Part shown: positions 1 through 64,000 of the stretch, one piece after another
How the letters are laid out: the number at the start of each line of letters is the position of its first letter
Position numbering within the stretch: position 1 is the stretch's first letter
Origin: Terriglobales bacterium
GTDB lineage: Bacteria; Acidobacteriota; Terriglobia; Terriglobales; Acidobacteriaceae
Reading direction: 5' to 3'
Assembly (NCBI GenBank): GCA_036271375.1
Contig: DATBAT010000258.1
Span: 14,813-78,812 of the forward strand
Length of the DNA stretch: 64,000 bases
Translations under genes and position numbers: made by a program
Notes under the pieces: model-generated
What the model saw: the letters and a program-made list of their open reading frames with translations, nothing else
Told to the model about the DNA's origin: nothing
Databases searched by the model: none

Positions 1-1
1 C

Positions 2-238
2 GGCGCAAAGAACTGGAGCGCCTACACCAAGGACGATCTCGAAGATCGCCTGCATGAAATGGTTTGCGCTCGAAAGATTGAGCTTTCGACCGCACAACGT
101 GACATCGCCAGCGACTGGATTGGCGCATACAAGAAATACGTAGAAGCAGATAAACCTCGAGCTGACCAGCCGGGAACCTTCGAGAGAAGCGAGATCCCCG
201 AAATAGCTGGACTCTCATCAATGCCGCCAGCGCAATAG
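2..238 (+). CDS. 3' end of an upstream CDS (hypothetical protein, partial)
   Basis: Frame +2 is open from the window edge to TAG at 236-238 (GAKNWSAYTKDDLEDRLHEMVCARKIELSTAQRDIASDWIGAYKKY...). It is absent from the ORF track because it has no start in the window. No family recognised. Confidence 0.35.
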   Translation, partial: GAKNWSAYTKDDLEDRLHEMVCARKIELSTAQRDIASDWIGAYKKYVEADKPRADQPGTFERSEIPEIAGLSSMPPAQ

Positions 239-682
239 CCGAAAAATTTATTCTGCGTGTGTTGCCTCTGGCTTCGCTTCCTGCCGCACGGCATTTCCTA
301 CACGGCGCGCAGAACTCCCGAGAGCACGAACGGTTTTGCCATAGCTTTTTTCGAGAGCGTTGCTGGTTGAGTCGCCGGCAACCGAGATGGCAGTGATGGT
401 GTTGTCGCCGCTCGTAGCCAGAGCATCAGCGGTTGTATCGCTTATTGATGATCCCTTGAGCGGGATGCCGTCCGGCATTGAACCATGCGATGTCGGTAGG
501 CGGTAAGGTTTCAAGGCGCGCCAGCGCAGTTGCAGGAAAATCACTGGCGTTTCAGGGACCGCTCAAGTTTGTCGCAGATCGAAAGACATTTCCCTTCGCC
601 CGCTGGATTGCCTTTGAGCTTGGCAACGATTCGGGTTAGAAGGCAAAAATAACCACCGCCCAGCGCTTTTTGATGCGCCGGT

Positions 683-2452
683 TCATTTGTTCGCCGGCGC
701 GCCGGCCTTGCTACCTTCTACTATCTTGAGAATTTGATTTGCTGCTACATCCGCCAATCGGTCGATTTGTCCGGAAGGCCAATGAACTTCGATCTGGTCG
801 ATGCGACTTGCTTTGCCCAGCCCGAAATGAATCCTTAAATCGTTCTGCGAGTAGAAGCTCCCGCCGCTGCGGACTTCATCAATTTGATGGCGGTCTCCCG
901 TGGCGCAGTGTATGCGGGCGCCGATAGCACTCCGATTTGATTTCACTCCAACCAATTTGATGGTGATCCAATTATTTCCTGTTCGGGATGTACAGCGAAG
1001 AAGTTGCGGCATGGCGTTGATGGGATTGATCAGGACATCAATAAGACCGTCATTGTTGAAATCTCCGAACGCACAGCCCCGCGAACTCGAAAGATTGGTT
1101 ATAGCGGAACCCGCCAAGGCGGATACATCACGGAATTTCCCATTCCCCAAATTCTCATACAAGACCTTCGGTTGCTTATAGTGCGACAAGCCCTTTAGCG
1201 AGTCGATCTCGGGATAGACGTGTCCATTCACATACAGAATGTCCGCCCAGCCATCATTGTTGAAGTCGAAGAACCCGCACCCCCAACCCAACAAGCGGGA
1301 ATAGGACGCCACGCCTGCAAGCTCGGGACTATCTTCGAACAAACGTTTGCCCTTGTTGTGGTAGAGATTCGGTAGATCGTCCGAGAAGTTGGTTTTAAAA
1401 ATATCCAGTAAGCCATCTCCGTCGTAGTCAGCTGCGGAAACGCCCATGCCGGATTGATTACGGCCTTCGCGGCTGGTTGCAACGCCAGATTCCAGACCCG
1501 CTTCAGTAAAGGTTCCGTCGCCGTTGTTCCAAAACAAGAAGCTCGGGTCACTGTCGTTCGCTACATAGATATCCGGGCGGCCGTCGTTATCAAAGTCTGC
1601 CACCAGCACGCCGAGACCGTAACTTGCCGGCGCCTTGCCGATGCCGCTTTGTTCGGTTACATCGGAAAAAAAACCGTCTCCGTTGTTGTGGAACAGGTAG
1701 CTTTTGGTTCTGGGTAGTCCCTGTGGTCCACAGTTGATGGGAAGTCCCTGAAATACACACGCGCCGGTTCCCGGCAGTGGAGCGGTCTTGAGATCCAAAT
1801 TGATGTAGTTGTTAACGAAAAGATCCAGCCGACCGTCGCCGTCGTAATCGAAGAATGCGCATCCGGACCCCCAATGCGTTCCTTTCGTCAACAAACCCGC
1901 CTTCTCCGTAACATCGGTAAAAGTGCCGTCTCCGTTGTTGTGATAGAGAACATTCTGTCCCCAATAGGTGACGAAGATGTCGTCAAAGCCGTCATTGTCA
2001 TAGTCGCCGATGCAGACGCCCTGCCCCCACCCCATGCGGTTGAGACCGGCCTGCCTGGTCACGTCTTTGAAGGTACCGTCCCGGTTGTTACGTAACAGAC
2101 GGCTGGATGAGACTTGCGACTCGGGTAGGTCCAATCTTGTTCCGTTAACCAGAAACAGGTCAACCCATCCATCGTTATCGAAGTCGATGAAGGCGGCGCC
2201 ACAACCCGTGGTCTCGAGAATATAGCTGTTGTGCGCGACTCCGCCGTAGATTGTGGTTTGGGAAAGCCCCGCACTGGCTGCGACATCTTCAAACGAGACA
2301 GGAAAACCTGACGGAGGCGCAGCGCCCAAGGCAGGAAGTGTAGGTAAAGCGGCGAGACAACCCATCGCCAGAGTTTGGCGCAGGAATGCGCGACGCGTGC
2401 TCGATTTTTCAACGAATACTGATGGTGCCCGGAGAGCCAAATTCATTCTCAA
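683..2452 (-). CDS. Secreted FG-GAP/VCBS-repeat protein with C-terminal ASPIC/UnbV domain (CRTAC1-like)
   Basis: Tat-like signal (RRAFLRQTLAMGCLAALPTLPALGA). Repeated 'FxDxDNDGxxDxxxxN' FG-GAP motifs. C-terminus 'NNWITIKLVGVKSNRSAIGARI...VRSGGSFYSQNDLRIHFGLG...VHWPSG' is typical UnbV_ASPIC. Confidence 0.9.
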   Translation of the reverse strand: MRMNLALRAPSVFVEKSSTRRAFLRQTLAMGCLAALPTLPALGAAPPSGFPVSFEDVAASAGLSQTTIYGGVAHNSYILETTGCGAAFIDFDNDGWVDLFLVNGTRLDLPESQVSSSRLLRNNRDGTFKDVTRQAGLNRMGWGQGVCIGDYDNDGFDDIFVTYWGQNVLYHNNGDGTFTDVTEKAGLLTKGTHWGSGCAFFDYDGDGRLDLFVNNYINLDLKTAPLPGTGACVFQGLPINCGPQGLPRTKSYLFHNNGDGFFSDVTEQSGIGKAPASYGLGVLVADFDNDGRPDIYVANDSDPSFLFWNNGDGTFTEAGLESGVATSREGRNQSGMGVSAADYDGDGLLDIFKTNFSDDLPNLYHNKGKRLFEDSPELAGVASYSRLLGWGCGFFDFNNDGWADILYVNGHVYPEIDSLKGLSHYKQPKVLYENLGNGKFRDVSALAGSAITNLSSSRGCAFGDFNNDGLIDVLINPINAMPQLLRCTSRTGNNWITIKLVGVKSNRSAIGARIHCATGDRHQIDEVRSGGSFYSQNDLRIHFGLGKASRIDQIEVHWPSGQIDRLADVAANQILKIVEGSKAGAPANK

Positions 2453-2586
2453 ATCGTTGAAACCAGATTAGGGCTTACGTGGTTTGCGCGTATCGCTATT
2501 GAGCATCGAACACTGGACGCACGCGCAGAGTATTTGACGGATGATTGGACGGAAGCCGTTCATTCGCCGTTCGACACCTTGCATCC

Positions 2587-4221
2587 CTACTTTGGAGAAT
2601 TGCTGGCGCGGTCCGCAGGCGTGCAGGAACCAAGTTCGCTGGCATGACGAAATTCCTCCTTTGCGCGGTCAGCCTTTCCCGCGTGCGATAAAGCACCGGC
2701 GAGTTGGCACATAACTAAAACTTGCCCAGGCCGAAGAGATGTGGCCGACTCGAATTCACGCACGGCCCCGTCCCAGTCATGCTGTTTCTCCAGGGAAATT
2801 CCATAGTTGAAATGAATTTCAGGATTCGAAGGGCTGGCCTGCACAGCGGCGAGGAAGGCGCGATTCGCTTCGGGCCAGTTCTGTTGTGCGCTTTGCGCTA
2901 TGCCCATGTAGTGATTGGCGTCGGCAAAATCCGGATCTGCTGCCAAAGCAGCATGCAGAGACTCGATCGCAGGCGCCACCTGCCCTTTCTTCAATGAGTC
3001 AATTGCCTTATTGGTTTCCAGCAGAGCTTCGGTGCGATGCGCCACGACGGTGGAGACTTCGCGTGATTGCTTAAATGTCTCGAGCGCCTTCGGTTCGTTC
3101 CCTGCTTTTCGATAAGCGGCAGCCAGCGCGTTAAGGATGTCGGGTCTCTTTGGAGCAAGTTGAGTTGCGGCCTCAAGCTCTTGCGCTCCCTCGACCGGGG
3201 AGGTTTCTGCCAGCAGGCTCCCATACTTTAGCCGGAACTCCGCGTCCCGCGGACTAAGCTTCGAAGCTTTTTCATAGTGAGGCAAAGCTTCCTCTCGCTT
3301 GCCCATTTGCGTCAGAATCTCTCCGTAATAAAATTGGGCTCGGGCGAGGTTGGGAGAAATACGAACTGCAGCGCTGACCTCTTTCAGCGCGTCCGGTAGA
3401 CGGTCCACCCGTTTGAGAGTGAACGCGAGATCGGCATGCGCATCCGCCGAGTTCGGCTGAAGAACAATCGCCCTCCGATAGTTATCGATGGCATCGGGAA
3501 GATTGCCCTTATCGCGCATGCCTTGCGCAAGGTTCAAGATCCCCGGCACGAACTTCGAATCAATGGCTACAGCTTTTTGAAATTCTTCTACCGCCCCCGC
3601 CAGATCACCGTTCTGGTCCAGCGCCACTCCCAGGTTGTTATGGGCTTGCGCCGACGCCGGTTGCAGCGTCATCACGCGATGAAATTCTTCCACCGCGCCT
3701 TGTGTATTACCGATGCTGGAGTTGAGCATTGCAAGTTGAGTGTGGGCCGCCGCCATGTCCGGACGAAGGCGGATGGCTCTTTGCAGCGCTTCAATGGCAT
3801 CGCTCGTTTCCCCGCGCGCCGCGTAAGCATTTCCCAACTCGAATTGCGCCTCAGGAAATTCCGGCCGCAGAGCTATAGCCGACTTCAAGTTCGAAATGGC
3901 GTCTGTATATTGTTCTTCAATGCTGAGTGCCGTGCCCAGGTTATAGAGAGCTTCCGCATACTGCGGATCGATGGCGAGGGCTGCGTGGAATTCCAGAATC
4001 GCTTGCTGCACGGCGCCGGTTCTGCCGAGAGCAAAGCCGTAGTAATTGTGAGCGGGGGCGGAATTAGGGGAGAGTTCAACCGCCTGATGGAGTAAGGCAA
4101 GGGAGCGCTGAACATCTCCCTTCTGCAGCAGCGCAATTCCTTCTTTCAGAGGATCTGAATAGGGCTGCGCGCGAAGGACACAGCCCATCAGAAGGATTAG
4201 CAGGACACCCAACTTCCGCAT
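2587..4221 (-). CDS. Secreted tetratricopeptide (TPR) repeat protein
   Basis: N-terminal signal peptide (MRKLGVLLILLMGCVLRA) followed by more than 10 tandem 34-aa TPR-like units ('A..HNNLG.AL...G....A...F..A...DP'). The start overlaps the stop of the upstream TBDR gene (ATGA at 4219-4223). Confidence 0.85.
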   Translation of the reverse strand: MRKLGVLLILLMGCVLRAQPYSDPLKEGIALLQKGDVQRSLALLHQAVELSPNSAPAHNYYGFALGRTGAVQQAILEFHAALAIDPQYAEALYNLGTALSIEEQYTDAISNLKSAIALRPEFPEAQFELGNAYAARGETSDAIEALQRAIRLRPDMAAAHTQLAMLNSSIGNTQGAVEEFHRVMTLQPASAQAHNNLGVALDQNGDLAGAVEEFQKAVAIDSKFVPGILNLAQGMRDKGNLPDAIDNYRRAIVLQPNSADAHADLAFTLKRVDRLPDALKEVSAAVRISPNLARAQFYYGEILTQMGKREEALPHYEKASKLSPRDAEFRLKYGSLLAETSPVEGAQELEAATQLAPKRPDILNALAAAYRKAGNEPKALETFKQSREVSTVVAHRTEALLETNKAIDSLKKGQVAPAIESLHAALAADPDFADANHYMGIAQSAQQNWPEANRAFLAAVQASPSNPEIHFNYGISLEKQHDWDGAVREFESATSLRPGQVLVMCQLAGALSHAGKADRAKEEFRHASELGSCTPADRASNSPK

Positions 4222-7200
4222 CAGAAACGAAGTGTACCACCCACTTGCATTCGTCTCATGGTGCCGGTTATCCCGAAGATCTGCCCGGCAGTGGACGAAT
4301 CCGCGGTGCCGTTTGGTTGGGAAAGGTTCCTGCGATTGATCGCGTTATACGCTTCCCATTGCAGTTCGAAGGCGACCCGCTCGGTAATGGGGAAAGTCTT
4401 GCTAAGAGACAAGTCCACTCCGACGAAACCTGGCCCTCGGAAGCTATTCCGTCCTGCATCTCCTTGGAGGTATAGACCCGGTTGCGCAAATGCCGTTGGA
4501 TTGAACCAGTGACTTGCACTCTTATTCGAGACACTTGGGTCGCCTGTAATGTCAGCCACCAGGGTGCAGCAATCCGAATTGAGCTGTGATGTGTCGCCCC
4601 AGGTAACGGAATATGGGCGCCCCGATTCCACCGTCTCAATTCCCGAAATATGCCATCCACCGAGAACTGCGTTGGTCACGCCACCTTTGTTGAGGTACGC
4701 CTGGCCCTTACCAAACGGCAACTCCCAAACGTGGCTGAACACCAGTACAAACCTGCGGTCATTGTCCTGCGGACCGCGAGATTCATTGGTGTCGAAAGGA
4801 TCAAAGGCATTGTGCAAGCCGAAGTCGTAGGACCGGCCGTAGGTAAACGCGCTGGTAAACATCAGACCGTGGGAATATCGCTTCTGGACCTGCAACTGCG
4901 CACCTTGATAACCGCTGTTGGTCTGGTTGCTCTGATTGTAGGCATTGGTCAGGAACCCGAAAGGAGCATACGGACGCCTCGCGTCCAAACTGGTGCCCGG
5001 CCCTGGCAACACGGCGTTGGCATCATAACGATAGAACATGTGCCGCACCGCGTTACCGACATAGGATGCGGAAACCGTCAGGTCGTTACCAAACTGGTGT
5101 TGGACCGTCGCGTTCCATTGGTCGATGGAATTTTCCGGATTGTGAAAATTCGTACCGAAACCCGTGGAATTCGGGGTGGGATATTGCCCTGGATTTCCCG
5201 CAGCTTCGAGGATGTCGAAGCCGGACACAAAAGCTGGAGGCCCTCCCGCCAGACTGAGAATGGGTTGGTAAATATCGTCTTGCTTAACATTTTGCCGAGT
5301 GGCATTCGGCCAGTCGTTGGTAATTGCGCCGAAATTCGCTCCATAAAAGCCGATGGCATAGGTGCGTCCAAAGCCCGCGCGAACGACCGTGTTGTCACGG
5401 ACCCGATAGGCAAAGCCCACACGAGGAGCCCATGCGTTGTGATTTTGTTCCACGTCCGCGGTAGCGCTGGTGTCCCCGAAATTGCTGACGATTGTATTCG
5501 TGTTGGTAAAGTTGAAGTTTGCGATCCCGCCCTTCTGGGGCGAGGTCGGATACCCGAGGTAGTCCCAGCGCACGCCCAGATTCAAAGTCAACTTGGGAGT
5601 AACGTGCCACGTGTCCTGGGCAAAAAATGCTTGGTGAGTATTGTGAGCTTCGGGAAGCGCCGTTGCATAAATCACCCGGCCAAAGCTGCTGACATCCCCC
5701 AGCAGGAATGTAGCCATCGATAGACCGGAACCTGCGACCGCAGCGCTTCCGGTTATATTCTGGCTGAAGCCGTTGCTATCGCAAATACCGGCTCCGCAAC
5801 CAAAATCTCCCTGTGAAGAGGTGTCGCGCCGGTCACGCCAGGCCAGCAATGTATCGCTGCCAAACTTGAAACTGTGAGGGCCATGATTCCAGGTAGCGAT
5901 CTCGACGAAATTATAGCTTCCGTAATTGTCGACCTGATGTGAGTGGTCATTGTTGCCGAATGCAAAACCGCCGACCGGCCCTCCGATCTGAAATCCGGCC
6001 AAACCGCCGCAAGCCGAACAAGCATCATTCAGGCCGGGAATTCCGAAGTCCGCAGACGTCGTGGCATTTTGGTCGGGCGCGTCCTGACTCCATTGATTGA
6101 GCGTCCATCCAAACCGGCCCTCGAGCACGAGGTTCGGGGTAAACACATGCGTAATGTTCCCAACAGCGCTGTTTTGATTTCCACGAGAGACCGCGCTTCC
6201 TGGGAAAATCATGACTCCATAAGCCGGGACCACCGAACTCTGGTCTGCCTTTTGACGGGTAAAGCGGCCAAAGACCTGCGTTGCGCTGGTGGCCGTGTAA
6301 TCGATACGAATGGTCCCCAGATTCTGGTTTAAAGGATTTATCTGCGGCGCAATGAAATTGTTATCGGTGCCCGGAAGATTGGGCAACGGCAACTTGGCCA
6401 GCATCGCTTGCACAATAGGATCGAGGCGGTCAGTGGGGACGATGTTGCCGGCAAATTGAGTTCTCCCCACGCCCCCAGGCCCGCCGGTTGTGGGGTCGTA
6501 GATCGGATTGGTGGCGGCGAGGCTGCTGAAGTCGCCGGTTCGGAATGCCGCAATGGGTACGGTGGTCAGCGCATTGCCCCCGGAACGTACCCGATAGCCT
6601 TCGTAGTAGCCAAAGGCAAAAAGCTTGTTCTTGATGATTGGCCCGCCCAGAGTTCCACCGAACTGGTTGTAGACAAAATGTCCGGGGCCATTGGGTTCGG
6701 AAAATGGATTCGCAGCGAACAGCGCATTTACACGATTGAACTCGTGCGCGCTACCGTGAATTTGGTTGGTTCCGGCCTTCGTGGTGAAGAGTTGAACTGC
6801 CCCGGCGACCTGTCCCAACTCCACATCGTAGTTAGAGGTCACCAACTGAAACTCTTGAAGGGCATCTGTAGAGGGGACGATGGCGGCCGCACCGCTCACA
6901 CCTTCCGTGTCATCGACGCCATCGAGCAGTTGCCGATTCATCTGCGAACGGGCCCCGTTCACTTGAAAAGTGTAATTGGCGGAACCGGAAGTACTGGGGA
7001 CGCCTTCGTTCCCATTGTCCAGGATCACTCCAGCCTGGATTCCAGCTAGACGCGTTGGATTGCGTCCCTCGGAGGGCAATGACTGGAGAGCCTTTTGATC
7101 AATCGTGCTCCCGAGTTCGACCTTCTCCGTTTGAATCTGGGCGGCCTCTCCTGTCACCGTAACTTTTTCGTTAACGTTTCCCACTTGAAGCTGGACGTCA

Positions 7201-7526
7201 AGGCGAACCACCGCACCGATGGCGACTTGAACTTCCGAATGGGAGGCACCCTTGAATCCCGGGGCGTCAACATCTACTCGGTAGGCCCCGACAATGAGGT
7301 TGGAGACAGTGAAATAACCAGAGCCGTTGCTCTTGCCTATCGACTCCACGCCAGTCTGAACATTCACAACCTTAATGGCAGCGCCGGCGACTGCAGCGCC
7401 GCTGGGGTCAGTGACCTGACCGGTGATTGATCCCGAGACCGATTGTCCTCGCGCTACCGGAGCACACCACGAGGCAAGTATCAGCAAACCAGCCAGAAAC
7501 TGAAATCGAACAGAGAACAACTTCAT
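4221..7526 (-). CDS. TonB-dependent outer-membrane receptor with N-terminal carboxypeptidase-regulatory-like domain
   Basis: 1101 aa with a signal peptide. CarboxypepD_reg-like N-domain ('GSITGQVTDPSGAAVAGAAIKVVNVQTG...GYFTVSNLIVGAYRVDV'). Long beta-strand-rich barrel ending in an aromatic residue ('...QVGGTLRF'). Confidence 0.9.
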   Translation of the reverse strand: MKLFSVRFQFLAGLLILASWCAPVARGQSVSGSITGQVTDPSGAAVAGAAIKVVNVQTGVESIGKSNGSGYFTVSNLIVGAYRVDVDAPGFKGASHSEVQVAIGAVVRLDVQLQVGNVNEKVTVTGEAAQIQTEKVELGSTIDQKALQSLPSEGRNPTRLAGIQAGVILDNGNEGVPSTSGSANYTFQVNGARSQMNRQLLDGVDDTEGVSGAAAIVPSTDALQEFQLVTSNYDVELGQVAGAVQLFTTKAGTNQIHGSAHEFNRVNALFAANPFSEPNGPGHFVYNQFGGTLGGPIIKNKLFAFGYYEGYRVRSGGNALTTVPIAAFRTGDFSSLAATNPIYDPTTGGPGGVGRTQFAGNIVPTDRLDPIVQAMLAKLPLPNLPGTDNNFIAPQINPLNQNLGTIRIDYTATSATQVFGRFTRQKADQSSVVPAYGVMIFPGSAVSRGNQNSAVGNITHVFTPNLVLEGRFGWTLNQWSQDAPDQNATTSADFGIPGLNDACSACGGLAGFQIGGPVGGFAFGNNDHSHQVDNYGSYNFVEIATWNHGPHSFKFGSDTLLAWRDRRDTSSQGDFGCGAGICDSNGFSQNITGSAAVAGSGLSMATFLLGDVSSFGRVIYATALPEAHNTHQAFFAQDTWHVTPKLTLNLGVRWDYLGYPTSPQKGGIANFNFTNTNTIVSNFGDTSATADVEQNHNAWAPRVGFAYRVRDNTVVRAGFGRTYAIGFYGANFGAITNDWPNATRQNVKQDDIYQPILSLAGGPPAFVSGFDILEAAGNPGQYPTPNSTGFGTNFHNPENSIDQWNATVQHQFGNDLTVSASYVGNAVRHMFYRYDANAVLPGPGTSLDARRPYAPFGFLTNAYNQSNQTNSGYQGAQLQVQKRYSHGLMFTSAFTYGRSYDFGLHNAFDPFDTNESRGPQDNDRRFVLVFSHVWELPFGKGQAYLNKGGVTNAVLGGWHISGIETVESGRPYSVTWGDTSQLNSDCCTLVADITGDPSVSNKSASHWFNPTAFAQPGLYLQGDAGRNSFRGPGFVGVDLSLSKTFPITERVAFELQWEAYNAINRRNLSQPNGTADSSTAGQIFGITGTMRRMQVGGTLRF

Positions 7527-7775
7527 TTAAGTTCCTCCCTAGGGGACGCAGTAACATCAGGCTGCGAGGGATTCTCATCGTTTCTTGTTGTCTTTATTGT
7601 CAACAATCGTGCTGACATTCGCAGCCCGGCGTGAACGGTAATTCAGGTCACATGTTGGTGTCAAGACAAATGTAGTTGCTCTGGACCAGAGCTAAGGCGT
7701 CTTGGACTACCCGAAGAGTTTTCGGACGATGGTGGCCGATACGGAAAATCTTGGAGGCTAAAGTCAACAGGTATG

Positions 7776-7804
7776 TTGACAACAGAAAAAGCGTTCCTAT
7801 ATCT
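7776..7804 (+). promoter_or_regulatory. Candidate sigma-70-type promoter (TTGACA-N17-ATATCT) facing the GH43-like gene
   Basis: TTGACA at 7776-7781 and ATATCT at 7799-7804 in the divergent intergenic region. Only a consensus-like match. Confidence 0.25.
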
Positions 7805-8011
7805 TGGCCGCCGGATCAACTCCGCAAGTTGAATCTCTTTGAGTTCGAGCACGAGCTGGAACTTGATCCCAGAAACCTTTTTGAGAAGGCCTGCTCGCAG
7901 GATCGGACTGCTACTAGGTTGCGGTAATTAGTTGACCGCGATGACGGTAGTCGAAAAGCCACAACAGAACTGCCTGCTTCATCATCCAATTTGGAATCTG
8001 GAGAACTTCGA

Positions 8012-9139
8012 ATGCATCGAAGGCGCTTTATGAAACTTTCGGGGGCAGCGGCATGTGGGGCGTGGCTGGGTACGTCCTCCGCGCCAGCGATGCCTTCAGC
8101 AATAGGCGCTGATCCAACCGACTGCCGATATGCCCCGCCCGGCGAATACATAAAAGATCACACGCTGGTGCGCCGTGACGGCTGGTGGCGTTTGTATTCC
8201 ATCAGTGGAGTCTCTGGCCTCGCCTGGCTTTATTCCGGAAATGAAGAGTCGCTTTCCTGGAGTATCAGCCGGGACCTTAAATCCTGGGAGCTTCGCGGAC
8301 ACGTACTGCATCCTTCGGAACGGGAAAATACCTACGACGAGGACATGATCTGGGCGCCATATTGCCTGGCGGCGAACCACCGTTACTACATGTATTACGC
8401 AGGGTGCGTTCGGGGGAGACGCCCTTTGCAGTATGACAGGCGGGGTACGTTCGGCAAATTGCTGGATGCCCCTAATGACGCTTGTTCCATCGGCCTTGCA
8501 GTTTCGGACGATCTCACCCGCTGGACAAAAGTTTCTGATCCAGTAAAGGGCCTGGGCGTACCCGGCCGCGATCCGAACGTCGTGCGCGATGAGAAGAACC
8601 GAAGGTGGCTGATGTACACCACCGGAGCTGAGGTCGACGGCCTCGCTGGAGCCTACGTTTCCGAATCTCAGGACTTACTGAATTGGAAAGTGTTGCGGCC
8701 ATGCGCAAAATTTCCCCGAGTCCCCAAAAAACGGCAGGGAGGATATACGGTGGACTGCCTCAGTGAATTTGGCAGTGACACCTCAGAAAGCTTGACGGTC
8801 ATGCAACACCCGAATACCAATCAGTGGATCATGATGGGCAATTGGCACTACATACTTTCCGACGATCCCACTGATTTTCTGAAAAATGACGCCCAACTTT
8901 ACAACCTGGAGTTTCATGGAAAGACGCTGGACATAGGGTTTGCCGGCGAAATCATTGAGTCCGATGGGAAATGGTACCGCTCCGGCGTTATGGGTCCGGT
9001 GGATCGGTGGAGACTTGCCTTTACCGAGATTGAATGGGTTCCAAAGGGGTTGTTTCGCATCGTTAAGCCCAGCGCTCTCTCAGGCTTTTGGGGAGCTCAC
9101 AAAGCCGGAACTTGTAGCAGTTCGCCGCCGTCTTCCTAA
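8012..9139 (+). CDS. Tat-signal beta-propeller glycoside-hydrolase-like protein (GH43-like)
   Basis: 'MHRRRFMKLSGAAACGAWLGTSSAPA' twin-arginine signal with GGAG 8 nt upstream of ATG 8012 (the ORF track starts at TTG 7991). Motifs 'MIWAPYCLAANHRYYMYYAG' and 'GRDPNVVRDEKNRRWLMYTTG' resemble 5-bladed propeller GH43/32-clan enzymes. Confidence 0.6.
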   Translation: MHRRRFMKLSGAAACGAWLGTSSAPAMPSAIGADPTDCRYAPPGEYIKDHTLVRRDGWWRLYSISGVSGLAWLYSGNEESLSWSISRDLKSWELRGHVLHPSERENTYDEDMIWAPYCLAANHRYYMYYAGCVRGRRPLQYDRRGTFGKLLDAPNDACSIGLAVSDDLTRWTKVSDPVKGLGVPGRDPNVVRDEKNRRWLMYTTGAEVDGLAGAYVSESQDLLNWKVLRPCAKFPRVPKKRQGGYTVDCLSEFGSDTSESLTVMQHPNTNQWIMMGNWHYILSDDPTDFLKNDAQLYNLEFHGKTLDIGFAGEIIESDGKWYRSGVMGPVDRWRLAFTEIEWVPKGLFRIVKPSALSGFWGAHKAGTCSSSPPSS

Positions 9140-9329
9140 GCCTTCGCGAAAATTCGGGCAGATTCTGGCGAGGATGCTGCGGGATACGGTGATGGGGATT
9201 TCAATCTTGGGAGGCGCTTGCTCGCTATAAGGTAAAACTGCGCGCGATTGTTTCCGGGGTGCTGACTACAGAATTGTCGAACGCGATGGTCTTTAGCAGG
9301 TTGACTCAATTCGGACGAACAAACAAACT

Positions 9330-10232
9330 ATGATCTTGAACCCGATTTGCGCAGCTCCAACTGGAGACAGGGTCGGAGAAGGAGCCGTGTGGCATACGGC
9401 ACACTCCGCCGTGTATTGGACGGACATCAGTCGTTTCTTAATCCATCGTTTCACACCCAATGACCGATGTGTACGTAGCTGGTTTTTCAACGAGCCAGTA
9501 ACCGCGATGGTGCTCACCGATCGTGAAGATGTTCTTGCCGTGGTTTTGGGATCCAGCGTGATCCTGTGGGAGCCCGCAACCGATACGCGGCGGTCCTTCG
9601 GCTTTGAACTCGACGGATGGCCGAAGGTGCGGCTCAATGACGCGCGAGCTGATCCACGAGGTTCTCTTTGGGCGGGTTCGATGGGCAACAATGTGAACCC
9701 AGACGGTTCAAGCGGCGAAGTCGTAGGTCAACAAGGAGTTCTTTATCGAATCGATCCAAATGGGCAGGTATCGTCGCACGGTTCCGGCATTGGCGTTTCA
9801 AACACACTTGCCTGGAGCCCTGACAGGAGAACGTTTTATTTCGGCGATTCGCTGGCGAACATCATCTGGTCCTATGATTACGATGCGACGACGGGAGAAA
9901 TTTCCAATCAGAAGCCATTCTTCTCGGACTATTCGCGGGGTCTTCCGGATGGTTCCACTGTGGATGCAGAAGGGTTTCTTTGGAATTGCCGTTTCGGTGG
10001 CTCATGCTTGGTACGGGTCGCTCCAGACGGAAAAATTGATCGCGTCATTGAAATGACGGCGGAAAGTATAACCACCTGCACCTTCGGCGGCCCGGCACTC
10101 ACTACTCTCTACGTCACAACCGCTACTGCTGGAGCTTCCGCCGGCGATCGGCTAGCGGGCAGCCTCTTTGCCCTGGAAACGGGAATCAAAGGGCAGGTGG
10201 AGAATTCGTTTAAGGTTTTTGGCGCCAAGTAA
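9330..10232 (+). CDS. SMP-30/gluconolactonase/LRE-like (regucalcin family) protein
   Basis: 'GEGAVWH...VYWTDI', 'RLNDARADPRGSLWAGSM' and 'SNTLAWSPDRRTFYFGDSLANIIWSYDYD...LPDGSTVDAEGFLWNCRFGG' are typical six-bladed SGL lactonase motifs. Confidence 0.85.
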   Translation: MILNPICAAPTGDRVGEGAVWHTAHSAVYWTDISRFLIHRFTPNDRCVRSWFFNEPVTAMVLTDREDVLAVVLGSSVILWEPATDTRRSFGFELDGWPKVRLNDARADPRGSLWAGSMGNNVNPDGSSGEVVGQQGVLYRIDPNGQVSSHGSGIGVSNTLAWSPDRRTFYFGDSLANIIWSYDYDATTGEISNQKPFFSDYSRGLPDGSTVDAEGFLWNCRFGGSCLVRVAPDGKIDRVIEMTAESITTCTFGGPALTTLYVTTATAGASAGDRLAGSLFALETGIKGQVENSFKVFGAK

Positions 10233-10659
10233 CCAGTTCGACAAACTCGTGGCCTCCTCCTGAAGCCCGCACTTCAAGACGAGGCCCACCTATTGTTAGT
10301 GGAGCGTTATTGTGGCGTTGATGTGGCTGAAGACATCCAGGTTTTTGCCTTGTAAGAAGGTGAAGCTTGCAGCGGTTGAGGCATTTTGTGTACCCGAAAA
10401 CATAAAGTACACGGTTTTGCCGTCCGCACTCGTCCAGGCAGGTACGCCTACCGCGCCCTTTTTCCTTCAAATGAAATTTTAGAATTTGCGACCTCGGCGG
10501 CTTTCGGCGCGTTGATAACGAGCAAGATGGCTGTATGTTCGGGGTGGAAAGGTTTTGAAAATTGATTCCACGAGAACGGTAGGTTGGAGTTTCCACTGGT
10601 AATCGATTTCACGAGGCAGGGACTCTGGCTACTCTAGGTTGGAGCAGCCAAGGACAGTC

Positions 10660-11634
10660 CTAGCGCAATTTTGGAAAGCTCTTGACCAGGTCGCTGACCT
10701 TGACGGGTTCGGAGCCCTTGTATTGCGCGACGGAAGAGATGTCGTTCACCGTGGTCACGACCGCTTCGCCTAGGAGCGTGTCGTCCCGCATCAATATTTT
10801 ATTGTTGGCGGGGTCCCGAATTTCCCGTCCCGCGCGCCACACCTGCAAGTGATCACCCAACCTCAACCCGTCATGGGCCCCGACGTTCAGGATCAGCTGG
10901 CCTGTTCCACTGGCGTCGGCCACCAAACCGTCGATCACAGGCGCATGTAAGGGCAGTTTGGGGAACGCCTCCTTGAGCTGGGACGAGAGCTGTGCGATGG
11001 CGCTGTCCATGCAATCGTGTATCAGCGGGTTGTTCGCGGTCGCCCCGGTCATGATGGCGATCTGGCTCATATCACGGACATCGATTTTTACGCCCTTGCG
11101 GACAAGTTCGCCTGTGCCCTGAGACACCGCCAATACCTCCGCTGTGTCCGGGCTGACCAGGCGGGTGCTGATCTGGACTTTGGCGGTGATGTCATGCTTG
11201 GTCTTCATCACATTGCCGCCGAAACCTACGAAGCGCCCACCGGTCCCCCCTCCGGTGGTCTTGTCGAAATAATCGTAGTGGGTGATCGTCCCCAGGATGA
11301 TGGCATCCACTCCAAGAATTCTGCCCAGCTTTGCGGCCGTGAGGGGATCGGTGCGGTCGGTGTTAGTGAAATTTTGCTCCGCCAGAAGTTTGTCGATAGC
11401 ATTGCGCTCGATCACGCTAACCTTGCCTTCCTGGACAAGCTTTGTGATCAGGAGATCGGCGGCTACTTTCCCGATGTTGGGAGCGCTGTTATCTGCGAAA
11501 GGAGAAGGGCGGGCGCTGCCTTGCACGGCTGCATTGTCGAAGTCGAAGACGGCGACGCGCTTCCTTGGAGGTTCCTGCGCCCAAACCGAGACCGCCCCCA
11601 GGGCCAGTGCCAATACCCACCCGACTGTGCGCAT
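10660..11634 (-). CDS. CsgG/HfaB-like periplasmic/outer-membrane lipoprotein family protein
   Basis: Signal peptide, then 'RVAVFDFDNAAV...KVAADLLITKLVQEGKVSVIERNAIDKLLAEQNF...LGRILGVDAIILGTITHYD', typical of the CsgG family. Confidence 0.6.
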   Translation of the reverse strand: MRTVGWVLALALGAVSVWAQEPPRKRVAVFDFDNAAVQGSARPSPFADNSAPNIGKVAADLLITKLVQEGKVSVIERNAIDKLLAEQNFTNTDRTDPLTAAKLGRILGVDAIILGTITHYDYFDKTTGGGTGGRFVGFGGNVMKTKHDITAKVQISTRLVSPDTAEVLAVSQGTGELVRKGVKIDVRDMSQIAIMTGATANNPLIHDCMDSAIAQLSSQLKEAFPKLPLHAPVIDGLVADASGTGQLILNVGAHDGLRLGDHLQVWRAGREIRDPANNKILMRDDTLLGEAVVTTVNDISSVAQYKGSEPVKVSDLVKSFPKLR

Positions 11635-11754
11635 CTTCCAACCTCTAGGCCGTTATGAATCGTTTTCGCTTCCGACTCCAAGAATCTATAGACCGGACCC
11701 ATCACCGTCAAGCAAGCTCGCGTTGAACGATCCTGATGTCACGTCGGTTGACGT

Positions 11755-12630
11755 CTATCCGTTTTCCAGCATCTTGATGGCTTCCACCAAACTCTTGCGC
11801 ATTCTGTTGAAGGAGTTGGCGAGCCCCGCGATTTCGTCTTTGCCTGATACCTGGAATTCGGGCGCGGTCATATTTCCCAAGCTGACTTCGTTGGCAATCC
11901 CGGAAACATGCGTCACTGGCCGAATCACCAGGAGCGCAAGCATTCCGTTTAGCGCCACAAAAATAAGCAGGAAGACTCCGGCGAGTGAGGCCATGAAGCC
12001 GCGGAAGGCGGTACGGGCGCGCTCGATCGGCAACTGCATGGGAGCGGAAATAATCTGCGCGGTGAGAATGTCGCCTACCTTCCATCCAAAGCCATTATCG
12101 CTACCGTATTTTTCAATCAGTGTTCGGGGCGCATTCTCAGCGGTATCGTGACAGTCGAGGCATTTGGGGTCTTTGATCTTCAGTGGGCGGGCAATGTAGA
12201 GCACTCTGCCGTTGGGAGTATCGCGCTCATTGATCAGTTCAGTTTTGTCTGGCGATTGCCTGAAGTAGCGGACGATGTCAGCCTCCCAATCGGTCGCGCG
12301 ATTGACCGGATTGGTCGGGTTCAGGGTCGCTTCCTTGTAGTAATAATCTGGAAATTTCTTGCGCAGCTGACCGAAGTATTCGTTGGCGGAATATGCCGGG
12401 ACCGATTGTGGCAAGAAGGCGTACTTCATCTGGGTCTTCAACAGCGGATTGATTTGCGTGCTGGTATAGCTGCGCACCGCCAGCGCCGCCTCCATCATGA
12501 TGCGCGCATTCTCGAGAATTTCCTGTTCGGCGTTCCGCTGAAGCAACCGATTCGAAATGTATCCCACCGCTCCGAAGCCGATGACAAAAATCAGGAGTAG
12601 AACGAGGTTGAACTTCACCATTAGTTTCAT
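11755..12630 (-). CDS. Membrane-anchored DUF3365 (c-type haem, CxxCH) sensor domain protein with C-terminal HAMP and no output domain
   Basis: Start set to ATG 12630 (MKLMVKFNLVLLLIFVIGFG...), which lies 5 nt after the upstream stop. DUF3365-like body with 'PKCLDCHDTAENAP'. Second TM plus HAMP ('IRPVTHVSGIANEVSLGNM...DEIAGLANSFNRMRKSL'), then a stop. Confidence 0.7.
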   Translation of the reverse strand: MKLMVKFNLVLLLIFVIGFGAVGYISNRLLQRNAEQEILENARIMMEAALAVRSYTSTQINPLLKTQMKYAFLPQSVPAYSANEYFGQLRKKFPDYYYKEATLNPTNPVNRATDWEADIVRYFRQSPDKTELINERDTPNGRVLYIARPLKIKDPKCLDCHDTAENAPRTLIEKYGSDNGFGWKVGDILTAQIISAPMQLPIERARTAFRGFMASLAGVFLLIFVALNGMLALLVIRPVTHVSGIANEVSLGNMTAPEFQVSGKDEIAGLANSFNRMRKSLVEAIKMLENG

Positions 12631-12635
12631 GTGTT

Positions 12636-13499
12636 TTATCTCCCGCGGGGTGCAGTGGATTCGGCCGTGTCTGGTTTGTACTTCTCTGGATGAAGAATCG
12701 GGTCCCACTCTGGATGACTGCTCATGTGGGCATCGATCGCCCGGCGAAATTCTGGATCGTTGAGTCTGGAGCGAAATCGCTCGACGAAGCCGCGACGCCA
12801 CGCGACACCAATTTTCAGCCAAGGCTCGACGTCCGCATAGTTCACTTCGCGATCGACTTTGGGCTCGACCGCCTTGGCGGCGAAGCGCGCCAGACGCGAG
12901 GGTAGAGTGTCGCGGAACGGGACAGGCATCGCCTCTAGGAACGCCGCATCGGGACGAGCCGCCGGGACGACGTTCTTTCCCGCCCGCCGGGCGAAGAACT
13001 GCCCCTGCTTGGCGGGGAGCGGCGACGTTTTTCCACCCGCGGAATTTACCTGGCTTACCGTCCCTGCGCCGGATTCGAAGTAGGCCTCCGAGCTTTCCGG
13101 CGTGGAATGCAGAAGGACCGTTCCTCCCTTGCTGGCAGCGGCCAGTCGAGGACTGGCGTACAAGCAGGGGGCCGTACAGGCGCTGGCTTCACCTTTCAGC
13201 CATCCCGTGAGGATTACCAGTTCGCCTTCCTGCGAGCCGCGTCCCAGGATCAGCAGGCGCGTGCTGCTGCCGAGGGCGATGATCTTTCCATCGTTCAATT
13301 CAAGTTGAGCGAAGCCTTTGTCGGCAGTTTCGAGTATGTCGCCCGTTCGGAGGCGCATGCCCTCGGGAGCTTGCAAGATCGTTGTGCCGCGGATAAGGCG
13401 CACAGGCGCATCTTTTAGCGTCAGAGTACCGATGGCTTGCGCTGCCGCGAGGAGTGGCAGTAACGGCAGCAGTCCAACGAAAATGCGTGCTAGCTTCAT
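12636..13499 (-). CDS. Secreted FecR-domain protein
   Basis: Start taken at ATG 13499 (MKLARIFVGLLPLLPLLAAAQA signal); the ORF track start is 13541. 'LKDAPVRLIRGTTILQAPEGMRLRTGDILETADKGFAQLELNDGKIIALGSSTRLLIL' matches the FecR-domain pattern. Confidence 0.65.
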   Translation of the reverse strand: MKLARIFVGLLPLLPLLAAAQAIGTLTLKDAPVRLIRGTTILQAPEGMRLRTGDILETADKGFAQLELNDGKIIALGSSTRLLILGRGSQEGELVILTGWLKGEASACTAPCLYASPRLAAASKGGTVLLHSTPESSEAYFESGAGTVSQVNSAGGKTSPLPAKQGQFFARRAGKNVVPAARPDAAFLEAMPVPFRDTLPSRLARFAAKAVEPKVDREVNYADVEPWLKIGVAWRRGFVERFRSRLNDPEFRRAIDAHMSSHPEWDPILHPEKYKPDTAESTAPRGR

Positions 13500-13951
13500 G
13501 AAATTTTTGATTGCGCGGGACCTCAGCGGAGGAAAAGGCAAAGTCCGGCGAATTCAGTGTGGCCGATACTATTAATGTGAAGTGCCAGTGTCAAGTGTAT
13601 GTACGCCGGAGAACCTTGCCTCTAGCCAGCGAAGAAGAACTGCAGAAAATTGCGCTTCAGAATTGACCTGAAAATTCACGAAACTATTCCTTGCCTTGGG
13701 GCTTCGGTCTTGGTGTACACTGCCGTTGCCGAACAGGGTCCGGCACTGTTTTACGTTCAGTTTTTCTTCCCGGCTTGGGAAAAATCAGCGGTCAATCAAC
13801 TGCGTGGTTCAGTGGTAAATCCGTGGCCCGGATTTCGCCCGCGACTTCGATTTCTGCGAGTCGTGGCGTCAGGTATCGCCTTGGGGGAGGCGATAGCAGT
13901 AAATGCTGTCCTCTAGCTCCGTGATCTTAGTTCCAGCCAGGAGCCGTACCG

Positions 13952-14716
13952 ATGTCCCGGCCCAACACTGCAAGCGCGAATTTTGAGGACAGTGAACAGA
14001 CGCCTGCCCGGGCGGAAGTAGCCAGGCTCATCGAGTCACATCTCTCATACTCCCACGCAATCGCCTCGGAAGTAATTCGCAGGCTGCCGCCCGATCTCGA
14101 GAAAAAAGACATGGAAGGGTGGGCTGAGCTTGGCTTGGTCGAGGCTGCCAACGCTTTTGACCGTACGCGAGGCGTGCAATTCAAGACCTTCTCCTACTAC
14201 CGCATTAAAGGCGCGGTCTACGACGGACTGCGCAAGACGGGCTGGTATCCCAGGGGCCAGTATCAGCAGATGCGTTTCGAAATGGCCGCCAACGAATACA
14301 TGAAGGACGCGGCCGGGGAATCGGCGCCACCTTCCTCTGCGGATGCCCAGTTACGAGACTTAAAAGACCTGACCGGAAGCGTTGTCACCTGTTACATGCT
14401 TTCGTTGGACGCGTTACCGCAAGAGCCGGTCGACGAGGGGCAAACCTCCGCGGAAGAAACCGCAGTCCGCAATCAGGAGAAAAAGCACATTCGGTTCTCT
14501 CTCGCGCAACTGCCGGAGATGAACCGCAAAATCCTGGAGCATTGCTACTTCGAAGGCTTGACCCTGGAGGAAGCGGGCCGAAAGCTCGGCTACTCCAAGT
14601 CCTGGATGTGCCGGCTCCATGCGAAGTCTCTCGAAATGCTGCGCAAACAGTTAAACCAAATCTGGGGTAGTCCGGCTTCACCTTCGCCAGCAACCATTTC
14701 TGGAATTCTCCGATAA
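13952..14716 (+). CDS. FliA/WhiG-like (group 3, sigma-28-type) RNA polymerase sigma factor
   Basis: Region 2 'VQFKTFSYYRIKGAVYDGLRKTGW' parallels FliA 'F.TYA..RIRGAMLDELR..DW'. Region 4 HTH 'LPEMNRKILEHCYFEGLTLEEAGRKLGYSKSWMCRLHAKSLEMLRKQL'. It sits directly upstream of the T3SS genes. Confidence 0.8.
   Translation: MSRPNTASANFEDSEQTPARAEVARLIESHLSYSHAIASEVIRRLPPDLEKKDMEGWAELGLVEAANAFDRTRGVQFKTFSYYRIKGAVYDGLRKTGWYPRGQYQQMRFEMAANEYMKDAAGESAPPSSADAQLRDLKDLTGSVVTCYMLSLDALPQEPVDEGQTSAEETAVRNQEKKHIRFSLAQLPEMNRKILEHCYFEGLTLEEAGRKLGYSKSWMCRLHAKSLEMLRKQLNQIWGSPASPSPATISGILR
14689..14716 (+). promoter_or_regulatory. Candidate sigma-28-type promoter P(sctI): AGCAAC-N16-CGATAA
   Basis: AGCAAC at 14689-14694 and CGATAA at 14711-14716 (context TCCGATAATTTG, identical to the site at 29917-29928). 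It lies in the last codons of the sigma gene, just upstream of the sctI-like gene. Confidence 0.5.
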
Positions 14717-14717
14717 T

Positions 14718-15263
14718 TTGGATGTCATGGTAGACCCAACAATTAATAGCGTCCGTGGCAAGGGAATTTCACCCGTAGGCGAACAGGACCAGACCAGCCC
14801 GGCAAAAACCCAGGAATCGAAGTTCGATAAAGTCCGCTCGCGACTGCAGGATGAGCAGGCGGCAAAAGTCGACATTCCGCCGGAAGCCAAGCAAGTTTCC
14901 CTCCAGCAGAAAAAAGTCCTCGAGACCCAACTTTCGAAGCGTCTGGAAACCACCAAGCCAAACCAGGTTTTTGGACCCGACATGAAACGAGCAAAAGAGG
15001 GCATCACCCAGTTGTCTACTCGCGTGAATGCCCTGCCCAAGACGCCTGCGTTTGAACCCTTTCGTGACCGGCTGACGAGTATCGACAACCAATTTCAGCA
15101 GACGGGCAAGCTGGTGAATTCGATCAAGGGCACCGAGAGTCCGCAAGAGTTGATGGGCATTCAGAACAAGCTGTACCAGATGTCGGAGAACCTTGAATTA
15201 ATGAGCAAGGCGATAGAACAACTGACTTCTGGAGTGAAGTCCATTCTGCAAACTCAGGTTTAG
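14718..15263 (+). CDS. sctI: T3SS inner-rod-like protein (SctI/YscI/PrgJ-like C-terminus) with long N-terminal extension
   Basis: The C-terminal 'PQELMGIQNKLYQMSENLELMSKAIEQLTSGVKSILQTQV' resembles the SctI-family terminal helix ending in 'Q'. Located immediately before sctJ. TTG start at 14718; alternative ATG at 14727. Confidence 0.55.
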   Translation: MDVMVDPTINSVRGKGISPVGEQDQTSPAKTQESKFDKVRSRLQDEQAAKVDIPPEAKQVSLQQKKVLETQLSKRLETTKPNQVFGPDMKRAKEGITQLSTRVNALPKTPAFEPFRDRLTSIDNQFQQTGKLVNSIKGTESPQELMGIQNKLYQMSENLELMSKAIEQLTSGVKSILQTQV

Positions 15264-15290
15264 GCATACCGTTTAAGAATCGAGGATCGA

Positions 15291-16118
15291 TTGAGCTGGC
15301 AACACTTTTCGAAGCTGCTGATTGTGGCGGGCGCATTCCTGTTTTTGACCGCCTGTATGACGCATGAGTTGCAGACGGAACTTAGCGAACGCGACGCGCA
15401 GGAAATTGTCGTGTTGCTAAACGAAAACGGCATCGACGCCTCTGCCAGCAAAGCTACAGGCGAAAAAAAGGGCGAAGAGAAATGGACGGTGGCGATCCGA
15501 GGCGGCGACCAAAACCTGGCGCGCGCCTGGCGGGTGCTGCAAGAAAATGGCCTTCCGCGGCAGAAGGACAAGGGATTGGATGATGTGTTCGCGAGTTCGG
15601 GCATGATTCCGACGGCGGGGGAAGAAAAGGCGCGTCTGCTGATGGGCATCTCGGGAGAGATCAGCCGGACGTTGAAATCGGTTTCGGACGTGGTCGACGC
15701 CCATGTGTTGGTGGTGATGCCGGAATCGAATCCGTTGCTGGACAAGAGCGAGCGCATGCCGCCTACCGCCTCGGTTTTGATTAAGTACCGCGGGGCTAGC
15801 TTGCCTCTGGTAGAGGAAGACGTAAAAAAGCTGGTGGCGCGGGCGGTCGAAGGCTTGCAGCCGGAAAATGTCGTAGTGGTTTATAAGAAAATCGAGCCGA
15901 AGCAGACCATGGATCGCAGCTTGATTCCCATGTTGGGGAACCAGGAATTCCTGCTGGCTGCCTTAGTTTTGCTGGCGATCTCCAGTCTCGGCTGTTTGGC
16001 CTTGGCGGGAAAGGCCCGCTTCCAGCGCTCGAAAATCGAAAGCCTGGAGGATCAGCTTCAGGCGGCGACGCGCAAGCCGCAGCTTGAAACTCCGGTCAAG
16101 ATGGCGAGGACCAGTTGA
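15291..16118 (+). CDS. sctJ: T3SS inner-membrane ring lipoprotein SctJ (YscJ/EscJ/HrcJ family)
   Basis: Lipobox 'FLFLTAC' followed by 'LQTELSERDAQEIVVLLNENGIDASASK' (hallmark YscJ N-terminus). 'VVDAHVLVVMPE...ASVLIKY' and a C-terminal TM (FLLAALVLLAISSLGCLALAG). TTG start with GAGGA 5 nt upstream. Confidence 0.9.
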   Translation: MSWQHFSKLLIVAGAFLFLTACMTHELQTELSERDAQEIVVLLNENGIDASASKATGEKKGEEKWTVAIRGGDQNLARAWRVLQENGLPRQKDKGLDDVFASSGMIPTAGEEKARLLMGISGEISRTLKSVSDVVDAHVLVVMPESNPLLDKSERMPPTASVLIKYRGASLPLVEEDVKKLVARAVEGLQPENVVVVYKKIEPKQTMDRSLIPMLGNQEFLLAALVLLAISSLGCLALAGKARFQRSKIESLEDQLQAATRKPQLETPVKMARTS

Positions 16119-16402
16119 ACCTGGAAGTATTTTGCTATCTTGGGCTGCTAAAGTTTCCTGAAAAGTTGCAGCCCATGATGGCTCTTTTGGACGGTCCGCT
16201 GAAGACGCAGGCAACAGCTCTTTTGCAGGAACTGAAAGATGTGCCCAGACCTGAACTGCAGCGGCGATGGGCCAGGTTGCGCGATGAAGAGTACATCGCG
16301 ACGCGTGGGCAAATCGAACAGCAGATCAAAGTTAGACTCGACGATATGCCGCCGTCGATAAGAGTCTGGTGTACGTCCTGGTTAGCAGACCAACATGAGT
16401 GA
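16115..16402 (+). CDS. Small hypothetical protein in the sctK position
   Basis: 95-codon ORF overlapping both neighbours (sctJ stop, sctL start). No family recognised. Its position between sctJ and sctL is where sctK sits in Ysc-type loci. Confidence 0.4.
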   Translation: MNLEVFCYLGLLKFPEKLQPMMALLDGPLKTQATALLQELKDVPRPELQRRWARLRDEEYIATRGQIEQQIKVRLDDMPPSIRVWCTSWLADQHE

Positions 16403-17027
16403 AAAAATCCTCAAAGCCGATGGCCTTCCGGAAAGGATGGCTTTTTCGTCTCCCAAGATTTTGAAGCGGGAGGCTTACGAAGCCACGCAGGACGCCAAGG
16501 ACGTAGTCACCCAGGCACAGGAAAAGGCAAAGGATCTGCTCGAAAGCGCCGAGCGTCAACGGGACGCGATTCTGGAGACTTCCCGGCAGGAAGGTCGCGC
16601 GCAAGGTCTCGCCGAGTGGAACAACATTCTGGCGCAGGCTGCCCGACGTTCGGAAGAGCTAACAAAGAATTGGGAAGAAACCATGCTTCAACTCTCGGTG
16701 CGCGTTGCAGAGAAAATTATCGGAGAGCAACTCAAGCTGCACCCGGACACGATCGTTGCCATTGTCAGGGAGGCTCTCACCACAACCCGGGCAGGTCGAA
16801 GGCTGGTGATCCAGGTAAACGATCGCGAGGCTGACATCGTGCGGTCGCAAGTCGATCGCCTCAAAGGCGCATTGGGCCCCAGCAGCGAGATTGAGGTCGT
16901 GTCATCCACCACCGTGCCCACCGGCGGATGCGTAATCGAAAGCGAACTGGGCATCATCGACGCGCGTCTTGAAACGCAACTGAAGTGCCTCGAAGACGTC
17001 CTGCTGCGCCGCACTTCTTCCAACTAA
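16395..17027 (+). CDS. sctL: T3SS stator protein SctL (YscL/HrpE/FliH family)
   Basis: Charged coiled-coil N-half. The C-half 'VAEKIIGEQLKLHPDTIVAIVREAL...RRLVIQVNDREADIV...GGCVIESELGIIDARLETQLKCLEDVL' is typical of FliH/SctL. Confidence 0.85.
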   Translation: MSEKILKADGLPERMAFSSPKILKREAYEATQDAKDVVTQAQEKAKDLLESAERQRDAILETSRQEGRAQGLAEWNNILAQAARRSEELTKNWEETMLQLSVRVAEKIIGEQLKLHPDTIVAIVREALTTTRAGRRLVIQVNDREADIVRSQVDRLKGALGPSSEIEVVSSTTVPTGGCVIESELGIIDARLETQLKCLEDVLLRRTSSN

Positions 17028-17028
17028 C

Positions 17029-18366
17029 ATGCCGAACAAGGTCACCGATATTCGCGGCTACCTCGACCGGATTGAACAGGCTTCTCCGGTGCAGGTTCGC
17101 GGGCGGGTCAAGGAAGTTGTGGGTCTCGTGGTGAAAGCTGTAGTCCCCGAAGCATGGATCGGCCAGTTGTGCCTGATCAAGAATCCACGATCCTCTGTTC
17201 CGGTAAAAGCTGAGGTGGTCGGCTTCCGCGACGGCGATGTTCTGCTCATGCCTTTGGGAGAACTGGTGAACGTGGGTCCGCACAGCGAAGTCATCCCCAC
17301 GGGAAATTGTCTGACCGTCAAGGTTGGCGACAATTTGCTGGGCCGCGTGCTGAATGGATTAGGCGAGCCCATGGATGCAGACACCAAGGGACCTCTGAAC
17401 TGCTCCGAAGAGTTCCCGGTTCTTGGTTATCCTCCCGATCCCCTCAAGCGCCAGCGAGTTACCAGGCCCATTTCTCTGGGAGTTCGCGCCATCGACGCTG
17501 TTCTCACGGCGGGAGAGGGCCAGCGCATTGGATTGTTTGCGGCTGCCGGCGGTGGCAAAAGCACTCTGCTTGGAATGATCGCGCGAAACACCGAGGCTGA
17601 CGTCAATGTGATCACGCTGGTTGGCGAACGTGGCCGCGAAGTGCGCGATTTCATCGAGCAGGATCTCGGACCCGAAGGCGTCAAGCGCTCTGTGATTGTG
17701 TGCGCGACCTCGAACGAGTCGTCCCTGGTGCGCCTGAAAGCTGCCTATGTCGGCACCGCCATCGCCGAATATTTCCGCAACAAGGGCCTCAAAGTGATGT
17801 TGATGATGGATTCGGTCACTCGCTTTGCCCGAGCGCAGCGCGAGATCGGCCTGGCTTGCGGAGAGCCTCCAGCCCGCGCAGGATACACGCCTTCGGTATT
17901 CGCCGAACTGCCCAAACTCCTGGAGAGGTCGGGAAACTCCGACAAGGGTTCGATTACCGCCATTTACACCGTGCTGGTCGCGGGCGATGACATGAACGAA
18001 CCGGTGGCCGACGAAGTCCGATCGATTCTCGATGGTCACATCATCCTGTCGCGGGAGCTGGCCGCGCGCAATCATTATCCCGCGATCAACATTCTGGAAA
18101 GCGCCAGCCGTGTGATGAGCTCCGTCACTGACAAATCGCATCGGGTTTCCGCGGGGGATTTGCGCGACCGGATGGCCACCTATGCCAAGAATGAAGACCT
18201 AATTCTTCTGGGAGCTTACAAGGGCGGTACGGACAAGCGCGTCGACGACGCCATCGCGAAAATGCCTGAGATCAATGCATTCCTGAAGCAGGCGACGGAC
18301 GAAAAATCGGATTTTGCCGGGGCAGTCGACAACTTGAAAAAGATGTTTCCGGCGAATGTGTCATGA
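17029..18366 (+). CDS. sctN: T3SS ATPase SctN (YscN/HrcN/FliI family)
   Basis: Walker A 'GLFAAAGGGKSTLLGMI' and Walker B 'KVMLMMDSVTRFARAQREIGLA'. 'ITAIYTVLVAGDDMNEPVADEVRSILDGHIILSRELA' is conserved in the family. Confidence 0.95.
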   Translation: MPNKVTDIRGYLDRIEQASPVQVRGRVKEVVGLVVKAVVPEAWIGQLCLIKNPRSSVPVKAEVVGFRDGDVLLMPLGELVNVGPHSEVIPTGNCLTVKVGDNLLGRVLNGLGEPMDADTKGPLNCSEEFPVLGYPPDPLKRQRVTRPISLGVRAIDAVLTAGEGQRIGLFAAAGGGKSTLLGMIARNTEADVNVITLVGERGREVRDFIEQDLGPEGVKRSVIVCATSNESSLVRLKAAYVGTAIAEYFRNKGLKVMLMMDSVTRFARAQREIGLACGEPPARAGYTPSVFAELPKLLERSGNSDKGSITAIYTVLVAGDDMNEPVADEVRSILDGHIILSRELAARNHYPAINILESASRVMSSVTDKSHRVSAGDLRDRMATYAKNEDLILLGAYKGGTDKRVDDAIAKMPEINAFLKQATDEKSDFAGAVDNLKKMFPANVS

Positions 18367-18860
18367 CCCAGTTCTCCTACCGGCTGCGACCGTTGCTGGA
18401 GCAGAAGGAGCAGATCAGAAAAGATTGCGAAAACGACAAGCTGCGGCGCGACCGAGAGCTGGAGGCGCAAGAGGCCAGGCTGCTTGAACTACAGAAGCAG
18501 CAAAAAGATCTGGAAGAAAAGCGCGAAAAATTGCGCCGCGAGCTTTTCGCCACCACCCAACAGGGCCCGCCAACGGCGCACGATGTGGCCGACCGCCGAG
18601 CCTACGTAAAAGTCGTGGAACAACAGATTGAAGACGCGAAGAGCGACATTTTTGCGCAACGGCAAGTCATCGAAGATTGCAAGGCGCAGGTAGAAGAGGC
18701 AAAACGGCGAGTGGAAGAGGCCAGGCGGGAAGTTGAAGTTCTGGAAAAGCACCGGGCCAAACAGGAAGAGCGTTTCCGCCGAATGTTGCAAGCAAAAGAG
18801 GACCTGGAACTAGACGAAGTCGGTAACGTTCTGTACTCAACCAGAAGGTACCAGACATGA
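18363..18860 (+). CDS. sctO: T3SS stalk protein SctO (YscO/FliJ-like coiled coil)
   Basis: 165-aa E/K/R/Q-rich coiled-coil protein. It overlaps sctN by 4 nt and sctP by 4 nt, which is the canonical position after sctN. Confidence 0.65.
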   Translation: MTQFSYRLRPLLEQKEQIRKDCENDKLRRDRELEAQEARLLELQKQQKDLEEKREKLRRELFATTQQGPPTAHDVADRRAYVKVVEQQIEDAKSDIFAQRQVIEDCKAQVEEAKRRVEEARREVEVLEKHRAKQEERFRRMLQAKEDLELDEVGNVLYSTRRYQT

Positions 18861-19486
18861 AAATCACAGATTCGCAACCGCCTGTGTCCGACGCTAATTC
18901 TCCGGCTGACGATGCTGATTCGGCCAAGAAGTCCAAAGACGATAAGGCATCCCCGTTTTCCCAATTGCTGTCGAAGAAGAAGGGCAATAACAACGGTGAC
19001 GAGTCTCCCAGTAAAGGCGCTCCGTCGCGGGAAGCCGTGTTCGACCCCGCCGCTGCCGGCTTAATACCGGGTCAAATGCCGAAAACCGAGTTGCCAATCA
19101 AGACAGCGCAGGTTGAAGGCAAGCAGCCAGTGACGCTGCCGGTGGAGCTTCAACAACTGGTGCGCGAAATCACGGTCGGCGTAAACGCCGCGGGCCGGCA
19201 GGAAGTTCATATCGAGATGAACTCCAACGTGTTGAAGGGGCTGCACATTCAGGTGGAAAGAAAAGACGGAGCCATTGCGATCCAGTTTCAGAGTACTTCC
19301 GACCAGGTGACCAATATTTTGCAGAGAAACGTGGCCGCATTGTCGCAGGCGTTTACCGATAAAGGCATGAACGAGCCGGTGATTCGCGTCAACGGGCCGA
19401 GTGAAGCTGGCGAGTCCGGAGAATTCAAAAGTCAATCGCAATTCGGCGGCCGCGGCCAACGCGGCGGCCAACGCGGGGGTCGATAG
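18857..19486 (+). CDS. sctP: SctP/FliK-like length-control (T3S4 / Flg_hook-type C-domain) protein
   Basis: Disordered N-half. The C-domain 'QEVHIEMNSNVLKGLHIQVERKDGAIAIQFQSTSDQVTNILQRNVAALSQAFTDKGM' follows the FliK/YscP C-terminal pattern. GR-rich tail. Confidence 0.65.
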   Translation: MKITDSQPPVSDANSPADDADSAKKSKDDKASPFSQLLSKKKGNNNGDESPSKGAPSREAVFDPAAAGLIPGQMPKTELPIKTAQVEGKQPVTLPVELQQLVREITVGVNAAGRQEVHIEMNSNVLKGLHIQVERKDGAIAIQFQSTSDQVTNILQRNVAALSQAFTDKGMNEPVIRVNGPSEAGESGEFKSQSQFGGRGQRGGQRGGR

Positions 19487-19516
19487 CCGCACCCGGAATT
19501 TGCGGCGCGATCCCAT

Positions 19517-26585: not shown

Positions 26586-28724
26586 ATGATTGAAAAAATC
26601 CAGACGCAGCTGCTTGATCTCAAAAAAGAGATTCAGGGCGGCAATCTCACCGGCGTTCTAACCCGGTTTGCGGATCTGCTCCTGGTTGGACTCGTTGCGG
26701 TCATGATCGGACTGATGATCGTGCCGCTGCCGACCTTTCTTCTCGACATATTTCTAACCATAAATATTACGGCGGCAGTGACCATCCTGATGGTCTCGAT
26801 CTACATATCGAGCCCAACCCAGATTGGTTCATTCCCCACCTTACTTCTCCTCACTACGCTCTACCGCTTGTCCCTGGATATTTCCGCGACCCGATTAATT
26901 CTGCTCAAGGCCGATGCCGGCGAAGTGATCCGGGCCTTTGGCATGTTTGTGGTCAGCGGCAATTTTGTAGTCGGCGCCGTCATTTTCCTGATCATCACTC
27001 TGGTCCAGTTCATTGTGATCACGAAGGGCGCTGAGCGCGTTGCGGAGGTCTCCGCCCGCTTCACTCTCGACGCCATGCCCGGCAAGCAGATGAGTATCGA
27101 CGCCGATCTGCGGGCGGGCATCATCGATTTCCAAACCGCGCGCTCCAGACGCGAGGGGTTGGCTCGCGAAAGCCAGTTCTATGGCGCGATGGATGGCGCC
27201 ATGAAGTTTGTGAAGGGTGATGCCATCGCTGGAATTGTCATCACCGCCATCAATATCGTCGGCGGATTGATCATTGGCGTTGCCATGAACAATATGAGCG
27301 TGATGGAGGCAGTGCAGACTTACTCCATCCTGACCATCGGCAACGGTCTGGTATCGCAGATTCCGGCTCTGCTGATTTCGATCTCGGCCGGCATGGTAGT
27401 CACCCGCGTCGCCTCGGAAACTCCTGATTCAAATCTTGGCAAGGATGTCGCCGGGCAGATCCTGGGCCAGCCGAAAGCAATTGCAGTAGCCTCAGGCTTG
27501 CTGACGATCATGGCGATTATCCCGGGCCTACCCAAAATTCCGTTCTTTATTCTGGCTTCATTGACCGGTTCGTTGGCTTATGGGCTTTTCCGCGCACAAA
27601 GAATGCGATTGGAAGCGAGCCAACAGAGTCAGCAAGACGTGGTCGCCGCGAAAGTGCAAGACCCGCAGATGTCGCTCACCGTCCCCCTGGTTTTGCAAGC
27701 CGGGGAAGGTCTGACCCCGTTGGTCGACATTGAAACCGAAGGCGGTAAGAAATTTTACGAGCAACTTCTTGGAGTGAGAAACGGTCTCTACTACGAACTC
27801 GGGGTAATTTTCCCTTCGCTTCAGGTCAAGGGCAACTCTCCTGGCGATCCCGGCGGCTACACCATTTGGGCCAACGAGGTGCCCGTGGTGAACGGCCTGA
27901 TTCGCATGGACGCCGTGATGGTGAACGACTCGGTCTCCGGCATTTCGATTTACGGACTAAAGGGCGAGGAGACCACCAACCCAGCGACGGGGAAACCTGC
28001 GGCGTGGATTCCGCGTGATCAAGCGGCGCGAGCCAAAGAAATCGGACTGACGGTCTGGGACAGCCAGGAGATTCTTCTTTTGCATTTGGCGCACTACCTG
28101 AAAAAGAACGCGCGAGAGTTTATTGGAATTCAAGAAGTGCAGGTGATGGTTTCTGCGCTCAAGCAGCACTACCCAACATTGGTGGAAGAGACTGTGCCAA
28201 AGCCAGTGTCGCTGCAAACCCTCACTGAGATTTTGCGGAAACTGGTCGAAGAAGAAGTATCCATACGCGATCTCAAAGCAATTTTCCAGACGCTATGCGA
28301 ATGGGGCCGCGCTGAGCACGACCCACTGGCTTTGACGGAGCAGGTGCGCGCGGGGCTGAAGAGGAAAATTTGCTACCGGCTTTCCGAAGGCCGCCCGCTG
28401 ATGTTCGTGTATCAGTTGGATCCTGAAATCGAGGAGATGTTTCGCAATTCCATACGGCAAAGCGCCAGCGGCGCCTATCTGGCAATGGAACCGGCAATGA
28501 GTCAACAAGTTTTGGAAGCCGCGCGAGCCCATCTCGGCAATCTTCCTGCGAGCGCGCAGCGGCCGGTGATCGTTACCGATGGGGAGATTCGGCGGTTCGT
28601 GAAAAAGCTTCTGGATTTCGCAATTCCCGATGTCACGGTTTTGAGTTACGACCAGATTACGCCGCAAATTAATTTGCAGCCCCTGGGCGTAATCGCTCCA
28701 GTGAGAACGCAGCTTGCCAGTTAG
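26586..28724 (+). CDS. sctV: T3SS export-gate protein SctV (FlhA/YscV/InvA family)
   Basis: 712 aa. FHIPEP signature 'RVAEVSARFTLDAMPGKQMSIDADLRAG', polytopic N-domain plus a large cytoplasmic domain. Confidence 0.95.
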   Translation: MIEKIQTQLLDLKKEIQGGNLTGVLTRFADLLLVGLVAVMIGLMIVPLPTFLLDIFLTINITAAVTILMVSIYISSPTQIGSFPTLLLLTTLYRLSLDISATRLILLKADAGEVIRAFGMFVVSGNFVVGAVIFLIITLVQFIVITKGAERVAEVSARFTLDAMPGKQMSIDADLRAGIIDFQTARSRREGLARESQFYGAMDGAMKFVKGDAIAGIVITAINIVGGLIIGVAMNNMSVMEAVQTYSILTIGNGLVSQIPALLISISAGMVVTRVASETPDSNLGKDVAGQILGQPKAIAVASGLLTIMAIIPGLPKIPFFILASLTGSLAYGLFRAQRMRLEASQQSQQDVVAAKVQDPQMSLTVPLVLQAGEGLTPLVDIETEGGKKFYEQLLGVRNGLYYELGVIFPSLQVKGNSPGDPGGYTIWANEVPVVNGLIRMDAVMVNDSVSGISIYGLKGEETTNPATGKPAAWIPRDQAARAKEIGLTVWDSQEILLLHLAHYLKKNAREFIGIQEVQVMVSALKQHYPTLVEETVPKPVSLQTLTEILRKLVEEEVSIRDLKAIFQTLCEWGRAEHDPLALTEQVRAGLKRKICYRLSEGRPLMFVYQLDPEIEEMFRNSIRQSASGAYLAMEPAMSQQVLEAARAHLGNLPASAQRPVIVTDGEIRRFVKKLLDFAIPDVTVLSYDQITPQINLQPLGVIAPVRTQLAS

Positions 28725-29582
28725 CTACGGTTGCGTCGGAGAAGTAGTGGTCAATAGATCGCGGATAAGACTGGAAAACCGGCGCGTTTCCACGAAGCCG
28801 CAAACCTGAAGAAGCCGTTGTGAGTAGCTCTGATCGAACACGTTGGTAGCGGTAAGAGTTGCCCGATAGTTGGAGACGAGAAAACGGAGTAGTTCGCAGC
28901 CGGCAGGAATGGATTGTTCCGGCGAACGAATATCCAGTAAGGTGTGCGGCGCTTCCGGCAGAATCGCCGCATAGGCCTTGAGTTCATCGCCGGAAAAGGC
29001 ACCGAGGGTCTGGATCATGGGAACTGCATTCATCAGGAAGGCGGGCCTCTGGCTCCAGTGAAGGTGCTCTTCCGGGGGAAGTTGGATTTGAGAAAGCAGT
29101 GCTGCCTCAATGGGCCGGACTGCGAAACTCGGATCCGGATCGGGCAGGGTGGCATGGTCACACCGCATGTCCATGAGCCGGTACTGCGGATAGGCCTGAA
29201 TGAAACGGTAACGTTGCGCGGGGCGATCGCTGACGGAGACGCCGTAGAGAGTTTCGTATCCGTCGTCGCGCAACCGCTGGCAGCATGCGTCAAACAGAGG
29301 CACGGAAATGGGCCGGCTCCGAAACTGGGCCAGCGTGCCCCAGTACAACGTGTATGCAGAGCGCGTTTTTTGGTCCGTGCAGTTGAGCATCAAGGCGGCG
29401 GGTTCGCCTTCAACGTATCGGACAAGGGAATATTTGTAAGAAAAATTCCAGTATCGAGAAAAGTTCAGGAAGCCAAACATGTCGAGATGAAATTCAAGCG
29501 ATGTGCCGCGGGAGGATTCGTTCAAAAGACGGATAACGTCGGGCAGGTTTTCCAGGCCTATGGGGCGTAGTTCTTCCAGCAT
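28725..29582 (-). CDS. Hypothetical protein, possibly tandem GNAT-like acyltransferase fold
   Basis: 285-aa ORF on the opposite strand inside the T3SS locus. Its stop abuts the sctV stop with zero spacing. The weak two-lobed pattern ('EGEPAALMLN...TLYWGTLAQFRSRPISVPLFDACCQRLRDDGYETLY') is only suggestive. Confidence 0.45.
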   Translation of the reverse strand: MLEELRPIGLENLPDVIRLLNESSRGTSLEFHLDMFGFLNFSRYWNFSYKYSLVRYVEGEPAALMLNCTDQKTRSAYTLYWGTLAQFRSRPISVPLFDACCQRLRDDGYETLYGVSVSDRPAQRYRFIQAYPQYRLMDMRCDHATLPDPDPSFAVRPIEAALLSQIQLPPEEHLHWSQRPAFLMNAVPMIQTLGAFSGDELKAYAAILPEAPHTLLDIRSPEQSIPAGCELLRFLVSNYRATLTATNVFDQSYSQRLLQVCGFVETRRFSSLIRDLLTTTSPTQP

Positions 29583-29624
29583 CGGAAACGCATCATACTA
29601 CAGCGTCTTAAGGGAGGTTTAGCC

Positions 29625-29897
29625 ATGAGGCAAGAAGCACGACAGACTAATTCGGCGGGAAGAGACGACATTGGCTGGCGTCAATTTCCGGAATTTGAAA
29701 AAATTCTAACCAATGAACCGCCAGCCCCCATTCTGAGCAAGGTGGAGAAGACATGCCGCCAGCTGAATGAGGTGATCCTGTCTGGATCGGAAACCGATAA
29801 AGCACGCGCCCAATTGGGCATGACGGCATACGGACGCTCTTTGGATCTGCTGCGCATGCTCACAGAAATGCGTGACAAATCAGCGGAGCAGAAGTAG
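29625..29897 (+). CDS. Small helical hypothetical protein (yscE-position)
   Basis: 90-aa ORF preceded by GGGAGG, directly upstream of the needle-like gene. No family recognised. Confidence 0.45.
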   Translation: MRQEARQTNSAGRDDIGWRQFPEFEKILTNEPPAPILSKVEKTCRQLNEVILSGSETDKARAQLGMTAYGRSLDLLRMLTEMRDKSAEQK

Positions 29898-29923
29898 CAA
29901 CATTGGCGGCTCACATCCGATAA
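29896..29923 (+). promoter_or_regulatory. Candidate sigma-28-type promoter P(sctF): AGCAAC-N16-CGATAA
   Basis: TAGCAAC at 29895-29901 and TCCGATAATTTG at 29917-29928. AGGAGG at 29931-29936 and ATG at 29945 follow. Confidence 0.55.
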
Positions 29924-29944
29924 TTTGAACAGGAGGCGAAACCG

Positions 29945-30292
29945 ATGTCCGAAATTAACCGCGCTTTGAGCATGGCATCCTCGCCGAATTACAGCATTGA
30001 TCAGATTTTGCAGACCACCACGCCTGCCAAGCAGCCGGGAGGATTCCGGCGAGTACTGGGCGGAATCGTTGGCGCAGTGGGCAACGTCTTCGCTCCCGGA
30101 ATCGGCGGCATGATCGGCAGCGCAATTTCCGGGAACACCGGCATCAACCAGACTGGCTTGATGAATGACTCCATGCAGTATCTGCAACTGCAGAAACAGA
30201 TGAACATGGAGCAGCAGGCTTTCGAAACCGCTTCCTCGGTGATGAAAGCTCGTCACGATGCGTCGATGGCCGCGATTCGCAATATGACCTAG
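29945..30292 (+). CDS. sctF: T3SS needle-family protein (SctF-like) with Gly-rich N-terminal extension
   Basis: The C-terminus 'MQYLQLQKQMNMEQQAFETASSVMKARHDASMAAIRNMT' parallels PrgI/MxiH '...YRNAQSNTVKVFKDIDAAIIQNFR' (S..V.K...D..AAI.(Q/R)N + 2 aa). Confidence 0.65.
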   Translation: MSEINRALSMASSPNYSIDQILQTTTPAKQPGGFRRVLGGIVGAVGNVFAPGIGGMIGSAISGNTGINQTGLMNDSMQYLQLQKQMNMEQQAFETASSVMKARHDASMAAIRNMT

Positions 30293-30320
30293 CGGGACTG
30301 AAGGTCAATGGAGGTCACAA

Positions 30321-30725
30321 ATGGCAACCAGGTGGACTATCGCTCCTTCTAAAGAAGAAGCGGAGTTTTTGTTGGAAGCGGGAATCATCTATCGCGACGC
30401 GAAGAACTTCGCCGCCGCCCGCGACGTATTCATGGGCGTGCAGACGCTATTTCCGAAGAGCGAAGTTCCCGAGGTACTGCTGGGCACCGTGTCTTTCCAG
30501 GAAGGCAAATTCGAAGAGGCCGAGCGGCACTATCAAAAGGCTCTCGAATTAAATTCGCGTAGCGCTTTCGCGCATGCCTATCTGGGCGAGGCTTCGCTGT
30601 TCCGCAAAGATAAAGAAGCAGCGCGCGTGCATCTGAAGACCGCTTTGACACTGGACCCTTTGGGAGAGTCGGGCAAGATGGCCCGAAGACTCATGGAAAT
30701 GTCCGATCAAGTGACGTTCGCGTAA
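30321..30725 (+). CDS. Small TPR protein (YscG/PscG-position needle chaperone candidate)
   Basis: 134 aa, TPR units ('AGIIYRDAKNFAAARDVFMGVQTLFPKSEVPEVLLGTVSFQEGKFEEAERHYQKALELNSRSAFAHAYLGEASL'). Immediately downstream of the needle-like gene. Confidence 0.55.
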   Translation: MATRWTIAPSKEEAEFLLEAGIIYRDAKNFAAARDVFMGVQTLFPKSEVPEVLLGTVSFQEGKFEEAERHYQKALELNSRSAFAHAYLGEASLFRKDKEAARVHLKTALTLDPLGESGKMARRLMEMSDQVTFA

Positions 30726-30740
30726 TCCGGCAGTTGAACG

Positions 30741-31103
30741 ATGGGTATTGATGACATCAAGCCGCCGGGGTTCTATGGCTCTTTTGTTCCTTCTTCAAGC
30801 GAAGCGCCAATTGAATCCAAGCGCGACAATAGTTTTTCCGAGGTCAAGGGTAAGGTGGAGTCCCCTGCCTCTGAGCCCGCGCGTCTGTCCTTGGGCGCAG
30901 CTGCCGATCTCAAGAAGACCGACCTTCAGGATCCCGCAAAGCTGGAACAGATAGTGCGCAGCTCGGCATCGGAACTTGTCGACTCGCAGAACTTGTCAGG
31001 ACCTTTGTCGGCTTCCGACAAGAAATCGCTGGTGGATTTCCTTTCGCAAGATCCAAAGTTTCGTCAACAGATTGAGTCCTACCTTCGAAAGGTCGCGGTA
31101 TAG
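30741..31103 (+). CDS. Hypothetical protein (low-complexity, possible substrate/regulator)
   Basis: 120-aa ORF in the operon, S/E/P/K-rich and apparently disordered N-half. No family recognised. Confidence 0.45.
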   Translation: MGIDDIKPPGFYGSFVPSSSEAPIESKRDNSFSEVKGKVESPASEPARLSLGAAADLKKTDLQDPAKLEQIVRSSASELVDSQNLSGPLSASDKKSLVDFLSQDPKFRQQIESYLRKVAV

Positions 31104-31106
31104 GCC

Positions 31107-31628
31107 ATGGAGATTCTGCTTTCTATTCGCTCCAAGACGGACGGCAGCGTCCGTGAACTGAAGCAAGAAATTGCCAGCGGCGTGGCTCTGGGTCGCGGCG
31201 CGGAGCACGGCATTCTGCTGGACGGGCAGGACCTCTCCCGCGAACACGTGGTGCTTACCACCGACGGCGACCGCGTTTTCGTAACCGACCTGAGCAGCAA
31301 TGGAACGTGGCTGAACGGAAAGCGGCTTACGCGATTAACCCGCAGCGCCTTTCGCGTGGGCGATTCCGTTGACATCCCTGGCTACACGCTGAGCTATCGG
31401 CTCGAAGAACCTCCACCACCGCCCGAACCTGCGAAAGCACCTGAGGCACCGGCCCCACTGCCAAGTATCGAGCGGCAGGTGGTGGTTTCACCTCCAGAGC
31501 CGATTCGTCCCGCGCCACGCGGTAATCCTGTCTTTGCTTTTATCGGATCGTTCAGTTTTGGAGAGAAGTTCTTGATTCTGGTTGGACTGGGCGGACTGTT
31601 GCTGATCTACACCTACGCGGGATTGTAG
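31107..31628 (+). CDS. FHA-domain protein with Pro-rich linker and C-terminal TM anchor (truncated SctD-like architecture)
   Basis: FHA: 'VALGRGAEHGILLDGQDLSREHVVLTTDGDRVFVTDLSSNGTWLNGKRL...VGDSVDIPGYTLSY'. Linker 'EEPPPPPEPAKAPEAPAP'. Terminal TM 'FLILVGLGGLLLIYTYAGL', then a stop. Confidence 0.8.
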   Translation: MEILLSIRSKTDGSVRELKQEIASGVALGRGAEHGILLDGQDLSREHVVLTTDGDRVFVTDLSSNGTWLNGKRLTRLTRSAFRVGDSVDIPGYTLSYRLEEPPPPPEPAKAPEAPAPLPSIERQVVVSPPEPIRPAPRGNPVFAFIGSFSFGEKFLILVGLGGLLLIYTYAGL

Positions 31629-33760
31629 GGAAAGGTTCGAACATCAAAGCCGACCAGGCGATGGTAGTAAGGCTCGATCAACTCCCAGAGCCGTTCCTGA
31701 TTTTTCCAAATCAGAAATCCTAAGAGACAGGCGACTGCCAGAATCAAGATCCAGATGATCACCGGAGTTTCTTCTCCTTTGACCTTTACTTTCTTGGCTG
31801 GTTTTGGCTCTGCCGCCACGGGCGCAGGCGCAACCGGAGCAGCGGCGGGTTTCCGCACATTAAGAATTACCGTTCGGTTGGCTCGCTGCGCAACCGGACG
31901 CAGCTTTGCCATAACCGCCTGAGGGTCGGGCGGTCTCTTCTCCGCGTTCTTCTCCATCATCTCTTCGACCAGGTCCGACATCGCCGCCGGACAAGATGGA
32001 AGTAGCATCTTTAACGGTGTGGCTCGCTTTTCCAGGTCACCGTGCCAGCGCAGCCAGTCCAGATCCGATCGCTGTTCTGGAAATGTTTTTTGAAACATCA
32101 GCTTTCCCAGCAGGATTTCGTAAAACATCATCCCCAGCGCATAGACGTGGGCAGTGGAGCTTTGCGCTCCGCCTTTGTCGGCAAAGATTTCCGGAGCGGC
32201 ATACCGTGGCGACGTCAGAATAATTCCGGAACCCGAACCTTGGTCCGAGGGCGTCGCAGAAGTGCGGATCGTCGCCTTGCCCGCACGGTCAAAAAAGACA
32301 TTTTCCGGGCTGAGAGCCGCTCCTTTGTTATTAGCTGCGTACATATCCAGCAAAGCTTGCACCGTGGCAACGAAGGGGTAAACCACTTCCTCAAGTTGCG
32401 GAGGATTGTCCTTCATGTAGCCGGCCAGGGTTTCTGGCTGCGCTAAGAATGGCAAAGAAATCTCCGGAGCAACTTTCGGCCGCGGTGCCGATGGCTTTAC
32501 ATCTGGCTTCGGAACGGGAGGAGGCGTGACGGGTTTGACCGGAACTGCCGGCGAAGACTGCCGCACCGGAGGAGCCGCAGGTGGGCCAGGTGGTTTGGCT
32601 GCGTTGGGTATTGCTGCCGGGCGGACTCCCGACGGTGGCCGGGCTGGCTGGCCTTTTTGGTTGGCAGCGCTCGGACTCTTCGACAGAAATGCCTTGCGTT
32701 CTTCCGGCTTTTGCAAACTCTCCGAGGCCAGAACGTAAAGGCGATCCAAATCTGTGGTTCGCGACGCAGCCTCCTTGATGATCACCCTGGCCATCGGTCC
32801 GACAAAGGCGGCAAGCAGGTGCTGTACGTCGCTGAGGACATCGGGATCCCACTTGAAGTCGTGCGCCACCTGGAGCGCCTCAAGTTCATGGGAAGAATTC
32901 CCCGATTTTTTGTCCCCGAACCCTTGCGGCGCGATGGCGGCAAGGGCGTTTTTCGAAACCGCAGGACTTACAGGGAATCCAAACGCCGTCTGAATCCCGC
33001 TGGAAAACGAGAACGCGGTGGGATAGCGGTCATAAACCGCTTTGGCCAGGGCCTTGGCGCAAACCGCATCGAAATTTGTGGGTACGTTGGGGTCTATTGC
33101 CGATGGCGGTTTTTCTTTTTCATGACACACGCGGTCCAGCAAACCTTGCGGGGGGCCAGCAAAAGGACTGACGCCGGTAAGCAGTTCGTAAAAGATAATA
33201 CCTGCGGAAAAAACGTCGGAGCGGCGGTCTACGGGCAGCCCTCCAAATTGCTCCGGTGACATGAATTGCGGCGTGCCGGCAGTGAACCTCGCCACCCCAA
33301 AACCCGCGATATGAAGCTTTCCGTCCTTGGTGACCACTAGGTTTGCGGGCTTGAGGTCGTGGTGCGCCACCCCTTGATCGTGGGCATAGTCAAGGGCGGC
33401 CAAAAGTTGCACCCCGAGGCTAACGGCATCCGGCAAAGGAACGTGCAAGCCCGGAGGCAAAGATATCCCGTCAACGTATTCGGTTGCGATGAAGGCAATG
33501 CCGGCATCCTCCCCGTATTCCAGAACTTTCACGATGCCCGGATGATTGAGTGCGGCGGCAGCGCGTGCTTCACTCTGAAATTCCGCAAGACCGGAGGCGC
33601 CGTCGGCCTCCAACCGGTTCTTGGTGACCGTCTTGAGGGTCACGCTGAGATTTGTGGCCGGGTCTATCCCCCTGAAAGTCTGCCAGGAATCCCCTTGGGC
33701 AAGCGTTTCGGCGATCTGAAAACGGCCGATTTTTTCGGGGTGGGGCGTCTCAGCGCACAT
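31613..33760 (-). CDS. Membrane-anchored tandem Hanks-type (pseudo)kinase
   Basis: The N-domain has kinase topology but 'HHDLKPANL' instead of HRD, 'IAGFGVAR' instead of DFG, and a degenerate Gly-loop ('LAQGDSWQTF'). A second kinase C-lobe-like region follows ('SPRYAAPEIF...YALGMMFYEILLG') without a catalytic loop. C-terminal TM 'VIIWILILAVACLLGFLIW'. Confidence 0.8.
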   Translation of the reverse strand: MCAETPHPEKIGRFQIAETLAQGDSWQTFRGIDPATNLSVTLKTVTKNRLEADGASGLAEFQSEARAAAALNHPGIVKVLEYGEDAGIAFIATEYVDGISLPPGLHVPLPDAVSLGVQLLAALDYAHDQGVAHHDLKPANLVVTKDGKLHIAGFGVARFTAGTPQFMSPEQFGGLPVDRRSDVFSAGIIFYELLTGVSPFAGPPQGLLDRVCHEKEKPPSAIDPNVPTNFDAVCAKALAKAVYDRYPTAFSFSSGIQTAFGFPVSPAVSKNALAAIAPQGFGDKKSGNSSHELEALQVAHDFKWDPDVLSDVQHLLAAFVGPMARVIIKEAASRTTDLDRLYVLASESLQKPEERKAFLSKSPSAANQKGQPARPPSGVRPAAIPNAAKPPGPPAAPPVRQSSPAVPVKPVTPPPVPKPDVKPSAPRPKVAPEISLPFLAQPETLAGYMKDNPPQLEEVVYPFVATVQALLDMYAANNKGAALSPENVFFDRAGKATIRTSATPSDQGSGSGIILTSPRYAAPEIFADKGGAQSSTAHVYALGMMFYEILLGKLMFQKTFPEQRSDLDWLRWHGDLEKRATPLKMLLPSCPAAMSDLVEEMMEKNAEKRPPDPQAVMAKLRPVAQRANRTVILNVRKPAAAPVAPAPVAAEPKPAKKVKVKGEETPVIIWILILAVACLLGFLIWKNQERLWELIEPYYHRLVGFDVRTFPYNPA

Positions 33761-34024
33761 GGAATCAGGAGTAAGAATTAACCGGATTTACGTTCCGCCG
33801 CGCTTGCGGCAGCCGTTGATTGTAGCATTCCGCCGGTTTCAGGGAACCTCGTGGCCATCCGGGAAGCCGGCGCCGTCAACGCCACAAACTGCAAGGTTCA
33901 TTCAGCATTGCCGGGACAAAAAGGCTCCCCGGGAAAGGCCAGAATATGAGACCATACGAGGCTATCCCGGTGTGGGCCGCGCCGACCAATTGGCCCGCCG
34001 TCAGGGTGGGATGAGCGTCGATCC

Positions 34025-36526
34025 ATGGAACCTGGTGCCCCAAAAAAGATCAATAAGTACGACGTTCTAGGCCTGATCGGCCGCGGTGGCATGGGAGTGG
34101 TCTACAAGGCCATCGATAGCTCTCTTGATCGCCTGGTTGCCATCAAGATGGTCACCAGCGCGGACGATTCACACGGCGACCTTCTCAAACGCTTCTACCG
34201 CGAAGCGCAGTTCACCGCTAATCTCCGCCATCAGAATATCGTCACGGTCTACGAACTGGGAGACTTTGAAGGCAGGCCCTACCTGGTGATGGAGTATCTC
34301 GCCGGTCAGAGCTTAGAGTCGATGCTTGCCCGTCAACCCATGAGCCTGCGCCAGCGGGTCAGCCACGTTCGGCAACTTTGTAACGGCCTGCACTACGCGC
34401 ATTCCCGCCAACCCAGCGTGATTCATCGTGATATCAAACCAGCAAACATCGTTGTTCTTGAAGACGGTACGGCCAAGATCGTTGACTTCGGCATTGCGCG
34501 CCTCGACCAATCCAACGACACGCGTTCGGGACAGATCATGGGCAGCTATCACTACATGTCTCCGGAACAGATCGAGAACGAACAACTCGATGGCCGCACC
34601 GATATCTTCTCCGCCGGCGTCGTTCTCTACCAACTCCTGACGTTGACACTTCCGTTCGAAGGCAGTGGTATCGCGCAGACGCTGCACCGTATCGTGAAGA
34701 GTCCGCCAGCTCCGCTAAATCAATTCCTCAAAGAATATCCCGCGGGGCTTGACGACATCATTGCCCGTGCGCTGGCCAAGAACAGGAACGAACGATACCA
34801 GTCAGCTTCGGAGTTTGCATTTGACCTGACGCAAATTGAAGACGAACTGGGCCGCGGACTGTTCGACGATCACATTCAGCGCGCGGAAGAATATTTGCGC
34901 GGTTCTGAGTTTGACCGCGCCAAGCAGGAACTGGTTAGGGTGTTGGACGTCGATCGCCATCACGCTCGCGCCGACGAGCTGATGAAGGAAGTGCAGCAGG
35001 CAATATCAAGGCAGCATCGCAAGATACGCGCCCGGGATTTTCGTGCCCACGCGGAAGAAGCCTTGGAGCAGAGCCATTTCAACGAGGCCCTGAGTTTTAT
35101 CGATCAGGCGATCGGCCTGGATAATACCGACACGACTCTTCAGGAATTCCGCGGACAAATATCGGAATTGCAGGCGCAAGGCAAGCGAGTCAATGAGCTT
35201 TTGGACCAAGCCGAACGGGCTTGCGCCAGCCACGACTTGGATGAGGCCTCCCGTGCCGTCGAAGCGGCGCTGAATATCGACAGCAATTCGCCAAGAGCGC
35301 GCACCCTCAAAGCGGTCATTGAAGCGAAGCTGCTGGAGCGAGAAAAGACGCGCCAGTTGCAGGAAAAACTGGCCTCCGCGCGGGAACGCCTCAGTGCGGG
35401 GAACTTCTCGGAAGCCCTTGCATTTCTTCGCCAGGCGGAAAAGCTTGATCCTACGGTGTCCGGTCTGCGCGGCCTGATTGCGGTTGCCGAATTCGGACAA
35501 CAGGAACAAGCCCGGCAGAAAGTTGTAGGCAAGGCCACGCTTGAAATTCACGACGCGCTCAGCCGGCAGGACGCGCCCCTGGCCCGCAATCTAGCCGCCT
35601 CCGCGCTGGAGAAATTTCCCGAAGACCGCAGCCTTCTCGATTTGAAGGCTTCGATGGACCGGCAGATTGAAGCGCAACGCCGCGAACAGATTGCAGAAAT
35701 CAGGAGCCGAACTGCGGCGAGGGAATTCGACGAGGCAGAACGGCAGTTAGCGTCTGCACGACGCGAATTGGGAGACACGCCGGAGTTCCAACAACTGGCC
35801 AATGAAATTCAGTCCTCGCGAACCGCGCAGAACGAAGAGAAGTTGCGCCGGCCTGCCGCCGGCGATTCAGGGGCTTCTTCATGGCAGTTCGGGCAGCGCA
35901 GTTCACGGGACTTACCTGCGTCGGGTGGTTCGACAAATCTCAGAACCGGACGTCAACGCCCCGAAGACCACAGCGTAGCAGAGCTGACGCCGCTCGCCGG
36001 AATTCCCATCCCCGATACAACACCCAGACCTGTTCCGCCCCCGGACGTGCAGCCCCTGCCCACAGGGTGGCAGCAAGAAACTTTGAGTGCTGTTGAGAAA
36101 CAACTCGCCAACTTCATTGGACCTCTGGCCAGACTTGCGGTGAGACGGGCAAGCTCCAGAACCACCGACCTGGACCACCTCTACGAGATGCTTTCTACGA
36201 GCGTGGCAAGCGCAGAAGACCGCCGAACGTTTCTTGCCGGAAAGATCAAAGGCAGTGCGCCGGGGACAGGTGCTCGATCGACCGGGCCGCAAGTTCCCGC
36301 GGCCGCGGCCAATGCCGCATCTCGCGCCGAACTCACCCCGGCGGCAACGGATCAAGCCACAAAACGCTTGGCACGACACGTAGGTCCACTAGCCGGGGTG
36401 CTGGTAAAACGCACAGTCCAACGGGCAGACAACCTGCGGCATCTCTATGAGCTTCTATGCGAGCACATCGACTCGCAGCCAGCACGAGACCACTTTCTGC
36501 AAGAAGCCGGCTTCGGTAAGAACTAG
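34025..36526 (+). CDS. Hanks-type Ser/Thr protein kinase with TPR/coiled-coil region and two C-terminal repeat modules
   Basis: 'GRGGMGVVYKA', 'VAIKMV', 'HRDIKPANIV', 'KIVDFGIARL' and 'YMSPEQ' are all canonical. A long helical repeat region follows, then two copies of a module of about 55 aa ('FIGPLARLAVRRASSRTTDLDHLYEML...' and 'HVGPLAGVLVKRTVQRADNLRHLYELL...'). Confidence 0.9.
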   Translation: MEPGAPKKINKYDVLGLIGRGGMGVVYKAIDSSLDRLVAIKMVTSADDSHGDLLKRFYREAQFTANLRHQNIVTVYELGDFEGRPYLVMEYLAGQSLESMLARQPMSLRQRVSHVRQLCNGLHYAHSRQPSVIHRDIKPANIVVLEDGTAKIVDFGIARLDQSNDTRSGQIMGSYHYMSPEQIENEQLDGRTDIFSAGVVLYQLLTLTLPFEGSGIAQTLHRIVKSPPAPLNQFLKEYPAGLDDIIARALAKNRNERYQSASEFAFDLTQIEDELGRGLFDDHIQRAEEYLRGSEFDRAKQELVRVLDVDRHHARADELMKEVQQAISRQHRKIRARDFRAHAEEALEQSHFNEALSFIDQAIGLDNTDTTLQEFRGQISELQAQGKRVNELLDQAERACASHDLDEASRAVEAALNIDSNSPRARTLKAVIEAKLLEREKTRQLQEKLASARERLSAGNFSEALAFLRQAEKLDPTVSGLRGLIAVAEFGQQEQARQKVVGKATLEIHDALSRQDAPLARNLAASALEKFPEDRSLLDLKASMDRQIEAQRREQIAEIRSRTAAREFDEAERQLASARRELGDTPEFQQLANEIQSSRTAQNEEKLRRPAAGDSGASSWQFGQRSSRDLPASGGSTNLRTGRQRPEDHSVAELTPLAGIPIPDTTPRPVPPPDVQPLPTGWQQETLSAVEKQLANFIGPLARLAVRRASSRTTDLDHLYEMLSTSVASAEDRRTFLAGKIKGSAPGTGARSTGPQVPAAAANAASRAELTPAATDQATKRLARHVGPLAGVLVKRTVQRADNLRHLYELLCEHIDSQPARDHFLQEAGFGKN

Positions 36527-36651
36527 CGGCCCGTCGCTCTCCGCAGCGGACGACCAAGCCTTTCTGGACCTACGCGAAGACCGGTGTCTCGATCGTTATT
36601 ACGACTCAGTCCCTCCTTTGCGACTAGCCTTATAAAGAGATCTCTTCCGGA

Positions 36652-37416
36652 CTATTTGAAGGTGGCGGTGCTGCGAAGCAGTTCGTCACGGTGACCCGAG
36701 CCGTCGGTCACCGCGTCGAATGCCGGACCACCCAGCGGGCTTGCTTTCATCGCACCGCGAATCGCCGCGTTCACTTTGTCGAGTGCTTCCGCGTTGGCTG
36801 CGATGTAGAGGATTGAAAACGTGTTGGGCGGGTGAGTGTGGATGGCCTCCAGGTCGATTTCGTATTCGTGAATCGTTCCGTCACTCAGTAGCTTTTCCAA
36901 GAGGGGCACGATCAGGTTCTTAGCTAGCGTATCCACCGCATCCTCGGGCGCGGATTCCTTTAACTTGTACATTCCCACGTGGGTGTAGACGTCCTTCCAC
37001 GTTCCCGGCTGCCAGTTATAGTAGGTGCTTACGTAAAGCCCATCAAAGTGCTTGGTCGCGGCGGTAAACACGGGAGAGGTCGCGGTGCCGTTCTTATAAG
37101 ACTGGTCGAGCACGTTGAGCACGGCGGCCATCGACATCCCCGACCACCAGTCGTCGTGGGTTTCGCCGTCCGCCTGGTGAATCAGGTTGGTGTCGTTGCC
37201 ATAACCAACGATGGTTCCGCTGGCGATGTTCTTATCCATCAGGGCGCGGTCGGTTGCTGTGGCCTTGTCCATCTCACCCCATTGAGCGCGTGGGATGGCC
37301 CAGTTGGCGACGTAGCTATACATCGGCGGTTTCTCTTTCACTTCCTGCGCGTGCGCCGCCAAGGCCACCATCGCGATCGCACCGATCATGAGAACTCTGC
37401 CCATCAATTTGTTCAT
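36652..37416 (-). CDS. Secreted hypothetical protein
   Basis: Start set to ATG 37416 (MNKLMGRVLMIGAIAMVALAAHAQ signal peptide). Globular-looking 254-aa product. No family recognised. Confidence 0.6.
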   Translation of the reverse strand: MNKLMGRVLMIGAIAMVALAAHAQEVKEKPPMYSYVANWAIPRAQWGEMDKATATDRALMDKNIASGTIVGYGNDTNLIHQADGETHDDWWSGMSMAAVLNVLDQSYKNGTATSPVFTAATKHFDGLYVSTYYNWQPGTWKDVYTHVGMYKLKESAPEDAVDTLAKNLIVPLLEKLLSDGTIHEYEIDLEAIHTHPPNTFSILYIAANAEALDKVNAAIRGAMKASPLGGPAFDAVTDGSGHRDELLRSTATFK

Positions 37417-37513
37417 AGTGTCTCCATTCTTGAAATTCGCCCCTAAGGGGCATCGAAAGGTGTGCACTCTAATTAGCGGGAACGGCACGCGAAAACTGGC
37501 ACGGTTGTGCAAA

Positions 37514-37546
37514 CTTTACAAAACGTTCCGCGTGGAACGTTTCGTA
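37514..37546. repeat. Palindromic element, copy A (shares an identical 29-mer with 45260-45288)
   Basis: CTTTACAAAACGTTCCGCGTGGAACGTTT at 37514-37542. It forms a 13-bp stem (one mismatch) with a GCGT loop. Lies between two minus-strand genes. Confidence 0.7.
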
Positions 37547-37570
37547 TAGACAGATTTGTGATGACAGTGA

Positions 37571-38215
37571 CTACGCGGCATTCCCAATTTGGGACTTCAC
37601 CTTAATGGCCGGTGACCGAGACGGCGCCAAAAAGGTTCTGCGTAAATACAAGGGGAGAAAATGCGCAACTCTGACTGTTGCAAGTGCCCCCGAAGGAAGT
37701 GTATTGACAAAAACGGGTTGGGGGGACGAAGGCAGAACACATGTGTTGCCCGATGGTGTTTGGGGGAAACCAACATGCGAGAGAGGCGAGCCACCCGTGT
37801 TCGTGGGCAGATCGAAGGTGACGGCATATGTGCAATAGCAACCGAAGCATGCGGTGAAAGAGGCATGAAGATTGAGGACGTTGTCGGGGGCTGTGATGGC
37901 GTTGGAGGCCGACGAGGAAGGTCCGGGTCCAAGAGCATTGTTGGCAGTGACGGTGAAGGTGGAGTTGATCCCAATGTTGCCACGGTCACTGACCGGCACG
38001 GGCAGACAACCACCGTTATTCACGCCACTGAACGTAGCCGAGGTTGTACCGGGAGCAACCGTTTGGGTTGAGTTGCCCGAACCGTGCATGGTCACGGTGT
38101 ATCCGGTGAGCGCTCCACCACCCCCTAAGGTCCCCGGCGGCGTCCAATTTACGGCGATTTGCTGGAAGAACGCACTGGCCGAAACACTGGACGTAGATCC
38201 GGTGGGAGCGCTCAC
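37571..38215 (-). CDS. Fibronectin-III-like repeat protein fragment (possibly the 3' part of a disrupted gene)
   Basis: 'FFQQIAVNWTPPGTLGGGGALTGYTVTMHGSGNSTQTVAPGTTSATFSGV' is FN3-like. No signal peptide and an odd low-complexity tail. It sits 19 nt downstream of, and out of frame with, 38235-38531. Confidence 0.4.
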   Translation of the reverse strand: MSAPTGSTSSVSASAFFQQIAVNWTPPGTLGGGGALTGYTVTMHGSGNSTQTVAPGTTSATFSGVNNGGCLPVPVSDRGNIGINSTFTVTANNALGPGPSSSASNAITAPDNVLNLHASFTACFGCYCTYAVTFDLPTNTGGSPLSHVGFPQTPSGNTCVLPSSPQPVFVNTLPSGALATVRVAHFLPLYLRRTFLAPSRSPAIKVKSQIGNAA

Positions 38216-38234
38216 GCAATTACAGCGAAGTCGC

Positions 38235-38531
38235 TCACGTCAACTCCAGCGTAGCGGACAAGTTGTAGACATCGAACTGGCCGCTGCTGGTGACGGCATC
38301 GACGTAAAGGCGCAGGGTGGCCTTCTTGATGGTAGAGCCGGTAGGAACCCCGGCGAGATTGAACTTCATGAAGGTGGTGGTGTTAGATCTGACGGCATCG
38401 ATGACGCTAGTGCGATAGTTGGTGTTGGGGGAGGAGCTGTTTACAAAGGTGTCGGAAGTAGGCGGCGCCTGCTGCGCCAGCAAAGGCAGTGACATCGCCC
38501 ACAGAGCAAGGACGGCGCGACGGAATGACAT
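38235..38531 (-). CDS. Signal peptide + truncated DNRLRE-like (CBM96-like) domain fragment
   Basis: 'MSFRRAVLALWAMSLPLLAQQ' signal, then 'DTFVNSSSPNTNYRTS...FMKFNLAGVPTGSTIKKATLRLYVDAVTSSGQFDVYNL', then a stop where the domain normally continues. Confidence 0.4.
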   Translation of the reverse strand: MSFRRAVLALWAMSLPLLAQQAPPTSDTFVNSSSPNTNYRTSVIDAVRSNTTTFMKFNLAGVPTGSTIKKATLRLYVDAVTSSGQFDVYNLSATLELT

Positions 38532-39227
38532 GACTCATCCCCCAGACGATTTAGAAGCTGGGCCCGACGGGGAGAAACAGCGCCCATTAGGGGCGCCTAA
38601 TGTGTAAGCGGGAATTTGGGGCGGGGACTGTAACGCAATCAGAAATTATTTGGCGATCACCGGCTCATATGGCTAATTCCTCGCCTGATCCGTGGAACTG
38701 CCTGCGACCTCACTCTTTGCGCCCTCGGGATCTACCGCTCCCTGCAGTTCGGCAGAGCCGGTAGATCCTTTGGCGCCGACAGGACCGACGAGACCTAGCG
38801 ATCCGGCGGCGCCTGTCGTCCCCCTCACAAACTTCGGAATCCCGTAGTCCATCGGTTCCTTGAATTTCGGGGGTGGCTCGCTCTATATAGAGCGGGAATT
38901 CGCCGAAAGAACTGCAACGGCTGGGAATATTTCTTGATGACGTGGGGCAGGTGTCCATCGGTTGTCCAGGCAAAAGCGCACATTCCTCTGTCGTTCGCCA
39001 GGCTGAACCGCAGAGGGTTTGAAAAGAAAGACTTATTGGTAGTAGTGCAGAGTTTTGGATTTGCACGGGGTCGCTTTAGCATTGCCGCTCGTGGCATCAT
39101 AGTGGGGCATGATGATCCCAAAAGGAAAGCGTCCGGCGATCCTCGGCGGATGGCTCAGACGCTGGCGCGTTTGAGGGCAAAGGCAGTAATCAGGAGACAG
39201 AGACGCCGCCGTCGCTCATAACGCTCT

Positions 39228-40028
39228 ATGCCCTCATCTGACGATCTTAAAGGGGTGATTAGCTCGCTAGAACGGACATTGGACTATTGGTCATTTTGGT
39301 TAACAGTCTTTACGTTGCTTGTTGTTGTTGGGCTAGTAATCGAATATGAACACGATGTAAGAGAGCTCATCAAAAACTTTAAGTGGAAGTTGCTGCAAAC
39401 CGTGATTGGCGGAATCCTCGTCACCGTCGGCGTAGCTGGGGAATTAATAGTCCAGTATGAAGCTTCTAAAGTCGAAACCGACCTTAGAACAGCCAGCCAC
39501 CAAGTGGAAGCCGTCCTAGAAGCCGACGCCGCACAAGCCCGCAAAGAGGCAAAGCAAGCAGAAAATGACGCGGAGACCGCACGCGTAAAAGCAAATTCAC
39601 TTGAGCAAGCAAATTTAAGACTCAGAGCTTTCGTCAAGCCACGAGACCTGACCAAGCAGGAATCCGATAACCTACTCGCAACCTGCAAAAGATTTCCGGG
39701 CCACTCCGTAAAAATCAAATCGTACATGCTGGATATGGACGGTATGATTCTTGCGATGGAGATTGAGCGCGTGCTAAGTCGGTGTCCACGGCTCAACGTA
39801 TTCGATGCCCGCTGGGAATATTTGCCGGGCAAAGACCTCGTGCGCGCAGGACTAGCTATTAGCGGCCCACCATCGGAACATGAGTTTGTGGCGGCCTTAA
39901 AAAAGGCCCTATCGGTTGATGGCGAACTCTTTATTTCCAAATTATCACCCCCCGACACCCACGTCACTTCTGACGGCGATGCTGTGGTTATTCTCGTAGG
40001 AATGAAGCCATTGCCCAGGATGAAGTAG
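39228..40028 (+). CDS. Hypothetical membrane protein (2 TM + coiled coil + C-terminal globular domain), low-GC orphan
   Basis: TM segments 'FWLTVFTLLVVVGLVI' and 'VIGGILVTVGVAGELIV'. Coiled coil 'EADAAQARKEAKQAENDAETARVKANSLEQANLRL'. Visibly AT-richer than its neighbours. The antisense 256-aa ORF is S/T/A-rich and was rejected. Confidence 0.6.
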   Translation: MPSSDDLKGVISSLERTLDYWSFWLTVFTLLVVVGLVIEYEHDVRELIKNFKWKLLQTVIGGILVTVGVAGELIVQYEASKVETDLRTASHQVEAVLEADAAQARKEAKQAENDAETARVKANSLEQANLRLRAFVKPRDLTKQESDNLLATCKRFPGHSVKIKSYMLDMDGMILAMEIERVLSRCPRLNVFDARWEYLPGKDLVRAGLAISGPPSEHEFVAALKKALSVDGELFISKLSPPDTHVTSDGDAVVILVGMKPLPRMK

Positions 40029-40181
40029 GCCAAAACCGGGGAAATACCAGCCACGGTCTCACCGTCCTAATCCTGTGGAAATTGAACTGATCCACTACCA
40101 CTTATTTTCGTTGGTGGAAAAGGCGAAGGCCTGTGTTACCCTCTCCGGTCTGTTCTAAACGGCAGAATCTAAGGGGCTTAT

Positions 40182-40766
40182 TTGGAAACCCCGCAGTCTC
40201 AAGACGTCACCGGTTTGCTGCGCGCATGGAGCGGCGGAGATGAAGACGCGCTGTCGAAACTGGCTCCGCTGGTGTATCACGAATTGCATCAGGCGGCGCG
40301 GCGACATATGGCCGGAGAAAGGTCTGGACATACCCTTCAAGCGACCGCTCTTATTAATGAAGTCTATTTGCGGCTGATTCGCGCCAAGCCCACTGACTGG
40401 CAGAACCGCGCGCATTTTTTTGCCGTCTCGGCGCAGATGATGCGGCGCATCCTCACCGACTTTGCCCGTGCGCGCAACTATCAGAAGAGAGGCGGCCGCA
40501 CGCCACACCTTCCGCTCGATGAAGCGCTGGTGATATCCCCGGAACCGGATGCCGATTTGGTTGCGCTGGACGATGCGTTGAAACGTCTTTCTCAAGTGGA
40601 CGAGCGCAAGGGCCGGGTGGTGGAGTTACGCTTCTTTGGCGGACTCGATGTCAAAGAGACGGCCGAAGTGTTGAAGGTTTCCGACGAGACGGTGATGCGG
40701 GACTGGAAACTGGCCAAGGTCTGGCTGCTGCGCGATCTGAGCGGAAATAACCATGATGGATGCTGA
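40182..40766 (+). CDS. ECF-type sigma factor (Sigma70_ECF / TIGR02999-like)
   Basis: 'DVTGLLRAWSGGDEDALSKLAPLVYHELHQAARRHMAGERSGHTLQATALINEVYLRLI' is the hallmark N-terminus of this ECF subfamily. Region 4 'VVELRFFGGLDVKETAEVLKVSDETVMRDWKLAKVWL'. TTG start. Confidence 0.85.
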   Translation: METPQSQDVTGLLRAWSGGDEDALSKLAPLVYHELHQAARRHMAGERSGHTLQATALINEVYLRLIRAKPTDWQNRAHFFAVSAQMMRRILTDFARARNYQKRGGRTPHLPLDEALVISPEPDADLVALDDALKRLSQVDERKGRVVELRFFGGLDVKETAEVLKVSDETVMRDWKLAKVWLLRDLSGNNHDGC

Positions 40767-43668
40767 ACGCTGGCGGCGGCTGGAGGAGTTGTATCACGCA
40801 TCGCTGGAGGTGGAGTCCGGCCGCCGGGCGGCGTTCGTGAAAGCAGCCTGCGGATCCGACCAGGCGCTGCGGCGTGAGTTGGATTCCCTGCTGGCTCATC
40901 AGAAGCAATCGGAAAAATTTATCGAAGATCCGGCGTTCGAAGTTGCCGCCCGGATGATCGCCAATGACACGACGGTGCGGCCTGACACCGATCCGGTGAC
41001 GCCGGGAACCGTGGTCTCGCACTTTCGCGTGCAGGAAAAAATTGGGCGCGGCGGCATGGGCGTGGTTTATCGAGCCGAGGATATTTCTCTCGGTCGGCCG
41101 GTGGCGCTGAAATTTCTTTACTCCGACATTTCCGAAAAAATGCAATCGGTGGAACGGCTGCGCCGCGAGGCGCAGGCGGCTTCGGCGCTGAATCACCCGA
41201 ACATCTGCACTATTTATGAAATTGGCAGCGGCGAGCATCCGTTCATTGCAATGGAGCTGGTGGAGGGGCAGACGCTGGAGCAGCGCCTCAAGAAGGGGCC
41301 GCTTCCCGGCGAGCAGCTTTTGCGCTATGCCATCCAGATCGCGCAAGCCCTGGCCAAAGCCCACAAGGCAGGATTTACTCATCGTGATCTGAAACCCGCC
41401 AACATCATGCTGACGCGCAGCGGGGCCAAGCTCATGGACTTTGGCCTGGCGAAGCGAACGGGAAGAGTGTTCAGCACTGAGCAGGCAGGGGAGACCCCGG
41501 CCAACGATACCAAGCTGACCGGCGCGGGCACACTGGTCGGGACATTTCAATACATGGCTCCCGAACAACTGGAAGGAAAAGACACCGATGGGAGGACCGA
41601 CATCTTCGCCCTGGGGGAAGTGATTTATGAGATGGCGACGGGAAAGCAGGCGTTTACCGGGAAGAGTCGGGCCAGCCTGATCGCAGCCATTCTCAATGAT
41701 GAACCACTGGCCGCGATCGGATTGCAGGCCCTCACCCCACCGGCGTTGACGCGGCTGGTCATTAAGTGCCTGGCGAAAGATCCGGAAGAGCGTTGGCAGA
41801 GTGCGAGTGATCTGGCTACGGAGTTGGAGTGGATCGCATCCGGAGAATCCCTGGCCGCGGACTCGGCCAAGCGTTCGCGCAAGCTGGCATACCTTTATGG
41901 GGCGGCAGCGGTTTCGTTTCTGCTGGTGGCCGGTTTGGGTGGGGCCTTCTATTGGCGGAGCGCGCCCGGGCCGGCGCAACCGATCACGGCGCAGATTTCC
42001 CCACCGCGAAGCGCCAGCTTCAGATTTTCCGGTGGAATGGACGATCAGTCGCTGGCGATCGCTCCCGATGGTCACGCCCTGGTATTCAGCGCGCAGGACG
42101 ACAACGGAAAGACCATGCTTTGGGTCCGCCCCATTGAATCGTCTGAGGCCCGGCCACTGCCCGGGACCGAGGGTGCCAGCGATGTTTTCTGGTCTCCGGA
42201 TAGCCGCAATTTAGGATTTTTTGCCACCGGGAACCTGGAAAAAATGGAAGTCGCCGCCGGGCAGCGGGAGGTGATTGCAGCCGTTCCATTTGATGTTGGA
42301 GGAAGCTGGGGGGCGGATGGCAACATCGTATTCGCGGACAATGAAAAAGGCCTCTTCAGAGTTCCAGCCTCGGGCGGGGCGGCAACGCCGGTGGTTCAGA
42401 CCGATGGCTCGAATGTGACCCTCTGCGCGCGGCCGCAATTCCTGCCCGATGGCAAACAGGTCCTGTATTTCAGTAGCGGACCCAAAGCGGAGATGACTGG
42501 CACCTGGTTATCTTCGCTCGATGGAAAACAGAAGAAATTACTGCTGCGCGGCGCGCAGGCAAAGTACTCGGCGGGATTTCTGCTTTACATGCTGGGCAAA
42601 CAGTTGATGGCGCAGCCCTTCGATCCGGTGAGGGGCGATCTGAGAGGAGAACCGACGCCGCTCCTCGACGACATATCTGTGGGGCCGGGAGGGGCGCTGT
42701 TCTCGGTCTCAGAAAAATATTTGCTCTACCAGGGAGGCGAGCGAGCACAACAAAAACAGCTTGCCTGGTTCGACCGGTCAGGCCGGAGCCTGGGGGCAAC
42801 GGGCGATTTGGCGGACTATTTCGATGTGCGCCTGTCACCGGACGGGGAGAAGCTGGCGGCGAATGCGGGCTCGCCATACAGCGAGATTTGGGTGCACGAT
42901 CTGGCGCATCCTGTCTTGACCCGGCTGACCATTGATCCCGACAGCGACCATGGCATTCCCGTGTGGTCACCCGACAGCACACGGGTCGCGTACTCGTCTC
43001 TTTCGGGGAAGGCGCGATCCGGGATTTATGAGAAACGCGGCAACGGGGCCGGCAACGATGAGCTGCTGCTCGGCGCCACCGATGCCGACGCCGGCCTGCT
43101 GCCGACCAGCTGGACGAATGATGGAAAATTTCTGCTCTACACGCGAGGGAGAATTCCGCAGCATTCGGGACTCTGGGTGCTTCCGCTTACCGGAGATCGA
43201 AAACCCATCGCTCTTGCCGATGCGCCGGCGGCAGCTGAGGAGGGAGTGTTTTCTCGTGATAACAAATGGATTGCTTACGTGTCGCGCGAATCCGGGACCG
43301 ACGAAATCTACGTTATGCCGTTTGACGAGGGCAGCCTGGGGCGTGCCGCCACAGCGCAAAAACCGGGCGGCAGTAAATGGCAGATATCCACGCGGGGCGG
43401 ACGAAGTCCTCGTTGGCGTGCCGATGGCAAGGAATTGTTCTGGCTTTCGCCGACCGGGCAGATGATGTCCGCGAAATTGGGAGTTAGAGATCAGGGAATC
43501 GAAGTGCACACGCCGGAGATTTTGTTTCGCACCCAGGTGGACAACATTATTTTTGAACCCTACGATGTCACGCCGGATGGAAAGAAATTCGTGATCAATA
43601 CCGGAAATGGCACTGATGATTCGTTGATGCTTACAGCGAACTGGACCGCGTTGGTGAAGAGCCGTTGA
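40753..43668 (+). CDS. Ser/Thr protein kinase - TM - TolB-like PD40/WD40 beta-propeller fusion
   Basis: 'GRGGMGVVYRAED', 'VALKFL', 'HRDLKPANIML', 'MDFGLAK' and 'MAPEQLEG'. TM 'LAYLYGAAAVSFLLVAGLGGAFYW'. Repeated PD40 motifs ('WSPDSRNLGF', 'FLPDGKQVLYF', 'LSPDGEKLA', 'WSPDSTRVAY', 'WRADGKELFW'). Overlaps the ECF gene by 14 nt. Confidence 0.9.
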   Translation: MMDAERWRRLEELYHASLEVESGRRAAFVKAACGSDQALRRELDSLLAHQKQSEKFIEDPAFEVAARMIANDTTVRPDTDPVTPGTVVSHFRVQEKIGRGGMGVVYRAEDISLGRPVALKFLYSDISEKMQSVERLRREAQAASALNHPNICTIYEIGSGEHPFIAMELVEGQTLEQRLKKGPLPGEQLLRYAIQIAQALAKAHKAGFTHRDLKPANIMLTRSGAKLMDFGLAKRTGRVFSTEQAGETPANDTKLTGAGTLVGTFQYMAPEQLEGKDTDGRTDIFALGEVIYEMATGKQAFTGKSRASLIAAILNDEPLAAIGLQALTPPALTRLVIKCLAKDPEERWQSASDLATELEWIASGESLAADSAKRSRKLAYLYGAAAVSFLLVAGLGGAFYWRSAPGPAQPITAQISPPRSASFRFSGGMDDQSLAIAPDGHALVFSAQDDNGKTMLWVRPIESSEARPLPGTEGASDVFWSPDSRNLGFFATGNLEKMEVAAGQREVIAAVPFDVGGSWGADGNIVFADNEKGLFRVPASGGAATPVVQTDGSNVTLCARPQFLPDGKQVLYFSSGPKAEMTGTWLSSLDGKQKKLLLRGAQAKYSAGFLLYMLGKQLMAQPFDPVRGDLRGEPTPLLDDISVGPGGALFSVSEKYLLYQGGERAQQKQLAWFDRSGRSLGATGDLADYFDVRLSPDGEKLAANAGSPYSEIWVHDLAHPVLTRLTIDPDSDHGIPVWSPDSTRVAYSSLSGKARSGIYEKRGNGAGNDELLLGATDADAGLLPTSWTNDGKFLLYTRGRIPQHSGLWVLPLTGDRKPIALADAPAAAEEGVFSRDNKWIAYVSRESGTDEIYVMPFDEGSLGRAATAQKPGGSKWQISTRGGRSPRWRADGKELFWLSPTGQMMSAKLGVRDQGIEVHTPEILFRTQVDNIIFEPYDVTPDGKKFVINTGNGTDDSLMLTANWTALVKSR

Positions 43669-43894
43669 CCTTTCGCCAGCCCATTGCGGTAGAAGAGCTA
43701 AGTCCCACTCTAATCCGCGAACTCCCTTCGAGGCAGGCCTGGCGCGTCCAGATCGGTGGTATCGTGTTCGTCAACCACGTGTTACCTGTCCCTTGGTGAC
43801 CTACCTAGCTCGAATGAATTCTCGTATCATGAAGGAATTGCAGAGTCGGTGGGTGAGCGCAAAGCCGCTCTAAGTCACAGGGTTACAGTCCCTT

Positions 43895-45211
43895 ATGTTA
43901 GCCACCCCCGCGGGACCATCCATGCCAATTGCCAAGACACTTCTTTTTGCGCTCGCGGGATCCCTGCTGACCTGCGTTTTTACCGCGCCCCTACTCGCCG
44001 AGACGGCGGGCAGCGCAGATGCGTTTGTCGACAGCGTGGGGGTGAATATCCACCTGCACTATTCGAACACCTCCTACTCTGATTTTCCTCATGTCAAACA
44101 GGCGTTGAAAGATCTCGGAGTGCGCCATGTGCGCGACGGGCTGGTGGACACCAAGTGGAAGGACTACTACACCCGCCATAACGATCTGGGCAGCGCTGGC
44201 ATCAAGGGGCTTTTTATCACCGCGCCTAACGAGAGCGATGACCTGCTGCTCGATTACCCCGAGCGCATGAAGCAGAGTTTCGAGGGCTACGAAGCGCCCA
44301 ATGAGTACGATCAGAGTCGCGATTCCAACTGGCCGGCGACGCTTTCCCAGTTCATCACGCGGCTGAACAAGACGGTGAAGGGCGACCCGAATACGTCGCG
44401 CTTTCAAGTGATTGGACCTTCGTTTACCAGCCAGCGGTCGTACCAGCAGATGCGAGGCGTGTGCTCTTTCGATTTTTCGAACCTGCACAATTATTTTGGA
44501 GGGCGCAATCCCGGCACTGACGGATGGGGTTCGAACGGCTATGGCAGTTACGCATGGAACCTTTCCAACGCCAGTTCGGCATGCCCCGGGAAAGCGGTGA
44601 TCAGTACCGAGACCGGCTACCAGACCGACCCCACGCTGACCCAGGGAATCAGCGACGAAGTGGCGGGCAAGTATCTTCCCCGGTTGCTGCTGGAGCAATG
44701 GATGCATGGCATCCAGCGCACCTATGTTTATGAGCTGATCGATCTTCCGGACATGGGGTCGGGCGACAAGGCGTTTGGGCTGGTGCGTTCCGATTTTTCG
44801 CAGAAGCCTTCCTACATGGCGCTGATGAACCTGCTGCACCTGCTGTCCGATCCGGGAGAGGCCTACACTGGCAAAGATTTTGGCTTCAGCCTGAGTGGCG
44901 AAGTGGCTGACGTGCAGCACGTCCTGTTGCAGAAGCGTGACGGGACGTTCTTCATCGCCTTGTGGATTGAGAAACCTGGCTACAACGTGAATCACAAGCA
45001 GGTGGTCAACGTGCCGACGCAAAACGTCACCCTGCAAACCGACAAGGCGGTAGCCATGGTGGCCCACTCCTTTGGAACCTCGGGCAATGTCAGGGTCAGC
45101 GCGCTGGACCTGGGCACGAGCCACTCGTTAAAGTTGAGCGACTACGTGACCGTGCTTGAAATTGACGGACTACGCCCGCTGCCTCCGGTGCTGCACGCGG
45201 TCGTACACTAA
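43895..45211 (+). CDS. Secreted clan GH-A-like (TIM-barrel) glycoside hydrolase candidate
   Basis: Signal peptide (MPIAKTLLFALAGSLLTCVFTAPLLA; alternative start ATG 43922). Candidate acid/base 'EGYEAPNEYD' and nucleophile 'VISTETGY' motifs spaced as in GH5/39/79-type enzymes. Confidence 0.55.
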   Translation: MLATPAGPSMPIAKTLLFALAGSLLTCVFTAPLLAETAGSADAFVDSVGVNIHLHYSNTSYSDFPHVKQALKDLGVRHVRDGLVDTKWKDYYTRHNDLGSAGIKGLFITAPNESDDLLLDYPERMKQSFEGYEAPNEYDQSRDSNWPATLSQFITRLNKTVKGDPNTSRFQVIGPSFTSQRSYQQMRGVCSFDFSNLHNYFGGRNPGTDGWGSNGYGSYAWNLSNASSACPGKAVISTETGYQTDPTLTQGISDEVAGKYLPRLLLEQWMHGIQRTYVYELIDLPDMGSGDKAFGLVRSDFSQKPSYMALMNLLHLLSDPGEAYTGKDFGFSLSGEVADVQHVLLQKRDGTFFIALWIEKPGYNVNHKQVVNVPTQNVTLQTDKAVAMVAHSFGTSGNVRVSALDLGTSHSLKLSDYVTVLEIDGLRPLPPVLHAVVH

Positions 45212-45257
45212 TCCTCTTATCTGCTTGAAGCCTGCCGTAAGTACTTTAGATTCACGC

Positions 45258-45297
45258 GTCTTTACAAAACGTTCCGCGTGGAACGTTTTGTAAAGAC
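45258..45297. terminator. Perfect 40-nt palindrome (18-bp stem, GCGT loop), palindromic element copy B; likely bidirectional terminator
   Basis: GTCTTTACAAAACGTTCC-GCGT-GGAACGTTTTGTAAAGAC sits between convergent genes (ends at 45211 and 45380). It shares a 29-mer with 37514-37542. Confidence 0.6.
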
Positions 45298-45379
45298 CCT
45301 AAGCTCCTGATTACAGGTGGCTTAAGGAAATATTTACAATAATGTATGTACATTTGCCGGGAAAACCGGAAGCACTTCC

Positions 45380-46570
45380 CTACTGAAGAATCTCAGCGTA
45401 GACGGCTTCGACGCGGCGGGCGGTCTGGTCGAGGGTGAAATGGTCAGAGACGCGTTGGCGACCGCGCACGCCCATTTCTTTAGAGGCGGCGGGATCGGAA
45501 ATAATGCGGCACATAGCTTCGGCCATGGCCTCGACGTCGCCCATAGGCACCAGAATCCCGGTGCGGCCATTTTCCACAATTTCGGGCACGCCGCCGCCGT
45601 CGGTGGCGACCACCGGCTTGCCGGCGGCCATGCCTTCGATGATGACCTGACCGAAGGGCTCACCCTTGGTGGAGGCGTGGACCAGCATGTCCAGTTCTCC
45701 CACCGCCTTCTTTATATCGCTGCGGAAGCCGGTAAATTCCACGACGCCCGCGATGCCCAGTTCCGCGGGCAATTTCCGCACTTCCTGCTCGTACTCGTCT
45801 TCGTCGAACAGGGCCGCGCCAATAATCAGGAAGCGCGCGTTGGGAAAGCGCTGGTGGACCAGGGCCGCCGCCTTGATGAAGATGTCCTGACCCTTCCAGG
45901 GAGAGATGCGGCCCACCAGTCCGATGCGAAATTCGTTTTCGGAAGAGATCTTCTCACCAGACAGGCTCTCGCTGGTGCCATCGTGGACGACCACGCTGCG
46001 CCCGCCGAATTCGATGCCTGACGGAATGGCGGTACCGCGCACCACGTTGCCCAGGTGAAGGGTGCTCAGGGTGGCGGCCGAGTTAGCGATGACGTAGGTG
46101 GGAATCACCTGGCAGAGAAAGCGGAAAAGCCGTACCACCGATTTCGGGAGGTAGTCGTCCTCGATGCGGTCGCGCACGTGCCACACCACCGGGCAGGGGG
46201 CAAGACGAGCGGCGATGCCGCCGATGATATCGGCTTTCAGCGAATTGGTGTGCACCACGGAAATATTGCGCTCGCGGATAAGCCGGGTGAGTTGGTTGAC
46301 ATATTTAGCGACCCGCAAACCATCCCTCACACGCAGCAACGTCCCGAAGCCGAGCTTGTCTTTCTTCTGCGTGCGCACCGAGGGTGACAATGGCAGCACC
46401 TGGGTTTCGACGATGGGGCGGAGTTGTTCAGCCAGAGGGCCCTCGGCTCCGAGCACCACCAGGGATTTAATGTTCTCCGGATTCAGATGGCTGACCAAGT
46501 TGGCCAACGCGATTTCTCCTCCGCCCAGCGCGGCGGTGTGGTCGAAGAAGAGCACGCGGATATCGGACAT
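45380..46570 (-). CDS. Glycosyltransferase family 4
   Basis: Start at ATG 46570 (MSDIRVLFFDHTAALGGGEIAL). C-terminal 'GEPFGQVIIEGMAAGKPVVATDGGGVPEIVENGRTGILVP' GT4 signature. Confidence 0.85.
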   Translation of the reverse strand: MSDIRVLFFDHTAALGGGEIALANLVSHLNPENIKSLVVLGAEGPLAEQLRPIVETQVLPLSPSVRTQKKDKLGFGTLLRVRDGLRVAKYVNQLTRLIRERNISVVHTNSLKADIIGGIAARLAPCPVVWHVRDRIEDDYLPKSVVRLFRFLCQVIPTYVIANSAATLSTLHLGNVVRGTAIPSGIEFGGRSVVVHDGTSESLSGEKISSENEFRIGLVGRISPWKGQDIFIKAAALVHQRFPNARFLIIGAALFDEDEYEQEVRKLPAELGIAGVVEFTGFRSDIKKAVGELDMLVHASTKGEPFGQVIIEGMAAGKPVVATDGGGVPEIVENGRTGILVPMGDVEAMAEAMCRIISDPAASKEMGVRGRQRVSDHFTLDQTARRVEAVYAEILQ

Positions 46571-46592
46571 TGCTTTTACCTTTGACAGATTG

Positions 46593-47438
46593 CTAAGCGA
46601 TGCGGTCGATGAATGTTTCACCAAGAGAGTCAGGCCGTAATTTCTCCGCCGAAGCTCTTGAAGCTAAATCACCAACACTGGACTGGCTATCTGAGGGCCT
46701 ACGGGCATAAAACGTCAACTCCCCTCGTTCCCACCTATCAAATCCATGTGTGACTTTCTCGACTGTCGCCGTACAGCCCGGCTTGATACGGTCATGGGTT
46801 TCAATGGCAATCGTTTCTATCCGGTCGATCCAGCCGCATTCTTCGAAAACCTCTTTTTCTGCGCCCTCAATGTCGATTTTGAGAAGATCGACTTTTTCGA
46901 TGCCAAATTCGGATAGTAGCGTGGGAATGGTGACTGCCCTGCTCCTGCCCTCTGAGGAGGTAACACTGAATGCCCATTTATCTCTGGAATCGCTATTTGG
47001 CAAGCCCAAACTTACGGTCCCATCAACTCTCCATAGCGCGGCTTGAATGGGCACGATGTTCGGATACGGCGCGATATTCCTGAGCATCGTGAGGTAATTT
47101 GAGTTTTCTGGCTCAATCGCAATAATTCGGGCGTGGGGATATTGTGTTGCAAAGTAGATGGCGGTGAGGCCAATGTTTGCACCAGCATCGACTATCGTGA
47201 GTGGAACTTTCTTCGGTAGTTCGACGTGGTATTCCTTGGAAAGAAGGACAAAGTTGTACACAAGCACATCAGAGGTTCTCACTCGGAGGAAAATGGGATG
47301 TTTCAGTCCGGGAGGGTGTACCCTTACTTCTTCTGGCCAACCAAACAAATAGTGGCCAAGAGCGGCGGCAAATCCCCGAATCCCGAGGGTCTTGTAATAG
47401 AAATGTGCTCCGCTCAGCGTCTCATTCTTGCTCGCCAT
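46593..47438 (-). CDS. FkbM-family SAM-dependent methyltransferase
   Basis: 'TIVDAGANIGLTAIYFATQYPHARIIAIEPENSNYLTMLRNI...VDLLKIDIEGAEKEVF' is typical of FkbM. Confidence 0.85.
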   Translation of the reverse strand: MASKNETLSGAHFYYKTLGIRGFAAALGHYLFGWPEEVRVHPPGLKHPIFLRVRTSDVLVYNFVLLSKEYHVELPKKVPLTIVDAGANIGLTAIYFATQYPHARIIAIEPENSNYLTMLRNIAPYPNIVPIQAALWRVDGTVSLGLPNSDSRDKWAFSVTSSEGRSRAVTIPTLLSEFGIEKVDLLKIDIEGAEKEVFEECGWIDRIETIAIETHDRIKPGCTATVEKVTHGFDRWERGELTFYARRPSDSQSSVGDLASRASAEKLRPDSLGETFIDRIA

Positions 47439-47447
47439 AAGGTTGCC

Positions 47448-48500
47448 TCACATGTACCGTAGGTTAATCACTCGATTCGCAAGTGCCACGGATAGCTTCT
47501 GTGGAAGGATGCGAATTCCTAAAATTACGAGTGCCATGACGATCCGCTTAAGCGGATGGCGGACCTTGAAGGTTGACTTCAAGTGTGCAATAAATCCGGG
47601 CGCCGCCCCTGTGCTGGAAAGTTGATAGGCAAGGTATTCCAAAGTAAGGATTCTCCAATTTGAGTTCCGCCACCGGCTTGCGCGGCCGTCAAGTCCCAAG
47701 GAGTTGGAAATCTCCGCTAGCCGCTTCATGCGAGTCTCGTAGTGGCCAAGAACCATTCGAATGTTTCCGACGGTCATGGGGACCCATCCGCAGGTCATGT
47801 TCGCGCCATGCAACCGGTAGGCAGCTTTCACCTCATCAAGAACGACGACTTCGCCAAACAGAGGCGCCGCGTCCATGAGGAAGGTTTCCGACCCGATGGT
47901 TCGTCGAGTCTCGGGCAAGGGAAAGACACGATCCAAAAAGTTACGCGACCAAGCATTCCCGGAATTAGGCGTTGAGACGTACGAGCCGGGCCCTCTTCGC
48001 AGCATCAGATCGCGCATCTCCCCAACATCTGCAGGCTTGCCGGGAATCCTTTCTCCGGAGGGCGTGGTTCCATTCAGCACGGTCATGTAAGTTTCAGACC
48101 GTACGACTCCCGGTTTGCGCAACGCACGCGCATGCGCCGCAACGGCGCCAGCCAGAAGATAGTCGTCGGCATCCAGAAAAATCACGATTGATCCCTTACA
48201 GAGATTGAAACCGTGATTCATCGAGGTGACCATGCCGCCATTGCTCTTGAACGAGGCGTGTAGACGATCAGAGTAGGAATCTATGACGCTTCGGGAATCG
48301 TCGGTCGAACCGTCATCCACCACGATCAATTCGATGGGTTGGTAGTCCTGCGCGAGGACGCTGTCGATGCACTCTTTCAGAAAGTGACCGTAGTTGTAGT
48401 TAAGGATAACGACGCTGACCAGATCGTTTTCCAGGAGGCGCAGTTTGTGCGGCTCGGGCTGCGTCGATACGACTGCGCGGACCGCGAGATTGTCTAGCAT
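47448..48500 (-). CDS. Glycosyltransferase family 2
   Basis: 'VSVVILNYNYGHFLKECIDSVLAQDYQPIELIVVDDGSTDDS' and the 'FLDADDYL' DxD motif. Confidence 0.88.
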   Translation of the reverse strand: MLDNLAVRAVVSTQPEPHKLRLLENDLVSVVILNYNYGHFLKECIDSVLAQDYQPIELIVVDDGSTDDSRSVIDSYSDRLHASFKSNGGMVTSMNHGFNLCKGSIVIFLDADDYLLAGAVAAHARALRKPGVVRSETYMTVLNGTTPSGERIPGKPADVGEMRDLMLRRGPGSYVSTPNSGNAWSRNFLDRVFPLPETRRTIGSETFLMDAAPLFGEVVVLDEVKAAYRLHGANMTCGWVPMTVGNIRMVLGHYETRMKRLAEISNSLGLDGRASRWRNSNWRILTLEYLAYQLSSTGAAPGFIAHLKSTFKVRHPLKRIVMALVILGIRILPQKLSVALANRVINLRYM

Positions 48501-49774
48501 GCGTCCCTTTCTTGTGCTTTCAATTTTTGATCTGTTTCTTCCCGAAGACTAATGATCTTGACCGCGCGATTCGACAGCAGGGTATCTTGGTCATTCGCTA
48601 GGGATCCGTAACTCAATGCTAGAGACGAAAGCCCTTCTTCCAAATTGAACTTGCTCTCGTAAAACTTTTCTAAGTGCTGGCGAGAACTGACCACTTTCCG
48701 CCCTTTCGCCGCGAGGATAGAATCGGCCCACAGCTCTGGTAAGTCCTCCAGGCTGAGAAACTGTGCCAGCTGGGAATCGACCACCGCTTCCTCGGGCACG
48801 CGATCGGAAATGAAGCAGGGAAGTCCTGCAGCTTGTGCCTCGACGGCAACCAAGCCCAGGCCTTCATAGCGTGACGGCAGCACGAAACAGTCCATGGCGC
48901 TGAGCATGATTTGAGGAACGGACAGGGTGTCCGGGACAAAGGTCACGCGTTTGCCCAATCCGCGGGCCTGAACTTCGGATTCCATTTGAGGCCTTAGCGG
49001 GCCGTCGCCGATCAGCAGAAAGTGAGCTTCCTCCGAATGCTTTACGACTTCAGCGCCAATCTGCAAAAGAAAGGCATGGTTCTTCTGTTCGTGGAAGCGA
49101 CCGACGTGGCCCACCACAAAAGCGCCGACGGGAATTCCCAGCGTCTTACGCAGACTTGGGTCAGGGGCCTGTGCGAACGGGGCGAAGTCGATACCGCAGT
49201 AAAGAAGCTGCCAGCGCTTATCGTGGCGCCATCCGGGGCCGAACATGGATATGGCGGCGCGCTCGCTGGCGGCAAAGCCGCGATCGGCAAAACGGCGGAG
49301 CGCGCGCAGAGTTAATCCCACATACGTCCGGTAGGCAGTGCCCCGGCCTTTGAGCAGAGGACGAATGTCGTTGTGGCTGTGAATGATGGTCTGCGGTATG
49401 CCCAGCCGCTTGGCGAACAGCAGCGCGAGTAGCCCGTTGGGATTGCTGCCGTGAACGTGCAGAACGTCGTAAGGTCCATTTTGCTGGACGATTTTTTGTA
49501 GATTGCTTCGGTACTTCAGGGGATGGTTGTAGTTCAGGCAAGGCAACACGCGAAAGCCGGCCTGGCGGAAGGCGGCGGTGAAGGGCTCCTCTTGTTCGGT
49601 GCGGACCAGGATGTGATGCTCGAAACGCCGGGCGTCGAATCGTTGCAGCATTTGATACAGCCACATCTCGATGCCGCCGCGCAGCAGATGGCCGACGCTG
49701 TGCAGCACGCGGATTCGTCCAGTCGCCTTACTTTCGGCTTCCGGAGTTGCGATCGTAGCCTGGGCAATTCTCAT
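48494..49774 (-). CDS. Glycosyltransferase family 4
   Basis: 'LIGDGPLRPQME...CFVLPSRYEGLGLVAVEAQAAGLPCFISDRVPEE' GT4 C-domain. Overlaps both neighbours. Confidence 0.85.
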   Translation of the reverse strand: MRIAQATIATPEAESKATGRIRVLHSVGHLLRGGIEMWLYQMLQRFDARRFEHHILVRTEQEEPFTAAFRQAGFRVLPCLNYNHPLKYRSNLQKIVQQNGPYDVLHVHGSNPNGLLALLFAKRLGIPQTIIHSHNDIRPLLKGRGTAYRTYVGLTLRALRRFADRGFAASERAAISMFGPGWRHDKRWQLLYCGIDFAPFAQAPDPSLRKTLGIPVGAFVVGHVGRFHEQKNHAFLLQIGAEVVKHSEEAHFLLIGDGPLRPQMESEVQARGLGKRVTFVPDTLSVPQIMLSAMDCFVLPSRYEGLGLVAVEAQAAGLPCFISDRVPEEAVVDSQLAQFLSLEDLPELWADSILAAKGRKVVSSRQHLEKFYESKFNLEEGLSSLALSYGSLANDQDTLLSNRAVKIISLREETDQKLKAQERDAC

Positions 49775-51006
49775 CCCGCGCTCCTGCTTAAGGCCGGAAC
49801 TTCCAGTTTGGGTGCCGCATTCGCTCTGGCTCGTTGGGATTCAATAGACACGCAGTGACCGGGCGAGGCCTTCCAGTGGCGGAGAAGCCAGCGGCGCGCT
49901 GGAGCCTCGACATATCGCTCAACTGCAAAAGAGCTCAAAAGCAATACCGGAAGGAACGACCAGAATTGCCAGGCAGGGTACCCTCTTTCGGTCACCTTGA
50001 TATGCGCCAGGAAGCTGACGAAGTGTTGCCACAAATGCCACATGGGCGCCTGAATAATGTAGAAGACATAACTCACTCTTCCCAGCGCGTTAAATACCGT
50101 TCCCCCGATGATTTTGGTTATTCCTCCCGATGTGCGGGCGCAAAACAGGACGACGGCCAACAAAAGAGGCGCGACACCACCAGTTACATAGATCTCGACC
50201 CAGGAGGCTGAACCCATAGCTAGAGCGACCAACGCAACGAGCGCGACCGCGGGCACCACGATAGCGGTTGCGGGTGCGGCACGGCGCGACGTCGGAAGAA
50301 GATTGACGGCGCAAATACCCATGACGAAAAGGGGCGCCCATAGCAGGGGGTTATTGGTTACGTAGATCTTCCAGGTGTTTAGAGAAATAAAACCCAGCGC
50401 GTGGCAGGCAGCTACGGTCGCCGGGGCCAACCAGGCGAACAGAAGAACCAACAAGGTCTTCTTGAAATTCAGAGCCTTGAGGCGGAAGACAATCAGAGGA
50501 AAGATCAGATACATGAAGGCTTCAACAGAAAGAGTCCAGCTTGGCCCATTCCAGGATTGCGCTAAGGGTGTCCAGGCCTGCAACATCAGGCTGTACAAGA
50601 CAGCGCTCAACGCAAAGGTCGCGGGGCCGTGCCCGCCAGCAGGCGAGTGCAGCAGATATTTTCCGATTGCGCCAGGAAGAAACAGCAGAAACCCAATCAT
50701 GTAAGCGGGGTACAGCCGCGCGAACCGCTCCCAGTAGAAGACTCGAATATTCGGGCCTTGAGAATCCTCTCTCATGTAACGATTGGCCAGGACAAATCCG
50801 GACAAAATGAAGAAGAAGTTCACGGCAGCCGGGCCGCAGTTCAATAGAGACCGCACCGCCAGCGGAAAATCGGCAAAGCCTGCCATCTTGCGAGCATAGT
50901 GATAGAACACCACACAAAGGGCGGCAAGAAAACGCAGGCCGTTCAGGGCCGTAAAGAACTCGGGTTTTCTCGCGCCGCCGGACGACATAAGTTCCTCGCG
51001 TTGCAC
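49771..51006 (-). CDS. Acyltransferase family 3 (polysaccharide O-acetyltransferase-like)
   Basis: 'LNGLRFLAALCVVFYHY' and about 10 TM segments. GTG start at 51006 overlaps the upstream stop; alternative ATG at 50988. Confidence 0.8.
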   Translation of the reverse strand: MQREELMSSGGARKPEFFTALNGLRFLAALCVVFYHYARKMAGFADFPLAVRSLLNCGPAAVNFFFILSGFVLANRYMREDSQGPNIRVFYWERFARLYPAYMIGFLLFLPGAIGKYLLHSPAGGHGPATFALSAVLYSLMLQAWTPLAQSWNGPSWTLSVEAFMYLIFPLIVFRLKALNFKKTLLVLLFAWLAPATVAACHALGFISLNTWKIYVTNNPLLWAPLFVMGICAVNLLPTSRRAAPATAIVVPAVALVALVALAMGSASWVEIYVTGGVAPLLLAVVLFCARTSGGITKIIGGTVFNALGRVSYVFYIIQAPMWHLWQHFVSFLAHIKVTERGYPAWQFWSFLPVLLLSSFAVERYVEAPARRWLLRHWKASPGHCVSIESQRARANAAPKLEVPALSRSAG

Positions 51007-52433
51007 TAAGCCGAAGCCTGTTCCTTGTTTTCCGAGTAGTACTTAGCGCTTGCCAAAAACATTCCGATCGCCATCCAAAACATGGCGCCGGTGACGCTGA
51101 CGAAGATATTTCCCCCAACGATCTGGGCCAAAAGAGCAATCGTTATTGCTTTTCCTACAGCTGGAAACTGGTCACTCGGTGGCCATGAAGTCTTGGTTAT
51201 GAGCAGGCATGCGACTCCGGCGGCGAAAAAAAACGCACCCATCCAACCCAGCGAAAAAATTGTCGCCAGAATGCCGCTATCCACGGCCATTCCGTGGGAT
51301 GTCTCAAGGTTCTTGAGACCGTGGCCAAAGGGGCTTTCGATGGCATCGTTGATTAGGATCCGGTACATGTCCGACCGGTCCTCGAAGCTTTCGTCGCTGC
51401 GCAAACTGGTAAAGGTTTTGACGCGGTCGCTCACGACATCTGAGATTCTCTGATCGCTAAGGAAAGGAACAAGGCAGACCAAGAGCACGATCCCCGACAG
51501 AAAAATCCGGAGTATCACGCGCGGAGAAGATTTCTTGAGTATCCAAACCAAACCGATTATCCAACTGAGCCACGCGGTGCGAACGACTGAGAGCAGAAAC
51601 GAAGTGTAACCGGCAATCGATGCGGGAAGTTTCAGCGGGGAGCGCACGACGAACAGGAATAACAAGGCGACCATCATCACATTGGCGAACGGCCCGGGAG
51701 CATTCAGGGTGCTCCAGACACGAATGAGAAGTGGTTCAGGCATTCCGAAGCTGGTTCCAGTCGAAGCGGCCCTCGCTCCTTCGAGCCAAAGGCGGTCCCA
51801 GGCGGGTGGCGAAAAGAACTGGTATACGCCGTAGATGCCCATCAGCAATGCGCCCCGCAGAAAGCATCTTCCGATTACGTCGCGGTAGATTTCGTATCTC
51901 GGCCAATTGCGGTAGATGTGGAGGCCGAACAGAAGCGGGCAAAGCCAATTCAATAGTCCGTACAACAATTCGGCAGAAGGGTTTAGTAAGCAGCCCACGA
52001 CGAAGCCGTACAGGATCGCGCCTCCGCAAAGCGCAAAACCCACGGGAATGCCGGGCCGGGCGTTTGTGTCTTGGCGCAGCAAAGACAGACCGGCAAGGGC
52101 GGAGACCAACAGCGGCGACAGCAAGATTATGTTGGGATCGGTCCAACCGAAATGCAAATCCACCAGACGCCGGAGCAGCGGAGTAAGGAACCAGACCCAC
52201 AGCGTGTACTGTACGTACAAAATGGGCTGACGCAGATACAGCACCAGGCCGACGGCGACTGCGACTACGGGAACCGCGAGGCGCATGGCGAAGCCATTGC
52301 CGCCAAACCACAAGGCAATCAGGATCGCGCCTGCGATGGCCCCTAAAGGCAGGGGACTTGATTTTGCGGAGCGCTCCTGGGGCAGGGGCAATTCGCCGGG
52401 ATAGACCCAGACATTGCTCATGAGGCCCGCCAT
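51006..52433 (-). CDS. O-antigen ligase/polymerase-like (Wzy-type) membrane protein
   Basis: About 10-12 TM segments with a large loop 'SDRVKTFTSLRSDESFEDRSDMYRILINDAIESPFGHGL', typical of the Wzy_C/O-antigen ligase domain. Confidence 0.7.
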   Translation of the reverse strand: MAGLMSNVWVYPGELPLPQERSAKSSPLPLGAIAGAILIALWFGGNGFAMRLAVPVVAVAVGLVLYLRQPILYVQYTLWVWFLTPLLRRLVDLHFGWTDPNIILLSPLLVSALAGLSLLRQDTNARPGIPVGFALCGGAILYGFVVGCLLNPSAELLYGLLNWLCPLLFGLHIYRNWPRYEIYRDVIGRCFLRGALLMGIYGVYQFFSPPAWDRLWLEGARAASTGTSFGMPEPLLIRVWSTLNAPGPFANVMMVALLFLFVVRSPLKLPASIAGYTSFLLSVVRTAWLSWIIGLVWILKKSSPRVILRIFLSGIVLLVCLVPFLSDQRISDVVSDRVKTFTSLRSDESFEDRSDMYRILINDAIESPFGHGLKNLETSHGMAVDSGILATIFSLGWMGAFFFAAGVACLLITKTSWPPSDQFPAVGKAITIALLAQIVGGNIFVSVTGAMFWMAIGMFLASAKYYSENKEQASA

Positions 52434-53563
52434 CTTGCGACAGTGTCGAGGCCGTGGTCGGATGGGGCGGAATCAAGACGCGCACCGACGCGGTTGAGGA
52501 ATGCGCGGAAGCGGTCGCGGAAGACGGCGGCGCTGAACGTCCGGGAGTGTTTTCGCAGTTCGGTGGAGGACCAGGGGAGGCGCTCGAAGCGCTCGATGGC
52601 GTCGCCGAGGGACTCGGGAGTCTGCTGGTCGAAGAAGACTCCGGTGCGGCCTTCGACGATGGTTTCAAGGGCGCCGCCGGCGCGGAAGGCGATGGTGGGG
52701 CGTCCAGCGGCGGCGACCTCGACCGGGGCCATGCCGAAATCTTCTTCTCCGGGAAAGAGCAGGGCGCGGCAGCGGGCGGCGTGGTACTCGACTTTGGCGT
52801 CGGAGGCGCGGCCGAGGAATTTGATGGTGTCTCCAGCCATGGCTTCGAGACTTTGGCGGTCGGGACCTTCGCCGATGACGAGCAGGCGCTTGCCGCGCTG
52901 GCGGCAGGCCTGGACGGCGATATCGATGCGTTTGTAGGAAACCAGGCGCGAGAGCACGAGATAGTAGTCGTCGTGCGGGGCGTTGCTGAGGTGAAAGCGC
53001 TCGGTTTCGACGGGCGGGTGGATGACTTCAGCGGTGCGCTGGTAGGTCCAGCGAATGCGCTCGGCCACTGATTTGGAGTTGGCGACGAAGTGGTCGGGCT
53101 GGCGGGAGGCGGCGGCGTCCCAGTGTTGCAAGCCGCGGACAAAGAGCGGCAGGATGGCGCGCTGGCCGAGCCCGAAAGATTCGCGGTTGGCGTACTGCTG
53201 ATAGTTCCAGGCCCAGCGCATGGGAGTGTGGCAGTAACAGACGTGAATGGCGTTGGCGGAGGCGCGGACGCCCTTGGCGTATCCGGAGGAACTGGAGACG
53301 ATGAGGTCGTAGGCGGAGAGATCGAGCGAGCCCACGGCAAAAGGATAGAGAAAAAAGTAGAGGCGGTAGTAGTCGCGGATCCTGGGGAGCTTCTGCATCC
53401 AGGAGGTCTGGACGTTGACCCCCTGCAAGCGGGGCGGCATGTAGGCGGGCAGGGCGAGAGTGGCAAAGAGGTCGGGATCGGGCAGGAAGCTGTAAAGCTC
53501 CTCGGCCACCTTCTCGGCGCCTCCGTGCTGGGTGAAATAGTCGTGTACGACAGCAACTCTCAT
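52418..53563 (-). CDS. Glycosyltransferase family 4
   Basis: 'MRVAVVHDYFTQHGGAEKV' N-terminus and 'EEDFGMAPVEVAAAGRPTIAFRAGGALETIVEGRTGVFF'. The overlapping 606-aa out-of-frame ORF was rejected. Confidence 0.88.
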   Translation of the reverse strand: MRVAVVHDYFTQHGGAEKVAEELYSFLPDPDLFATLALPAYMPPRLQGVNVQTSWMQKLPRIRDYYRLYFFLYPFAVGSLDLSAYDLIVSSSSGYAKGVRASANAIHVCYCHTPMRWAWNYQQYANRESFGLGQRAILPLFVRGLQHWDAAASRQPDHFVANSKSVAERIRWTYQRTAEVIHPPVETERFHLSNAPHDDYYLVLSRLVSYKRIDIAVQACRQRGKRLLVIGEGPDRQSLEAMAGDTIKFLGRASDAKVEYHAARCRALLFPGEEDFGMAPVEVAAAGRPTIAFRAGGALETIVEGRTGVFFDQQTPESLGDAIERFERLPWSSTELRKHSRTFSAAVFRDRFRAFLNRVGARLDSAPSDHGLDTVARWRAS

Positions 53564-53600
53564 AGTATGGCTTCTTGCTCTGTCCGAGTAACCGGGATGA

Positions 53601-55025
53601 CTAGGCTGCGCCCGACCGCCGCAAAACGGTGGTCACAGTGCGGGCCAGAATGCGCATGTCCAAACCGAGGGACCAGTCATCGATGTAGCTGAAATCGAAT
53701 TTGATCCATTGATCGAAGGTGGCGTCGCTGCGGCCACTGACCTGCCAGAGTCCGGTGATGCCGGGCTTAACGCTGAAGCGGCGCATCAGGGTGGCCTCGC
53801 TGAAGAGGGCGACGTCGCGGGTGGTCATGGGTCGGGGCCCGACCAGGGACATATCTCCGACGAGGACGTTCCAGAGTTGCGGCAACTCGTCGATGGAAGA
53901 GGTACGCAGGAAACGGCCAATGGGGGTGATGCGGGGATCATGGCGGATCTTGAAGATAGGTCCGACGGCCTCGTTCTGGTCCTCCAACTGGTCGAGCAAG
54001 TCGGAGGCGTTGGCCACCATGCTGCGGAACTTGTACATGCGGAAGAGGCGGCGGCGGTATCCGTAACGGTGCTGAGAAAAGAAAATCGGACCGGGGCTGG
54101 AGAGCTTGATGACCACGGCGGTCAGCAGAAATAAGGGCAGTAATACGACCATGCCAATCAGAGCGCCGGCGACGTCGAGGAAACGCTTGATGGCCTGGCT
54201 CAACGCGTAGGACTCGTGGCGGCGGGCGATGTCGGTGAACATCTCGGGCTCGTCGAGAGCACGTTGCTTGAGGGTGGTTACGTAGAGGTCCTGCATGTAG
54301 AGGACTTCGACTCCCACCTGCTCGGCAGTGCGGATGGCGCGCTGAATGTGGTCATAGCAAGTCTTGGTGGGAAGCGCGATGAGCAACTGGTCGACTACGT
54401 TGCGCAGCAAAAGATCGCTGAGCTGATCGATGGTGCCCAGATAGCGGTCGGCGATGTCGGGGGCCATCTCGTCGGGGGAACGGTCGTCGACAAAACCCAC
54501 CAGCTTGACGGTCGAGTGGTGGCGGGTGCGAATCTGGCGCCACGCCATGCCGGCTTTTTTGCCGCTGCCGAGAATCACCACCTGACGGGGATTGCGCGAT
54601 GCGATCCAGGTTTGGCAGAGGCTCCCGCCGACGACGCGAAGAATTTCAAAGACCAGGGCGGCGAAAAAGAATGCGACCGCAATCCGCCCGGTTGGACCCT
54701 TGGTGTGAGAACCGACCAGGTAGAGGGAGAGTCCGGCAGCCATCAGCCCGCACCCCAGGAAGATTTTTTTTAGCTTGCGCCAGATGTGGCTGGACTCTAC
54801 GCGGTAGAGGTTGAGAGCGCCAAAACAGGAAGTCCATGCAACCACGAAGGCGGCGGCGAACAAGACGTTCAGCAGCGTTACTCTGAGTTCCAGGAACTGG
54901 GCCAAGCTTCCGGAAGGGAAACGCGCTATGTTCTCGTATAACGCCGAGAACAGGACCAATCCAAGCGCGCAGACGCCATCGAGCCCGACCACGAACCGGT
55001 TCGAATTGGACACGCGTTCTCTCAT
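53601..55025 (-). CDS. Polyprenyl-phosphate sugar phosphotransferase (WbaP/EpsB-type initiating enzyme)
   Basis: Start at ATG 55025, overlapping the upstream stop by 1 nt (ATGA). N-terminal TM bundle plus 'FKIRHDPRITPIGRFLRTSSIDELPQLWNVLVGDMSLVGPRP' Bac_transf signature. Confidence 0.9.
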   Translation of the reverse strand: MRERVSNSNRFVVGLDGVCALGLVLFSALYENIARFPSGSLAQFLELRVTLLNVLFAAAFVVAWTSCFGALNLYRVESSHIWRKLKKIFLGCGLMAAGLSLYLVGSHTKGPTGRIAVAFFFAALVFEILRVVGGSLCQTWIASRNPRQVVILGSGKKAGMAWRQIRTRHHSTVKLVGFVDDRSPDEMAPDIADRYLGTIDQLSDLLLRNVVDQLLIALPTKTCYDHIQRAIRTAEQVGVEVLYMQDLYVTTLKQRALDEPEMFTDIARRHESYALSQAIKRFLDVAGALIGMVVLLPLFLLTAVVIKLSSPGPIFFSQHRYGYRRRLFRMYKFRSMVANASDLLDQLEDQNEAVGPIFKIRHDPRITPIGRFLRTSSIDELPQLWNVLVGDMSLVGPRPMTTRDVALFSEATLMRRFSVKPGITGLWQVSGRSDATFDQWIKFDFSYIDDWSLGLDMRILARTVTTVLRRSGAA

Positions 55026-56287
55026 CAGCACTCGACAACCTGGGTTTGACTGGAGACAGCGGGCGGATTGCCGACTGCCAACGGACCAAAGCACTCAATT
55101 TTAGGTGACCGGCCTTTCTGCAACACGGATTCGTAGACCGCTTCCACCTGCCGGGCAACATTGGCCCAGGACATATTTCGCTCCATGTAGTCGCGGTTAT
55201 AGTGACCCATGGCGCGCCGTTGCTCGGGATGACGTAATAGCGAAAGCAGTGCCTGGGCCAGAGCCTCAGGGTCGCCGGCCGGAACTTTTTTTCCTCCCTG
55301 GTCATGCACCAAGTAAGGAAGGCCACCGGAATTGGTGACCACCAAAGCCCGCCCACAAGCCATTGCTTCGAGAACGGTCGTGGCGTATGGTTCGCCGAAC
55401 GAGGGCAAGCAATAGACGCTGGCATGGCGATAGAAGTCTGGAGTATCGGCACGCTCCTGCCAGCCGAGGAATTGGACCCCCTGGACGCAACCCAATTCCT
55501 CCGCCCGGCGCTTCACCAGTGACAATTCGTCGCCGCCCCCCACCACCTGAAGTTTGCAGTTTGCGATTTCCCGCACAACTCGAGAAAAAGCTTCGATCAG
55601 GACGTATATGCCTTTATGCCTTCCCACATTTGCCAGGAATAGGATGGAAGGCTCCTGCTGTTCGGCGGCCAGGAATTGCTCAGAATCCCAACCCGGCGCC
55701 GGGGAAAACAGCGAAGTGTCGATTCCGTGGGGAACATAGTGAATCCGGTCACGGACCGATTCGGCATGAGGCAGGCGGTTGCTGGCGGAGGGCGAAGTGA
55801 GAATCAGCGCACTTGCCCGGTGCTGCTGCGTGGTGGCAATCACATTGCGTAAAGTGTTCCCCACCCACCGCTGGGCGCGCGCGACACTCGACAAACCTGA
55901 ACTGTCCGGCCATTGGGCGACGTAGGTGCCCAGTACAACCGGCAATCCACAGCCCGCCAGCGACAGACTGATTCCGGTGAAAACCGGGTTGAATTGGTGC
56001 ACCAAGTCGAAAGATTGGGAGCGCTGCAGCCTTCTGAGTAGTCGCCGAACCCGGAGCATATATCCCAAGCGCGACAGGGCTCCCTGTCCGCGCGACAGAA
56101 GATGAAGGGTAATATTCGGGTGAATCGGCTCGCGAAGCTCCACTCGTTCCGCGGCAACATGTAAACGGTGGCCGCGGCGGGCAAGGTGGGTCATGAAGCC
56201 GTGGGCTATCAACCCATCGCCGTGCGGAAGATGGTCGGTCAAGACATCGGAACAGTGCGGAACAAAAATGTTTAAAGGTCGTGGCAT
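55025..56287 (-). CDS. Glycosyltransferase family 4
   Basis: 'GEPYATTVLEAMACGRALVVTNSGGLPYLVHDQGGKKVP' GT4 C-domain. Coupled to both neighbours. Confidence 0.85.
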   Translation of the reverse strand: MPRPLNIFVPHCSDVLTDHLPHGDGLIAHGFMTHLARRGHRLHVAAERVELREPIHPNITLHLLSRGQGALSRLGYMLRVRRLLRRLQRSQSFDLVHQFNPVFTGISLSLAGCGLPVVLGTYVAQWPDSSGLSSVARAQRWVGNTLRNVIATTQQHRASALILTSPSASNRLPHAESVRDRIHYVPHGIDTSLFSPAPGWDSEQFLAAEQQEPSILFLANVGRHKGIYVLIEAFSRVVREIANCKLQVVGGGDELSLVKRRAEELGCVQGVQFLGWQERADTPDFYRHASVYCLPSFGEPYATTVLEAMACGRALVVTNSGGLPYLVHDQGGKKVPAGDPEALAQALLSLLRHPEQRRAMGHYNRDYMERNMSWANVARQVEAVYESVLQKGRSPKIECFGPLAVGNPPAVSSQTQVVEC

Positions 56288-57777
56288 CAGTCGCCCACTC
56301 CTGCGGCCACGAAATTTGCGGCGGAGCGCGATTGATGGATCCAGGAGGTGATGGCGGAAACGGCGAACTTCAGGTCCTCGTAGGCGGGAACCAATCGTGG
56401 AATTTTCAACTTTAAGAAAACTGGAAAGCTAAAAACTACAAATGACAAGCGCGCGCAGGTCGAAGCCAGCAGGGCAAGGCCGGCACCGAGGATGCCGAAT
56501 CGAGGCACCAGCAGCAGCATGAGCGGTATGGTCAGCAGCAGACCGGTCAATTGAAGTCCGGCGATAATTCCCGGACGCTCAAGCGCCATAAACGCCTGGG
56601 ACAAGACTTGTGTGGCCCCGGAAAGAATTACCTCCGCAATCAGGATTCTGAGCAGAAGTCCTGCACCTTGATATTCCCGACCGTAAAGCAGGACCAACAT
56701 CTCCGGCCCAAAAACCGCGATGGCGATCCCGCACACTGTGGTCATTGCAGTGGTCACACGCATGGCGCGACTGGTCATTTCGGCAACTTCCGCTGGCGCC
56801 CGTCCCACGGCCCGGGGAAACAGCACCATCACCACCGAGGTGTGAAAAACATTCAGCATGCGCGACAGACTCAGCCCAACCACATAGGTGCCCATCAGGT
56901 CAGGATTGAGTAGACGAACGACCAGCGCCTGATCGACATAGAGCGACATGGTCCCGCACAAATCAATGCCGTAGGAACGCACGCCGTACGAAAACAACGT
57001 GCTCACCGATCCCCTTAGTCCGGTTAGCGAGGGACGGAGCGCTTTCGATACCCGGAAAACCATCCAGGCCAGGGGCATCACTCCTACCAGCACATAGGAG
57101 ATCGCCGCAGTAAACGGCGACATGCGGCTGGTTGCGATGAGAATTCCCAGTAGCACTAAAGTTGTGGCCGGAGACCAGATCAGCAGTTTGTTAGAAGCGG
57201 TGAAATCTCCGCGACTCTCGAGCGCCGCCCGTCCCACCAGTAACAGCGAGGTTATTGGGGTGCTCAGAAGGAATATCCTGGCAAACCAGATGACTTGGGG
57301 AGGGTACTGAGGGATCCAGGAGTGCATGAAGATCGCGCCCAACAAGGCACCCGCCAGACCGGTCATTGAAGCCAGCACCAACCCCGCACCCATCAGCGAT
57401 CCGGCTTTTTGCGGGCTGCGCCTCAACTGATAAGTCAACGCGCTCGGCAAGCCAAAGCTGAGGGCGCTCCCCAGAAATACCGGAAAAAGAATCATGGCCG
57501 CCAGCTCGCCGCGTCCTCCGGGACCGAGAAAACGGGCAGTAATAATTCCGGTCAGGGCATTAATACCGACGATAAGCACTTTTACCGCAACCGACTGGAC
57601 CACCGCCGCCACCGGCCGCAAGCCGGCGCTGGTTTCAGGCGGACAAACTCCGGGACCCTCCGCACATGGCATATCCATGACCAGCGTGTCGGGTCCGGTC
57701 ATGGAACTACCGGCTAACAAATTGACTTCTCCTTCGTCCACTCCGGTTCCCTTTGCTCGTTCATGCCGAGTGGTCAC
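56287..57777 (-). CDS. Polysaccharide flippase (Wzx / MOP superfamily)
   Basis: About 12-14 TM segments throughout. Position and topology match Wzx-type transporters. The true start is probably downstream of the annotated Met. Confidence 0.75.
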   Translation of the reverse strand: MTTRHERAKGTGVDEGEVNLLAGSSMTGPDTLVMDMPCAEGPGVCPPETSAGLRPVAAVVQSVAVKVLIVGINALTGIITARFLGPGGRGELAAMILFPVFLGSALSFGLPSALTYQLRRSPQKAGSLMGAGLVLASMTGLAGALLGAIFMHSWIPQYPPQVIWFARIFLLSTPITSLLLVGRAALESRGDFTASNKLLIWSPATTLVLLGILIATSRMSPFTAAISYVLVGVMPLAWMVFRVSKALRPSLTGLRGSVSTLFSYGVRSYGIDLCGTMSLYVDQALVVRLLNPDLMGTYVVGLSLSRMLNVFHTSVVMVLFPRAVGRAPAEVAEMTSRAMRVTTAMTTVCGIAIAVFGPEMLVLLYGREYQGAGLLLRILIAEVILSGATQVLSQAFMALERPGIIAGLQLTGLLLTIPLMLLLVPRFGILGAGLALLASTCARLSFVVFSFPVFLKLKIPRLVPAYEDLKFAVSAITSWIHQSRSAANFVAAGVGD

Positions 57778-57789
57778 AAAACTCCCATA

Positions 57790-58434
57790 CTAAGGAACCA
57801 GTTGCAGCGGATTGATGTAAGCCCCGATGTTGAACAGCTTCATGTATCGGGAAACATTCTCCAGCTTGTTGCGGGGGACGAGAAGCATGTCTCCCGGCTC
57901 CAAAACCGCATCCTGCTCCAGTTGCGCGGTCTTATGAACATTGGTCAATCTCAATGTCTTTACTTCCGCCGTATCACTGTTGATTTTGCGGAACAGCAAG
58001 ACCTGATTGGAATGGGCGCTCTGCTTGAATCCTCCGGAAAGCAAGATCGCCTGCATCGCGGTAGTGGTTTCGCGAAGATCGATTTTTCCCGGGGTAGTGA
58101 CTTCCCCCGCAACCACGACGTAGGGCCGCTGGTATTCCCGCAATATCAGGTTTATGTCGGGATCGTTGAGGCGGACTTCAGCTTTTTTGACAATCAGATC
58201 ATGCGCCTGTGACACCGTAAGATCGCTGAGCTTGACGTCGCCAATCTGGTTCAAATTTACGAATCCGTCGGGAAGCACGGTGACTGTCTGGTTCAATTCC
58301 GGGGTATACCGGTATTGCAGTTCGATCACATCACCCGACCGCAAGGTGTAGCGGGGGCGCTGGCGCAACTCCTGCGCGGTGGCGAACGTCACCAACCACA
58401 AGCATGCGAGCAAGATTTGTTTCCACCTAAACAT
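57790..58434 (-). CDS. Polysaccharide export protein (Wza-like Poly_export + SLBB domains)
   Basis: Signal peptide, 'YTLRSGDVIELQYRYTPELNQTVTVLPDGFVNLNQIGDVKLSDLTVSQAHDLI' and SLBB-like 'VVVAGEVTTPGKIDL'. Confidence 0.85.
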   Translation of the reverse strand: MFRWKQILLACLWLVTFATAQELRQRPRYTLRSGDVIELQYRYTPELNQTVTVLPDGFVNLNQIGDVKLSDLTVSQAHDLIVKKAEVRLNDPDINLILREYQRPYVVVAGEVTTPGKIDLRETTTAMQAILLSGGFKQSAHSNQVLLFRKINSDTAEVKTLRLTNVHKTAQLEQDAVLEPGDMLLVPRNKLENVSRYMKLFNIGAYINPLQLVP

Positions 58435-58461
58435 ATTTCACCCTCGGCAAAAACGGATTCT

Positions 58462-59058
58462 CTAAATACCGACCGCTTCCATTCGGCGATGCAGCCAGTT
58501 CGGAACCACGTAGGTCCGTTTATTCAGTACATGTCCAAGAATGCGGCCTCTCGCATTTTCAATCGTTCTCTCCGCGTGGAAGAGTTGTTCCTTGTGGGTA
58601 CGATTAGCTTCGACGATTATCACAACTCCATCGACCAGAGGGGCGAGAAACACCGCGTGTTGCGACTCACGCAGTGACGGGCAATCGATAAGAACGTAAC
58701 GATATTGCTTCCGGGCATTTTCCAGATATTCCGCCACTCGTATTCGCATTTGGTGCCAGTTGTCAAAAAAACGTCCGGGGATGTCCCTTGGCTGAAACTT
58801 CGAGGTTCGCCCCACCGAAGGCAGTCCCGCGAAGGAGTAATCCATCTCTCCCGCCGCCATATTCCGTCCGTTTAGCAACGAGGTAAATCGCGGGTCAAGA
58901 GTGGACGCCAAAGCGTTGGTGATATAGCTGACACCCGCCCCCGGATGGGCCGAGGTAACCGCCACCACAAACCCTTCATTATGGTTCTCGTTTGGGCGAT
59001 GGAATATTCTGGACAACAGTCCATCGCAAACCACACTCAGTTCTGTCCCTTGCATCAT
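58462..59058 (-). CDS. BY-kinase-like P-loop ATPase domain protein with degenerate Walker A
   Basis: 'VVAVTSAHPGAGVSYITNALA' aligns to the BY-kinase Walker A 'S..PGEGKS/T...NLA' but has Val in place of the Lys. 'YVLIDCPSL' and 'DGVVIIVEANRT' motifs are kept. No C-terminal Tyr cluster. Confidence 0.7.
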   Translation of the reverse strand: MMQGTELSVVCDGLLSRIFHRPNENHNEGFVVAVTSAHPGAGVSYITNALASTLDPRFTSLLNGRNMAAGEMDYSFAGLPSVGRTSKFQPRDIPGRFFDNWHQMRIRVAEYLENARKQYRYVLIDCPSLRESQHAVFLAPLVDGVVIIVEANRTHKEQLFHAERTIENARGRILGHVLNKRTYVVPNWLHRRMEAVGI

Positions 59059-59069
59059 TCCTCCCTGCT

Positions 59070-60656
59070 TTACTCGGGGTATAGGTCCCTGAGGCCAATG
59101 GCGGACTGGCTGCGCTTTTGCACGACAACCGGCACCATGGAATATTCCCGATCGATGATTGTCCCTTCGATCTTCTTCAAGCCTGGAGCGGCGGTCGCAC
59201 CCAAAGTAGCCAACACGGGGTAACGCGAGGCTGAGTCGAGCTCACGTGGAGTAGCAACCGTGTTCCTGCCAACTTCTGCCAGGTAGGTGGCACAACAGGC
59301 AAAGCTCAGGGCGGTGATGATGCCAAGCAAAAAGTTGACCAAGAGCTTGGGCCGGCTAGGGAGATAGGACGTCGTGGGATTCTGAGCCACGACAACGTTC
59401 ATCAGGCCACGATCGTCCATCGCGTCGGAAATCAGCGATTGGTCGCGTTTTTCCGCGTACAGATCGTAGTTTTCCTTTCGCTCCTTGACCTTGGCCTCGA
59501 GATTGTTGAACTGAACGTCAAGATCCTGCAGTTTGCCTAACTCCGTCTTCAATCCATCGATCTGCACCACGACGGCAGACTGGCGGGCGACAGCCGAGCG
59601 CCGAGCCAAGCTGGCTTGAGCGTGTTCGGTTCGTAACTGTTGCCACACTGGATCGACGTCGGTGGTGACTTGATGGGCTTTAGCCGACGCCGCCTGCTCG
59701 TACTGGGCTTTGGTGAGGGTAATCTGACGATCAATCTCGCGCACCAGCCGGTCATCCGGCTTGTAGTTGCTCAGCAGCACCGTGCGGCGGTTTTCCAGAT
59801 CGGTGATGACAGCGGTAAGCTGCTGCATAGACTGGGTATAAGGTTGAGCCGTGTCTTGGGTGGTCTGCCTGGCCGAGGTTGCCTGGATGCGCGCGTCAGT
59901 TTCTTTCAAGCGTCCGTCAGCTTCGCCGATGCTTGCCCCCGATGCCAATAGATCATCTCCCGCCTTATTGATCTTGATTTCGAGGTCCGCCTCGCGTTGC
60001 TGGAGCGAGGACAACTGGTGCTCCTGTTGAAAACTGACCAGCGTGCGGGTAGCTTCATCCCATTCTTTCCGGTATCTCTCCGCCTCTGAGGTGAAAAAGG
60101 CAGAAGACCCGACGGGACGCTGCATGCGGCGATGCTGTCCCAGGTAAGCGCTCGCCAAGCGATGAAGCGAGTCTGAGGCCTGCTCAGGACTATCCGCACG
60201 TAAGCCAACGCTAATGACATTGGTCTTGCGGATAGGTTCAACTTCAAGCTTTTTGTCGAAAGCTGCGAGCAAAGCCTGATGGTGCGCAATAGCATCCGAG
60301 CTACGATCGACAAGATTGGCCCAGGATGGGTCGGCGACCGGGTCAAGCACGTCATGACTGCGCAATATCTCGATCTCTGAGTTGACCTGGGACTCGGTCA
60401 CGTCAGTCACCACATTGAGTGGATTAGTTCGCTCGGGAGTGATAACCACATTGCCGCGAGCGTTTTGCACCAGAAACTTCATCTCTGACGTGTACTGTTT
60501 CTTCATCAGTGCCGAGGCTAGTAATGCGAGCAAGGTGATTCCGAAACAACACCCAAAAAACAGTCTCTTATGGCGATAAAAGGCCTCCGTCGCAATCCGC
60601 AAAGAGAATGCTGGCAACGCGGGAACTTGGGATTGAGGGATTAGTACGGTTGGCAC
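59070..60656 (-). CDS. Polysaccharide chain-length determinant (Wzz/GumC-like, PCP family)
   Basis: N-terminal TM, 'SEMKFLVQNAR...SEIEILRSHDVL', long periplasmic coiled coil, C-terminal TM 'LLVNFLLGIITALSFACCATYLA'. Confidence 0.85.
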   Translation of the reverse strand: MPTVLIPQSQVPALPAFSLRIATEAFYRHKRLFFGCCFGITLLALLASALMKKQYTSEMKFLVQNARGNVVITPERTNPLNVVTDVTESQVNSEIEILRSHDVLDPVADPSWANLVDRSSDAIAHHQALLAAFDKKLEVEPIRKTNVISVGLRADSPEQASDSLHRLASAYLGQHRRMQRPVGSSAFFTSEAERYRKEWDEATRTLVSFQQEHQLSSLQQREADLEIKINKAGDDLLASGASIGEADGRLKETDARIQATSARQTTQDTAQPYTQSMQQLTAVITDLENRRTVLLSNYKPDDRLVREIDRQITLTKAQYEQAASAKAHQVTTDVDPVWQQLRTEHAQASLARRSAVARQSAVVVQIDGLKTELGKLQDLDVQFNNLEAKVKERKENYDLYAEKRDQSLISDAMDDRGLMNVVVAQNPTTSYLPSRPKLLVNFLLGIITALSFACCATYLAEVGRNTVATPRELDSASRYPVLATLGATAAPGLKKIEGTIIDREYSMVPVVVQKRSQSAIGLRDLYPE

Positions 60657-61225
60657 TTATCTAACCCTTTCTACAGCTGATGCCGCGGAGTGGTAGTGGG
60701 CACCACTCCAAGTGGGAATGGAACCATTAGGTTGCGGCCAGATAAGGTGCTGGGAACCACATCCCCAGAAGAATCAATGACCACACCCTATCAGTCCACT
60801 ATGTGCAAAAACAAACGAATTTTTTCTATCGTCGTGATAAAGCCTAGGCTAGGAAACAGTTCGCTATGGTGCTGAGACACTACCCTGGGTTGTCCCGAAT
60901 CGTTACATCTTGCCGTATGGGGGGAGTATTGCCAACTGAATTTTTCTATCACTGCCAATTCTATTTAGCCCACCGCTGATCTCATTTGAATTCTCCTGGA
61001 ACCGCCTTTGATTTTGGGATCTTGGACATGTTAAACATTTTCCCCAAAATTGAGATTATTACTTGTCCCAAAAACGATCAGAAAGGTCTGGTTTGTTTTA
61101 CAAACATCGCCCCTGTTACGAGCCGCCGAGGGGATCTAATTCCCGCCCTGAAGGTATGAGAGTCTGTTGGAAAAGCCACTGTCTGTGCCCTGAAGAAGTC
61201 TAGTCAGAAGCAGAGACGCGAGTAG

Positions 61226-61965
61226 ACGATCGGCTCCGTGGCGTTGGAAGATCAGATTCCAGCCGATCATCCGCTGCGTGGAGTAGGGAAGCTGTTGGAC
61301 GCGGTATTGGCCGGGATGTCGAAGGACTTCGATGGACTTCATGCGAAGGTAGGGGGGCCCTCATTTGCGCGGAGCGGCTGTTGATGAGCAGCTCAAACTA
61401 CGACCTGCTTTTCCACTGGTTCGTGGGAATGGAGATCGACGGGGAAGTGTAGAACCACGCAGTGTTCAGCACGGGTCGCGAGCGGTTGCTGAATCAAGAT
61501 TTGGCCCAGAAATTCTCCGGCCGGGTGAAAGAGCAGGCGACGGGGCAGATTTCGGACAAGCACTTCTCGGTGGATGGCACACTGATCGAGGCTTGGGTGC
61601 GGCAAAGAGGCCTCGCCGGAACGGAGATGACGAGACCATGGGTGGAGGAGATTCCCACGGCGAACCGAGCCGTAAACCGCGCGCACGGATCCCGAACGAG
61701 CCGGAAAGCACGACTCTATAAGAAGTCGTCTGGACAAAAGACCAAGCTGACTACCTGGGGCATACCTTGGTGGAGAAGCGGAACCGTTTAATCGCAACAG
61801 CGATGACGACGCAGGCGGATGGCCGGACAGAGCGCGATGCGACCCTATCAATGTTGCAGGAATTACGCAGGGGTGAAGCGGCCGGATCACGACGGGAACG
61901 AACAAAGCCTATGACACTCGAGACTTCACCAGCAGGGGATTGCATGAAAAAAGCGTAACTCGGGA
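61226..61965 (+). pseudogene. Frameshifted, 3'-truncated IS5/IS1182-like DDE transposase remnant
   Basis: Pieces in three frames: 'LEDQIPADHPLRGVGKLLDAVLAGMSKDFDGLHAKVGGPS', 'ERLLMSSSNYDLLFHWFVGMEIDGEV*', 'FSTGRERLLNQDLA...KHFSVDGTLIEAW', 'ARLYKKSSGQKTKL' and 'TNKAYDTRDF'. They follow the order of the intact family (...ADHPLR...YNLLFRWFVGL...FSKNRDRLL...HFSVDGTLIEAW...ARLYKK...DKAYDTRDF) with stops and frameshifts. Confidence 0.75.
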
Positions 61966-62749
61966 CATCTCTTTTTTCCTTTGCCCAAATGAAAACGTTG
62001 GAATGTTAAGGCAAATACCGATGAGCTTTTCTGCGTTCCATCGACTTACGATGCCTGCCTTCCTGTATGAGTTGAGCGAAGAGTCAAGCGAAATTAACTC
62101 GTGCTATACAAGTGGAAGAAGTTGCCTATAGCTTACAAATGGCTGGCGAGGAAACACGTTTCGGGGAGCGCTCTGTCATGACTGCGTAGATTCACCGAAC
62201 ACAGCAAGCTACAGTTACCCAGTTTTAGATGTATTGGCTTGGATGAAAATAATGGTAGGAGAATAATGCTCTCTGAAGGGCTTACAGCCCCAACCAGCAG
62301 GCGTTTCGGGGCGACATCTATCAATACGATTGCTGCACACTGTTTCGCGTAGAGGATGATACTTCCGCGACAGGGGTAACATTTGTAACGGTGTCATTTA
62401 CTTACTGTTGTTTCGTACTTTAATGCAAATTGTATTGTCAATTGCCCTGAAGTTGGGAAGTATACTCATGCTCCTCAGCCGCAAACGCGTGACGACGGTG
62501 TACTGGCCTTGTCAAGGTGCGACACACCAGAAGTATCCCCGTTCTTCCGGCACGCATGACTCAAAGATAGCCAAGTTGATCCCGTGGAACTGTGGTTCGG
62601 GGGCCGGTTCGCAGGTATAAGGAGAGCAGCCAAAGGCTCGCCAGTCTGAACACGCAATTAATAGGACTCGCATTGGAGAGAAAAGAACCAACGCACCGAT
62701 AACGACCCTAAAAACGTGGGTGCCCGCGCTTAATCCCTAGTTTTTTCTG

Positions 62750-64000
62750 TTACTTCTTCGTTGCCTTCTGTTCGCCGGTTACGGCGAACAAAAGAAGAGC
62801 CGTATCTCCTGCCGCATAGCCCGAGCCCGTTACATTTGGCCGGCTGACTAATGGCCGGGTTTCGGGGAGCGGATCCATCTCGATCCGCAAGCGCGCGATG
62901 GGCTTGTGTTTCACCGCGACGGAATACAAAAGGGTTCGGTACTCCTCGTGGACCGGATTTCTGGTGAACCGGATAACCTGCGGAGCGAGAACGGCAACCG
63001 GATTGGTGCGGGTTGCTACTGCCAGGACATTGCTGCGCGCCAGTTCCAGACCCCATCGGAGCGGGATGAGCTGTTGTTCCCCATCTTTATAGATGACCAC
63101 ATACTTTCCTGCGGGCCCGCCGACTTCTCCGCGCGTCGGATAGCCGTCAGGTAGAGTGCTGTTCCCGAGGAAATGCAGCCGGTCACAGCTCAGGTTGTCC
63201 AAGGGGATTTCCACGCTCTTGCCATTCAGGACGACGGCGGGCCTGGTGTGGCTTTCGATTTGCGCGGTAGTGAATGGAATGGGACCGACTTGCGCTAGCG
63301 CAGCGTCCCACGTCCAGAAGGTTTCTCCGGAATCCTGCCAGTAGTGCTCTGACATCTGATTGGAGATCCAGTAATCGCTCATGGACTTTTCGAACTGCCT
63401 CCAATCACCGCTTTGGCTATCGGCGCTCTGATTAGCGACGATGGACTGAATAGCTATTGGCGAGAAAATGCTGTCCGGATCGGCATCCAATTTGCCGGTC
63501 GGCAGAAATTCGGGATCGCGTGACGGCGCGGGGACAGCTTCGCCGGGAGAGTAGCGATACAGTTCCGCGAGCCGGGAGAACACCTCGTGTTTAACCTTGC
63601 GGTCTTGTGTGACCACACCTTCCACCAGTATGCCGTTTTCCATGGAAAGATCTTCGCGTCCGAACTCCGCCATGTCAGCCCACTCCCAGAACCAATGGCC
63701 GGCGAGCTTGCCTTCTTGCACAAGCTTTCCCAGAGCTTGCACTTCTCTATCCATCATTAAAGGCAGGCGGCCAACCGGTCCGGCCCACTCAGAAAAGATC
63801 AACGGCTTGGTGCTGTAGACGGCGGCCACTTTTACAAAGTCCTGCGGATCGAAGGTGTAGGGATGCGCGGTGTAGAAATCAAACCCGGCATCATCGAACA
63901 TCTGCTTTAGCGTTTCTGGTTTGTCATCAGGTGAGATGGCGCCGGGCATCGAAACGAATAATCCCGGCGCCAGCTTCTGAACGCGGTCTCGCGCGCTACG
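62750..64000 (-). CDS. Glycoside-hydrolase-like protein, 5' partial (continues beyond the window)
   Basis: The frame stays open upstream of Met 63949 to the window edge (...RSARDRVQKLAPGLFVSMPGAIS...). 'KPLIFSEWAGP' resembles a clan GH-A nucleophile motif. The C-terminal beta-rich domain is unassigned. Confidence 0.5.
   Translation of the reverse strand, partial: RSARDRVQKLAPGLFVSMPGAISPDDKPETLKQMFDDAGFDFYTAHPYTFDPQDFVKVAAVYSTKPLIFSEWAGPVGRLPLMMDREVQALGKLVQEGKLAGHWFWEWADMAEFGREDLSMENGILVEGVVTQDRKVKHEVFSRLAELYRYSPGEAVPAPSRDPEFLPTGKLDADPDSIFSPIAIQSIVANQSADSQSGDWRQFEKSMSDYWISNQMSEHYWQDSGETFWTWDAALAQVGPIPFTTAQIESHTRPAVVLNGKSVEIPLDNLSCDRLHFLGNSTLPDGYPTRGEVGGPAGKYVVIYKDGEQQLIPLRWGLELARSNVLAVATRTNPVAVLAPQVIRFTRNPVHEEYRTLLYSVAVKHKPIARLRIEMDPLPETRPLVSRPNVTGSGYAAGDTALLLFAVTGEQKATKK

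What the first reader, a model, noticed from the sequence alone, without database searches (positions are those of the whole stretch)
13952..31628. Atypical non-flagellar T3SS locus with retained flagellar traits, in an Acidobacteria-like context
Gene order, mostly translationally coupled (4-nt or 1-nt overlaps): FliA-like sigma, sctI-like, sctJ, orf95, sctL, sctN, sctO, sctP, FHA-sctQ, fliO-like, sctR, sctS, sctT, sctU, orf133 + TPR, Gly-rich needle-like, SycD-like TPR, sctV, (opposite-strand orf), orf90 / sctF-like / TPR, orf120, FHA-TM.

Injectisome-type parts are the SctJ lipoprotein (not FliF), SctF/SctI-family helices and class II TPR chaperones. Flagellum-type parts are the sigma-28-like factor, CGATAA -10 boxes and the FliO homologue.

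I could not find any of the following in the window: a secretin (sctC), a full-length sctD, a gatekeeper (sctW), hydrophobic translocators, or any FliF/FliG/FliM/rod/hook/flagellin/Mot gene.

Described non-flagellar T3SS families are mainly proteobacterial, chlamydial and myxococcal. A secretin-less, FliO-containing, sigma-28-wired system in this lineage would bear on how injectisomes arose from flagella. It may also have a non-host-directed function.
Basis: partly seen in the sequence, partly recalled or inferred. Interest (0 to 1): 0.9.

Follow-up and report, generated by a model that had tools for sequence, protein, structure and literature searches.

The report
Secretin-less type III secretion in Acidobacteria
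A soil acidobacterium (order Terriglobales) carries a complete, well-conserved type III secretion gene cluster with no outer-membrane pore, and it is the sister of the "needleless" system that Myxococcus uses to lyse prey, so this early offshoot of the flagellum now extends to a second phylum.

Summary
Window 13952-31628 (+) encodes, in the stated order:
- a FliA-like sigma factor;
- the ring and cytoplasmic parts: SctI-like, SctJ, SctL, SctN, SctO, SctP and an FHA-SctQ fusion;
- the export gate: FliO and SctRSTUV;
- three TPR chaperones and two glycine-rich SctF-like proteins;
- a tail-anchored FHA protein.

No secretin, full SctD, SctW or translocator is in the 64 kb. The HMMs used found these parts in control loci.

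In NJ trees of the concatenated proteins, non-flagellar (NF) T3SS are monophyletic (100). The Acidobacteria group with a myxobacterial (Archangium) locus (75-91). All secretin-bearing systems form the sister group (95-100 with corrected distances). The Archangium locus also has:
- the same gene order;
- FliO;
- a tail-anchored FHA "mini-SctD";
- a TPR / Gly-rich SctF-like / TPR module.

The cluster is therefore a relative of the published Myxo "T3SS*".

New here:
- The host phylum. The window matches a Terriglobales MAG 100% in two proteins, and there are over 100 SctV clusters in soil data.
- The FHA-SctQ fusion.
- A sigma-28-type promoter (GCAA-N15/16-nCGATAA) conserved at four sites, one inside sctQ ahead of a conserved SD+GTG.
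- SctF-like genes in a lineage described as needleless.

Function is inferred, not shown.

The parts
11755..12630 (-). Tll0287-like sensor domain plus HAMP membrane protein. It is a conserved upstream neighbour and a possible input sensor.
   Evidence: Pfam PF11845 1.4e-42 and HAMP. 61-69% identical homologues sit next to the cluster in 10 metagenome loci. dN/dS 0.19.
12636..13541 (-). orf301, a signal-peptide protein of unknown family. It is a conserved upstream neighbour, divergent from the sigma gene.
   Evidence: No Pfam hit. Hydrophobic N-terminus. Conserved at 46-54% in 10 loci. dN/dS 0.16.
13952..14716 (+). FliA/WhiG-like sigma factor, the first gene of the cluster.
   Evidence: Sigma70_r2 and r4. 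Best NCBIfam hit is FliA_WhiG, 111 bits, below the 189.6 cutoff. 60-68% identical in all loci that reach this position. dN/dS 0.15.
14690..14716 (+). P1, a sigma-28-type promoter-like motif: GCAA-N15-TCCGATAA. It overlaps the sigma stop codon and lies 10 nt before the sctI-like ATG.
   Evidence: The motif is present at this site in 29 of 32 related loci.
14727..15263 (+). SctI-like inner-rod protein.
   Evidence: PF17001, E 0.0018, covering the C-terminal 60 residues. Homologues start with MVDP. dN/dS 0.16.
15291..16118 (+). SctJ inner-membrane ring lipoprotein.
   Evidence: PF01514 1.5e-23. TIGR02544 SctJ 153 bits, just under the 162 cutoff, against FliF 42 bits. Lipobox LTAC and a C-terminal TM.
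16115..16402 (+). orf95, which occupies the position of SctK between sctJ and sctL. Its family is unknown.
   Evidence: No Pfam or NCBIfam hit. Conserved in all loci. dN/dS 0.25. The positional analogy comes from the reference loci.
16395..17027 (+). SctL stator.
   Evidence: FliH 2.6e-19. HrpE/YscL families.
17029..18366 (+). SctN ATPase.
   Evidence: TIGR02546 624 bits against a cutoff of 605.
18363..18860 (+). SctO stalk.
   Evidence: YscO-like 7e-14.
18857..19486 (+). SctP/FliK-type ruler with a T3S4 domain.
   Evidence: Flg_hook 9e-7 and HpaP 6e-5. yscP domain 8e-5.
19517..20926 (+). FHA-SctQ fusion: a sorting-platform protein with a canonical N-terminal FHA domain.
   Evidence: FHA 3.8e-14 and FliMN_C 3.4e-15. 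SpaO_YscQ 7.8e-22 over residues 311-466. The GR and SxxH FHA motifs are visible in the sequence.
20613..20640 (+). P2, a sigma-28-type motif inside sctQ.
   Evidence: Present in 13 of 13 related loci, although the spacer and the encoded residues vary.
20663..20926 (+). Putative internally initiated SctQ-C: 87 aa comprising the SpoA/FliN domain.
   Evidence: A conserved SD-like GAGAGGAG / GAAAGGGG is followed by an in-frame GTG (TTG in one locus) in all 12 loci inspected.
20926..21360 (+). FliO homologue.
   Evidence: PF04347 9.2e-11. TIGR03500 50.1 bits against a cutoff of 55. One TM. dN/dS 0.24.
21365..22222 (+). SctR, with a Pro/Ala-rich insertion of about 55 aa.
   Evidence: FliP 1.7e-65. 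Start.
22219..22485 (+). SctS.
   Evidence: Bac_export_3 3.7e-27.
22496..23320 (+). SctT.
   Evidence: Bac_export_1 9e-52.
23330..24388 (+). SctU switch protein with an intact NPTH motif.
   Evidence: Bac_export_2 3e-116. SctU 369 bits against 358 and FlhB 352 against 349, so it passes both cutoffs.
24401..24802 (+). orf133, a conserved protein of unknown family.
   Evidence: No family hit. 38-48% identical in relatives. dN/dS 0.31.
24805..25194 (+). TPR chaperone-like protein (TPR129).
   Evidence: TPR_19. 37% identical to the Archangium TPR at the same position.
25202..25229 (+). P3, a sigma-28-type motif 55 nt upstream of the Gly-rich gene.
   Evidence: Found in 9 of 9 loci and in five more. 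Archangium has GAAA-N15-CGCGATAA at the equivalent site.
25285..25947 (+). Gly220, a glycine-rich protein with an SctF-like C-terminal helix. It is a candidate filament or needle subunit.
   Evidence: PF09392, E 0.19 here. The L081 orthologue scores 29.4 bits, which equals the gathering cutoff (E 9.5e-7). hhalign against four reference SctF proteins gives 91%.
25961..26476 (+). TPR chaperone, LcrH/SycD- and SctY-like, directly upstream of sctV.
   Evidence: LcrH_SycD 1.9e-14 and SctY 2.9e-9.
26586..28724 (+). SctV export gate.
   Evidence: FHIPEP 7.6e-235. TIGR01399 785 bits against 692, while FlhA scores 691 against 772.
28725..29582 (-). GNAT-family acetyltransferase embedded in the cluster on the opposite strand.
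   Evidence: A profile of 29 homologues hits YpeA at 5e-8, plus RimI and Naa50. Present in L081, L137 and L138 but absent from L136.
29625..29897 (+). orf90, a small helical protein at the position of a YscE-type co-chaperone.
   Evidence: No family hit. 64% identical in L081. The position argument comes from the yscE-F-G order.
29897..29923 (+). P4, a sigma-28-type motif 21 nt upstream of orf115.
   Evidence: Present in 7 of 7 loci, 5 of them distinct sequences.
29945..30292 (+). orf115, which has a glycine-zipper middle and an SctF-like C-terminal helix. It is a paralogue of Gly220 at the C-terminus.
   Evidence: hhalign gives 95.9% against the Gly220 family and 88% against SctF references. 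No Pfam needle hit. 90 homologues, all from this kind of locus.
30321..30725 (+). TPR chaperone (TPR134), at the YscG-like position after orf115.
   Evidence: TPR_2 3.6e-15. 73% identical in L081.
30741..31103 (+). orf120, a conserved protein of unknown family, mostly predicted to be disordered.
   Evidence: No family hit. 50% identical in L081. dN/dS 0.32.
31107..31628 (+). Tail-anchored FHA protein, a 'mini-SctD': FHA domain, Pro-rich linker and a C-terminal TM, with no periplasmic domain. It is the last gene of the cluster.
   Evidence: FHA 3.3e-13 and Yop-YscD_cpl 1.3e-6. TM at residues 142-160. The Archangium counterpart has the same layout. The cluster ends here in all relatives.
31613..33760 (-). 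Ser/Thr protein kinase, convergent with the FHA gene. It is a facultative neighbour.
   Evidence: Pkinase 1.1e-41. Present at this position in L081, L138 and L139 but absent from L136 and L137.

Best explanation
[quoted passage not shown] It belongs to the same early-branching lineage as the myxobacterial T3SS*.

Shown:
- The cluster encodes the ATPase complex (SctL/N/O).
- It encodes a sorting platform built on an FHA-SctQ fusion.
- It encodes the FliO-assisted export gate (SctRSTUV) and the SctJ ring.
- It encodes a tail-anchored FHA 'mini-SctD', a ruler (SctP) and an intact SctU switch.
- It encodes an SctI-like protein and two Gly-rich SctF-like proteins, each next to TPR chaperones.
- The genes are conserved in synteny and are under purifying selection across many soil Acidobacteria.
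- A sigma-28-type promoter motif is conserved at four fixed positions.

Inferred:
- The cluster's own FliA-like sigma factor drives these four promoters. This would retain flagellum-style control of rod and filament genes.
- The promoter inside sctQ, with its conserved SD and GTG, yields a separate SctQ-C, as in injectisomes.
- The machine exports the SctI-like and SctF-like subunits into the periplasm. It then switches through SctP and SctU to other substrates.
- Because no dedicated outer-membrane pore is linked, these substrates either stay in the envelope or leave through another channel such as a Tad-type secretin, as proposed for Myxococcus.
- Neighbouring Ser/Thr kinases gate assembly through the two canonical FHA domains.
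- The likely biological role is contact-dependent action on other microbes, not on eukaryotic hosts.
For: Identity of the parts.

Lineage: two proteins are 100% identical to a Terriglobales MAG.

Spread:
- More than 100 SctV clusters at 72-98% identity.
- 47 soil-metagenome loci.
- The same synteny in L081 and L136-L138 and in the metagenome loci.

Selection: median dN/dS is 0.05-0.34 for core and accessory genes.

Phylogeny (SctV alone):
- NF-T3SS monophyly 100.
- Acido + Archangium 91, and 75-90 under other distance models.
- Per gene: SctT 99, SctR 78, SctV 72, SctU 62.
- Secretin-bearing systems are monophyletic at 95-100 with corrected distances.

Characters shared with Archangium L001:
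- Gene order N-O-P-Q-FliO-R-S-T-U-x-TPR-Gly-rich-TPR-V.
- FliO at 1.4e-10.
- A tail-anchored FHA protein.
- A sigma-28-type motif before the Gly-rich gene.

Promoters:
- 5 hits in the window against 0.18 expected.
- Site occupancy 29/32, 13/13 and 9/9, and 7/7.
- 67 plus-strand hits against 4 minus-strand hits in 454 kb.
- SD plus GTG after the internal site in 12 of 12 loci.

SctF-likeness.

Absence of secretin, SctW and translocon, with a positive control.

Functional analogy: the M. xanthus T3SS* is needed for prey lysis and is recruited by the Kil Tad pilus (PMC12075869, PMC10433427). Tad systems with secretins occur in Acidobacteria (PMC4793230).
Against: - No experiment exists for any acidobacterial system, so the role and the substrates are pure inference.
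- Only about 20 kb on each side of the cluster could be inspected, not the rest of any genome. A distant secretin, a full SctD or a Kil-like partner is therefore neither shown nor excluded.
- The trees are neighbour-joining on simple distances and include a single T3SS*-type myxobacterial locus. The alternative in which Archangium is basal to Acido plus the rest gets 5-21% of bootstraps.
- The sigma factor scores below the FliA/WhiG family cutoff. Its link to the motif rests only on the motif's resemblance to TAAA-N15-GCCGATAA.
- P1 would give a nearly leaderless sctI mRNA.
- P2 lies in coding sequence, so part of its conservation could be protein constraint (the DKYFER motif).
- The window's own Gly220 scores only E 0.19 against the needle Pfam model.
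- The AlphaFold model of orf115 was of low confidence (pLDDT 58).
Confidence: 0.7

Rival explanations
1. It is a complete injectisome whose secretin, full-length SctD, gatekeeper, tip and translocon genes lie elsewhere in the genome, as in the split loci of Chlamydia. It would then inject effectors into eukaryotic cells such as protists, fungi or plant roots.
For: - The rest of the genome could not be searched.
- SctF-like, SctI-like, SctP and class II TPR chaperone-like genes are present, which is what a needle-building system needs.
- Chlamydial systems are scattered (PMC3459982).
Against: - No secretin, SctW or translocon lies within about 10-20 kb in the window or in 11 relatives, and the positive control worked.
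- The only SctD-like protein lacks the periplasmic ring domain that couples to a secretin.
- The system branches with the secretin-less myxobacterial lineage, outside the secretin-bearing clade.
Confidence: 0.12
2. It is a decaying remnant of a flagellar or injectisome locus and has no function.
For: It lacks parts regarded as essential for both machines. The myxobacterial counterpart was first annotated as a relic (PMC3459982).
Against: - All of the roughly 25 reading frames are intact.
- Synteny is kept across loci whose SctV proteins differ by up to 28%.
- dN/dS is 0.05-0.34.
- Promoter motifs, the SD and the internal start are conserved.
- The M. xanthus relative has a phenotype (PMC12075869).
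Confidence: 0.02
3. It is the export core of a split flagellar regulon, or of an unusual flagellum.
For: FliO, the FliA-like sigma, sigma-28-type promoters, an SctU that also passes the FlhB cutoff, and an SctN that scores close to FliI clade 2.
Against: - It has an SctJ lipoprotein rather than FliF.
- No FliG, FliM-N domain, rod, hook, flagellin or Mot gene is in the 64 kb.
- SctV fails the FlhA cutoff.
- All core proteins fall inside the NF-T3SS clade with 100% bootstrap, away from about 47 flagellar loci.
Confidence: 0.02
4. The machine is the same, but its purpose differs. It would assemble a novel glycine-rich periplasmic or surface filament, or export envelope proteins, for adhesion, gliding or cell-envelope remodelling rather than for antagonism.
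For: - Two abundant-type structural genes (Gly220 and orf115) have their own strong-looking promoters and dedicated chaperones.
- No toxin or effector gene could be recognised in the cluster.
- An EPS cluster and kinases lie nearby.
Against: The only studied relative acts in prey lysis (PMC12075869). The retained SctP/SctU switch implies later substrates beyond the filament subunits.
Confidence: 0.14

Closest known systems
Myxococcales secretin-less NF-T3SS: the 'Myxo' group of Abby & Rocha 2012, and the M. xanthus T3SS* (MXAN_2434-2464)
   Same: - It is the sister lineage in core-protein trees.
- No secretin, gatekeeper or translocon.
- It has SctJ/I/L/N/O/P/Q/RSTUV plus several LcrH-like TPR chaperones.
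- FliO lies between sctQ and sctR.
- It has a tail-anchored FHA protein in place of a full SctD.
- A TPR / Gly-rich SctF-like / TPR module sits directly upstream of sctV, with a sigma-28-type motif before the Gly-rich gene.
- Ser/Thr kinases lie nearby.
   Different: - The host is a different phylum (Acidobacteriota).
- Core proteins are only 38-58% identical.
- SctQ carries an N-terminal FHA domain here, whereas the Archangium SctQ has a FliM-type domain.
- The mini-SctD has one FHA domain rather than two.
- A second SctF-like module (orf90 / orf115 / TPR134 / orf120) lies downstream of sctV.
- A GNAT gene is embedded in the cluster.
- A sigma factor heads the cluster. The 5' end of the Archangium locus was not available for comparison.
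- No Kil/Tad partner has been identified.
Canonical injectisomes (Ysc, Inv-Mxi-Spa, Hrp, Rhc, Desulfovibrionales and chlamydial families)
   Same: - An SctJ lipoprotein, the SctV and SctN family signatures and the SctP/SctU switch.
- An SctI-like rod.
- SctF-like C-terminal helices flanked by a small protein and a TPR chaperone, as in YscE-F-G.
- An SctY-like TPR before sctV.
- An internal SctQ-C start.
   Different: - No secretin, no periplasmic SctD ring, and no recognisable SctK, SctW, tip or translocon.
- FliO is retained.
- A FliA-type sigma replaces AraC, ECF or sigma-54 regulators.
- The needle-like proteins carry long glycine-rich inserts.
- The system branches outside the secretin-bearing clade (95-100% bootstrap).
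Flagellar type III export apparatus with FliA (sigma-28) class 3 control
   Same: - FliO.
- A FliH-like SctL and a FliK-C-type ruler domain.
- An SctU that passes the FlhB cutoff.
- A FliA/WhiG-like sigma.
- Promoters with the sigma-28 layout: xxAA-N15/16-nnCGATAA.
   Different: - No FliF, FliG, FliM, FliE, rod, hook, flagellin or Mot gene.
- SctV fails the FlhA cutoff.
- It is separated from flagellar loci by a 100% bootstrap split.
- No FlgM-like anti-sigma factor was recognised.
T6SS threonine-phosphorylation pathway (PpkA-Fha1)
   Same: Canonical FHA domains sit on structural parts of a secretion machine, next to Hanks-type Ser/Thr kinases. NCBIfam TagH-type FHA similarity is 6e-9.
   Different: It is a different machine, and the kinase is not always adjacent (absent from L136 and L137). 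No phosphatase was identified. The link is an analogy only.

Membership tests
Non-flagellar T3SS (TXSScan / Abby & Rocha definition) | At least 7 of the 8 core genes (sctJ, N, Q, R, S, T, U, V) clustered | tested here: met
   All eight are present in 15291-28724.
Non-flagellar T3SS (TXSScan / Abby & Rocha definition) | A secretin (sctC) in the system | tested here: not met
   No Pfam secretin hit in any ORF scanned. The SctC HMM found nothing in the window or in 11 relatives, but scored 392 bits in the control locus L004. The rest of the genome was not searchable.
Non-flagellar T3SS (TXSScan / Abby & Rocha definition) | Absence of flagellum-specific genes (FlgB, FlgC, FliE and the like) | tested here: met
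   No flagellar rod, hook, switch or motor domain in the ORFs of the 64 kb window that were scanned.
Non-flagellar T3SS (TXSScan / Abby & Rocha definition) | Core proteins branch in the NF-T3SS clade, not among flagellar homologues | tested here: met
   100% bootstrap in the SctV tree and in the concatenated NJ tree. SctV passes the SctV cutoff but not the FlhA cutoff.
Myxo-type secretin-less NF-T3SS (T3SS*) | Phylogenetic affiliation with the Cystobacterineae systems, basal to secretin-bearing NF-T3SS | tested here: met
   It is sister to Archangium L001 at 91% (75-90% under other distances). The remaining NF-T3SS are monophyletic at 95-100%. There is only one myxobacterial representative and the method is NJ only.
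Myxo-type secretin-less NF-T3SS (T3SS*) | Gene content: sorting platform, export apparatus, SctJ/SctI, FHA-type SctD and LcrH-like chaperones, with no secretin or translocon | tested here: met
   Compared with the description in PMC10433427 and with L001.
Myxo-type secretin-less NF-T3SS (T3SS*) | No needle subunit ('needleless') | tested here: not met
   Two SctF-like proteins are present. The Archangium locus has one too (PF09392 E 0.16, and it is a member of alignment A2). The criterion itself may therefore need revising.
Myxo-type secretin-less NF-T3SS (T3SS*) | Works with a Tad-like Kil pilus in contact-dependent prey lysis | not testable with these tools
   No Tad genes lie in the window or the flanks, and there are no experiments.
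Flagellar T3SS | FliF MS ring, FliG/FliM switch, and rod, hook and filament genes | tested here: not met
   SctJ scores 153 bits against 42 bits for FliF. None of the other genes was found.
FliA/WhiG (sigma-28) sigma factors | Score above the family cutoff of TIGR02479 | tested here: not met
   111.3 bits against a cutoff of 189.6. It is nonetheless the best-scoring family by a wide margin (E 5.5e-32, against 1.3e-14 for SigB/F/G).
FliA/WhiG (sigma-28) sigma factors | Cognate promoters of the form TAAA-N15-GCCGATAA | tested here: inconclusive
   A conserved GCAA-N15/16-nCGATAA sits at four sites. The -10 element and the spacing match, but the -35 element differs. Binding by this sigma factor was not tested.
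SctF needle family (PF09392) | Match to the family model at the gathering score | tested here: inconclusive
   Window Gly220 scores 12.4 bits (E 0.19). Its orthologue in L081 scores 29.4 bits, which equals the cutoff. orf115 has no hit. Profile-profile probabilities are 91% and 88% over the C-terminal helix only.
SctD inner-membrane ring | Cytoplasmic FHA-like domain, TM helix and periplasmic ring-building domains | tested here: not met
   The FHA domain and TM are present, but the protein ends about 13 residues after the TM. The reference SctD HMM gives no hit.
FliO | Match to PF04347 above the gathering score, one TM, and a gene adjacent to fliP/sctR | tested here: met
   42.1 bits against a cutoff of 22. 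One TM at residues 26-44. The gene ends 4 nt before sctR.

The most novel reading that the evidence does not exclude
The T3SS* lineage is not needleless. In both Acidobacteria and Myxococcota it would export glycine-rich SctF-like subunits, expressed from sigma-28-type 'late' promoters under a FliA-like sigma factor. The lineage would then be a living, two-phylum, soil-wide intermediate between flagellum and injectisome. It would keep flagellar transcriptional logic and FliO, have already invented SctJ and the SctF/SctI rod, and build a periplasmic or Tad-coupled conduit without a secretin.
Probability: 0.3. Interest if true: 0.8.

Novelty: new variant of a known kind. Interest (0 to 1): 0.6.

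Why it matters
The secretin-less myxobacterial system is the main evidence for how injectisomes arose from flagella. Until now it looked like a peculiarity of one order. A conserved, selected sister system that is common in soil Acidobacteria has several consequences:
- It shows that the intermediate form is old and ecologically widespread.
- It gives a second, independent lineage for inferring the ancestral state: FliO, a tail-anchored FHA protein instead of an SctD ring, SctF-like subunits and sigma-28-type control.
- It suggests that abundant, poorly understood soil Acidobacteria may engage in contact-dependent interactions with other microbes.
- The four predicted promoters, the internal SctQ-C start and the Gly-rich SctF-like proteins are concrete, testable predictions.

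Tried and rejected
- Exact look-up of the window's SctV found nothing. The source was identified only later, through orf115 and Gly220.
- The single genome-contig scan was swamped by a universally conserved FlhA/SctV peptide. It returned no acidobacterial genome, only distant relatives. These were still useful as tree taxa. The consequences were that no whole-genome context was obtained and that the 5' part of the Archangium locus was not seen.
- phmmer and hmmsearch of orf115 against PDB gave no needle hit. The Gly220 C-terminus gave only a marginal hit (E 0.031) to a 43-residue chain of 7y6c.
- AlphaFold gave pLDDT 58 for the orf115 family (41 sequences) and pLDDT 37 for orf285 as a single sequence. 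Both models are too poor, so no fold search was run.
- Pfam and NCBIfam at permissive thresholds gave nothing for orf95, orf133, orf90 and orf120. A FlgM-like role for orf120 and an SctK-like role for orf95 remain guesses.
- The search for homologous proteins with Gly220 was defeated by glycine-rich words and returned only 5 hits.
- A shared-9-mer count (k-mer look) at the region upstream of the sigma gene gave no interpretable promoter.
- The CsgG/FlgT_C lipoprotein at 10660-11634 was considered as an outer-membrane partner. It was rejected because it is not conserved next to the cluster.
- The exact CCGATAA heptamer alone is not enriched: 9 hits against 5.2 expected. Only the bipartite motif is enriched.

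Full report
**1. The observation**

- FliA/WhiG-like sigma factor.
- SctI-like protein (weak hit, E 0.0018).
- SctJ lipoprotein.
- orf95.
- SctL, SctN and SctO.
- SctP (FliK-C/HpaP domain).
- A 469-aa FHA + SctQ fusion.
- FliO (PF04347, 9e-11).
- SctR, SctS and SctT.
- SctU (NPTH motif intact).
- orf133.
- A TPR protein.
- A 220-aa glycine-rich protein.
- An LcrH/SctY-like TPR protein.
- SctV.
- A minus-strand ORF.
- orf90.
- orf115.
- A TPR protein.
- orf120.
- An FHA protein with a C-terminal membrane anchor.

Corrected starts are ATG 14727 for the sctI-like gene, 21365 for sctR and 22496 for sctT.

The curated NCBIfam cutoffs place the system between the two machines but on the injectisome side:
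- SctV passes the SctV cutoff and fails the FlhA cutoff.
- SctN passes the SctN cutoff.
- SctU passes both the SctU and the FlhB cutoffs.

The rest of the window encodes ordinary acidobacterial genes:
- a CarboxypepD_reg TonB-type porin;
- glycoside hydrolases;
- three Ser/Thr kinases;
- an EPS glycosyltransferase cluster.

**2. The absences are real within reach**

I built HMMs from reference SctC, SctD, SctW, SctK, YopB/D, SctI, YscX and YscE. The references came from the Yersinia, Shigella, D. vulgaris, Bradyrhizobium and Ralstonia loci fetched. I searched these HMMs against all six-frame ORFs of the window, 11 related acidobacterial loci and the Archangium locus.

There was no hit at E<=1, except that the Archangium double-FHA protein matched SctD. 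The same HMMs found SctC (392 bits), SctD, SctW, SctI and YscE in a Lentisphaeria locus, and SctW in three chlamydial loci. The negative result is therefore informative.

What cannot be excluded is a distant locus, because no whole genome could be searched.

**3. Where it comes from and how common it is**

orf115 and Gly220 are 100% identical to hypothetical proteins VH088_11670 and VH088_11645 of a 'MAG TPA: Terriglobales bacterium' on a 91-kb contig. Terriglobales belongs to the phylum Acidobacteriota.

The 120 best SctV relatives listed are 72-98% identical. Where they are named, they are Terriglobales or Candidatus Sulfotelmatobacter.

A metagenome scan with SctJ returned 47 contigs from JGI metagenome assemblies. 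Look-ups with SctV relatives gave four longer contexts. Across these:
- Synteny is the same from the sigma gene to the FHA-anchor gene.
- The cluster always ends at the FHA-anchor gene. Downstream genes differ: kinases, sugar metabolism genes or a LysM protein.
- A Tll0287-HAMP sensor and a signal-peptide protein travel with the cluster upstream in 10 loci.

Nei-Gojobori dN/dS medians are 0.05-0.34 for core and accessory genes, including the sigma factor, the SctI-like protein, orf95, FliO and orf133. The cluster is functional, not a relic.

**4. What it is related to**

Outside Acidobacteria the best SctV is from an Archangium MAG (49%). Chlamydiae follow at 46-47%. Flagellar FlhA proteins are at about 40%.

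I built neighbour-joining trees with my own script, using 100 bootstraps.

SctV alone, 92 taxa:
- NF-T3SS clade 100.
- Acidobacteria 100.
- Acidobacteria + Archangium 70.

Concatenated SctV/U/R/S/T/N, 2028 columns and 61 taxa:
- NF-T3SS 100.
- Acidobacteria + Archangium 91.
- All secretin-bearing families 95. These are the chlamydial, Ysc, Mxi-Spa, Hrp2, rhizobial and Desulfovibrionales systems.

Other distance corrections give 75-90 for Acidobacteria + Archangium and 98-100 for the secretin-bearing clade. Per-gene support is SctT 99, SctR 78, SctV 72, SctU 62 and SctS 18.

This is the topology of Abby & Rocha 2012 (PMC3459982), with the acidobacterial system joining their basal secretin-less 'Myxo' group.

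Gene content agrees. The Archangium locus has:
- the order sctN-O-P-Q-fliO-R-S-T-U-(x)-(x)-TPR-Gly-rich-TPR-sctV;
- a FliO (1.4e-10);
- a double-FHA protein that, like the window's FHA173, ends in a membrane anchor with no periplasmic domain.

Its SctQ has FliM-type and FliN-type domains instead of an FHA domain.

The literature describes the M. xanthus T3SS* as follows (PMC10433427, PMC12075869):
- It contains SctD, SctJ, SctI, SctQ, SctRSTUV, SctN, SctL and LcrH-like chaperones.
- It has no secretin, needle or translocon.
- It is needed for prey lysis.
- It is recruited by the Kil Tad pilus.

FliO in myxobacterial NF-T3SS was reported in 2025 (PMC12248157). I found no paper describing an NF-T3SS in Acidobacteria. 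Abby & Rocha list the phylum among hosts of flagella only.

**5. The flagellum-style wiring**

The bare heptamer CCGATAA is not enriched. The bipartite motif GCAACN{13,19}CGATAA occurs five times against 0.18 expected. Four of these lie on the + strand of the locus:
- at the 3' end of the sigma gene, 10 nt before the sctI-like ATG;
- inside sctQ;
- 55 nt before Gly220;
- 21 nt before orf115.

Written as GCAA-N15/16-nnCGATAA, the motif has exactly the layout of the sigma-28 consensus TAAA-N15-GCCGATAA. That consensus is from my own knowledge.

In the related loci the motif is present at 29/32, 13/13, 9/9 and 7/7 of these sites, and the spacers vary freely. Hits number 67 on the plus strand against 4 on the minus strand in 454 kb.

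In the Archangium locus, the only CGATA[AT] on the + strand is GAAA-N15-CGCGATAA, directly upstream of its Gly-rich gene.

The internal sctQ site is followed in all 12 loci inspected by an SD-like GAGAGGAG/GAAAGGGG and an in-frame GTG (TTG in one). These sit just upstream of the SpoA domain. This predicts a separately made SctQ-C of 87 aa, as is known for injectisome SctQ (own knowledge).

The idea that the cluster's FliA-like sigma factor reads these promoters is an inference. The protein is closest to FliA/WhiG but scores below the family cutoff.

**6. Needle-like proteins**

The Gly-rich protein of L081 matches Pfam T3SS_needle_F at exactly the gathering score (29.4 bits, E 9.5e-7). The window's copy and the Archangium copy score only E 0.19 and E 0.16.

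Profile-profile comparisons, all end-to-end over the C-terminal ~42-residue helix:

| Comparison | Probability |
|---|---|
| Gly220 family vs four reference SctF proteins | 91% |
| orf115 family vs SctF references | 88% |
| orf115 family vs Gly220 family | 95.9% |

orf115 has a glycine-zipper middle. JGI auto-names its homologues SlyB or YcfJ.

The arrangement orf90 / orf115 / TPR134 mirrors yscE-yscF-yscG. TPR171 before sctV mirrors yscY-yscV.

PDB sequence searches and AlphaFold did not add support.

My conclusion is that these are divergent members or derivatives of the SctF family. This also questions the 'needleless' label for the myxobacterial relatives. Polymerisation is untested.

**7. 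Other features**

- Both FHA domains keep the canonical GR and SxxH motifs (sequence). They sit next to Hanks-type kinases in the window, L081, L138 and L139, but not in L136 or L137. Phosphothreonine-dependent control of assembly is plausible but facultative.
- The minus-strand ORF is a GNAT acetyltransferase. Its profile hits YpeA at 5e-8. The family has only 50 clusters among 1.84 billion representatives.
- orf95 sits where sctK sits in reference loci, but it has no detectable similarity to SctK.

**8. Verdict**

The locus is real, complete in itself, conserved and under purifying selection.

It is best described as an acidobacterial variant of the known secretin-less, FliO-containing, early-branching NF-T3SS lineage typified by the Myxococcus T3SS*. 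It is not a new family.

New points are:
- the phylum and the system's abundance in soil;
- the FHA-SctQ fusion;
- the conserved sigma-28-type regulon, including an internal sctQ promoter and start;
- the SctF-like genes.

Function is inferred by analogy only: envelope or contact-dependent export, probably directed at other microbes.

Noticed in passing
window 28725-29582 (-): A GNAT-family N-acetyltransferase (YpeA/RimI/Naa50-like N-terminal half) is embedded on the opposite strand between sctV and the second SctF-like module. The family is small, with 50 clusters at 50% identity among 1.84 billion representatives. In L136 a 200-aa plus-strand ORF takes its place.
   Followed up: partly
L005, L006, L048, L050, L051 (Myxococcota / 'delta proteobacterium' MAGs): A second clade of NF-type SctV genes (83% bootstrap) stands alone. 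No other T3SS gene is detectable within 10 kb on the sides that are available.
   Followed up: partly
L001:8646-9161 (+) and L001:12740-13834 (-), Archangium MAG: This locus from the 'needleless' myxobacterial lineage encodes a Gly/Ala-rich protein with an SctF-like C-terminal helix. The gene is preceded by GAAA-N15-CGCGATAA. The locus's 'SctD' is two FHA domains, an acidic linker and a C-terminal TM, with no periplasmic domain.
   Followed up: partly
L001:7250-7528 (+): A stand-alone 92-aa FlhB/SctU C-terminal domain gene lies directly after the full-length sctU in the Archangium locus.
   Followed up: no
window 11755-12630 (-) and 12636-13541 (-): A Tll0287-like/HAMP membrane protein with no output domain and a signal-peptide protein of unknown family accompany the cluster upstream of the sigma gene in 10 metagenome loci. 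They may be its sensory input.
   Followed up: partly
window 21365-22222 (+): SctR carries a Pro/Ala-rich insertion of about 55 residues in the region between its membrane segments. This makes it 285 aa, against about 217 aa in reference SctR proteins.
   Followed up: no
window 10660-11634 (-): A CsgG-like lipoprotein with a FlgT_C-like C-terminal domain lies 2.3 kb upstream of the cluster. It is not conserved next to the cluster in related loci.
   Followed up: yes
window 31613-33760 (-), 34025-36526 (+), 40753-43668 (+): Three Hanks-type Ser/Thr kinases lie within 12 kb downstream of the cluster. The first overlaps the end of the FHA-anchor gene by 16 nt in convergent orientation.
   Followed up: partly
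window 45380-57777 (-): A long same-strand exopolysaccharide or O-antigen-type cluster: GT1/GT2/GT4 glycosyltransferases, a Wzy-like polymerase, an acyltransferase, a priming sugar transferase and a flippase.
   Followed up: no
window 14716-14729: The predicted promoter P1 ends only 10 nt before the sctI-like ATG. Transcripts from it would therefore be nearly leaderless. Some relatives have an AGGAG in this short gap.
   Followed up: no

Follow-up and report, generated by a model that had tools for sequence, protein, structure and literature searches.

An acidobacterial type III secretion locus with a divergent sigma-28-family factor and its probable promoters

Alternative sigma factors are linked to type III secretion systems (T3SSs) in several bacteria, among them HrpL of Pseudomonas syringae and Erwinia, with its hrp box GGAACC-N15/16-CCACNNA, and BtrS of Bordetella. 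Sigma-28-family factors with CGATA-type -10 elements also occur in non-flagellated contexts: chlamydial sigma-28 (RpsD) controls late developmental genes and is encoded outside the T3SS operons, and Streptomyces WhiG controls sporulation and is restrained by RsiG with c-di-GMP. The same family includes FliA (sigma-28), with its class III flagellar promoters (TAAA-N15-GCCGATAA), and B. subtilis SigD. In the P. aeruginosa fliC promoter, TCTAAAG lies at -36 to -30 and GCCGATAA at -15 to -8 (PMC12784957). Among non-flagellar T3SSs, the early-branching Myxococcales type has a FliO homologue in the locus (Abby & Rocha 2012; PMC12248157, PMC3459982), and Abby & Rocha mention neither sigma nor FliA (0 occurrences; PMC3459982).

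Here, we analyzed the T3SS locus of a soil acidobacterium in a 64-kb window (the whole stretch of DNA studied), for which an initial annotation had proposed that four same-strand copies of AGCAAC-N16/17-CGATAA are the regulon signature of a FliA-like sigma factor encoded in the locus. The features discussed are the following:

13952-14716, + strand: sigma factor gene, 254 aa, divergent FliA/WhiG (sigma-28) family, presumed motif reader
14689-14716, + strand: P1, exact AGCAAC-N16-CGATAA, core -35 at 14690-14694 and -10 at 14711-14716
20612-20640, + strand: P2, exact AGCAAC-N17-CGATAA, inside sctQ
20648-20926, + strand: predicted SctQ-C unit, with a ribosome-binding site, an in-frame start and the SpoA/FliN C-terminal domain
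25201-25229, + strand: P3, exact TAGCAAC-N17-CGATAA, intergenic, 55 nt 5' of the Gly-rich gene
29896-29923, + strand: P4, exact TAGCAAC-N16-CGATAA, before the needle-like gene
40919-40947, - strand: uncertain candidate fifth site, GGCAAC-N17-CGATAA, position weight matrix (PWM) score 25.6 bits

We consider it likely, from the sequence comparisons below, that P1–P4 are promoters, and that the polymerase recognising them contains the sigma-28 (FliA/WhiG)-family factor encoded at 13952-14716. In this reading, the -10 half is the canonical sigma-28 core, the -35 half has shifted from TAAA to GCAAC alongside a Gln-to-Arg change in the region 4.2 recognition helix of the sigma factor, and the factor, once made, would fire four units.

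The factor belongs with FliA and SigD in one sigma family by sequence and fold, and the likeness to the FliA system extends to the CGATAA core, the -35/-10 spacing and the -10-reading residues; both systems would control a type III export machine. The locus departs from FliA in having GCAAC and not TAAA, an unconserved extended -10 GC, Arg for Gln228 and a family score below the cut-off, and its predicted regulon is a non-flagellar T3SS that includes early export-gate and basal-body genes. HrpL and BtrS are functional analogues, in which a sigma factor in or beside the T3SS cluster switches the whole cluster on via a dedicated bipartite promoter, but they are ECF (group 4) factors with unrelated promoter sequences, whereas the factor here is three-domain, group 3 and sigma-28-like. 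Chlamydia-like features of the T3SS are a CdsG-like chaperone, FHA domains and a Ser/Thr kinase, and we know of no report of a GCAAC -35 for either chlamydial sigma-28 or WhiG. As in the Myxococcales-type T3SS, a FliO homologue is present in the locus, and the closest non-acidobacterial relatives of SctR are found in Myxococcales genomes; no secretin was found in the 64-kb window. In contrast to that type, the acidobacterial locus has needle-/rod-like small proteins and a linked sigma, and the Myxococcales T3SS fragments (partial coverage) contained neither the sigma nor the motif.

An exhaustive pattern scan of the window recovered the four exact copies, all on the + strand, with the positions, spacers and gene contexts given in the initial annotation, and found no fifth exact copy, as had been judged there by eye. 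The chance expectation is 0.01 copies (100 dinucleotide-preserving shuffles, none of which reached four). A PWM built without the window's own sites, run over the 64 kb as had been suggested, scored the four sites at 25–31 bits and gave nothing else above 12 bits except the site at 40919-40947. The longer string described as common to two sites, the 12-mer TCCGATAATTTG, is indeed present at 14709 and 29916, but its TTTG tail is not kept in orthologous loci and the sharing is therefore incidental. Outside the two blocks the four sites have nothing in common. No sigma-70-like promoter was predicted on the + strand between 13.4 and 31.8 kb.

Approximately 20–25 close Acidobacteriota loci carry GCAAC-N16/17-CGATAA at four shared syntenic positions, with divergent spacers and flanks, and in loci whose sigma is only 41–52% identical the motif persists at partly different positions. 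The 25 sigma-bearing loci (500 kb) contain 94 copies where 0.34 would be expected, and 88 of these run in the direction of the T3SS genes; a further 54 T3SS or flagellar loci (857 kb) contain 10, of which eight lie in fragments of the same family. An ORF start lies within 150 nt for 101 of 105 sites, mostly at 0–60 nt. The leading base of AGCAAC across relatives is A in 73, C in 26 and G in 6 cases (n = 105), and the consensus is (A/C)GCAAC-N16/17-CGATAA-n-T. The proposed lineage-specific -35 is supported, but AGCAAC was over-specified: the conserved core among relatives is GCAAC, with only nCAAC kept in some lineages. Alignments were anchored on genes and not on the motif, which makes the conservation test non-circular, and the two motif blocks, the ribosome-binding site and the ATG are the sole invariant parts of the divergent intergenic DNA. 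In nearly all of 80 metagenomic loci recovered with a sigma alignment, the sigma gene adjoins sctI/sctJ and other T3SS genes, and most have the motif directly 3' of the sigma gene. All related sequences are from uncultured metagenome-assembled genomes. Two distant homologue loci (L087 and L088; 35% GC) have T3SS genes and no recognisable motif. Judged by this conservation, the motif is a functional element; its pairing with the sigma is kept across approximately 100 related loci and has apparently not been described before.

The locus sigma is a divergent member of the FliA/WhiG family, which is the best family by NCBIfam, PDB sequence and fold. Pfam calls Sigma70 regions 2 and 4 and not region 3; the best NCBIfam match is FliA_WhiG (TIGR02479) at 111 bits, below the 189.6 cut-off, with SigBFG at 54 bits. 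The best PDB sequence matches are FliA and WhiG (E = 1e-19), and the top Foldseek matches of the AF2 model are SigD, sigma-28 and WhiG. The -10-reading residues of P. aeruginosa FliA are kept (D66 as D, Y76 as F, R97 as K/R), as is S224. Canonical sigma-28 promoters carry an extended -10 'GC', which the present sites do not conserve, although the locus sigma retains the basic residue that reads it. In the recognition helix (SKSWMCRLH) the position of FliA Q228, which contacts -36/-35, is occupied by Arg, invariantly so in all sigma family members examined; this Gln-to-Arg change at a -35-contacting residue fits the altered -35. The identification of CGATAA as the sigma-28 -10 core with equivalent spacing agrees with the P. 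aeruginosa fliC promoter, in which the offset from the -35 start to CGATAA is 21 nt and hence equals GCAAC plus N16. By analogy with fliC, we infer that the sites initiate transcription, with a predicted +1 approximately 8 nt past CGATAA.

A -10 half identical to the canonical core, at canonical spacing, could also be read by another sigma, such as a chromosomal flagellar FliA, with the locus sigma serving other targets. We regard this as unlikely, given that the -35 is GCAAC and not TAAA and differs at the bases contacted by FliA Q228, that the locus sigma has Arg at this position in every homologue, that motif and sigma gene tightly co-occur in approximately 100 loci, with the sigma stop codon built into P1, and that the 64-kb window contains no flagellar genes. 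The motif is presumed to belong to the locus sigma on the basis of co-occurrence and residue logic. The initial reading of the sites as a regulon signature of the locus sigma agrees with all the computational tests: the positional conservation, the synonymous-site selection at P2, the start-codon distances, the co-occurrence with the sigma gene and the matching change in the -35-reading helix of the sigma. No motif is found upstream of the sigma gene, which is therefore expressed from another promoter.

P1 coincides with the 3'-terminal 28 nt of the sigma gene (the last nine codons plus the stop), and the TAA of its -10 is the stop codon. All 16 close loci keep P1 in place, with the sigma stop codon embedded in the -10, and of the metagenomic sigma homologues with enough sequence to judge, most have the P1 motif directly after the sigma gene. 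The SctI-like gene and then sctJ follow directly, and the predicted P1 unit is sctI-sctJ-o16115-sctL-sctN-sctO-sctP-sctQ (14727-20926). The sctI ATG at 14727 is 10 nt past the -10, so the sctI mRNA predicted from P1 would be nearly leaderless, which is unusual and counts against the promoter reading.

At P3, conservation in the intergenic region of 20 loci aligned on their genes is limited to TAGCAACTT, CGATAA(C)T, a TG, the ATG and its ribosome-binding site; the predicted unit comprises the Gly-rich protein, TPR2 (a TPR chaperone) and sctV (25285-28724). At P4, the -35 overlaps the stop codon of o29625; downstream are AGGAGG (29931-29936) and an ATG at 29945. When 18 loci are aligned on their genes, TAGCAAC, CGATAA, the ATG and its ribosome-binding site are the only invariant elements. 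P4 is predicted to serve the needle-like protein, a CdsG/SctY-like TPR chaperone, o30741 and an FHA protein (29945-31628). The TPR3 protein has weak NCBIfam matches to CdsG and SctY.

T3SS activator boxes (PIP box, tts box, ExsA sites) are likewise bipartite with a fixed spacing, and the motif might be the operator of a non-sigma activator or repressor and not a promoter. This is very unlikely, because the motif-to-start-codon distances are 10 (P1), 22 (P2), 55 (P3) and 21 nt (P4), and at P1, P2 and P4 the gap of only 10–22 nt could not accommodate another promoter downstream. The motif is moreover strictly directional and co-oriented with the genes, its halves are unrelated in sequence and form neither a direct nor an inverted repeat, one half is a known -10 element, and no other conserved DNA-binding regulator gene was found in the locus. 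Read as sigma-28-type promoters, the sites head nearly every structural operon, those of the export gate (sctRSTU, sctV) among them, and the sigma would in effect act as a master switch for the whole T3SS apparatus. The suggested analogy to late flagellar gene control is not supported on this point, and no FlgM-like anti-sigma was detected either.

P2 lies within sctQ, whose product has an N-terminal FHA domain, and is encoded by the codons Ser-Asn ... NNC-Asp-Lys. These S, N, D and K residues are invariant in SctQ orthologues, and the site could have been kept merely through constraint on the protein, which the codons make extremely improbable. Of the 40 conserved degenerate codon columns in 28 unique orthologues, only those of AGC, AAC and GAT show no synonymous variation, whereas the other 37 all vary. 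The Ser codon is invariably AGC, one of six possible, Asn is encoded only by AAC and Asp only by GAT, whereas Asp elsewhere in sctQ is GAC 20 times and GAT 7 times; the codon preceding this Asp has C as its third base throughout, even though it encodes different amino acids (V/I/L/F). More distant loci that lack the internal sctQ site have the motif before sctU or after sctO instead. By this codon comparison, selection acts on the DNA itself at P2.

Downstream of P2, a purine-rich ribosome-binding site (GAGAGGA, 20648-20654) is followed by an in-frame GTG at 20663 (sctQ codon 383) and a second in-frame start, ATG, at 20693. GTG occupies the start column in 21 of the 28 orthologues and TTG in the other 7, and the purine-rich run is kept though the encoded residues differ (E-R-S versus E-G-G). 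P2 would yield SctQ-C, a predicted 87-aa product consisting almost entirely of the SpoA/FliN C-terminal domain (FliMN_C, SctQ residues 398-466), together with the fliO-like gene, sctR, sctS, sctT, sctU, o24401 and TPR1 (to 25194). Production of SctQ-C by internal translation initiation is documented for other T3SSs (PMC8553256, PMC4295842). Like YscQ, SpaO/SsaQ, Spa33 and HrcQ, this SctQ has a predicted internal start in frame, preceded by its own ribosome-binding site and located shortly before the SpoA domain. Unlike these, the locus here has a conserved promoter candidate within the coding sequence approximately 22 nt 5' of the internal start, so separate transcription of SctQ-C and the downstream export-gate genes may be possible. 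The phrase 'internal promoter' occurs in none of the 12 SctQ papers listed.

A small copy number in a single window could, taken alone, reflect chance or recent local duplication, but the probability of this is negligible with 0.01 copies expected, nothing common outside the blocks and retention across dozens of divergent loci.

The candidate site at 40919-40947 has one mismatch to the AGCAAC pattern, and 0.27 such matches are expected by chance. It has no co-directional gene after it, and it lies antisense within a Ser/Thr kinase gene (40753-43668, + strand), just downstream of an ECF sigma gene (40182-40766, + strand).

[quoted passage not shown] A sigma-28-family factor that is part of a non-flagellar T3SS cluster and has a promoter code to itself would add a further regulatory solution, one that echoes the flagellar ancestry of the machine. 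To our knowledge, the T3SS biology of uncultured soil Acidobacteriota is essentially unexplored. In the acidobacterium studied here, a member of the class Terriglobia, a non-flagellar T3SS cluster lies on the plus strand at 13.9-31.6 kb and opens with the gene of a 254-aa sigma factor.

Genes of the T3SS cluster and its surroundings, in window positions
10660-11634, minus: CsgG-like lipoprotein gene with a FlgT_C domain
11755-12822, minus: Tll0287-like/HAMP membrane protein gene, upstream of the sigma factor gene
12636-13541, minus: gene of a 301-aa protein with a hydrophobic, signal-peptide-like N-terminus
13952-14716, plus: sigma factor gene, first gene of the cluster
after the sigma factor gene, plus: SctI-like gene, sctJ, a small ORF, sctL, sctN, sctO and sctP, in that order
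19517-20926, plus: sctQ, encoding an N-terminal FHA domain
20926-21360, plus: FliO-like gene, between sctQ and sctR
following, plus: sctR, sctS, sctT and sctU, then two small genes, one of them encoding TPR repeats
25285-25947, plus: Gly-rich protein gene, followed by a TPR gene and sctV
after sctV, minus: a single gene
between the minus-strand gene and the needle-like gene, plus: 90-aa ORF
29945-30292, plus: gene of a needle-like protein of 115 aa
after the needle-like gene, plus: CdsG/SctY-like TPR chaperone gene, then a 120-aa ORF
31107-31628, plus: FHA protein gene, end of the cluster
31613-33760 (minus) and 34025-36526: two Ser/Thr kinase genes that flank the cluster

Across the whole 64-kb window, AGCAAC-N16/17-CGATAA occurs in the four exact plus-strand copies listed in the initial annotation, at 14689, 20612, 25201 and 29896 (P1 to P4 below), against 0.01 copies expected from dinucleotide-preserving shuffles. 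An exhaustive scan returned no further exact copy, in agreement with the earlier search by eye, and the 12-mer TCCGATAATTTG described as common to the first and fourth sites is real. When scored with a position weight matrix (PWM) trained on related loci only, with the window excluded, the four sites reach 25-31 bits, and the rest of the window stays at or below 12 bits except for one minus-strand site at 40919.

We then compared the window with 79 loci fetched with SctR as the probe, one genome per species; the related loci are all from uncultured genomes, and the comparisons are in silico. Approximately 25 of the 79 are syntenic Acidobacteriota T3SS clusters whose SctR is 58-74% identical to that of the window, and essentially all close loci carry the core GCAAC-N16/17-CGATAA at the same four positions. 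The 25 loci with an orthologue of the sigma factor (500 kb) hold 94 core copies against 0.34 expected, 88 of them co-directional with the T3SS genes. Ten copies were found in the remaining 54 T3SS or flagellar loci (857 kb), eight of these in fragments of the same acidobacterial family. To avoid circularity, we used the stop codon of the preceding gene, and not the motif, as the anchor of the alignments. Invariance is then confined to TAGCAAC, CGATAA(n)T, the ribosome-binding site and the ATG; the spacer and the intergenic DNA vary freely. Loci in which the sigma factor is 41-52% identical retain the motif, partly at other positions: before sctU, after sctO, before extra Gly-rich paralogues and divergently before kinase genes. 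A motif that is kept but relocated in distant loci behaves as the promoter of a regulon and not as a local sequence relic. In some lineages the -35 half drifts to ACAAC, TCAAC or GAAAC and the spacer to N18, and in two AT-rich loci with a sigma homologue (L087 and L088) neither the motif nor an obvious variant was found. An origin of the sites by repeat or duplication is ruled out, given that they share no likeness beyond the two blocks, and a structured or known RNA is likewise rejected, with zero Rfam matches in the window and half-sites that are not complementary.

The motif could alternatively be an activator box rather than a promoter. Its orientation is strict, and one half shows no relationship to the other. 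Its end lies 10 nt from the start codon of the SctI-like gene, 22 nt from an internal start in sctQ, 55 nt from that of the Gly-rich gene and 21 nt from that of the needle-like gene, and across all loci an ORF starts within 150 nt of 101 of the 105 sites, mostly at 0-60 nt. An activator box needs a promoter downstream, for which there is no space, and this favours the promoter reading. In addition, no sigma-70-like promoter was predicted on the plus strand of the cluster.

Read as a promoter, the motif has the features of the sigma-28 type (TAAA-N15-GCCGATAA) that the initial annotation had pointed to. The -10 core CGATAA is present, and is invariant at orthologous positions in the gene-anchored alignments. 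The claimed equivalence of spacing also stands, with 21-22 nt from the start of the -35 element to CGATAA compared with 21 nt in the fliC promoter of Pseudomonas aeruginosa. In the open-complex structure of the latter, TCTAAAG occupies -36 to -30 and GCCGATAA -15 to -8 (PMC12784957); by this numbering its -35 element starts 21 nt before CGATAA, equal to GCAAC plus N16. Spacers of 16 nt (69 sites) and 17 nt (36 sites) make up the 105 sites. The -35 element does differ from TAAA(G) as had been noted, the central AA being all that GCAAC has in common with it. The extended -10 'GC' of sigma-28 promoters is not conserved either: just 5' of CGATAA, the adjoining base is C in 43 sites, T in 37, A in 13 and G in 12, and the next one upstream C in 37, T in 30, A in 19 and G in 19. 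By the P. aeruginosa fliC numbering, transcription would start near 14724, 20648, 25237 and 29931. A start at the first of these would leave the sctI mRNA nearly leaderless, and the predicted leaders of the internal sctQ product and of the needle-like gene are 14-15 nt long, starting at the ribosome-binding site. The divergent ORFs o28725 (minus) and o29625 (plus) are separated by only 42 nt (29583-29624). Both lack the motif, which implies at least one further promoter type within the cluster.

By every measure, the 254-aa sigma factor is closest to FliA/WhiG, yet divergent. Its NCBIfam scores are 111.3 bits for FliA_WhiG, 96 for WhiG, 91 for FliA and 54 for SigBFG, and the highest falls under the TIGR02479 curated cut-off of 189.6 bits, which marks it as a divergent relative and not a canonical FliA/WhiG member. 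The top sequence matches in the PDB are all FliA or WhiG (E = 1e-19), and the top Foldseek matches of its AlphaFold2 model (mean pLDDT 71.5) are SigD, sigma-28 and WhiG. Alignments to sigma-28 structures run the full length (approximately 230-260 columns), but with TM-scores of only about 0.3. Regions 2 and 4 are recognized by Pfam and region 3 is not; between sigma2 and sigma4 the model places helices at 101-154, with a pLDDT of about 60-70.

The residues that contact the promoter allow a closer comparison. In P. aeruginosa FliA, D66, Y76 and R97 read the -10 and extended -10 elements, S224 and Q228 read the TAAA-type -35 element, and Q228 makes base-specific contacts at -36/-35 (PMC12784957). 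The -10-reading residues are kept in 25 of 25 orthologues, as D at the position of D66, F/Y at Y76 (Phe in the window) and K/R at R97. In region 4.2, S224 is kept, and Q228 is replaced by Arg in all 24 genome-locus orthologues (R221 in the window sigma factor). A conserved -10 reader together with an altered -35 reader matches the canonical -10 and non-canonical -35 halves of the motif, and the pairing of Gln to Arg with TAAA to GCAAC is a candidate natural case of a change in -35 specificity within the sigma-28 family. All of the approximately 100 homologues examined share the recognition-helix pattern SKSW-x-[CS]-R-[LIVM]-H. Given this invariant Arg, no signal of covariation between the helix and the -35 element could be obtained among them.

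Searching metagenomes with an alignment of divergent sigma-family members as the seed added 80 loci, ranging in GC from 35% to 68%. In nearly all of these the sigma gene adjoins sctI/sctJ and other T3SS genes, and in most the motif directly follows the sigma gene. The last nine codons of the window sigma gene and its stop codon double as P1 (14689-14716), and in close loci the stop codon is the TAA of CGATAA in P1. The sigma gene would thus be physically fused to its presumed first target promoter, and the conserved C-terminus 'A-T-F...R-stop' seems to result from the DNA motif GCAACnTTT...CGATAA; in the shorter orthologues (L018-L020 and L027) this tail is missing. We infer from these comparisons that the motif is read by the locus-encoded sigma factor. 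Two related loci depart from the common arrangement, perhaps by rearrangement or by errors in (metagenome) assembly: the orthologue in L013 loses its frame within region 4, and L015 lacks the segment from the sigma gene to sctL upstream of sctN although its contig continues.

The second site (P2, 20612-20640) lies within sctQ, where it encodes Ser-Asn ... X-Asp-Lys, so its conservation could in principle reflect the protein. We therefore analyzed 28 unique sctQ orthologues, in which 40 conserved, degenerate codon columns were found among the last 140 codons. Synonymous variation is seen in 37 of the 40, and the columns without any are the motif codons AGC, AAC and GAT only. Elsewhere in sctQ, Asp is encoded by GAC 20 times versus 7 for GAT, and in the 28 orthologues the codon before the motif Asp always ends in C despite encoding V, I, L or F. 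This invariance makes P2 inexplicable by protein constraint alone. An apparent in-frame stop in the sctQ of L013 and L024 disappeared with cleaner sequence extraction. About 22 nt downstream of P2 is an in-frame GTG at 20663 (codon 383), preceded by the ribosome-binding site GAGAGGA at 20648-20654. The start column is GTG in 21 and TTG in 7 of the 28 orthologues, and the purine-rich run before it is conserved in its nucleotides also when the amino acids encoded are different. The predicted product, SctQ-C, has 87 aa (approximately 9.5 kDa) and consists of the SpoA domain alone (residues 398-466). SctQ-C from internal translation starts is well known in Yersinia, Salmonella, Shigella and Xanthomonas; the acidobacterial sctQ has a predicted intragenic promoter besides. 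The open-access SctQ-C papers that we consulted make no mention of such a dedicated promoter. P2 suggests that the ratio of SctQ to SctQ-C can be set at the level of transcription, and P1 in the last sigma codons together with P2 in the sctQ codons would be clean cases of dual-coding DNA under measurable selection.

Once made, the sigma factor would direct RNA polymerase to P1-P4 and thereby to every structural operon of the T3SS, with P2 yielding SctQ-C and also feeding the fliO-like gene and sctRSTU. The analogy with late flagellar genes drawn in the initial annotation is not supported: a motif that heads every structural operon follows the logic of a master regulator, as with HrpL and the hrp box and unlike the late-gene logic of flagellar class III promoters, and no FlgM-like partner was found. 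The window shows no genomic link of the sigma factor to flagellar genes or FlgM, and has no flagellum-specific genes. A FlgM-like anti-sigma factor was sought among the small ORFs o16115, o24401, o29625, o30741 and o13650, which gave no Pfam or NCBIfam match; o13650 is conserved in no locus and is probably not a gene. Alignment profiles of o30741 and o24401 matched neither FlgM nor another anti-sigma factor among all PDB sequences at E <= 10. A divergent anti-sigma factor may be encoded in the locus.

Autoregulation was also rejected: in an alignment of the 260 nt upstream of the sigma gene from 17 loci, the motif is absent, conservation is limited to the ribosome-binding site and the ATG, and a convincing signature of sigma-54 or sigma-70 is likewise missing. 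The sigma factor must hence be switched on by something else, for which the conserved kinases, the FHA proteins and the upstream HAMP-domain protein are speculative candidates. The FHA domain in SctQ, the FHA protein and the kinases suggest phospho-threonine signalling into the sorting platform, reminiscent of the Chlamydia CdsD/Pkn5 or the T6SS PpkA-Fha1 pathway. Kinase genes adjoin the sigma gene in many related loci. The genes of the HAMP protein and the 301-aa protein are conserved, divergent and upstream of the sigma gene in many loci, and L001 and L025 have a minus-strand motif copy before the 301-aa-protein gene that the window lacks. The CsgG-like lipoprotein gene (10660-11634) is upstream of the cluster but is not conserved with the T3SS locus elsewhere.

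A FliO gene between sctQ and sctR is a flagellar hallmark. No ORF scanned in the 64-kb window matched a secretin or a flagellum-specific family, and with a FliO-family gene and no secretin matched, the system resembles the early-branching, secretin-less T3SS of the Myxococcales type. It was only lately that FliO was reported from non-flagellar T3SSs of Myxococcota (PMC12248157), and sigma factors go unmentioned in the reference study on the evolution of non-flagellar T3SSs (Abby & Rocha 2012, PMC3459982). Full-text searches of open-access papers found no account of the motif or of a FliA-like sigma factor tied to a non-flagellar T3SS, nor of such a sigma factor or its promoter in Acidobacteriota or Myxococcota. 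Many proteins of the family already carry the label 'FliA' in automated annotation; hence the protein family is known in databases, and the T3SS linkage, the promoter code and the re-specified -35 reader appear to be undescribed. Judged by sequence, this is a putative sigma-28-type sigma/promoter system that was moved to, or retained by, an injectisome-like machine. A bolder scenario, which we consider rather unlikely as a whole, is that the pair is a flagellar inheritance kept by an early-branching, FliO-containing and apparently secretin-less T3SS, re-specified (Gln to Arg, TAAA to GCAAC) so as to be orthogonal to canonical sigma-28, and perhaps coupled to secretion via an exported anti-sigma factor, itself one of the small conserved proteins that the locus encodes. 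Were this so, the pair would be an extant intermediate between flagellum and injectisome in the evolution of their regulation, and would provide a ready-made orthogonal sigma/promoter pair.

The products of the Gly-rich gene behind P3 (25201-25229) and the needle-like gene behind P4 (29896-29923) are Gly-rich with C-terminal helices like those of needle or rod proteins, and are candidate secreted or polymerising substrates. Distant loci have two or three Gly-rich paralogues, each with its own motif (14932 and 16200 in L021; 13935 and 15283 in L022). GCAAC-N16/17-CGATAA could serve as a signature with which to predict the substrates and effectors of the T3SS in uncultured Acidobacteriota from soil.

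The rest of the window encodes a TonB-type outer-membrane protein, glycoside hydrolases, an ECF sigma/kinase pair and a polysaccharide synthesis cluster, all unrelated to the T3SS.

Features in the remainder of the window
40182-40766, plus: ECF sigma gene, overlapping the start of the kinase gene
40753-43668, plus: gene of a 971-aa Ser/Thr kinase with PD40 repeats
45380-60656, minus: unrelated exopolysaccharide/O-antigen-type cluster with zero motif copies, containing glycosyltransferases, a Wzy-like protein, Wzz, a Poly_export protein, a sugar transferase and an acyltransferase

The minus-strand site at 40919-40947, GGCAAC-N17-CGATAA, scores 25.6 bits with the PWM, like the true sites. This site runs antisense to the 5' region of the kinase gene, and no gene in its own direction follows it. 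Approximately 0.27 matches with one mismatch are expected by chance in the window, and the site could be either a chance match or a promoter of antisense transcripts.
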